DNA from: Octopus sinensis
Taxonomy: Eukaryota
DNA length: 42,318 nt
NCBI RefSeq assembly: GCF_006345805.1
Contig: NW_021835152.1
Coordinates: forward strand, 1-42,318
Reading direction: 5' to 3'
The translations under genes were made by a program, and so were the position numbers. Position 1 is the stretch's first letter; the number at the start of each line of letters is the position of its first letter. This document shows, piece after piece, positions 1-42,318 of this stretch. Under the pieces are notes generated by a model. It had not been told where the DNA came from and did not search any database. It saw only the letters and a list, made by a program, of their open reading frames with translations.

Positions 1-43
1 AACAATAATGAGCAAAGAGGCCAGGGCAAGTGTCTAAAGAATA

Positions 44-924
44 TGTTAGTTAGTTAGTTAGGTAGTTAATTTGGCTCAAAAGCAAATAGCAAGGCCATTA
101 GGGGGACATGGAGTTAATTACAGGGTGGTGTTCATGTAAAGAGTCAGGCCACTTGAGGTCCAGGAGGCTTTGAACAACGCGGTCGTCGGCATCTTCACCA
201 TCTCGTCTGGCAGCTTGTTCCACGGATCCGCAACCCGGACGGAGAAAGCTCCTCTCCTTCGATTGAGATGAAATTGTCGCAGGTAGAGCTTTTCGGAATG
301 ACCCCGCAGCCGACGCTCCGGAGCAGGAGTGAAGAACAGCTCTTTCGAGAGGTTACACTTCCCGCTTATGATGTGTGGGCGAGAATGAGATCACCACGGC
401 GGCGGCGTTTTTCAAGAGAATAAAGGTCGAGCGTCCTCAGCCTTTCTTCGTAGGACAAATTTTTGAGACCATGAACCATGCATGCGGTAGCCAGCCTCTG
501 GACTCTTTCGAGATGCTGTATGTCTTTGAGGAGATAAGAGAAGAGGCTTGAATCCCATACTCCAATATGGGTCTCACCAGCGTGACATAGAGTGGTAGGA
601 ATATGGCTGCTGTGAGCATTCCGAATGAAACCGTCGAATCAAGAACAGAATTCCGCGCGCTTGTTGGCAGCATGGACGCACTGGGCCGAAGGCGAAAAGG
701 AGGAATCCACCAAGATACCCAGGTCCTTTACCTGATCGGTCCTCTCCAGCAGCAGACGACCCGGCTCGAAATCAAGTTGAGTTGCAGGAGTAGAGCCGAC
801 AGGCAGATGACAGCACTTTGACACGTTCAGACACAGGTCCCAATCGTTAGACTACTTCCAAATTTGGTGGAGGCATCGACGAAGATCCTCTATACTACCG
901 CGAGGAGCGACCAGTTTGATATCG
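44..924 (-). mobile_element. CR1/L2-type non-LTR retrotransposon, 5'-truncated 3' end (frameshifted ORF2 remnant plus 3' UTR and (AACT)n tail)
   Basis: Minus-strand translation across frameshifts gives DIKL (just after the RT xADD motif), [51 protein letters not shown] and FKASLDLKW. Likely stop at 98-100; short tandem AACT tail near 44-70. Confidence 0.88.
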
Positions 925-2270
925 AAACATGCATACATGCATACATACATATACAAGGGATAGCCATGCCTAGGGAGCTTTTAATCGTGGGTTTTCAAAA
1001 CCAGGTGTGATATGGCTTAAACAACAAGCACAAACACACACACACACAAACACACACATGCAAAGACTCACACACACATACATATACATACAGTTACACA
1101 CACACACATTCATGAAAGCTGCAATGTTTTCCGTCATCCAAAATTCTGTAACCTTGACAACTACACACGTCGACAGACACCTTGCTGTTAACTAACCACC
1201 ACCTCCAGCACCAGCACCAGCACCAGCACCAGCACCACCACAACCACCACCACCACCACCACCCTACTCCGCTACCCCCTCCCCACCACCATTGCCGTTA
1301 TCCAGAGAAACCTGGTTAGTGAGGAAGTTGCGTTGGGTGCGGCGAAGCGATTATAACAGTCGTTGTATCAAAGAACTGATAATTCGGGTTGAAGTTCGAC
1401 GCACCGATTGAGTTTGGCTGAAGAGAAGGAGGAGGAGGAAAAGGAACTGAGATAAAATTGAGAACTATGATAACTGGTGTCGTAGCGCGCGCACGTGCTT
1501 GTGTGCGTGTGCGTGTGCGTGTGCGCGTGCGTGTGTGTGTGTAAGGTGCATATGTAGACGTGTATGAAGAGGTGGAAAAGGAAAACCAACGGAGTAACCG
1601 GGTTGAAGCGGAAAACAATTTGTTTTCCATGTCCAAGATATGACATGGAAGCAGTGACGATGCTTTAATGATCCGGAGTTCAGCGATGTTGAACGGAAGA
1701 GAATCGAACGAGAGAGAAGGTTGGGGGGTGGGAAATGGCACAGGGTAGGGAAGAGACAAGGAACAGGTGACATGCGACAGGCGACAGGCGACAGGCGCTA
1801 TTTTGTTTTTAGCGGAATGTCCATCAAATATTCCCTGAGACCGGTGCTTATCAACCATTTTCGCCCGCGGACTTCTGTGATTCTGATTTTAGCGCTTGGA
1901 CTTCATGGTTATTCGATATTTAAATAAGTCTTCATATTTTTACAAAAAATATTATTAAGAATTGTAGGAAAAAACAAAAACAAGATTCTTAAAATGTTTT
2001 GTGTGTCGTAGAATTATAAGCAATTTATTGCAGATAGATGTTAACAACAAAATCTTTTGTTGAACCGCATGGGCCAAATGGGCTCCGATTGCGAACCACT
2101 ACCTAAGACGATCGATCAGTCTACGATCAGCTTTATCCATATGCAATAAACGTCTGAATTAATCCTTTCCATGAGGTACTGGTGAAAAGGTCGGTGATAC
2201 GTGCGGAAGAACCAGTGCATTAGAAGGTGACGATGGTAATGACATAAAACTGCACAATATTGCATGCAAT

Positions 2271-2364
2271 AAATTAAGTACCAGCCGCGTACTGGAGTCG
2301 ATCTAATTGACTGGCCCCTTCCCCCAAAATGTCGGGCTTTGTGCCTTGAGTAGAAAGGAATATT
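2271..2364 (+). mobile_element. tRNA-derived SINE family A, 3' half
   Basis: aaattaagtaccag...gtcgatctaattgactggcccc...gtgccttgagtagaaa matches the fuller copy at about 27510-27598. Confidence 0.75.
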
Positions 2365-2744
2365 GTATGTAATATGAAATAAATGACATTCGTTCACCGA
2401 AACGTACGTAACATTGTTTTGATTTTTCTTTTCTTCAATTAAAATTATTGTTATTCATTCTGTGAGGATTCTAACATAGCAGTTTGATATACATGCGTTG
2501 GATTAGCGGAGTGTGCTTTTAATAATTGGCCGAAGTACAGCTTATCGTTCTTTGGTTAATTGAAAGGTGCAACCTTTACATCGATAACCAGGTTCCAGCA
2601 TGAAGCGCTACCAAAGTGATTGCCAGGATTTTACCTAAGCCCTCAATTACACACACACATAGACGCACGCACAGATACACACATGTACACACATACATAT
2701 GTGCGTGCATGATTTGTTTATTCGTCTGAAAAGGTATGCATGCA

Positions 2745-2789
<45 letters not shown>

Positions 2790-3003
2790 GTACATGTATC
2801 CATCAGTGCCTCTGTGGTTGGGTGCAGGACTGGGGTAGAAATGATTAGAGCAAAGTATTTAATTTGTAGTTTAATGGACAGAGGAAAGAAAGGATGCCGG
2901 GTGCAAGATAAGAAGCGGGTACCCTGGATGGGATTGTGTCGGGCGGTGGCCAGGAAGCAGAAGATAGATAAGGAGATGAAACAACACATCTGTGAGCTAA
3001 TAG

Positions 3004-3050
<47 letters not shown>

Positions 3051-3682
3051 TGTATCTGTGAGTATGTATGTAATGTATGCGTGTGTATATGTATATACAT
3101 GTTACGTATGTACGTACATACATACATATAAGCGTATACAGAACGCAGCATGTATAAGAACCCGAAAACAGATTCAAAAGCAGTTTAACAACAGTTTTGT
3201 TTTTTTCTGAAGCCTTTGCAATGACAAATTAAACAGATGTAAATAGATCTCGTAATTCTCTTTGCTGAGCGAACAAAAAGGACAACTAAAAGCAATAATG
3301 GAAGAGTGAAAGGACGGGGTTTGAGAGAAAGAAGGTTATTAGGGAGTTGTATATAAATGTGTAGAGGGGTGAACTGAAGGGTTGGGAAGATGTTTAGATC
3401 TCAGGGTTTGCTTAGAAGAACAGATAGATAGAAGGATAAGTCGATAGGTAGGTATGTTGGTGGATGAACAGATACTCGGTGACGAGGTAGATAAATAGAC
3501 AAATGGCTAGGAAGACAGATAAACAGAATGAAGGAGTTGGATGGGGAGAAATAATGCCGAAGGGTAGATAAATGATTAGAATATAGGAGGGCAGGTAAAC
3601 AGTTGTACAGATATAAGGTACATGAAAGCGGGTGATGCAAATGAGTGTTTTATGCAACAAGTGCATAATTACACGAAACAGC

Positions 3683-3721
<39 letters not shown>

Positions 3722-4894
3722 GTGTTTATATTAAAAGTTGACATTTTTGGTACGAGATACTCGACAATGTAATCATCTGGGTCTTTTCTTGCTGTTACGT
3801 TTTCGTGCCAACCCAAAAGCCGAAGAGATTGGTTTCCCTCTCTCCAAACTCGTGTGCCACAGAATACAATGGATCTGTTGATTGCTCACACCAAGGTGCC
3901 ATAGAGCTCTGTTGACCTGGGACTTTACAACAACAACTATAGCTCTGATATTTTATTTTAACCGGTCCCGGAAGGATGAAAAGCGAAGGGGTTAGCGGGG
4001 TCTGTATACTTATTATAATCATCTCGCAGCACATTCTTGTTCCCACATTAAATATCTACACAAATTCATGGTTCAAATATGTCTGCATATTTAACCATTT
4101 GCTTGCTAAATTTTTGTTGCGATTCACTGTCTTTGTTCAATTAATTTTGAAGCTAATGAAGAAATTAGCCAAATAACTTTGTCATGCTAGCGTTTGCAAC
4201 ATAAATAAACATTTTGATGGAAGCTTTTAATTTAGATCACTTCAAACATGAAATTTGTACCCTAGACCTTGGGGCGGTCCCAAGCGGGCTGGGATCAAAA
4301 GGATCAAAGTATTTTGTCAGTCACTCCAACTCTTGACAGTGTCGCTGGTCTACGTTTCACAGTTGAAGTTGTTTTGAAACTGGGCCTCAGTCCCCAACGG
4401 GAACCTTTTATTTACCACGGAAAATAAAAGACAAAGTCGACTACCGATGGGATTTGAACTCAGAACGGCAAGAGACGCAACGAATACTGCAAAATATTTT
4501 CTGTCCGTCATTCCAGCAATTCTGTCACGTGGTGGATGGACAAAGTCTCACCCAGTTGAGCCAAGACTAACAGTAACTAAGCGGTCGGTGACACAGGGGC
4601 AGTACTTCTTCCTATGTGGGTCACACACCCAACACAGCTCACATTCAACCAACAATTGTTCACCGCTGACGAACGACCTTTATACGTCGAAGAGGAAGTG
4701 TGCACTTTAAGAGGATTCTTTTGTTCTTAGTCTTGTTGTTGTTGTTGTTGTCGTTGTTGCAGCTGCTGTTGTTGTTGTTGATGATGATGATGATGATGTA
4801 GTTGTTTTCTTACAGTGTTATATGTGTTGTACTTTCCGTTCGTTCGTGTGATTGTCATGGCTAGAAGTAATCAGAGATAGTCAGGTCTAGAGTT

Positions 4895-4897
4895 TGA

Positions 4898-4928
<31 letters not shown>

Positions 4929-4936
4929 TGTATGTA

Positions 4937-4982
<46 letters not shown>

Positions 4983-4995
4983 CGTCCGTCCGTCC

Positions 4996-5027
<32 letters not shown>

Positions 5028-5043
5028 GTCTGTCTGTCTGTCC

Positions 5044-5095
<52 letters not shown>

Positions 5096-5103
5096 GTCTG
5101 TCC

Positions 5104-5143
<40 letters not shown>

Positions 5144-5147
5144 GTCT

Positions 5148-5181
<34 letters not shown>

Positions 5182-5187
5182 CTGTCC

Positions 5188-5221
<34 letters not shown>

Positions 5222-5223
5222 AC

Positions 5224-5301
<78 letters not shown>

Positions 5302-5302
5302 G
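4895..5302. repeat. Compound microsatellite (TATG)n-(TCTG/TCCG)n-(TATC)n-(TC)n
   Basis: Directly visible; it explains the SVCL-repeat ORFs. Confidence 0.97.
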
Positions 5303-5472
5303 CCTATTCTCTGCTTGTTTTGACATTTATGAATGTATACATGTGTACAGTGTGTGTGTGTGTGTGTGTGTGTACATGCCCTGTAGGGCGTACCCGGTTA
5401 AATAAAAGTAACATTATTACAATGTAGCTAAGGTTTACATTCAAGCGTTTCTTTTGGAATCTGTTTGTTTGA

Positions 5473-5525
<53 letters not shown>

Positions 5526-5527
<2 letters not shown>

Positions 5528-5959
5528 CTTTTATTCTTTTACTTGTTTCAGTCATTTGACTGTGGCCATGCTGGAGTAGCACCGTTTGTCGAGCAAACTG
5601 ACCCCAGAATTTATTCTTTGTAAGCCTAGTAATTATTATATCGATACCGTTTGCCGAACCGCTATTATGGGACGTAAACACACCAGCATCGGTTGTCAAG
5701 CGATGGGGAAAGGAACAAAACAGAACAACAAAACATATATATACATATATATATATATACTATATATATATATATATATTATATATAATATATATAGGTA
5801 TGTACGACAGGCTTCTTTCAGTTTTCGTTACCAATCCACTCAAAAAGTTTTGTCGGTCCGAGCCTATAGTAGAAGACGCTTGCCCAGGGTGCCACGCAGG
5901 GGGACTGAACCCGGAGCCATGTGGCTGGGAAGCAAGCTTCATACCACACAGCCACCCCT
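5526..5959 (-). mobile_element. tRNA-derived SINE family B, near full length, with internal TA tract
   Basis: Reverse complement of the copy at 7356-7770; head tggctgtgtggtatgaagcttgcttcccagccacatggctccgggttcagtccc with A/B-box-like motifs. Confidence 0.85.
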
Positions 5960-6040
5960 ATATATATATATATGTGTGTGTGTTTGTGGGTGGGGGTGGG
6001 TGTGTGTGTATATACTGACATATACAGATATTCATACATT

Positions 6041-6043
<3 letters not shown>

Positions 6044-6107
<64 letters not shown>

Positions 6108-6141
6108 AGAGAGAGATTGAGAGAGAGATTGAGAGAGAAAG
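6044..6141. repeat. (GA)n microsatellite
   Basis: Directly visible. Confidence 0.97.
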
Positions 6142-6995
6142 AAAGCTGTGATAGGAACTAGAACTATAAAAGCGGATGTCCAGCCATGGCGGATGTACTC
6201 GTAAAGACCCTTCTCACCCGCCACATTCAACCTCTCAACATTTCACTTTCCCGCCACAACATCTGTATTTTCCCGCCATTTCAACATCAACTTTTTCTCG
6301 CTGTTTTTTTATTTTATTTTAATAACTCATACATATTCATCTATCAGTTTCTCACGCGCCAGGCTTTAACGAGCTGACCTATGATGAAAGGCATTCCAGT
6401 CATGACTATCTCTTCCTATTTCTTGTAACAATGTATCAACAACCAGAATGCAATGAGTGTTCCTGTTTTTCTGGAGGAATGTCGTAATTTGAGGGAGATT
6501 TCGTTGCTATTTTTGCGAGGTTGAGTGACCACGTAGAGGTTCTCTCCTTTTTTGGTCTCTGTTCTTGTTGATGTGATTACTGCTGCTGCGGTTGCTGCTG
6601 CTGCCGCGGCTGTTGTTGTTGTTGTTGTAGTAACATCATTATTGTTGTTATTTAACCCTAAAGCATTCCTCATTGAGCAGGTTTGTGGCCCAAATGTGTT
6701 CTAATCATGACCATCCCGTCTGAATATATGTTTGGTATATCAAGGTCTACACTAGTCAGGTGTTTTTCTTGCATTAAAGTTGTGATTTTGTTTGTTATTT
6801 CGGTCACAACATTAAGAAACATCACCCGACATTCGCCTTATCACTGACAACACTAAGCGGGTAGTGGTAGGGTGGGCTCGGCCTAAGGAGACAGGGTTTA
6901 AAGCATCTCAGGTTTATTTAAAACTTGGACAGGAAAAAAAAAAGATAAACCAGAAGCACTTCAAATTTTGAAGTGTTTATCGCTTACTTTTGTAA

Positions 6996-7043
<48 letters not shown>

Positions 7044-7177
7044 ATAATGATTTTTATTATTTACCCCAAGGCTAACGGGTGAGAAATTTTGAAAAGAGGT
7101 TGAGGTTGATTTATCTGGCGGATCAATTGTAATAAAATTCCTGTCACGGAAATCTGTCGCTTGCTTGTCTGGGAATT

Positions 7178-7330
<153 letters not shown>

Positions 7331-7355
7331 GTAAGTATGTATGTGTGTGTGTGTG

Positions 7356-7769
7356 TGGTGGCTGTGAGGTAAGTAGCTTGCTTACCAACAACATGGTTCC
7401 AGTTTCAGTCCCACTGCGTGGTACCTTGGGCAAGTGTCTTCTACTATAGCCTCGGGCCGACCAAAGCCTTGTGAGTGGATTTGGTAGACGGAAGCTGAAA
7501 GAAGCCCGTCGTATATGTGTGTGTGTGTGCATGTGTGTGTGTGTGTGTGTGCGTGTGTGTATGTGTGTGTGCGTTTGTATGTCCGTGTTTGTCCCCACAA
7601 CATCGCTCGACAACCGACGTTGGTATGTCTATGTTCCCGTAACAGCGGTTCGGCATAAAAGAACGATAGAATAAGTAACAGGCATACAAAAGAATAACTC
7701 TTGGGGTCGATTTGCTCGACAAAAGGCGGTGCTCCAGCATAGCCGCAGTCAAAATAAAATAATAAAAGA

Positions 7770-7770
<1 letters not shown>
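7356..7770 (+). mobile_element. tRNA-derived SINE family B, near full length, with internal (GT)n
   Basis: Head tggctgtgaggtaag...ccagtttcagtccc; body gcctcgggccgaccaaagccttgtgagtggatttggtagacgg; tail ggcggtgctccagcatagccgcagtc followed by an A-rich end. Other copies at 5526-5959, 33749-34040 and 35285-35450. Confidence 0.85.
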
Positions 7771-7806
<36 letters not shown>

Positions 7807-7807
7807 G

Positions 7808-7838
<31 letters not shown>

Positions 7839-7847
7839 TGTGTGTGT

Positions 7848-7877
<30 letters not shown>

Positions 7878-7879
<2 letters not shown>

Positions 7880-8226
7880 CGAGGGTGAGTTAAAAAGCAA
7901 TGCCATTTTGTTTTCGTGCCTCGTCACTGGATTAATGTTTGCCTCTCTTTCATGGGGCCGAAGTCTGAAGGTGCTAAATCTGGAGACGAGGAAGTGAAAA
8001 CTGTAGTAAAGAAGTGGCTCAAAGAACAGTCACCAGAATTTTACGGGGCAGGGACACATGCTCTTATTCGAAGGTGGAACATTGCTATTGAGAGAAACGG
8101 TGACTATGTTGAGAAGTAGGGATGTGATCCACAGAGGACCAGCTTCATTTTGATGTATGATACATGTTCCTGTGTTGGTAATTATACCTGTCTTAAAGAA
8201 AATGGCATCACTTTTTGACTCTCGTA
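7878..8226 (+). mobile_element. Mariner-derived MITE / internal deletion derivative
   Basis: TA-flanked TIRs tacgagggtgagttaaaaagcaatgccattt / aaatggcatcactttttgactctcgta; transposase C-terminus DEEVKTVVKKWLKEQSPEFY...RRWNIAIERNGDYVEK. Confidence 0.88.
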
Positions 8227-8776
8227 TATATATAAAATATAGAGATAAGATAAAGCAGCCCTCCTACACACCACGTCTCTTTTCAGATTTTAATTTGTTC
8301 CAAAAAAGAATTCTTCTCGGAAATCGAGACTTCTTTTTCCTTCCTTCGCAACATAAACTTTATTCCATTCTATTTGCTGCCACAGAAGATCCCTCGTTCT
8401 CTTCACTTCCATCAACTTTTACTATTTTTACTGGGAGATATCAGGACAGTTGAGAAAAATCAACACATTTTTGTCTCCCTTACATCTGTAAAGATTTCTT
8501 GGTAAATGTTATCGGGGTTGGTTAATATATTTTAGATGAGACTGTGGCATTCATACGATCTATACTCGATGACACTTCTACGCGAGTGCGCGCGCACACA
8601 CACACAATCACACAAACATACAATTCATACATACACACATGCACATACATACATACATACATACAATACATACATACATACATACATAAATCTTTTTTTT
8701 AGAATGATGTGCATAAATATACGTATACATACAGACGTGTACATACGCGCTCAAATACACTCACGTATACACACAT

Positions 8777-8779
8777 GCA

Positions 8780-8864
<85 letters not shown>

Positions 8865-8935
8865 GTCTGTCTATCCATCCATCCATCCATCAATCCATCC
8901 ATCATCCATTCATCCATCCATCCATCCATCCATCC

Positions 8936-8979
<44 letters not shown>

Positions 8980-9054
8980 GTCTGTCTATCCATCCATCCA
9001 TCCATCAATCCATCCATCATCCATTCATCCATCCATCCATCCATCCATCCATCC

Positions 9055-9122
<68 letters not shown>

Positions 9123-9220
9123 GTCTGTCCGTCTGTCGTCTGTCTGTCCGTCCGTCCGTCCGTCCGTCCGTCCATCCATCCATCCATCCATCCATCTATC
9201 TATCTATTATCTATCTATCT
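8777..9220. repeat. Compound (TATC)n/(CATC)n microsatellite with a higher-order internal duplication
   Basis: Directly visible; the block ctgtctatccatcc...caatccatccatcatccattcatcc occurs twice. Confidence 0.95.
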
Positions 9221-9221
9221 A

Positions 9222-9957
9222 AAAGGTCGGGCGTACATCGCATCCGTCATCGAATACCACCTGACCGTCGTGCCTTGTCCCGACCCTACCATCACCAAAC
9301 TGGAACGCATACTCTTCCGCTTCCTGTGGAAGGGAAGCGTTCCGATGGTTAGCCGATCCATTTGCTGTCAACACCCGCTAAATGGAGGGATAGGCATACC
9401 GTGGTTGATGATGCGGAGACATGCGCTGAGACTGCGACATCTCCGGCGCTTCATAGACGACGGTGAACAGGTGTGGTCGCCGTTTGTGCGGCGCGCTTTC
9501 CTGCAACTCGTCTCCTTGACCGAACTGCAGTCGTGGATCAAGCAGAGACCGAGGCTGGGCGAATGGCACCGCGAGTGTCGTGTTGCTCTCAAGCAACTCT
9601 GTCGTCCGGGACCAAACTTGTGCGACTTCATTACAACAAAGGCGTTCTATAGAGGGTTAGTGGAGGGGAGGTGCGACGACGTTCTCGGGCAGAATCTGGG
9701 CGTCGACGAGATACACCTGACCCGCCTGTTCAGGACAACTTTCGGGCTGTGACCTATGGAAAATCATCAAAGATCCCTGGCCTGACAGTGCTATCGAGAA
9801 GCATTACCTGTTCTGGATAAGCTCTACAGGCACGGTTCGAGACACACCGGACCGACTTACCCGAGATGCGATCAGAGTGACGAATCCGTTCTGCACGCAC
9901 TCATGCAGTGTCCAACCATTTCGGACCTGTGGGATTATGCCGAACGGCTGTTGTTAC

Positions 9958-9958
<1 letters not shown>
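9222..9958 (+). mobile_element. Tx1/L1-type LINE ORF2 C-terminal fragment
   Basis: [11 protein letters not shown]...[12 protein letters not shown]...NGGIGIP; the frame continues through TGA stops (9750, 9783) to a zinc-knuckle remnant YPRCDQSDESVLHALMQC. Homologous to 41277-42020. Confidence 0.85.
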
Positions 9959-9991
<33 letters not shown>

Positions 9992-9995
<4 letters not shown>

Positions 9996-10150
9996 AAACA
10001 AGTCAAAAATAGAAAATGCTAAGATGATTTTATAGTGAATCTTTCAGTACCGGTTTCGGTCATTTTGAGACCTTTTCAACTGTAACGATTAAATAATTAA
10101 ATTTAGAAAAATTAGAAGAAAAGTTTTTTAAAAAAATATTTCTGTAGTAG
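9992..10150 (-). mobile_element. Short Penelope-like (pseudo-LTR type) fragment abutting a (TA)n tract
   Basis: Contains the hammerhead-like motif at 10041-10086 and begins at the TA tract 9959-9991. The outer boundary is approximate. Confidence 0.5.
10041..10086 (-). ncRNA. Type I hammerhead-like ribozyme, U3-A8 core variant
   Basis: Minus strand: CAG-UUGAAAA-GGUC-ucaaaau-GACC-GAAA-C-CG-G-UA-CUG. Stem I CAG/CUG, stem II GGUC/GACC, palindromic stem III ACCGGU, GUA triplet. Confidence 0.65.
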
Positions 10151-10420
10151 TGTTCAGATATAAGTAGCATTCTGCCTTTCTCTGACTCCCTTGTTTGCAC
10201 TTGTGTGTTCGAGGTCGTTTTGAGTTCTTGGTAGGATAGGTGAAGAATAATGAGGCTGATGTGGAGAGGGGGTGGGGAAATCTGGGAATGCCTTAATGGT
10301 CGTATTTTGAATGGTCAGTTGCTGACAGTAGTCGCAGTTCAATTCAGGAATTGTTTATGGAATTTGCGTAGGCGTTATACTGAAAGACATTAGTGACAAG
10401 GTTAAGGGGTGGAAGGTGGA

Positions 10421-10610
10421 GAAGTAGAAGAAGAAGAAGATGACGATGTTGATGATGATGATGATGAAGAAGAAGAAGAAGAAGAAGAAGAAGAAGAAGA
10501 AGAAGAAGGAGAAGGAGAAGATGGTGGTGATGATGGTGGTGATGATGATGACGACGATGATGATGATAATGATGATGATGAAGAAGAGAAAGAAGAAGAA
10601 GAAGAAAAAA
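10421..10610. repeat. (GAA)n/(GAT)n trinucleotide microsatellite
   Basis: Directly visible; it explains the poly-E/D and poly-K/M ORFs. Confidence 0.95.
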
Positions 10611-10735
10611 CAGAGAAGGGAGAATATGAATGGGTGTAAGTGATGGGGCTGATTAGTAATGGATTCTATGGAGTGTAATATTTGTGTGTGTATAAATTTC
10701 TTTTATTCTAAAGTTGAGGTATATTAATTGTTTGT

Positions 10736-11170
10736 CGTATATATATATAAATATATATAATATATATATAATATATATATATAATAATATAATATATATA
10801 TAATATATATAAATATATATATAATATATAATATATATATATATAATATATATAATATATATATAATATATATAATATATATATAATATATATATATAAT
10901 ATAATATATAATATATATAATATATATATAATATATATATATAATATATATAATATATATATAATATATATAATATATAGATATAATATATATATATAAT
11001 ATATATATAATATATATATATATAATATATATAATATATATATAATATATATATATAATATATTAATATATATATAAATATATATATAATATATATAATA
11101 TATATATAATATATAATATAATATATATTAATATATATATAATATTATAATATATATATATATGTATATA
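10736..11170. repeat. Near-pure AT low-complexity tract
   Basis: Directly visible. Confidence 0.97.
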
Positions 11171-11327
11171 TTTTCTCTCCTTGTTTCTTCTGTGTCCCTT
11201 TCTGTAGAAGAGCATAGGCTCGAAACGTAAAAGACTTTTTCTATTTCTGAGCGTTATACTAATACATCTGTTTGTTTTGTACACCAACTGTCTTCGTCTT
11301 TTGTTGTTTTTTTCGTAAACTCTCCCT
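11171..11327 (+). mobile_element. Penelope-like terminal fragment, family P1, with hammerhead-like motif at 11198-11234
   Basis: Near-identical to 31497-31690 and 35541-35742; TA tracts on both sides. An inverted partial copy lies at about 11440-11503. Confidence 0.65.
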
Positions 11328-11341
11328 ATATATATATATAT

Positions 11342-11437
<96 letters not shown>

Positions 11438-11633
11438 TATAGCACAGAAAGAAACAAGGAGGGAAAATAAAGAATGTGTAGTGGCTAACGATCTATCATG
11501 TCGACCAACGGCCTCGCTCCAGTATGGCCGCAGTTACATGACTGAAACAAATAAAACAATAAAAAACTATGCAATTTGTATATACATACATACATACATA
11601 CATTCATACAAACATACATACATATATATATAG

Positions 11634-12282
11634 ATTCAGTTGAATATGGAACTTAAGTTAAAGGCACCAGAATTTGGTAGGTATTATCCATATAATTCAA
11701 AATGGGGTGATTATAATTAAAATAAGCATCAAGGATATCCAAAGGTAATGCAATACGATCGTTTTATGCGACTCCATTTAATTAAACAATGCAAGTATTA
11801 CACCAGTTTGAAAATGTTGAGCAATATTCAGCTGCATAAAATTGAAAAGACTAATTTTTATACTTATTCCATTTACCAACATCACAAAGAGGATAAGTAG
11901 GTAGACAGAGAAACAAGTTTCATCAACAGAAACATGGTAGTAATTAATATTTTTTCATGAAGACACTGCTTAGCATTTATTTAACTTTGCTATTTAGATT
12001 TACTAATGATAAGCAGTTTCTCCATGAAAAAATATTAATTACTACCATGTTTCTGTTGATTAAACTTGTTTCTCTGTCTACCTACTTATCCTCTTTGTGA
12101 TGTTGGTAAATGGAATAAGTATAAAAATGAATCTTTTAAATTTAACTAAATTCTATTTTTATGCAGCTGAAGATTGCTCTACATTTTAAAACTAGTATAA
12201 TACTTGCATTGTTTAATTAAATGGAGTCGCATGAAACGATCGTACTGCATTACCTTTGGATATCCTTGTTGCTTATGTTGAG
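11634..12282. mobile_element. Foldback (head-to-head) Penelope-like insertion with paired hammerheads
   Basis: Arms about 11722-11977 and 12005-12276 are reverse complements with scattered mismatches and one indel; TA-rich microsatellites lie outside both ends. Confidence 0.75.
12161..12250 (+). ncRNA. Type I hammerhead ribozyme (canonical core)
   Basis: AUGCAG-CUGAAGA-uUGC...GCAu-GAAA-C-GAUC-G-UA-CUGCAU: 6-bp stem I, palindromic stem III ACGAUCGU, predicted cleavage after A12244. Confidence 0.8.
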
Positions 12283-12293
12283 TATATATATAT

Positions 12294-12348
<55 letters not shown>

Positions 12349-12525
12349 CATCTATCTCTATCTATATATATGTATATATATCTATATATATGTATACATG
12401 CATACATACATACACACACACACACACGCACACACATATATATATATAAATACATCTATATATACGTATACATATATATATATACATCTATGTATGCATA
12501 TACCTACATACATACATATATACAT

Positions 12526-12561
<36 letters not shown>

Positions 12562-12675
12562 GTACATATATATACATTTATATACACACATACACACACA
12601 TATACACATAAATATACATACATAAATATATATATATGCATAAAATATATATACTTATATATATATATATATATA

Positions 12676-13051
12676 TCTCTTATTATAAAAGGCAGATTTT
12701 ATCTGCCTCCCTTTGTATCTTATAGAAATCTACAATATAGGATTTCTTCAATTACAATTTACCTAGCATTTTTAAGAGTAGAATGCATCGGGTCGTGACA
12801 GGTCCACTTTTTAAAATTTCAACCCATTAAGCAAAATTAGAGAAAACTCACATTGTGGTGTGTATGAGTCAAATGCTTCTCTTAGTGTGGGATACAGCAC
12901 ACGCAAACGCACACACACGTGTGCAACGAATAAAGTGAAACTAATTCACTTTCTGTAGTGAGTGACTATTTCACTCTACATTCCCACTTCCACTTTACAC
13001 ACATAGACACGCAAATATATAAATAAAATTGTAAGCTAACGGTGTGTGTGC

Positions 13052-13085
<34 letters not shown>

Positions 13086-13635
13086 ATGCGTGTGTGTGTG
13101 TGTGCGTGTGCGTGAGTGTGTGACAGGAAAGTTTTTACGACGAATATAAGACCTATATCCAAGTAGCAGAAAGATCGCCAAAAGTGTATATAGATATTAA
13201 ATGTATTTATATATTCATCTATACACAGATGTATGTATAATGTGTGTGTATATATTTCCATAGCGGTAACCTTTCACTCCATACAAAGTTTTTTAGGACG
13301 AATATAAGATCTAAAGTTATCTCTAAGAAAAAGAAAGATCGCCCAAAAGTGTATATAGATATTTAAATGTATTCATATATTCATCTATGCACACATGTAT
13401 GTATAACGTGTGTGCATATATTTCCATAGAGGTAACCTTTCACTCCATACGAAGTTTTTTAGGACGAATATAAGATCTAAAGTTATCTCTAAGAAAAAGA
13501 AAGATCGTCCAAAAGTGTATATAGATATTTAAATGTATTTATATATTCATCTATACACACATGTATGTATAATGTGCGTGTATATATTTCCATAGAGGTA
13601 ACCATTCAATCCATACAAAGTTTTTTAGGACGAAA
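12676..13635 (+). mobile_element. Putative non-autonomous Helitron 5' portion
   Basis: A|TC start (atctcttattataaaag) of Helitron type, plus an internal tandem array; no own 3' end seen. Confidence 0.5.
13128..13635. repeat. Tandem minisatellite, about 166-bp unit, 3 copies plus a partial
   Basis: Units 13128-13284 (157 bp), 13285-13450 (166 bp), 13451-13616 (166 bp), each starting (a/g)aagttttt(t)a(c/g)gacgaatataaga. Confidence 0.93.
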
Positions 13636-13637
13636 AT

Positions 13638-14482
13638 ATTTATATATAAAAGAAAGGTTGTGTGTCTGTCTACTCCGATTTAGATTCCTAACTACTCCCA
13701 CATTTTGCAATGCAGTTTAACCAAAACCGGGTATCTTATAGTCGTGATTCATATCGAGCCCTTCTGTGTATTAGCGCGCGTCTACGATGAGTCTATGATT
13801 TTACAAATAATTTACCATCATTTTTTTCCATTTTAATGCATATTTTTTTAAATAAAGGGAAGTAACTCTCAAACTTCACACCAATATGCGTGCTCATATG
13901 CGACGTAATATCACATCAGCAGCATTTCCTCACACCCTCCTTGCACTTGGCGAAGGCAGAATACCAGGGGATGAAAATGGTAATATTGCCATCGATTCCA
14001 TTTGTACCATTGTTAAGACGCCTTCTGATCTCAGAGATGCAGTGTTCCCAGATCTACAAGCTAATTATCAGAATATGGATTGGATTGGCAAAAAGGCTAT
14101 ACTGGCCCCGAGGAATAAAACTGTTCACTATATTAATGATGAAATGCTAAAACTCATTCCTGGGGAAGTCTATGTATATCAGTCTATCGATACAACTCCT
14201 GACCAGAGGACGTCATCAACTATCCAATAGAGGTAATAAATTCCTTTGAGCCACCCCCGACTACCACCAGACTTTCTCAAACTTAAAGTTGGTGCTCCTA
14301 TAATGCTCATTAGAAATTTGGGTCCCCCAAAACAATGCAATGGCACACGTTTTATCGTTAAGTACTTATCTCCACCGTAAACTTATATCAATATTTGCCT
14401 GAATAATCATCATAATTCAGTGCAATCATTAACAGTACTTTCAAGCAATTCAGCCCCGAGCAACGCCGGGCAATTCTGCTAG
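13638..14482 (+). mobile_element. Non-autonomous Helitron carrying a Pif1-family helicase fragment
   Basis: NMR...KKAILAPRNKTVHYINDEMLKLIPG...YQSIDT, then with frameshifts YPIEVINS...LKLKVGAPIMLIRNL...CNGTR. 3' hairpin cccg-agcaacgc-cggg (14455-14470) followed by CTAG|T at 14479-14482. Confidence 0.85.
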
Positions 14483-14483
14483 T

Positions 14484-14570
<87 letters not shown>

Positions 14571-14599
14571 TTATATAAAAATCTATCTGTATACAAACA

Positions 14600-14783
14600 T
14601 ATATTTTGTTGGTGCATAATTATGCGGCTTGTTTTCTACAAATTTTATTCAACAAAAGCAATAACAACATTTAACAAAAACATCTTTAAATGACGGTCTG
14701 ACCGTTTGCCAAATGGGAAGCTGTAATTGAAGTATCAATAGATGGTGAATATGCTCCGCAATAATCATTTAAAGATGATTTTG

Positions 14784-14790
<7 letters not shown>
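14600..14790 (+). mobile_element. Degenerate mariner MITE
   Basis: TIR-like start gttggtgcataattatgcggc and transposase C-terminal remnant KWEAVIEV...DGEYAP. Confidence 0.55.
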
Positions 14791-14830
<40 letters not shown>

Positions 14831-14831
<1 letters not shown>

Positions 14832-15048
14832 TTTATTGAAAAGCAGCAAAATGTATCACAAAACTGTTACTCAGAGTTTCACGTTCCCGTTCGTTGGACA
14901 GTTTAGAACAAAACTATCCGACAAATGGCAACGTGAAACTCCGAGTAAACTGTTTTTGTGATATATTTTGGCTGCTTTACTCTATCTCTGGTATTCGAAT
15001 ACTATTTCTTCCAACTTGTTTCGCATTTATGTGCTTACCTAGGTATAC
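14831..15048. mobile_element. Head-to-head pair of hammerhead-bearing repeat family P2
   Basis: Inverted arms 14840-14904 and 14911-14978; the plus copy continues to about 15048 and aligns with 29695-29858. Degenerate HHRs at 14862-14903 (-, CCAACGA) and 14912-14954 (+, CCGACAA). Confidence 0.7.
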
Positions 15049-15172
15049 ACACACACACTAAATATATATATACGTATATATACATACATATATATTCACA
15101 TTCATACATATACATACATACATACATACATACATACATACATACATACATACATACATACGTGTATAATAT

Positions 15173-15227
<55 letters not shown>

Positions 15228-15270
15228 TGTATATATATATACATATATAAATACAAAGATAAATATATAC

Positions 15271-15317
<47 letters not shown>

Positions 15318-16224
15318 CAAACATATATATAAGCACATAATGAAAGTAACAGAAATGAAACTAATATATATATATATATATGCACATAGTGAAAGTAATT
15401 GAAATTGAAATCCTATAATAATGAATGTATTATCTCACATTATAGTAGAGATGTTATTATTTCACTTTTCGTACGTAATACCGAATCAGTGTAAGAGATA
15501 AGAAAATGCTCCATGTAAGGCATGTGTAAAATTCGAATGAAATCGGTTGAGTGGTTGTCAAGTTTTAGTGATACACTCATACATACACACAGACATACAG
15601 ACACACACACATTCTCAATATATATATATATATATATATATAGTTATATGATAACAGTAACAACATCAAGAATGATATCAGCCGGTTTTTACGCCTAATC
15701 TAATCTTTTGGTCGTCTTATAGAAATTTTAGTGAGTCAGGGAGTGGTGGTGGTGGTGGTGGTGGTAGTGCGGTGAGTGGGGTGGATTTTTCCGCGAATAT
15801 AATGCTTTATCATGTTGTATCAGGGTATTGCGTATTGGACTTTGACATGATTACAATAACGATAACAATTTTTTGTTTTGGACACAAATCAATTTTGAAG
15901 ACCTTTGAATTTTAACTTTTCTTGACACAAAGCCTTTATGCACAAAACTTGTAAATGTTGCAGAAATAATAACTGTTTCTACTCTACGCCTAAAATTTGC
16001 CGGTTGGGCTGGTCTATTACATCGACCCCAGAGATCAATGGGTACTTAGTTTATCGCCCCCGAAAGGATAAAAGGAAAAGTCGACCTCATAGGATTTTGA
16101 ACTCAGAACGTAAAGACATACCGCAAGGTATTTGGCCCAGAACATTCAGTCAGTTCACTGCCTTGATAATAATAATAATAATAACAATAATAATAATAAT
16201 AATACAGCAAATATTCTGCTCAAT

Positions 16225-17590
16225 ATCACAGATTTGCTTGTCAGTTGTTTGACCTTAACCAGTTGAGCATGTCCCTTAGTGGCTGACAATATGTGCATCT
16301 CTGATCACGAGCAGAAGTAGTGGGGGAGCATCATAGCCATATGTTGAGAAGGATTCTTTGGGGTTTGAATAATTCACCTCTGGAAACATCAGTGTTTTGT
16401 TTATCATCCTTAAACAATCCTTATTCAGGGACCTTTTGAGCGGGATGGGTTACTCGACCAGATGAAAATTCTAACTGGGCTCCACCTGCAAGGTCATGTG
16501 CTGTTTATCTTGATATGAGATCACCATGTCGCGCACACATGGTTGTGATGCATGAGCCTAGTGTACCCTTATCAGACGTGTAGTCCTGATGGGTATACTG
16601 GGTTTCGTATATTTTACCCTAGTGTCATCATCATCATCATTGTTCGACCGTGGTCGAGACAATGGAATTTACCATGCTACTCCAGACTTCACGGTCCATG
16701 ATGGCATTACGGAGGTCCTGTTGCTGGATGCCTGTATCCCTGGAGATTACATCAGGGTAGGAGAGTGTGCGCCCTCTGGTATTGCGAGTAGATGGCTTCC
16801 AGAGGAGAAGAGTAGAAATTACTTCTTTTTCAGCTCTACAACAATGTCCAGCAGACTGGACTCTCCTATCTTTCACAAGAGATGACACAGGTGGTAGTTT
16901 CCCATATATTTGCATTTTGGTTGGATGGCGCTTCCACGAGAGATTTTGAGCTCTCATAAGGAGGCGAGTGTAGGTTCCATCCAACCGCCTCTCAAGTTCT
17001 TTGAAACGTCCAGGTTTCTGAGCCATATAATAGAATTGTTCTACTGTGACTTTGAAGATTTCAAGTTGAAGTCTCTACTTAGATTTGATGACCAGATCTT
17101 ATGCATGGTCATTACAGGCTAACCAGGCCATACCCTTTCTAGTAGAAAGTCTTTTCCAGATGATGATATGTATGAGCCAAGATATTTATAATCAGAACAA
17201 CCATATTAAGGGGCGTTGTTGAGAGTGTGGATGATGCAATCACTGTTGGACAGGCACTTGTTTATGTATTCAGTTTTGCCTCATTGAGGTAAAGACCTAC
17301 ACAATTTGAGGCTTGTTCAAGCGATTGTAAAAGAGACTGGGCATTGGAGAGAGAATCACTGATAAGAGCGATGTCGTCAGCAAAGTCAGTGTCTGTCAAG
17401 TACTCAGCTGGGTGTCTGGAACTTCTTCTTGGTTTTATTTCAAAGCCCTTGCCAGAGATGGTATCAACTGACATACGTAGCACATAATCAACAACAATGA
17501 TGAAAAGAAATGGGACGAGTGTGTCTCCCTGCAGTATTCCGGCTTTGTCACCTAGTGTCACTTTGATGGCATGCACTGCTCTCTCACTCA
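16225..17590 (+). mobile_element. LINE-3'-end-like repeat bounded by (AAT)n, interrupted by an RTE insertion
   Basis: The sequence resumes across the RTE at the duplicated CCTAGTGTCA and ends cactgctctctcactc(aat)n. Family unassigned. Confidence 0.45.
16628..17550 (-). mobile_element. RTE-clade LINE, 5'-truncated, with 10-bp target-site duplication
   Basis: GILQGDTLVPFLFIIVVDYVLR, TDTDFADDIAL, LDGTYTRLLMRAQNLSW, DREVW, (TGA)n tail. TSD CCTAGTGTCA at 16618-16627 and 17551-17560. Confidence 0.9.
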
Positions 17591-17923
17591 ATAATAATAA
17601 TGATGATGATGATAACAACAACAACAACAACCACCACCACAACAACAACAACAACAACAGTAATAATAATAATAGCCGGGGACGTGTAACATGTGAAAGC
17701 GATAAAAACTGTTCCGAAATCTATCCCAAAACACCGAGAATAAAGACAACAAATGGAGCCTAAAAAAACTGACAAAGTTTTGGACTATATCCGATTGAGT
17801 ACACATCATAAACACATAAGTTCGTAAACTAATTAATTATGTATACACCCCAGTATTACACACACACACCACACACACACACCACACACACACACACACA
17901 CACACCACATATATATATATATT

Positions 17924-17959
<36 letters not shown>

Positions 17960-18218
17960 CCCACCACAGAAAAAATAGGTGTGGATATTAGTCTTTTGTT
18001 TGTTTCTTCATCTCGTTTGACTACAATTATTTGTTTATAATTACAGAAGCGGTGCACTATCAGATTGTCTACGCTAACAGAAAAGACCCGGAGCCTAGTA
18101 CTAACACGAAAGTGTTAATGACAATTAGCCAAATCTCATGTTGGATTAGAGAAAATATTAACAATGATAAATAGTAAAAAATGGAAATAATAATGTCAGT
18201 GATGATAATAATAATAAT

Positions 18219-21200
18219 GAAAGGAAGCGGTTGGAATCTCCTCATGTCCTGATCGATGATACATCAAGTGATGGTGTCACAATAAAAACACTGGTAACTG
18301 CGCAACCTGATAACTGCTACCTCATATGAGTGACAAGGAAAAAAACAAAATATTGTGAATAACGGTGGTAACGAACTGAAGCCTTTGATGGCGACAGTGT
18401 TGCACCCGGCAGGCCCAGGGATACTGGTCCGACTCCAGTCTGTCGTTATCCAGCAACGGAGCAGCACACGCGGAGTAGATGGAACAAACAAGTCAATGCT
18501 GTGGTCATGGAGTGTTACTACCTGAGTAACCCTGCAGACGAAAATGGTTCTCATACTAGGGGATACCGACAACGTATGTATGATCAATGGAGAGAAAGAG
18601 GATTGTTTCGACTTGCGGAACAGAGATTATGTGATCGAGCCAGAACAATAGGAAAAAATCGCTGGTTCACAGCAATAGAGCTCGAAGCTATCAAAAGACC
18701 GGTTTTGGAAAACAGCAGCAGAGGAAACGATGAAAATACAGTTCCTACTGATAAAAGTAAGCTCATAGCAGAAAACAGAGATGAGATCTCTAATAAACCG
18801 AAGGAAAGGAACAGTGATAGATTGCTCGATGAGAAAAATATAGAGGGTCTGGAAGAAGACATTAAAACTAATGGTGACATGACAGATGGGCAAAAGGCAA
18901 TCTGCGACAGAATAAAAGCAAAGTTACAGGAGAACGGTAGCGACGTTATTTGCAACATTAAAATGGTTGATCGGTGGAAGTTGAACCAAGAAACGAAAAA
19001 TGTGAATGAAATTCTGGATTATATCAGAACAAAAAAGCATCACAGAAACAAATAATTTGATCAAAGCAGCAAGTATTGTGGTAGCAGGAAATGTGGGTGT
19101 TGATGTCAAGAAAAAGAAATATAATGGGAGTGACAAAAGAAAAGATCCGTGGTGGAAAAGAAGAATATAGGCGGGGTTAGATATGCACGAGAAAGGCATT
19201 TCTCTGTTAGACCGAAAAGAGAAGGGGGAGTTGAAAAACGAACAAAAATACAGGGCGCTGAACAGGAAGTATAATATTGAAAGAAAGGACCTGAAAGTAA
19301 TAATGGGGGAACTGAAACAGCCCCTCGTTGCAAACATGGTAACATATGATCAAAGAATGAAGGGATACCAGCAGAACAGGTTATTCAGAGTAGATCATAA
19401 AAGATTCTACAAAGAAATAAATGGAGAGTGTACAGATGAAAAGTTGATACCAGATAACATTGAAAATCAAATGTTTTGGAGTGACATCTGGAGCAAAGGC
19501 AAGGAGCACAAGAAGGATGCTGAATAGTTGCAAGAACTGAAACAAACAGTAGTCTGTCCAAAGCAGGCAGAACTAGTAATTTCAGTTAGGGAAGTGAAGG
19601 AAATCACAAAAAACAAAAGACAAAAAGGAGCAACTGGGAGGCCCCGGGACCAGATGGAGTTCAAGGCTACTGGATCAAAAGATTTGGTGAATGTCATGCA
19701 CGAACAGCTGCACAACTGAACACCTTGTTAAATGCTGACCAGAGTGATTGACATTGGGTAGGACAGTGCTGTGCTTGAAAAACATCAAAAAAAGCAATAC
19801 GATATCCTGTTTGCCACTTATGTGGAAATTATTGACTGGAATAGCCGCAGAGTCAGTGTACGAACATCTGGGGTGGGGGCGGATGGAGTCCTGCCACATG
19901 AGCAGAAGCGTTTCAAGCGTAAGTGCAGAGACTACTGTTCGACAAAACTGTACTTAGAGATTGCAAGAGGATAAAAACTAATTTGGCCAAGTCATGGATC
20001 GATTATCGTAAGGCTTATGATATGATCCCACATTGGCAAGTGTGCAAAAGCTTCGTTCAAACGTGGTAAACTGACATCTAATACCGCGATCCAACATGAT
20101 CATAATGCATCTATCAATGACTTGGACCAAAAAGGTTTCTGTAAGTATCTTGGGGTACATTAAGGAAAAGGGATTCAACACGGATCAATGAAAGAGATCA
20201 GGAAAGAATATTACAAACGTATCAGAATGGATCTGAATACTGAACTGGACTCTCAAAATAGAATTGCGGCTATAAACTCCCTGGCGGTACCAGTTGTCCA
20301 GTATAGCCTTAATGTTATCAACTGGAATCTGAGTGATCTCCAGCATATGGACATAAAGACCAGGAAACTGATGACACTAAACAGGATGCACTACCCAAAA
20401 TCGGACATCTCCAAGCTCTATCTCCCACGAAAGGAAGGAGGCAGCGGTCTAATCCAGCTTGAAACATCCTATAAAACGATTACGAGAGGACTTCAGGTGT
20501 ACATCCAGCGTAACACCGACCAGATCATGCAGCTAAGTGAGGCAACACAAACAGAATAAGAAACTGCACCTAATCTCAAAGGAGACATATAAATGTAGAC
20601 AAGAGTTCGACCTTCCTGGTTATGATGATGATAAGAAGGACACACCACCCACTAAGGCAGCAAAAAAGTATAAAACAAAAGCCAAACAAGAAAACTTGAA
20701 GGAGACTGTGGCAAGAAAAACCATTGCATGGGCAATACGCCAAACAAGCTGAGGAAGCTGATGTAGATAGAAGAAGGATCCATCAGTGGCTGTAGAGTGA
20801 TGATCTGAAATCTGAAACAGAAATATTTATCTTCGCAGCACAAGATCAGAGGTTCCTCACCCGGAAACTATGTTACAATGATTTTCAGTACCCTAAGAAC
20901 TGGTACGAACACCATCCAGAACCAGTCACTGAAGGAGAGAATGTTACTATCCTATGAGATTATAGGATACATATAGATAGGCAAATAAATGATAAGAGAC
21001 CAGACATTGTCATCAAAGACCTAAGACAAAAAACATGCCTGTTGATTGATATGACAGTGCCTATTGATAGAAACCTCTCAGCAAATTAATTTGAAAAACT
21101 GTCGAAATATAAGGACTTTGAAATTGAGATATCTAGGATGTGGCAATTAAAAACCAAAACCATCCCTGTTGTTGTAGGTGCCCTTGGAATGATTAAGAAA

Positions 21201-21365
21201 GGCAGTGACAAATTTCTTGACCAGATCCCTGGAAAACCTATAAACTATGAGACTCAAAAAATTGCACTGACACCAACTGCCTATATTCTCAGACAGTTTC
21301 CATCTAATATATACGTGCCTTTGAGACCCGGTCAGAAGGTGAAATAAAATGCAAATCACTCGGAG
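18219..21365 (+). mobile_element. R4/Dong-type RLE LINE, near 5'-complete but internally deleted and frameshifted
   Basis: N-terminal RSRWNKQVNAVVMECYYLSNP...RGYRQRMYDQWRERG...EQRLCDRAR; RT remnants ([18 protein letters not shown]); RLE RPDIVIKD...LIDMTVP...KLSKYKD, VVVGALG. (AAT)n on both sides. Confidence 0.8.
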
Positions 21366-21636
21366 AATAATAATGATGATGATAATGATGATTTAAGCAC
21401 AAGGCTAGCAATTTGAGGGGGAAGGGTAGTCAACGCCACTGACCCTAGTATATGACTGGTAATTTATTTTATTGATCCAGGAATGATGAAAGCCAAAGAT
21501 ACCCACAGATTTGAGATAAAAATAAATACCAGTTGAGCACAAGTGTTGATGTAATCAACTAGCTCCTCCTCCTCCCCCTCCTCCTCCTCCACCACCACCA
21601 CCACCAAAATGTCAGGTCTTGTGTGAAAAGTAGAAA

Positions 21637-21662
21637 GAATAATAATAATAATGATAATAATG

Positions 21663-21699
<37 letters not shown>

Positions 21700-21733
21700 T
21701 GATAATAATGATAATAATAATAATAATAATGAA

Positions 21734-21767
<34 letters not shown>

Positions 21768-21783
21768 TAATAATAATGATAAT
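21637..21783. repeat. (AAT)n microsatellite
   Basis: Directly visible. Confidence 0.97.
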
Positions 21784-24486
21784 AACGCTACTGAGCAACA
21801 AAATCAACGCTACTGAGCAACAAAATCAACGCTACTGAGCAACAAAATCAACGCTACTGAGCAACAAAAAGAGAACAATCAACGCTACTGAGCAACAAAA
21901 AGAGAACAATCAACGCTACTGAGCAACAAAAAGAGAACAATCAACGCTACTGAGCAACAAAAAGAGAACAAAAATACTCCGCAAATATAACATCACAGAG
22001 AAAGATTTGCCTGAAATAAAAGAAAAGCTGAAGCAAGATATCCTTGCCAAAGCACAAAGGATCCGCCGGTACAAGAAACGCCAACGCTTCTTTGAAGAAA
22101 ACAAAAAGTTCAAATCCAACCCCAAAAAGTTCTACCAAGAACTGGGAAAAAATAAAATAGAAGTCACTGCAGCACCAACGGCAGAAGAATTGGAAGAATT
22201 CTGGGGAGAAATATGGTCGGCGAACGAACCACCAAAAAAAAGGAGTATCAGAATAGCAAACTCGGCATCTGAACAACTTTGGACCCCCATAACAACTGAA
22301 GAGGTCACCCAGGCACTGCAAAGACTAAGCAACTGGAAGGCACCTGGGCATGACAAGATCCCCAACTTCTGGTTGAAATATCTAACAGGAATGCACAAAA
22401 AGCTGGCTGAAAACTTTAAAAACGTACTAGAAGAGCCAGAGACAATGCCTGAATGGCTCACGAAGGGGAAAACCATCTTAATTCCCAAATTAAATGAAAC
22501 AGAAAAACCAGAAAACTACGGACCAATAACCTGCCTCCCTACTATGTTCAAGGCATTTACTGCAGTGATATCACAAAGGCTGAACAAGCACCTGGACGAA
22601 AACAAACTGTTCCCAGAAGAGCAGAAAGGATGCCGCAAAGGCTCATATGGCTGTAAAGATCAACTAATGATTAATAAAGCCATAACTGAAGACAGCCACA
22701 GAAAGAAGAAAGGCCTCAGTATGGCCTGGATTGACTACAAAAGGCGTTTGATAGCATCCCCCACACATGGATCCTCGAAACACTAGCCATTAACAAAGTA
22801 GCACCAACAATCATAAAATTCATTGAGCACTCTATGAATAAATGGCAAACAGTCCTACACCTCCAAACAAAAGAGGGACTCATGAAAACCAAAGACATCC
22901 CCATTAGAAGAGGAATATTCCAGGGAGACACACTCTCTCCACTCCTTTTCTGCTTGGCACTGTCACCTCTATCTGATATGCTAAATAGAACTGGATGCGG
23001 ATATAAATGTTACGGAAAAACGATCAGCCACCTTTTATATATGGATGACCTAAAACTATACGCTGCAAATGACAAACAGCTGGAAACACTATTAAAGACA
23101 GTTCATGGATTTACCAAAGAAATAGATATGAAATTTGGATTAGAAAAATGCGCCAAAGTAACCCTGAAAAGAGGAAAACTAGTTAAGAGTAACAACATCA
23201 CACTAGATAAAACCAATGAAATAAAAGAATTAGACCAAAGCCAAACTTACAAATACTTAGGAATCCATGAACTAGATAAGACACAACACACACAAATGAA
23301 AGAGAAAATAAAAAAAGAATATTATAGACGAGTTAGATCAATACTAAAAACAGAGCTCAATGCTAAAAACAAGATAATAGGTATCAACACTTTAGCTGTC
23401 CCAGTTACAGCTACAATATCCTTAACTGGACACGAAATGAACTGACCAAAATAGATAGGAAAACGAGAAAAATAATGACAGGATCTAGGATGCATCACTC
23501 AAAATCTGACATAGAAAGACTATATATACAACGTATAGAAGGTGGTAGAGGCCTTATACAGCTGGAAAACTACTATAAAATAACCACCATAGGACTGCAA
23601 AAAATCTACTTCAGAAGGAAGGAAAACTGATCCAGATAGCGGCAAAACACGAGCAAAACAAAAAACTGTTCTCAGTATTTAAGGAAGCTGACAAATACAA
23701 ACAAGAAATCATACCACCTAATAAACATGAAGAAGAAGAAGAAGATGAAGAAACAACAAAAGCTATAAAACAAATGAAATCCAAACTAAAAATAGAACAG
23801 CAACGAACCATGATAAAACGATGGCAAGAAAAGCCCCTTCATGGTAAATACTGGACTAAACTAAACGCAAAAGAAATAGACAAATAAAAATCCCAGCAAT
23901 GGTTGAGAAGCTCAGGACTCAAAGCAGAAACAGAGGGATTTTTAATTGCAGCACAAGACCAAAGCCTCCCCACCAGAAATTACTAAAAACATGTAATGAA
24001 AAGAAATATTACAAGTAACTGCAGAATATGTGGAGATGGACAAGAAACAATAAATCATATTATCTCTAGCTGCCCAGTCCTGGCTAAGAAGGAATATATT
24101 CACAGACATGACAGAGTTGGAACCTACATACATTGGAAGCTATGCCAACATTATGGAATAACAACAGAAAAAAAGATGGTATAGGCACACACCAGAAAAG
24201 GTCACAGAAAACGAGAAAGCAACCGTACTCTGGGATATGCCGATACACATAGATAGAGAAATTAAGGCCAACAGACCAGATATAGTTGTCAGAGATCATG
24301 AAGAAAAAAAATGCTTTCTAATTGATGTATCAATACCGGCTGATGACAACGTGTCTCTAAAAGAAATGGAGAAACTCTCAAAATACAAAGACCTGGAAAT
24401 AGAGGTAACTAGAATGTGGAATCTGAAAATAGAAATAATTCCTATCATAGTAGGTGCATTAGGCATGATAAAAAAATATTCAGACA
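21784..24486 (+). mobile_element. R4/Dong-type RLE LINE, 5'-truncated, few frameshifts, 3' end cut off
   Basis: KAPGHDKIPNFWLK, EQKGCRKG, AWIDYK, GIFQGDTLSPLLF, HLLYMDDLKLY, GLEKC, YKYLG; zinc knuckle CRICGDGQETINHIISSC; RLE NRPDIV...IDVSIP...EKLSKY. ORF pieces 22007-22786, 22834-23445 and 24237-24503. Confidence 0.92.
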
Positions 24487-24489
24487 TAT

Positions 24490-25399
24490 ATATATATATA
24501 TAATGTGTGCATTATGTGGTCGGTTGAGCTGAAAATATGCACATCTATGTTAAAAGTGCTGACGAGTTTGCATGGCAACTATTTTTTTCCTCAAATGAAA
24601 GGCGTGACCTCTAGGACAAAATTCCTCATCTTATAAAATGTGATCCGAGTAGACCCGAATGAAATCGGGTTATATTAACCAAAATGTGAAAAGTGGTCTA
24701 AATGGGGCTTGAAGGGGATCAAAATTTACAGGAGCGGGTGTTTAGGAATTCTCTGTTACATGAAGCTAGAAAATTTGCGCCAGCCTTTAAATCTTCAATG
24801 TGTTGCCGTCCATGATGAAGAAGTTTTGAATGCTTGCATTGGTGAGTCTACTGTCGTGAGAAAGAATCACTTCAAAACTTAATGTTTAGGAATTTTCTTT
24901 TACATCAAGTTCAAAATTTTACGCCAGCCGTTAAACTGCCACTACGTTGCTGTCCGTCGTTAAGAAATACCAGCCATGGTGACTCTACTATCCTCAGATT
25001 CTATCCCTTCAAACTTTGGTTTCCAATATTTAAAAAATTTTTATTCAGCTCGCAAGTTCGTCTGTCCCTTTTAAATGTTAGTGTTTTGCTGTCTATCTTG
25101 AAGCAGACCTTTCCGTTGTCACTGCCTGATATTTATGAATGATCTTTCAAACTACTTTCTTTCTCAACTTACTCAAGATCTTTTGTCCTTTATAAATGGG
25201 AGCGAGATAGATAGATAAAGATAGAGAGTAAGAGAAAGCGAGGGAGAGTCCGAGAGAAAGGAAGAGTAAGAGAGTGGGAAAGTGAGAAAGGAGAGAGAAA
25301 CAAAGAGGGAGAATGTGGTGATAAAAAAAACAGAAAGGAAGCAACAGAAAGTAACAACCATGCTCTTATCCGCACGTTGAGCGGGTCACCTTAAGCTAG
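24490..25399 (+). mobile_element. Putative non-autonomous Helitron
   Basis: 3' hairpin atccgc-acgttga-gcgggt (25368-25386) then CTAG|T (25396-25399); 5' end lost in a TA tract; no coding capacity recognised. Confidence 0.55.
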
Positions 25400-25574
25400 T
25401 ATATTCATATATTCATTTATATCTACAGAACAGACATAAAACCCGACGTTTAAAAGTATAATAATAATACATAAATAAATAAACACCATATAATATATAT
25501 ATAAATATATAAAAATCAGTGTTGCATACAAAACACATTGAATTTACGCTTAAAATCACAAAATATTTGGCAAG

Positions 25575-25685
25575 TTATTTGTTAAACTAAAAATTTGGGA
25601 CAATAAAACAGACGGGCTCGTTGGCAGTAAAGCAGCCAGCGATCTTCTATGTTTTATTGTCCCAAATTTTTAGTTTAACAAATAA
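25575..25685. repeat. Perfect 36-bp inverted repeat (hairpin)
   Basis: 25575-25610 is the exact reverse complement of 25650-25685. Confidence 0.95.
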
Positions 25686-25899
25686 TTTACTCTAACAAGC
25701 CAAGTACATATCCTTACGCCGCTTCCACCCTTTCTCGAATGGTGTCGAAACGTGAGCCCTGAATGCAGCGGAAGTCAGTGACCTGATTGATGGTCAGAGG
25801 GTATGGGTTCAAGTACGGCCAGAGCATCGCTATAAGAATCGGCCGGTCTAACGTGTGTTTGTTTGCAGGAGGTAGAGGGTAATGTTGCATAACTAACCT

Positions 25900-25933
<34 letters not shown>

Positions 25934-26573
25934 CCTATAGGCGTAATAAGGACAAATGGTCAAGAAGTTCGCTTCTGCTGGATTCGATCCCTCTTCACGG
26001 TTTCTAGGACATTTGTCCCTTTCTATAACCTTGAATCGACCCCATGTCTTTTGAGTGAAACTGATCAAAAAGAAACTATAATGAAGCCCTTCGGCGTATT
26101 GTAGTTCGAAATATACAACCTTGTCAATGCGTCATGCTGATTCTGCCAAAGAATTATGTTTAGGAGAACCGTGACTACGAAATACTCAACCACTTACAAG
26201 TTAATACAATGATCCAGAGAGTTCAGTCCACAGCAGGATGAAGGCCTGAGCAAATTCTCTCCGCCAACCGCAGTCTAATGTGGAGGCCGTGGCTTTGAGT
26301 TTCAGATCACACTGGTTTGATGAGCCCACTCTGCCACACAGGCCCAACAGAGAGTACAGTTTTTATACTCTTGGCTTAGCAGAGGGTGCAACTTTTTATA
26401 CTCTTATACAGGAGTTGTTAAACCGATTGCAACGGTCTCCAGTACTCAACTGGTATTTATTATATCGAACCCGGAAGGATGAAATGCAAAGTCAGCCTCG
26501 GCAGAATTTGAACTCAGAACGCAAGGACGAACGAAACACACCTCTAAGTATTTCGCACTCTTCTGCCAGCTTG

Positions 26574-26628
<55 letters not shown>

Positions 26629-26664
26629 GCAATACGAGAGTATTGCTTTCCAGTAATTTACTTC

Positions 26665-26720
<56 letters not shown>

Positions 26721-26734
26721 GCATATATGTATAT

Positions 26735-26904
26735 ATCCAAGTTGAGAGAATGGAGCAGGTAAAATCCAGGCCACATATATTTCTTAGCTAGAAGATCCTC
26801 GGAAATAATAATTACCAACGAAAGTAATTATTAGTTCCGAAGATCTGCTAGTTAGGAAACGTATGTAGCCTGAATTTTACCTGCTCCATTCTCTCAACCT
26901 GGAT
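26735..26904. repeat. 81-bp-arm foldback with 8-nt loop
   Basis: Arms 26735-26815 and 26824-26904, no indels, 10 mismatches by my count; adjacent to a TA tract. Confidence 0.92.
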
Positions 26905-27204
26905 TCTTATTTGTATCCATAGCAACCCTAGATGTTAAACGTGAACTATAAAAAAAGCTTTTTCCAGCTTATCGAACTTCGATATGGGAGAAGCTGACAG
27001 CATTCGACGTAAATAAATTGCTGTTGTTCTTGAAAGTTGTTTTTTTTTTATACCTCTCACGGTGTATTTATGATAGACTTCTTTCAGTGCCAAATCCACT
27101 AACAAATCTTTGGTTGACCCGAGGCTATTGTAAAACAGCGCTTGTCCATGGTGCAATGCAGCGGGACTGACATCGGAACCATGTGGTTGGGAAGTAACCA
27201 ATTG

Positions 27205-27598
27205 GCGGCGAACTGGCAGAAACGTTAGCACGCCGGGCGAAATGCTTAACGGTATCTTGTCTGCAGTTACGTTCTGAGTTCAAATTCCGCCGAGGTCGAC
27301 TTTGCCTTTCATCCTTTCGGGGTCGATAAATTAAGTACCAGTTATGCACTGGGGTCGATATAATCGACTTAATCCGTTTGTCTGTCCTTTGTCCCCTCTG
27401 TGTTTAGTCCCTTGTGGGTAGTAAAGAAATAGGTATTTCGTCTGTCTCTCCGTTCTGAGTTCATATTCCGCCAAAGTCGACTTTGCCTTTTATCCTTTCG
27501 GGGTCGATAAATTAAGCACCAGTTGCGTACTGGGGTGGATCTAATCGACTGGACCCCTCCCCCAAAATTTCGGGCCTTGTGCCTAGAGTAGAAAAGAT
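27205..27598 (+). mobile_element. Two tandem tRNA-derived SINE family A copies
   Basis: Head ggcggcgaactggcagaaacgttagc...gagttcaaattccgccgaggtcgac; the body is repeated from about 27432. Further partial copies at 15985-16140, 21400-21510, 26420-26575 and 28455-28635. Confidence 0.85.
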
Positions 27599-27982
27599 TC
27601 ATATGGTTGGGAAGCAAACGTCTTACCATACAGCCACGCCAGCTGCTAATATCTCGTTTATAATTAATCTGTTGGTCGTTACAAGCAATTACAGTGAGTT
27701 CTGGTTTGTTGTGAAGATTCCTGTAAGAATCTGACACTGGTATCACGTGATCACTGTGGTTCGCAAAAGTCTTCAGCTTCTCCGGTTGTCTCAAAAAATT
27801 TTCTTAAAGACTGAAGATTGTTATCATTTCTTTATTGGAACAATGAGCGGATAGGACTCTTCAACGCAATGAGATTGGTGGTCAGCGGAACGAGGTCACC
27901 GCTTCCTGCATAATAAATACAGATGCGTGTGAACGCATCTACAGACATTTCCCCAGGTTTTCTCTCTCTATTTCTCTCTATT

Positions 27983-28022
<40 letters not shown>

Positions 28023-28764
28023 ACTCTCTCTCTCTCTTTCTCGCTGACAAACGTATACACACGCCGACGCAGCATGTTCACAGATGCATAAGCACACACC
28101 TATACACTGCTATACATACACACATGCGTACTTACATATATATACGCACACATATGTACACAAAAACACACACATACGTATGCATGTAGACACCCACATA
28201 CGCACACTTGCGTATACATATTTATACATTCCCATACATACCTTATATACATACACACATAAAGGCACATACACACAAACACATACATACATGCACATAT
28301 ACACATAAACACACATATACATATACACTTACATGAATACACACAAATTACTCACATATGCACATAGACGCACAAATTCCATAAACATATACATAAATAT
28401 ACATACTTATGCCTACACACACATACACATACACGCGCGCGCGCGCTGTCGTTTAAGGCAGCGAGCTGACATAATCGTCAGCTTGCCGGACAAAATGCTT
28501 AGCGACATTTCGTCCGTCTTATCATTCATAGTTCAAATTCCGCTGAGGGCGATATTGCCTTTCATACTTCCGGAACGTATAAAATAAGTAACAGTTGGGT
28601 CCTGGAGTCGAAGCAATCGACTCAGCCCTTCCACCGAACTTGTTGATTGTTTTAAATATATTTTAAAGTGTAAAATCATTTATTGGAGAGGGAGAGAGTG
28701 AGCCTTAATACCTAGTTGTAAGTATGGAGGGCGAGGGGCATGCGCAGTAACTGCGCGCCGCTGC

Positions 28765-29088
28765 AATCATCATTTGTTGGTGATTTCCTACCACTCCTGG
28801 CGGATGACCCCTATGCACCACTCAGGCGACAACGCTCCAACCCACGGGTCTGTTTGGGCAGTTGTTACTGGTGAGGGGTTTTACGAGGTCGGAATGCAAA
28901 TCCTGTCTCAACCACCGTTTCTATGACATGCAGAGGAAACATTGGCCCTCGTCATTGCTTTTTCTATACACAGCGCTAGCGCAACGTGACGTGAAGTGTT
29001 TCTGCTCAAAAACCCAACATGTCGTCCGGACTGGGGTTCGAAACCACGACCTAGCGATTGTGATTGTAACACCCTAACCATAAGGCCG
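28765..29088 (-). mobile_element. Degenerate tRNA-derived SINE with RTE-like tail
   Basis: Minus head ggttagggtg...ggtttcgaacccc resembles family C; it ends caacaaatgatgat, like the RTE 3' end near 16630. Confidence 0.5.
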
Positions 29089-29106
29089 AGTGCTTTAACA
29101 CCCACA

Positions 29107-29320
29107 TCATACAGCACAATCCCTCCGTTGATGAGCCCACAGATGACTTTTAAGACCAGTTGCTGACTGACAGGGTTTCAAACACAAGTGACAGATATTA
29201 TTCAAGCTTCTTCTATATCTTCGCCCTTTGGAATCTGATTCCGAAGCAATGTTTCTGTGGACTAGCCTATGTCTTTGAAGGCAAGATACATATATCGTCA
29301 ATGTATCATATATCCGAAAA
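29107..29320 (-). mobile_element. RTE-type LINE C-terminal fragment
   Basis: CHLCLKPCQSATGLKSHLWAH matches the C2H2-like tail of RTE ORFs. Confidence 0.6.
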
Positions 29321-29694
29321 GAAGTAGACTCTAAAGCATAGAGCAACAATCCTACATGTCCAGAGTAAATTAATTAATGATTAATAAGTAATTAATATAA
29401 GTTTCTTTTTATATGATTTACTCTGGACATGCATGATTTCTTTTTAACCTAAATTTTTCTCTTTGATATAAGGTCCTCTTCGATTTTATACAGCACGATA
29501 TTTAGGCTTTTATTTTAATTTCCTTTAAAAAAATTCTATTTTTATTTTCTATTTTGCATTTATTGTCCTGGCTTCAATGCTTTTGAAAACCCGTTTGTTG
29601 AAACGAGCAATCAAATCGAAACGTGTATCTGTTAATGCGAATTACATCATAATATAAATTATACGTATAACCTAAATTCTTATTCCATTCTGGA

Positions 29695-29858
29695 TCACAA
29701 CTGCCCGACGAACGGGAACGTGAAACTCTGAGTAGCAGTTCTTTTGTGATATTTTGTGATTTTTGCAGCTTTAATAATAAAGAGTATTACACTACCTCCG
29801 GTATTCGAGTACTATTTTCCCCACCTTGTTTCACATTTACGTGCTTACTCAGGTATAT
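29695..29858 (+). mobile_element. Hammerhead-bearing repeat family P2
   Basis: Aligns with 14911-15048. Confidence 0.65.
29699..29740 (+). ncRNA. Type I hammerhead ribozyme, C4 core variant
   Basis: AACUGC-CCGACGA-ACG-ggaa-CGU-GAAA-CUC-u-GAG-UA-GCAGUU: perfect 6-bp stem I, stems II and III, GUA triplet ending at 29734. Confidence 0.75.
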
Positions 29859-30110
29859 GTACGTACGTATGTATGTATGTACTAACATCTGTCTATCTAT
29901 CGATGCATGTATGTATCCATTCATCCATACAGCCAACCACCCATACATACATACATACATACATACATACATACATACATACATACATACATACATACAT
30001 AGTATACAAGTATTTTCTCAAGCTTTTGTTATCTTCGTTCAAGGCATGGAATTTTATAAGATTAAAAATAGTTAAAAAGAGAATCGGAGAAATATACAAA
30101 CTCACATACA

Positions 30111-30313
30111 TACGAGGTGGGGCTGTGTGTGCCGAAAAGTTCCTAGCTTTAAGGGTTTCGCAACATTCTGAGTTATTTTACAGGGCGTAAAAAAAAAACC
30201 GGAGGACCACCGCAACAAGTGCATGAATCTGAGAGGGGAATATGTTGAACAAAATCATATCTCTTGCATTTTCTTTTACCCAAAACCAGGAACTTTTCGA
30301 CACCCCTCTCGTA
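30111..30313 (+). mobile_element. Mariner MITE
   Basis: TA-flanked TIRs tacgagg...gccgaaaagttcctagc / ccaggaacttttcgacacccctctcgta; related to 34937-35138. Confidence 0.75.
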
Positions 30314-30679
30314 CTTGCATACATAAATACATACACACTTACATAAATACATACACACATACATATATACAGACGCAGATATATTCATGCTGTACATTGA
30401 GAAGCTCCCAAACAGAGCAAAATAACGTTATCTACTTCTACTTGCAGCTACAATAACATCTAAAACAGGAAAAAAAATAATATAGAAATATTCTTTCATA
30501 TGTCCTCTCACTCGAATAATAAAACAAAAGACGATAAGAATGGGGGAACTTTCAATACGAAAATAAACAAATGTAATTTGAAATGATGGACGAAGACAGA
30601 ATAAGTACAGCCTTTGGGCCAAACACGTAAATGATGGGTTTATAATATATATATACATATATATATATATTTCTTTATT

Positions 30680-30898
30680 GCCCACAAGAGGCTAAACATA
30701 GAGGGGACAAACAAGGACAGACAAAGGGATTAAGTCGATTACATCGACCCCAGTGCGTAACTGGTACTTTATCTATCGACCCCGAAAGGATGAAAGGCAA
30801 AGTCGACCTCGGCGGAATTTGAACTCAGAACGTAACGGCAGACGAAATACGGCTACGCATTTCGCCCGGCGTGCTAACGTTTCTGCCAGCTCACCGCC
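30680..30898 (-). mobile_element. tRNA-derived SINE family A, full length
   Basis: Minus head ggcggtgagctggcagaaacgttagc with B-box-like gagttcaaattcc; matches 27205-27420. Confidence 0.87.
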
Positions 30899-30952
30899 TT
30901 ATTTATATATATATATATTAATTAATTTATTTATATATATATATATATTATA

Positions 30953-30992
<40 letters not shown>

Positions 30993-30993
<1 letters not shown>

Positions 30994-31300
30994 ATATGAA
31001 TTAGAGATAAAACCACTATTATGCAACTCAAACAGTGATAGACATACACCAATACATAAATAACAAATAATATATATATATAGTTTTTTTTATAATATAT
31101 AACTCATAACTAGATCTCAAAAAGTATAAAATGAATGATTAAAAAAAAAATATATATATTATTTGTTATTTATGTATTGGTTTATGTCTATCAATGTTTG
31201 AGTTGCATAATAGTGGTTTTATCTCTAATTCATATTTATACTGTGAAATTTAATTTAATACTAAATTGAATTTTTCCCTGTAAGTTTGGAGTTATACTCC
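30993..31300. repeat. Foldback with 86-bp arms, TA-anchored
   Basis: 30993-31078 vs 31151-31236, 2 mismatches; the right arm extends to about 31300 and then TA repeats. Confidence 0.9.
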
Positions 31301-31326
31301 CTATTATATATGTGTGTATATATATA

Positions 31327-31359
<33 letters not shown>

Positions 31360-31366
31360 TATGTGT

Positions 31367-31439
<73 letters not shown>

Positions 31440-31448
31440 GTATATATA

Positions 31449-31496
<48 letters not shown>

Positions 31497-31499
<3 letters not shown>

Positions 31500-31689
31500 C
31501 GCCATGATAGATCGTTAGCCACTACACACACATTTTTTCTCTCCTTGTTTTTCTGTGTCCCTTTCTGTAGAAGAGCGTAGGCTCGAAACGTAAAAGACTT
31601 TTTCTATTCCTGAGCGTTATACTAATACATCTGTTTGTTTTGTACACCACCTGTCTTCGTCTTTTGTTGTTTTTTTCGTAAACTCTCCC

Positions 31690-31690
<1 letters not shown>
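31497..31690 (+). mobile_element. Penelope-like terminal fragment, family P1, with hammerhead-like motif at 31561-31597
   Basis: Encodes [10 protein letters not shown], resembling the terminal (C)RH of a PLE endonuclease; TA tracts on both sides. Confidence 0.65.
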
Positions 31691-31775
<85 letters not shown>

Positions 31776-31782
31776 AGAAGGA

Positions 31783-31831
31783 GCTTCTACAGGACTAGAA
31801 CTGTTTCATTCAAATGAAATCATCAGGAAGC
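31783..31831 (-). ncRNA. Type I hammerhead ribozyme (canonical core, full stem III)
   Basis: Minus strand: GCUUC-CUGAUGA-uUUC-auuu-GAAu-GAAA-CAG-uucuaguc-CUG-UA-GAAGC. Predicted cleavage after the A at 31788. Confidence 0.85.
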
Positions 31832-32226
31832 TGGCTGTCAAAATAAGGTCTGGTATTTATACATTTAGGCAGATTTAATGGGGTGGTGGTGGGGGACGCT
31901 TTTTGGGTAAGCAGGGCGCAAACTGTCGTTCTTAGGGGAGTGGTCAAAAGAATCAGTGATAAAGTAAATAAATGAATAAATAGAATAATTGAATAGAGTT
32001 TTAGGTAAATTAGAAGACTATCGCTTTTAGTCAGTTTGTTGTTGTTGTTATTAAGTGGAGGGAAGAAGTAGATAAGTATACATGAAAGAACATATAAAAT
32101 AAATATACATACAAACCCACATACATACACATGCGAATATCCATATATATACACATACATATGCCCATGTATATACATACAGACACATACATACATACAT
32201 ACATATAAATACACAAGCACATATAT

Positions 32227-32257
<31 letters not shown>

Positions 32258-32259
<2 letters not shown>

Positions 32260-32333
32260 TATATAAAAGGGCTTAGTAAATAAATTACTTTGCCGCATAC
32301 TGAAATTTATTTTACTAAGCCCTTTTATATAAT
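32258..32333. repeat. Perfect 23-bp inverted repeat next to a TA tract
   Basis: 32258-32280 is the exact reverse complement of 32311-32333. Confidence 0.9.
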
Positions 32334-32547
32334 GTAATAATTTGAATTCGCCTTAAATGGTCCCTTTGCATACTGAACACTTGGTGAAATTGATTAATTA
32401 ATTAATTTTAACCTCAATTGTTGAAATTATATATATATATATATATATATATAATAATATACATACATACATATACATACATTAATTTACTCTGCTATGT
32501 ATTGAGTACCTTATTTACTCAACCCGGGACCTACACACACACACACA

Positions 32548-32627
<80 letters not shown>

Positions 32628-34124
32628 ATATATATATCCAGGATTGTTTTACTCGGATGCTCTCCCATAGCTAGTCGATGTTGTAAAAAAAACACCATTC
32701 TATTTTCATAATTAAATACATTATTAGGAATTTTTAAAATTGTTACAATATTGAACAAGTATAAATAGTTTATTGCAGATAAATTTTAAATAGCAAAGTT
32801 TTATATGATCCCTTAAGGGTCAAATATGCATCCCGATTGAGAACCAGGGAGTTGTAATAAAAATAATTTTACATCAATCTGATTGGTTACTCTGTACTTT
32901 TGTAGAGTATATATTTATTATTCTTATACAGAAATGTTGTTGACAGTAACGTCGAAGGTTCAGGCAGCTTAGCTTGCCTATATACATGTCCCTTCGTGTG
33001 TATATATACACACAGCAGGTTTAACTACAAGAATGTTTTACATATTTTCGGCACTCTGTTAAACATATTCAATATACAATGCTTTGTTTGGCTACCCACG
33101 ATTTGTATTTAGCTATAAACATCCGGATACGCATAAATACCCGAATGCGTCAGCAACTATTCAAAGAAATATAATGCTAAATTTGGGTGGAATATCAGTA
33201 GCATTATTATTACTTGAAGGTGGTTTATGTGTGTGTGTGTGTGTAAGTACATATCTAAATATGTAGGCATATATGTATACATTCATATATGTATACATTC
33301 ATATACGCATACATTCATATATGTATACATTCATATACGCATACATGTATGTCTATGTATGTAAATGTAAGGACAAGCAAATAAGGCAATCAGTTTACTA
33401 AAAATATTAAATACATTTAATACAAAAAATGTACATATTTTTACATATAAAATGGTTCGAATTACACAGAACAGAAATGACATCAGCAATTAAAGGGTTT
33501 GCGACCCCTTTAATTCTATACGGAGAATACTTGTTTCTAATCTATAAACTATGTGTGTGTATGTGTGTGTGTGTATGTATGTACGTACGTACGAATATAT
33601 GTGTACATGTACGTATGTTTGTATGAATATATTTTTGCATGAATGTGAGCGTGTGTATGTGTATGTGTGTGTATGTCTGTATGAATATATGTATGTGTGT
33701 GCGTGTACGCATGTATATACGTATGTATGTAAGTATGTATATCTATATGACTGCGGTCATACTGGAGCAGCGCCGCATAGGGTTAATTGAAAAATCGATC
33801 CCAGTACTTATTCTAAATGTGATAGTTATTTTATCGATATCATTTACCGAACTGCTAATTTTCACGGACGTAAACAAACCAATATCAGTTGTGAAACGGT
33901 GAGGGACCACCACACAGAGAGACGCACATATACATACATATCTACGACGGGCTTCTTACAGTTTTCGAGTACCACATTCACTTACAAGCTATTGTCAGCT
34001 AGGGCCTACAGTTCCACCGAGCGGGACTGAACCCGAACTCGAGGCCACTGGTTTTAATTGATTAATATCAATTTCTACCCTTATTTAATTTTATATATAT
34101 ATATGTAAGTCAACTTAGAAACTG

Positions 34125-34760
34125 GAGAGGATAAGCAACCGACAAACATCAGCCTGTAACCATTCAATTATATCTATTTATCAATTGAGTACAATCATGT
34201 GTGTAAGTGATCCGAATAAGCGAATGAAATAAGCAAACAAATAAGTAAATAAATATATAAATAAAAATAAAAATATATGAGTATAATTGAAAGACGATGT
34301 AAGCCCTACAGCCTGCGGAAATTTCTCCTGGAAGTGACTTTCTTTACCATCAGATGTAATACCATGGATTATGAAAGCACCTTCAAATGAAGTTCTCACC
34401 ATTCCTTACTGTTTCTGTTCCATTATTTTAACTTACTTCCCACATGTTACTTTCCCAACATGTGGTCTCTCTGACATTTTCCTATCCCTGTCCAATGTTT
34501 GTTCATCCCTGTATATCATTGGCGTGATGAGGATAACTTGGAAGATTTTAGCAACCCCATGGTAGAAACGGCCGTAAGAGTTTAGTATTTGTGCACTCAT
34601 CTATTATTATTGCTTTATTTGTATTTATATATTTATCTAATTATTTACTTGCTTATTTCATTCGCTTATTCGGATCACTTACACACATGATTGTAATCAA
34701 TTAATAAATAGATATAATTGAATGTTTACAGGCTGATGTTTGTCGGTTGCTTATCCTCTC
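34125..34760. mobile_element. Inverted-repeat-bounded Penelope-like fragment
   Basis: Arms about 34125-34270 and 34615-34760 (3 mismatches in the outer ~110 bp); GAAAC-GGCC-GTA palindromic stem III motif at 34565-34576. Confidence 0.6.
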
Positions 34761-34936
34761 TATTTTCTTATATGACTTATAAATCTGATTTACCCCCACC
34801 CATACCTAGTATTCAATTGCGATATTGCCCTGCAATAGTAAGCACCTGGCTATAAATACGTGGGTATACATCCAACCAGGCCCTTTGTGACACCTTTAAA
34901 GCCAAAATATCCCTTAGATGGTTACTTAACAAATCT

Positions 34937-35138
34937 TACGAGGGATGTTGAAAAGTTCCTGGCTTCGAGTCAACGAAAATACAGGAGGATCAGTTGATCA
35001 TGATTTTAGTCAACATACTCCTCTCTCAGATTCACACACTTATTGCAGGGGTCCCTTAGATTTTCTCAGAAGGTTGGGCCCCCAACCAGGCCTTTTGTGA
35101 CACCCTTAAAGCCAAACACTTTTCAGCTTCTCTTCGTA
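34937..35138 (-). mobile_element. Mariner MITE
   Basis: TA-flanked TIRs tacgagggatgttgaaaagttcctggc / aaacacttttcagcttctcttcgta. Confidence 0.7.
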
Positions 35139-35466
35139 ATTCTTAACGCTCGCTTATTCATCTTTTAACTGCAAGTTAAACCTGATTTAATTAATGGAAT
35201 GTAGAGACGTAATATAGTCATCAGTACCTTATTGACAATTACGTTTTTTTCAGGTGGAATTCAGTATATGACTGAAATAAGTAAAAGGAGTGGCTGTGTA
35301 GTAAGAATCTTGCTTTCCAACCTCACGGTTCTGAGTTCAGTCCCACTGCATGGCATCTTGAGCAATGTCTTCTACCATAGCCTCGGGCCGACCAAAGCCT
35401 TGTGAGTAGATTTGGTAGACGGAAACTGAAAGAGGCTCGTCGTATATATATATCTATATATATATA

Positions 35467-35529
<63 letters not shown>

Positions 35530-35540
35530 CATATGTATAC

Positions 35541-35742
35541 GACGCCATGATAGATCGGTAGCCACTACACACATTTTTCTCTCTCCTTGTTTCTCTCCTT
35601 GTTTTTTCTGTGCCCCTTGCTGTAGAAGAGCGTAAGCTCGAAACGTTAAAGACTATTTCAATTCCTGAGCGTTATACTTATACATCTGTTTGTTTTGTAC
35701 ACCACCTGTCTTCATCTTTTGCTTTTTCATGAACTCTCCCCC
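35541..35742 (+). mobile_element. Penelope-like terminal fragment, family P1 (more diverged)
   Basis: Aligns with 31497-31690; hammerhead-like motif at 35616-35652 with a mutated cleavage triplet. Confidence 0.6.
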
Positions 35743-35756
35743 TATACACACACACA

Positions 35757-36718
35757 CACATGACAGAAGTAAACAGCCCCCCCCCCAAAAAAAAATATCG
35801 TTTTATGTTTATTTTAACTTATAAAAGTTTATATTTTTTATTAATTGACATTTTCATGTTTCAGGTTCTATATGTGATTGTTTAACCATGCCACGTACAA
35901 AAGAAGTCTTTTGTACATGGCATTTCAAAGAGGCGCGAAGTCACATGGCTCATGCGAAGGCGCATGGCTCAGCGGTTAGAGCGTCGAGCTTACGATCGTG
36001 AGGTTGTGAGTTCGAATCCTGAACCGGGCTGCGTGCTGTGTTCTTGAGCAAGACACTTTGTTTCACATTGCTCCAGTTCACTCAGAAATGAGTTGCGACG
36101 TCACAGGTGCCAAGCTGTATCGGCCCCTTTGCCTTTCCCTTGGATAACACTGGTGGCATGGAGAGGGGCGGCCGGTATGCATGGGCGACTGCTGGTCTTC
36201 CATAAATGACCTTGCCCGGACTTGTGCCTGGGAGGGTAACTTTCTAGGTGCAATCCCATGGCCAGTCATGACCGAAGGGGGTCTCAGCTCATCTCAAAGA
36301 GGCCGTATTGTGGGTCATTCTGAAGGTGGACATAGCGTAAAATCACAGAAAACCTTGGGATCCTGCTTTCAACAGTTAAAAGAGTGATTGTGAAATTCAC
36401 CAGAGGGGGGAAGGAGCCCACATCACCTCACCCAGATCAACCAGGGCCTTCTGACAGGACAGTTCATAAAAAGAACGAGAAAATATCTTCAAAGCCAGAT
36501 CTTTTGAGATTACTGCATGAAACTTGGCCAGAAATTCGGCAGGAGAATATTCGTCATCTGATCAATAACATGCCTTGCATTGAAAGATACGAAGGGCATG
36601 TCTACTAAATATCAAATATTCACATTAAAAACTATTAATAAATAATTTGAATGTATAATTTCAGATTTGAATGAATTTTAATGATTATAAGGGTATGTAT
36701 TTACTTCTGTCGTGTCTG

Positions 36719-36720
<2 letters not shown>
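35757..36720 (+). mobile_element. Tc1-type DNA transposon deletion derivative, interrupted by a SINE
   Basis: TIRs cacatgacagaagtaaacagccc / gggtatgtatttacttctgtcgtg; MPRTKE|LSSSQRGRIVGHSEGGHS N-terminus; C-terminus LHETWPEIRQENIRHLINNMP...TKY. Confidence 0.8.
35959..36285 (+). mobile_element. tRNA-derived SINE family C, full length
   Basis: A box TGGCTCAGCGG (35965-35975), B box GTTCGAATCC (36010-36019), followed by a non-tRNA body. Confidence 0.87.
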
Positions 36721-36756
<36 letters not shown>

Positions 36757-36765
<9 letters not shown>

Positions 36766-37148
36766 ATTGGTGAATTGAAGAAATGGAGCTGAACGCAGAT
36801 TGAACAGAAATCGTTTTATTTCATTCTACACGTGTTTCGAAAGGCACAAATTACCAAAATCCGATTGAATAATGGGACCATATTGTGTCTTTCTCTTCAG
36901 GAAGAAAAAAGGAAATCCGTTGGAAAAACAAAAACAGAACAGATGCGGAGCAAAAACAAATCGAACTATGCTCCTAAGAGCCCATGGCGAAACTGTTTAT
37001 CAGTGTATGTTGAGAACCGGTGGCTGAAGAATTCAACGGGTCAGGCATCGGTCAATCATGTGGGTGAGGGTGTATAGATGTTCTTTGTGACCGAGAATAA
37101 AGTTCTGACTATTTAAGGAATATTGGATGTTTTATAAGGGGCGAGAAA
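36757..37148 (-). repeat. Left inverted repeat (antisense pseudo-LTR copy)
   Basis: Mirror coordinates sum to 75977 throughout; the track shows identical 81-aa ORFs at 36832-37077 (+) and 38900-39145 (-). I saw no mismatch. Confidence 0.95.
36819..36907 (-). ncRNA. Type I hammerhead ribozyme (mirror copy of 39070-39158)
   Basis: Exact reverse complement of the right-hand motif. Confidence 0.85.
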
Positions 37149-37223
37149 GCGGAATTTTATAACGCCGCACTATCCAAGGCCGGTTATAGGCAGAAGGTAA
37201 TTTATATTGATCCGGCCCTTCCG

Positions 37224-38474
37224 ATGCCATCATTCGGTCATCAGGATAGGGCCGTATATAATAACATTAACATTTTAAGTAAGGACGGGAGCGCGGCGGA
37301 TGCCGGGGTAGTCGCTCCCGCATTTAATTTAGCGAACAAGGATAATTATCGGTCCGGGAGGTCTTACACTAACCCAAGACCCGTTATTCATCCGAGAATC
37401 ACCCACCCGAATGCGAGAGCTGGCGTCCCGACCCATCACACTGATAGGAATAAGCATATATGGTTTGTAATCCCCTTTGGTAAGCAGATTAGAACTAACC
37501 TCCCCCTCTTGTTTAGACAAGCCATCGCCAATAACTTCCCCAGAAATTCCAAATATTACTCCACGGTTAACTCACATAAAGTTAGGATAGCTTTCTCCAA
37601 CACTAAAAACCTCGCCCAGATAATCGCCTCCCATAATAATAGGCTACTTACTAAGACCCTATCACCTTTTTCCGGAGGCACAGCCTCTTCCGCTCCCGGT
37701 TTAATGCTCAGTAGGAATAATTATAGTAGTAATAATGATATGAGAGCCAGTACAGTGACACATAATCTCAGCTCCAGCCAGGGAGTACCCACTAGGGGTA
37801 TAGTTATAAATAGGGGTGTTGTGGTTGACGGTAACAATGGGAGTAGGGTAGAGAGCCCCAATAGCATCCCCAGCATCATTTCCCGCAATAGCAGCACCAC
37901 GGGCAGTAGCAATGACAGCACTCTGATAGATAGTGGAGAATCAGGGGTTATTCCTATAGTTAATAGTGACGTAGTGGAAAATAGAGTAGTAAGCGGCTGC
38001 AGGTCTCGGAACGAATATAGTGACAGGAACGCAGTTCTAATTTCAGAAACTAATCCTAGCAGATTAAGATTCACGTCGGCGAACTCCAAGATCAAAAACG
38101 CCGTCTACCAATGCAAGGTTTACACGGACTCAGATGTCTTCACTTATGTAGGGGCATCATCCTCAAGATTGTCTTTGCGTGTCTCCAACCATTACGCAAC
38201 TTTTCGGGACGTGAACAAGCGCCAGACCACGGGACTCAGTAAGCTAATATGGCGACTGAAGGATACGAACTTAAGCTATAGGCTGGAATGGTCAATTTTG
38301 TCGGTGGCCCTCCCATTTGATAGGGGCAGAAGACAGTGCAACCTTTGTGTCTCCGAACTCTTCCATATTTTGTTTGCCAGAGGCCGGATGGTAAACGGGC
38401 TCTTACAGTCGGCTTTTCGATGCCCCCATTGGCGGCGTTACACTTATCTGGCTTTTAATAGCGTTTATAAATAA
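37224..38474 (+). CDS. GIY-YIG endonuclease-containing C-terminal part of a Penelope-like protein (416 aa, no RT domain)
   Basis: Stop-free; the frame stays open upstream (EKAEFYNAALSKAGYRQKVIY from 37143, resembling the post-RT region). Linker HIWFVIPF...FPRNS...VRIAFSNTKNLAQIIASHNNRLL; nuclease AVYQC...TYVG...RVSNH...LSKLIWRLKD...EWSIL...CNLCVSE...MVN...CPH. Use of the ATG at 37224 is unproven. Confidence 0.8.
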   Translation: MPSFGHQDRAVYNNINILSKDGSAADAGVVAPAFNLANKDNYRSGRSYTNPRPVIHPRITHPNARAGVPTHHTDRNKHIWFVIPFGKQIRTNLPLLFRQAIANNFPRNSKYYSTVNSHKVRIAFSNTKNLAQIIASHNNRLLTKTLSPFSGGTASSAPGLMLSRNNYSSNNDMRASTVTHNLSSSQGVPTRGIVINRGVVVDGNNGSRVESPNSIPSIISRNSSTTGSSNDSTLIDSGESGVIPIVNSDVVENRVVSGCRSRNEYSDRNAVLISETNPSRLRFTSANSKIKNAVYQCKVYTDSDVFTYVGASSSRLSLRVSNHYATFRDVNKRQTTGLSKLIWRLKDTNLSYRLEWSILSVALPFDRGRRQCNLCVSELFHILFARGRMVNGLLQSAFRCPHWRRYTYLAFNSVYK

Positions 38475-38828
38475 TACCGGCACCCATAGCCCTTGGTAAC
38501 AAATTCTGAAATAGCCTTTAAGATATCTACGATTAACCACTGCAAGGGGAATTACTCCTGTAAGACAAACGGGGCTTGGTTTTGTCACAGCGGGGGGTTT
38601 CCTTGACAAGGCAGGCTTAGATGAACACACACACACATAAAACATAATATATATATATATTTTTTCTTTTTTTTCTTTTCTTTCTGCCACCCAACGGTTA
38701 TCACGGCAGTAGCCACTGACAGCCGAACGATCAAACGCACACACGTACACAAAAAATGTTTTCTACCCCTACGCCAACACACACATATATAGAACAGTAT
38801 ACACACACACACGTCTCTAAGTAGATTT

Positions 38829-39220
38829 TTTCTCGCCCCTTATAAAACATCCAATATTCCTTAAATAGTCAGAACTTTATTCTCGGTCACAAAGAACATC
38901 TATACACCCTCACCCACATGATTGACCGATGCCTGACCCGTTGAATTCTTCAGCCACCGGTTCTCAACATACACTGATAAACAGTTTCGCCATGGGCTCT
39001 TAGGAGCATAGTTCGATTTGTTTTTGCTCCGCATCTGTTCTGTTTTTGTTTTTCCAACGGATTTCCTTTTTTCTTCCTGAAGAGAAAGACACAATATGGT
39101 CCCATTATTCAATCGGATTTTGGTAATTTGTGCCTTTCGAAACACGTGTAGAATGAAATAAAACGATTTCTGTTCAATCTGCGTTCAGCTCCATTTCTTC
39201 AATTCACCAATAATGTTTTA
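38829..39220 (+). repeat. Right inverted repeat (sense pseudo-LTR)
   Basis: Reverse complement of 36757-37148. Confidence 0.95.
39070..39158 (+). ncRNA. Type I hammerhead ribozyme (canonical core)
   Basis: Stem I UUUCUUC / GAA(U)GAAA; core CUGAAGA (39077-39083); stem II GAAAGACACAA / UUGUGCCUUUC (10 of 11 pairs); GAAA; palindromic stem III ACACGUGU; predicted cleavage after A39150. Confidence 0.88.
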
Positions 39221-39581
39221 ATTTCAATTATCCGCACCAACGCACGGTTGCAACGCCAGATGGTTGTACCTCCAACCGTGCTGTTTACTGCTGTGATTTT
39301 TGCTACTAAGGTATCGGTTAAACTTTTGATTAATCTACTACAAGATTATTCATCTTTCTATTTCACATAATATATATATATTCATTCATAATATATATAT
39401 ATTCATTATATATATTCTATATATAATTCATTCTCTCTTACCTGTTTGTGTCTGCCTTCCAATTGCTGTTTTTACTGAGATCTCCCTTTTTAGTAGAAGA
39501 AATAGCTATAACCCTTTGACTGCTATTTCTAAATTCGGTATGTGGTAAGGCAATTCGTTGCTAAACCCTTTATTGCTTAGT

Positions 39582-39725
39582 ATATATATATATATTATAT
39601 ATTATATATATAATATATATATATATATATATTATTATATATATATAATATATATATATATTATATATATATATATATATATTATTATTATATATAATAT
39701 AATATATATATATTATATATATATA

Positions 39726-39776
<51 letters not shown>

Positions 39777-39783
39777 TATAATA

Positions 39784-39830
<47 letters not shown>
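39582..39830. repeat. AT low-complexity tract
   Basis: Directly visible. Confidence 0.97.
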
Positions 39831-40556
39831 GCAAAAGAGGGAGTGGTGTTTCCACGCAGGAAAAAATATAAGAAAATGTCTTGTTGAAAATGCATTTAAA
39901 TTTCAAAAGCTCGTTAATTCATGCATACATAAATACATAAATACATAAATACATAAATACAATTCAACAGTTTGCATAAAAGGAAAAGAAAGCACGAAAA
40001 TAAAAGTATTTTACAAATCACAAAATATGTGCTAGATTATGGCTGGCAGATAACAGCTTGCTCAAAATAGCAACCCCCAGCTTCCTCTACGACTCTAAGA
40101 CAGCTCTGAAACCCGGTGCATACGTTCCCCACTGTGTCGAAGATCTTCGAACACTTTTTTGATCTTGGCAACAAGCTTGACCTCGGTTTTTACAGGAAAA
40201 GCGATTGGTGTCTTCCTCAACCGCACCCCACCTATAGTAGTACATGGAATTACAACCGGGTGAAGTGGGGATTAAGGGACCAGGAATTGGGACTGGTGAA
40301 GTCGTCGGAATTCTTCGACAACCACTTGTGACTGCTTCCAGGGCAATTACAACTAGCCGCATCCTGCTTTCCAGCAGCAACCATCTCCATCCAAGGTTTG
40401 TCTATAGTCTCCAACGGCATCACATAGTCGTCTGAAGTGAACCTGTTCAAAGATGTGGGGTGGAATGATGTCAATGTCCCTGGAGTTACACTCTAAGAGC
40501 GTCACAGTTTTGGAGAACTTGATTTTCATGATGTCCACGTTACATCTTACAGCTCT

Positions 40557-41100
40557 TATGAGGCTCAGCTGAGAAGTTCACACGCTGACCTTCATACTCT
40601 CATGGAATGCGACCAAATGTGACCAAATATTGTTCAAAGTCCCCTCCTTCGTTCCACACACTTCTTCCGTTGGTGATGCAGTGCTTAGATCCCATTGGTG
40701 AAGACGCTTCCATTTTGTTGCTAATAAAAGTCATCATCATCATCATCATCACTGTGATAGTGGTTGCCAATCAAGTGTTTTTACGTGATGGGGAAAAGAA
40801 GATAGTCAGACGGAGCGAAATCAGGAGAACAGGGTGGTGGGGTAATCAACCAGTTCAAAACCACAGTAACACGCAGCAGCCATTGAAACCAAGGACTTGT
40901 GTGCTGGGGCATTGTCCTGATGCAACAAAACCCCTTTCGTCAGTTTTCCGGGGCCTTTGCTCTTGATATACTTTCATAACTGCCTCAACAACTTTGGTAT
41001 CGTATCCTCCATTGATGGTGTGGCCCTTTTGAAGAGCCAGTCAATAAACACAATGACTTTTACATTCCGCGAAACTGAGGCTGTCACCTGGTTTCCCAGT
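40557..41100 (-). mobile_element. Mariner transposase remnant (3' half with TIR)
   Basis: KVTASV...IVFID...KGHTING, VLLHQDNAPAHKS, (H)PxxSPDFAPSDYLLFP; TA plus TIR tatgaggctcagctgagaagttc at 40557. Confidence 0.85.
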
Positions 41101-41276
41101 TTGCCAATGCAAGGTCGATATATTTTGGTAGCGTTGGAGCTGCTTCATTTGAAGACTTCCTTCCCCTTCCCTCGTTCACAGGCAGCAATACAAGGGAAGG
41201 GGGAGGAGGAGGAGAAGAACAAGACTGTCATGGTGCAAAGTACAACGAACATTAACAGCAGCCGCAACATTCACAG

Positions 41277-42020
41277 CAGTCGCTAACGCTTACATCACGT
41301 CCGTCATCTACTATTACTTGACTGTCGTGCCTTGTCCTGGCCACCGTCTGATTATGTTGGAGTGCGTACTCTTGCGATTCTTGTGGAAGGGACGCGTTCC
41401 GATGGTCAGGCGGTCTAACTGCTGTCAAGACTCGCTGCGTGGTGGTTTGGGCATACTGGGCTCGGCATGCGCAGACATGCGCTGAGGCTACGAAATCTCC
41501 AGTACTTCCTTAACGGTGAACAGGTGTGGTCGCCATTTGCCAGACACGCATTTTCACAGGTAGTTTCTTTGACGGAGCTGCAGTTCTGGGAAAAAAAGAA
41601 ACCAAGGGGAAAAATTTGGAAAGTGGAATGTCTTTAAGCGCTAACAGTCGGACAGTGCGAAAGGTGGAATGTCTACGTTAGCTTTGTATAGACGATTGGT
41701 GGAGGGAAAGTGTGAGGACATCCTTGGGGAGACTTTGGTCGTCGAGGAACAACTAGCCGCTCTTTTCGGGAGAACTTTCGGCTCGGAACCAATGGACAAC
41801 TTCCAAAAATCTCTAGCCTGGCAGTACTACTGAGGAACTTTACCTGTTCAAGATAAACTATACAGACGCGGAAGTGCCGTTAGACGAGCATGTCCGAGAT
41901 GCGTGCAGGAGGACGAAACGGTCCTGCATGCACTCGTCCAGTGCTCGAGCATTGTTGACCTGTAGGTTTATGTCGAACACCTGCTGTCGCGTGTGGGACG
42001 GATCAGGTTATCAACTGAAT
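41277..42020 (+). mobile_element. Tx1/L1-type LINE ORF2 C-terminal fragment, degraded
   Basis: VANAYITSVI...LLRFLWKGRVPMV...GGLG; intact knuckle CPRCVQEDETVLHALVQC; homologous to 9222-9958. Confidence 0.85.
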
Positions 42021-42102
42021 CCACGCAATCACACCCACAGATTCTTTGTTTCTTCCTGTGTTGTCCATAATGTCCATAATAACCCTCTGGGGTTAATAAA
42101 GA

Positions 42103-42128
42103 ATCATCATCATCATCATCATCATCAC

Positions 42129-42188
<60 letters not shown>

Positions 42189-42197
42189 CATCATCAT
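42103..42197. repeat. (CAT)n/(TAT)n microsatellite
   Basis: Directly visible. Confidence 0.97.
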
Positions 42198-42318
42198 AAA
42201 TTCAGGTTTTGTTGGAACCCCTGGAGCCTTTTCTGATTATTCCAGCCTTGCTAAAGAAGCAAACTTTTTGCAACAATTCTACTGGACACATTTTATTCCG
42301 ATTGCCTTCGTATTCCTC

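What the first reader, a model, noticed from the sequence alone, without database searches (positions are those of the whole stretch)
36757..39220. RT-less GIY-YIG nuclease cassette bracketed by perfect 392-bp inverted repeats, each with a hammerhead ribozyme
Seen: a stop-free 416-aa GIY-YIG ORF lies between apparently identical inverted repeats with no indels; each repeat holds a complete type I hammerhead; the left end joins a (TA)n tract; no RT motifs occur in the unit. Established: Penelope-like elements (PLEs) encode RT plus GIY-YIG, carry hammerheads in pseudo-LTRs and often form 5'-truncated copies with an inverted terminus. Inference: the default reading is a very young truncated Hydra-type PLE. 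However, truncation removed the RT almost exactly, leaving an ATG-initiated nuclease module in a TIR-like shell. That could be a one-off, a non-autonomous unit mobilised as a whole, or a source of endonuclease in trans. A read-through RNA would fold into a 392-bp duplex with a 1680-nt loop holding the ORF, masking its own ribozyme.
Basis: partly seen in the sequence, partly recalled or inferred. Interest (0 to 1): 0.9.

Follow-up and report, generated by a model that had tools for sequence, protein, structure and literature searches.

The report
Truncated Penelope-like retrotransposon, head-to-head insertion
This is an ordinary, very recent, broken insertion of a Penelope-like retrotransposon (Hydra clade) in an octopus-type genome, with two 5'-truncated copies joined head to head inside a (TA)n microsatellite, and not a new kind of nuclease cassette.

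Summary
The inverted repeat is perfect (392 nt; 36757-37148 / 38829-39220). The 416-aa ORF has a C-terminus that folds as a GIY-YIG nuclease. Each arm carries a hammerhead-like motif. (TA)20 lies at the left end, and the window holds no RT remnant of this family. The "cassette" reading does not hold. Octopus sinensis relatives encode a telomerase-like RT, a linker and this nuclease in one ORF. The window ORF is the 3' part of that ORF. It is open across the junction, which cuts a predicted RT-thumb helix. Its "start" ATG is an internal Met, absent in another copy. The element runs ~148 bp beyond the right arm as a conserved "tail" and ends at (TA)n, so the repeats are not its termini. Seven related insertions all lie in (TA)n with different 5' ends. 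Three are head-to-head with exactly one tailed end, including a mirror-image mini-copy 94-96% identical to the window. The junction has 5-nt microhomology. This matches the published Penelope-like insertion pattern. Uniqueness of the junction in the source genome could not be tested. Low interest; new member of a known kind.

The parts
36719..36758 (.). (TA)20 microsatellite: left half of the target site
   Evidence: TRF; sequence read
36757..37148 (-). Inverted, 5'-truncated partner copy (392 bp). It is the reverse complement of 38829-39220. Its outer end is the 'short' 3' end of the element and it carries no tail.
   Evidence: L001 has an inverted fragment ending at the same outer element position
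36802..36922 (-). Hammerhead motif of the inverted copy (minus strand). CUGAAGA at 36900-36894, GAAA at 36838-35; predicted cleavage after 36827.
   Evidence: mirror image of the plus-strand motif
37144..37148 (.). AGAAA: 5-nt microhomology at the head-to-head junction. It is shared by the arm's inner end and the parental ORF sequence.
   Evidence: L001 and L004 read CAGAAA|GCGGAA; the alignment starts at 37144
37149..39368 (+). Direct 5'-truncated copy (about 2.2 kb): remnant ORF, 3' UTR, hammerhead and tail. The end is accurate to about 3 nt because it abuts TA repeats.
37149..38474 (+). Remnant of the single PLE ORF: 441 codons plus stop. It corresponds to L001 ORF residue 393 onward (end of the RT thumb, linker, EN). 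The first ATG is at 37224.
37680..38078 (+). S/N-rich low-complexity insert. It occupies the position where other Hydra-clade elements carry the CxC...C zinc-knuckle linker.
   Evidence: alignment; the 441-aa ORF has only 5 Cys
38079..38471 (+). GIY-YIG endonuclease domain (VY...YVG...R...H...CxLC..E...N...CxH)
39055..39175 (+). Type I hammerhead motif. Stem I 39069-76 / 39151-58; CUGAAGA 39077-83; helix II 39084-39138 (11 bp, large loop); GAAA 39139-42; helix III of 2 bp with palindromic ACGU loop; predicted cleavage after A17 at 39150.
39207..39220 (+). Zone of the 'short' alternative 3' end. The window's inverted arm, L001's inverted fragment, the L002 copy and the L005 mini-copy all end here.
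39221..39368 (+). 'Tail': an optional 3' extension of about 148 bp. It is conserved in L001, L004 and L005 and is present at only one end of this insertion.
39366..39830 (.). TA-rich microsatellite tract: right half of the target site

Best explanation
One retrotransposition event of a Hydra-clade Penelope-like element (PLE) into a (TA)n microsatellite left two 5'-truncated cDNA copies joined head to head. The element's GIY-YIG nuclease cut the TA-rich target. Reverse transcription was primed on both DNA strands. One cDNA started at the distal ('tailed') start site and ran about 2.2 kb, giving the plus copy 37149-39368. The other started at the proximal ('short') site and ran 392 nt, giving the inverted arm. 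The two cDNA 3' ends annealed through 5 complementary bases (AGAAA/TTTCT) and were filled in.

The result cannot transpose by itself, because it has no RT. The ORF is intact, and the arms are identical, only because the insertion is very recent. The hammerhead is the family's normal 3'-region ribozyme, with a minimal palindromic helix III of the kind thought to act as a dimer in tandem transcripts. In this copy the two motifs lie on opposite strands, so any one transcript carries only one.

Shown here: the anatomy, the homology, the protein folds, the ribozyme covariation, the microhomology, and the recurrence of the architecture. Inferred from published biochemistry: priming on both strands, two RT start sites, and annealing of the cDNA ends.
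For: RT-bearing relatives. The O. sinensis L001 ORF (667 aa) runs from RT motifs (SDKT, FDIASFYPS, PMGS, YRDD) straight into the window-homologous stretch. Its model matches telomerase TERTs best (E about 1e-8, probability 1.00).

Hydra-clade signature. Full-length relatives P0015, P0029 and P0095 carry RWK/RWR, ADKT and an EN with CxxC...E...N...CxH, as listed in PMC8557442 section 11.

Nuclease. The EN folds as GIY-YIG.

Element ends. The element extends past the right arm, and the tail is conserved.

Seven related insertions, all in (TA)n. Their 5' ends map to reference positions about 38, 78 (L001 copy 2), 730, 1162, about 1464 (the window), 1645 or earlier, and about 3400. Three are head to head, each with exactly one tailed end. 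One of these, the L005 mini-copy, is the mirror image of the window and 94-96% identical to it.

Junction. 5-nt microhomology.

Hammerhead. Conserved with covariation.

Literature. Inverted 5'-truncated copies forming flanking inverted repeats, and a tail at one end only, are typical of PLEs (PMC8557442). A PLE protein cleaves and extends both strands and starts reverse transcription at two internal sites that delimit the tail (PMC11167929).
Against: The source genome could not be searched, so I have not shown that the 37148/37149 junction is unique there.

The comparison copies come from O. sinensis. Most belong to subfamilies only 70-86% identical to the window.

The tail here is about 148 bp, against the 30-40 bp described for other PLEs.

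Rfam and Pfam models do not recognise the ribozyme or either protein domain. The GIY-YIG fold matches have weak E-values.

Ribozyme activity, dual-strand priming and the two start sites are inferred by analogy with a Poseidon element of Anolis, not shown for this family.
Confidence: 0.9

Rival explanations
1. The unit is a functional RT-less module. It would be either a non-autonomous element mobilised as a whole by its inverted-repeat ends, or a source of free GIY-YIG endonuclease acting in trans for RT-bearing relatives.
For: The ORF is intact over 441 codons and the EN keeps all invariant residues. An ATG lies near the start of the disordered linker. Non-autonomous PLE derivatives are known (PMC8557442; bioRxiv 10.64898/2026.07.22.740005).
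Against: The ATG is an internal Met and is absent in L004. The frame is open across the junction, which cuts a predicted helix. The repeats are not the termini, since a tail lies beyond the right arm. Other head-to-head copies have quite different junctions: 35+3640, 48+171 and 392+2220 nt. No second copy occurs in the window. The known non-autonomous PLE derivatives are non-coding pLTR/HHR units, not EN cassettes.
Confidence: 0.03
2. The inverted arm is an assembly artefact, such as a fold-back or chimeric join in a repeat-rich region.
For: The identity of the arms is perfect. PLE tandem and inverted structures are known to cause assembly problems (PMC8557442). The region is full of microsatellites.
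Against: The same architecture is seen twice in an independent assembly (L001 and the L005 mini-copy). The arm's outer end is at the family's defined 'short' end, abutting (TA)n. The inner junction has microhomology at a coding position. A fold-back chimera would normally not have a unique 1.68-kb centre with unique flanks on both sides.
Confidence: 0.04
3. A simple 5'-truncated insertion later acquired the arm by a DNA-level inverted duplication (replication template switch), or two older arms were homogenised by gene conversion.
For: Microhomology junctions also arise from replication-based rearrangements (general knowledge). Perfect identity is compatible with recent gene conversion.
Against: The arm ends exactly at the element's alternative 3' end next to the target (TA)n, as in L001. 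It does not end at an arbitrary point or include flanking DNA. The recurrence of one tailed and one untailed end in three independent events points to the integration mechanism.
Confidence: 0.03

Closest known systems
Hydra clade of C-terminal EN+ Penelope-like elements (Craig et al. 2021, PMC8557442)
   Same: A single ORF with a TERT-like RT followed by a GIY-YIG EN. DKT instead of DKG. CxxC and CxH flanking the conserved E and N of the EN. A hammerhead is present. Insertion into (TA)n. 5' truncation and head-to-head inverted copies. Mollusca is among the reported hosts.
   Different: In the octopus copies examined, the CxCX5C zinc-knuckle linker is missing and an S/N-rich insert of about 130 aa sits in its place. 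A near-full-length copy is about 3.6 kb rather than under 3 kb. Helix II of the hammerhead is 55 nt long and escapes Rfam. No RT tree with reference families was built.
Canonical Penelope/Poseidon insertions with inverted 5'-truncated copy and 'tail' (Evgen'ev and Arkhipova 2005, as cited in PMC8557442; Frangieh et al. 2024, PMC11167929)
   Same: Inverted repeats formed by a 5'-truncated inverted copy. An extension at only one end. An AT-rich target. The ribozyme lies in the repeated region.
   Different: The tail is about 148 bp rather than 30-40 bp. No direct pLTR is present in this copy. The clade is different.
Minimal dimeric PLE hammerheads (Cervera and de la Pena 2014, PMC4209133)
   Same: Type I topology, a large helix II, a G10.1-C11.1 pair, and a 2-bp helix III with a 4-nt palindromic loop (ACGU here, AUAU in L001 and L004).
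   Different: Helix II carries a loop of about 33 nt. There is no extra nucleotide between A9 and G10.1. Activity is untested.
L1 5'-inversions by twin priming
   Same: A head-to-head junction with microhomology produced during target-primed reverse transcription (general knowledge).
   Different: In twin priming the inverted segment is a different, more 5' part of the RNA. Here the inverted arm duplicates the 3' region, so two cDNAs both started near the 3' end.

Membership tests
Penelope-like elements (EN+) | Telomerase-like reverse transcriptase in the element's ORF | tested here: met
   Absent from the window copy. Present in relatives: the L001 ORF model matches TERTs best (E about 1e-8), and a profile aligns to RT palm motifs. 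Pfam RVT_1 gives no hit.
Penelope-like elements (EN+) | GIY-YIG endonuclease fused in the same ORF | tested here: met
   The window EN model (pLDDT 87.9) has only GIY-YIG nucleases among its top five PDB hits. The catalytic-type residues are conserved. It is contiguous with the RT in P0015, P0029 and P0095. Pfam is sub-threshold (E 0.08 for L001).
Penelope-like elements (EN+) | Hammerhead ribozyme motif in the repeated / UTR region | tested here: met
   The descriptor hits only the arms and 0 of 300 simulations. Covariation is seen in 4 copies. Rfam is negative. Cleavage activity is not testable here.
Penelope-like elements (EN+) | Frequent 5' truncation, inverted 5'-truncated partner copies, and a tail at one end | tested here: met
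   Seven insertions have different 5' ends. Three are head to head with one tailed end each.
Penelope-like elements (EN+) | Partial tandem copies forming direct pseudo-LTRs | tested here: inconclusive
   There is no direct repeat in the window unit. L001 has two adjacent copies, but they are only 78% identical and are separated by (TA)n, so they look like independent insertions.
Hydra clade | DKG motif changed to DKT; RWK motif near the N-terminus | tested here: met
   L001 has SDKTRN. P0015, P0029 and P0095 have ADKT/SDKT and RWR/RWK. L001 copy 2 has IRWL. This region is not present in the window copy itself.
Hydra clade | [quoted passage not shown] | tested here: met
   The window has CNLC..E...N...CPH. 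The ORF has only 5 Cys, so there is no further Cys/His cluster. No direct alignment to CCHH-bearing clades was made.
Hydra clade | Linker with a CxCX5C zinc-knuckle upstream of the EN | tested here: not met
   It is present in P0006, P0015, P0029 and P0095. It is absent in the window ORF, P0002 and P0003, where an S/N-rich insert replaces it.
Hydra clade | Insertion into (TA)n | tested here: met
   All seven insertions examined are flanked by (TA)n.
Hydra clade | Placement of the RT within the Hydra clade in a phylogeny with Repbase references | not tested
TIR DNA transposon / stand-alone nuclease cassette | The inverted repeats are the element's termini, and the unit recurs with the same ends | tested here: not met
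   Homology continues about 148 bp beyond the right arm. The arm lengths in related events are 35, 48 and 392 nt.

The most novel reading that the evidence does not exclude
The intact EN-only ORF could be expressed, from read-through or from an antisense promoter in the arm, and supply nuclease in trans. Alternatively, a read-through transcript could fold into the 392-bp hairpin and be processed into small RNAs that silence this PLE family. Either would make young head-to-head PLE insertions a built-in source of self-regulation.
Probability: 0.04. Interest if true: 0.5.

Novelty: new member of a known kind. Interest (0 to 1): 0.15.

Why it matters
It matters little beyond annotation. The locus should be masked as a Hydra-clade PLE fragment and not called as a gene. 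NCBI gene models of sister fragments carry misleading names such as 'myb-like protein I' and 'dyrk1'.

Three points may interest PLE specialists:
- This octopus lineage has lost the zinc-knuckle linker that was proposed to go with (TA)n targeting, yet every copy still sits in (TA)n.
- The two alternative 3' ends, about 148 nt apart, appear in reciprocal head-to-head configurations. This fits the two-start-site model of PLE reverse transcription seen in vitro.
- The hammerhead variant, with a long helix II, is invisible to Rfam.

Tried and rejected
Rfam at gathering score and at E<=10 on the window, and on the more canonical L002 copy, found no hammerhead. The weak twister-P1, U6atac and miRNA hits are chance or TA-repeat matches.

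Pfam on the window ORF, the L001 ORFs and long relatives gave nothing significant.

HMM profiles against PDB sequences gave no GIY-YIG, and only a weak RT match at E 0.46. Fold comparison was needed instead.

An exact look-up of the window ORF in the gene collection found no record.

A search with the neighbouring LINE ORF gave no species identification.

Exact-match scans of metagenome contigs for the inner junction and for a hammerhead segment gave no hits. This is uninformative, because the collection is not expected to hold cephalopod DNA.

My first MFE fold was cut too short and showed no signal. The unconstrained MFE fold of the full motif does not give the hammerhead by itself, as expected for a ribozyme with a minimal helix III.

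I rejected a TIR DNA transposon, because the arms are not the termini. I rejected L1-style twin priming, because the inverted segment duplicates the 3' region.
Full report
OBSERVATION. The window is eukaryotic and very rich in microsatellites, with LINE remnants. The reported inverted repeat is real. Arms 36757-37148 and 38829-39220 are 392 nt and 100% complementary, 1680 nt apart, and the match stops abruptly at all four edges. The ORF at 37224-38474 is 416 aa. (TA)20 abuts the left arm. No RT-coding remnant of this family is found anywhere in the window by tblastn with three full-length relatives and with the RT part of the closest relative.

THE NUCLEASE. Pfam does not recognise the ORF. 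An exhaustive HMMER search found 2727 relatives (469 at E<=1e-10). They match mainly residues about 288-410 and a second block at about 75-145. In an alignment of 28 C-terminal domains the window keeps every invariant or near-invariant column: VY, YxG, R, H, T, S, W, W, CxLC, E, I, N, CxH. The AlphaFold2 model is confident (pLDDT 87.9) with beta-beta-alpha-alpha-beta-alpha topology. Its five best PDB matches are all GIY-YIG nucleases: Hpy188I, T4 EndoII and the I-TevI catalytic domain (TM 0.58 normalised to I-TevI). The E-values are weak, 0.13-0.8. I accept the GIY-YIG assignment. Craig et al. also had to use CDD/HHpred profiles for Hydra-clade ENs.

THE RIBOZYME. Rfam finds no hammerhead at any threshold. 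By hand, each arm carries a type I motif. On the plus strand of the right arm it reads as follows:
- stem I at 39069-76 paired with 39151-58;
- CUGAAGA at 39077-83;
- an 11-bp helix II with a large loop, 39084-39138;
- GAAA at 39139-42;
- a 2-bp helix III closing a palindromic ACGU loop;
- U16.1-A17, with predicted cleavage after 39150.
A structural descriptor hits only these two places in the window and nothing in 300 Markov-simulated windows. Four independent copies (the window, L001, L004, L002) keep the core. L002 has the canonical CUGAUGA and GUC. The pairs covary: 86.6% of cells are paired against 35-51% with slid partners, and six pairs change on both sides against 0-2. The helix III loop is ACGU, AUAU or AUGU, so it is palindromic or nearly so. 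This is the hallmark of the minimal PLE hammerheads thought to act as dimers (PMC4209133). The two motifs in the window lie on opposite strands, so any single transcript contains only one.

WHAT THE ORF IS. The only indexed close homologue is an Octopus sinensis protein auto-named 'myb-like protein I' (54% identity). It extends 76 residues upstream of the window's inner junction. At its locus (L001) a 667-aa ORF runs from RT motifs (SDKT, LKDHKP-like, FDIASFYPS, PMGS, YRDD) directly into the window-homologous stretch. After a frameshift, the nuclease domain follows. The model of that ORF matches telomerase TERTs best (E about 1e-8, probability 1.00), followed by other RTs. Full-length relatives of 720-760 aa carry RWK/RWR, ADKT, a CxC...C linker and the same EN with CxxC...E...N...CxH. 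This is the signature listed for the Hydra clade of Penelope-like elements, which inserts into (TA)n and was reported from molluscs among other hosts (PMC8557442).

The window ORF is therefore the 3' part of a PLE ORF, cut at L001 residue 393. That position lies inside a predicted helix (386-402) of the RT thumb, not at a domain boundary. The frame is open from the junction. The 'initiator' ATG aligns with an internal Met (PALPM) and is absent in copy L004.

TRUE EXTENT. DNA similarity to L001, L004 and L005 does not stop at the right arm. It continues to about 39368, where a TA-rich tract begins. The roughly 148 bp at 39221-39368 are a conserved, optional 'tail'. The inverted arm lacks this tail, and its outer end abuts (TA)20. 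So the inverted repeats are not the termini of the unit. The whole insertion spans 36757 to about 39368 inside a TA microsatellite.

RECURRENCE. In O. sinensis loci I catalogued further insertions of the family, all flanked by (TA)n:
- L001 copy 1 is near full length. It is preceded by a perfect inverted fragment of about 35-42 nt whose outer end is at the same 'short' position as the window's arm.
- L001 copy 2 is inserted in the (TA)n at the tail of copy 1.
- L004 covers reference positions 1162-3704 and has no inverted part.
- L002/L003 are alignable from reference position 1645 or earlier and end at the short site without a tail.
- The large L005 copy covers reference positions 730-3703.
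- The L005 mini-insertion is 94-96% identical to the window's own arm and tail. It reads (TA)n, 48 nt of inverted tail end, 171 nt of direct copy with the hammerhead ending at the short site, then (TA)n.
The mini-insertion is the mirror image of the window's arrangement. The 5' ends and junctions therefore differ in every event, and each of the three head-to-head events has exactly one tailed end. The 94-96% match also indicates that the source is O. sinensis or a close relative.

MECHANISM. The window junction shows 5-nt microhomology. AGAAA (37144-37148) is both the inner end of the arm and the parental sequence upstream of GCGGAA. On opposite strands, the 3' ends of the two cDNAs would be complementary over these five bases. 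Published work describes inverted 5'-truncated copies that produce flanking inverted repeats, and a tail at only one end, as typical of PLEs (PMC8557442). In vitro, a PLE protein nicks AT-rich DNA, extends both strands, and starts reverse transcription at two internal sites that delimit the tail (PMC11167929).

I therefore infer one integration event with priming on both strands. One cDNA started at the distal site and the other at the proximal site, and they were joined by annealing of their 3' ends. Zero differences in 392 nt and an intact 441-codon frame indicate a very recent event.

RIVALS. A functional RT-less cassette is contradicted by the internal, non-conserved ATG, the junction inside a helix, the tail beyond the arm, and the variable junctions in sister events. 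An assembly artefact is unlikely, because the same architecture occurs twice in an independent assembly and the arm ends at a defined element position. Only raw reads can exclude it. A later DNA-level duplication or gene conversion cannot be excluded, but it does not explain the regular pattern of one tailed end.

LIMITS. The source genome could not be searched. Two exact-match scans of metagenome contigs found nothing and are uninformative. No RT tree with reference clades was built. Ribozyme activity and expression are untested.

VERDICT. This is an ordinary, young, dead-on-arrival Hydra-clade PLE insertion with the class's well-known head-to-head structure. It is a new member of a known kind and of low interest. 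Side observations for specialists are the loss of the zinc-knuckle linker with (TA)n targeting retained, the long tail of about 148 nt with reciprocal end usage, and a hammerhead variant that Rfam does not detect.

Noticed in passing
window 37680-38078; P0002, P0003; L001 10700-11070: In the octopus copies examined, the CxCX5C zinc-knuckle linker of Hydra-clade PLEs is replaced by an S/N-rich low-complexity insert of about 130 aa. All copies still lie in (TA)n. This weakens the proposed link between that linker and microsatellite targeting.
   Followed up: partly
L005 4479-4694: A mini head-to-head insertion of the window's own subfamily (94-96% identity). It consists of 48 nt of inverted tail end plus 171 nt of direct copy ending at the short site, the mirror image of the window's end usage.
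   Followed up: yes
P0001, P0002, P0003, P0151 (O. sinensis RefSeq models): Fragments of this retrotransposon are annotated as genes with misleading names ('myb-like protein I', 'probable serine/threonine-protein kinase dyrk1', 'DDB_G0288805-like'). The likely cause is the low-complexity insert.
   Followed up: partly
window 18501-23445 (+): ORFs of a LINE-type retrotransposon. The homologues of the 259-aa ORF carry Pfam RVT_1, with best identity about 53%. It is broken into several ORFs.
   Followed up: partly
window 9300-9752 (+): The C-terminal part of a 347-aa ORF reads like the C-terminal region of a non-LTR retrotransposon protein. It is fused in frame to a tetranucleotide-repeat translation.
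   Followed up: no
window 2576-9300, 12256-12798, 31810-32298, 35443-35539, 39581-39830, 42130-42188: Very high density of (TA)n, (CA)n, (ATT)n and tetranucleotide microsatellites, which produce long spurious ORFs.
   Followed up: no
window 38579-38674 (+): A weak U6atac-like Rfam match (17.8 bits against a gathering score of 33) lies in the element's 3' UTR. The central part matches (CCUUGACAAGG) but most of the model is missing, so it is probably chance.
   Followed up: no
L001 12441-12500: A second copy of the family (78% identical over its 5' 950 bp) is inserted in the (TA)n at the tail of the first. This suggests the element's own TA-rich end is a preferred target.
   Followed up: partly
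window 36832-37077 (+) and 38900-39145 (-): Identical 81-aa ORFs lie in the two arms, antisense to the element. They have no homologues and are probably spurious.
   Followed up: no
L006 (Logan ERR12716959 contig, 2574 bp): A full-length 759-aa Hydra-clade ORF (P0095). It shares the TNPRP...THP stretch with the window ORF and has the zinc-knuckle linker. The contig ends in a homopolymer run, and the loose descriptor found no hammerhead within it.
   Followed up: partly
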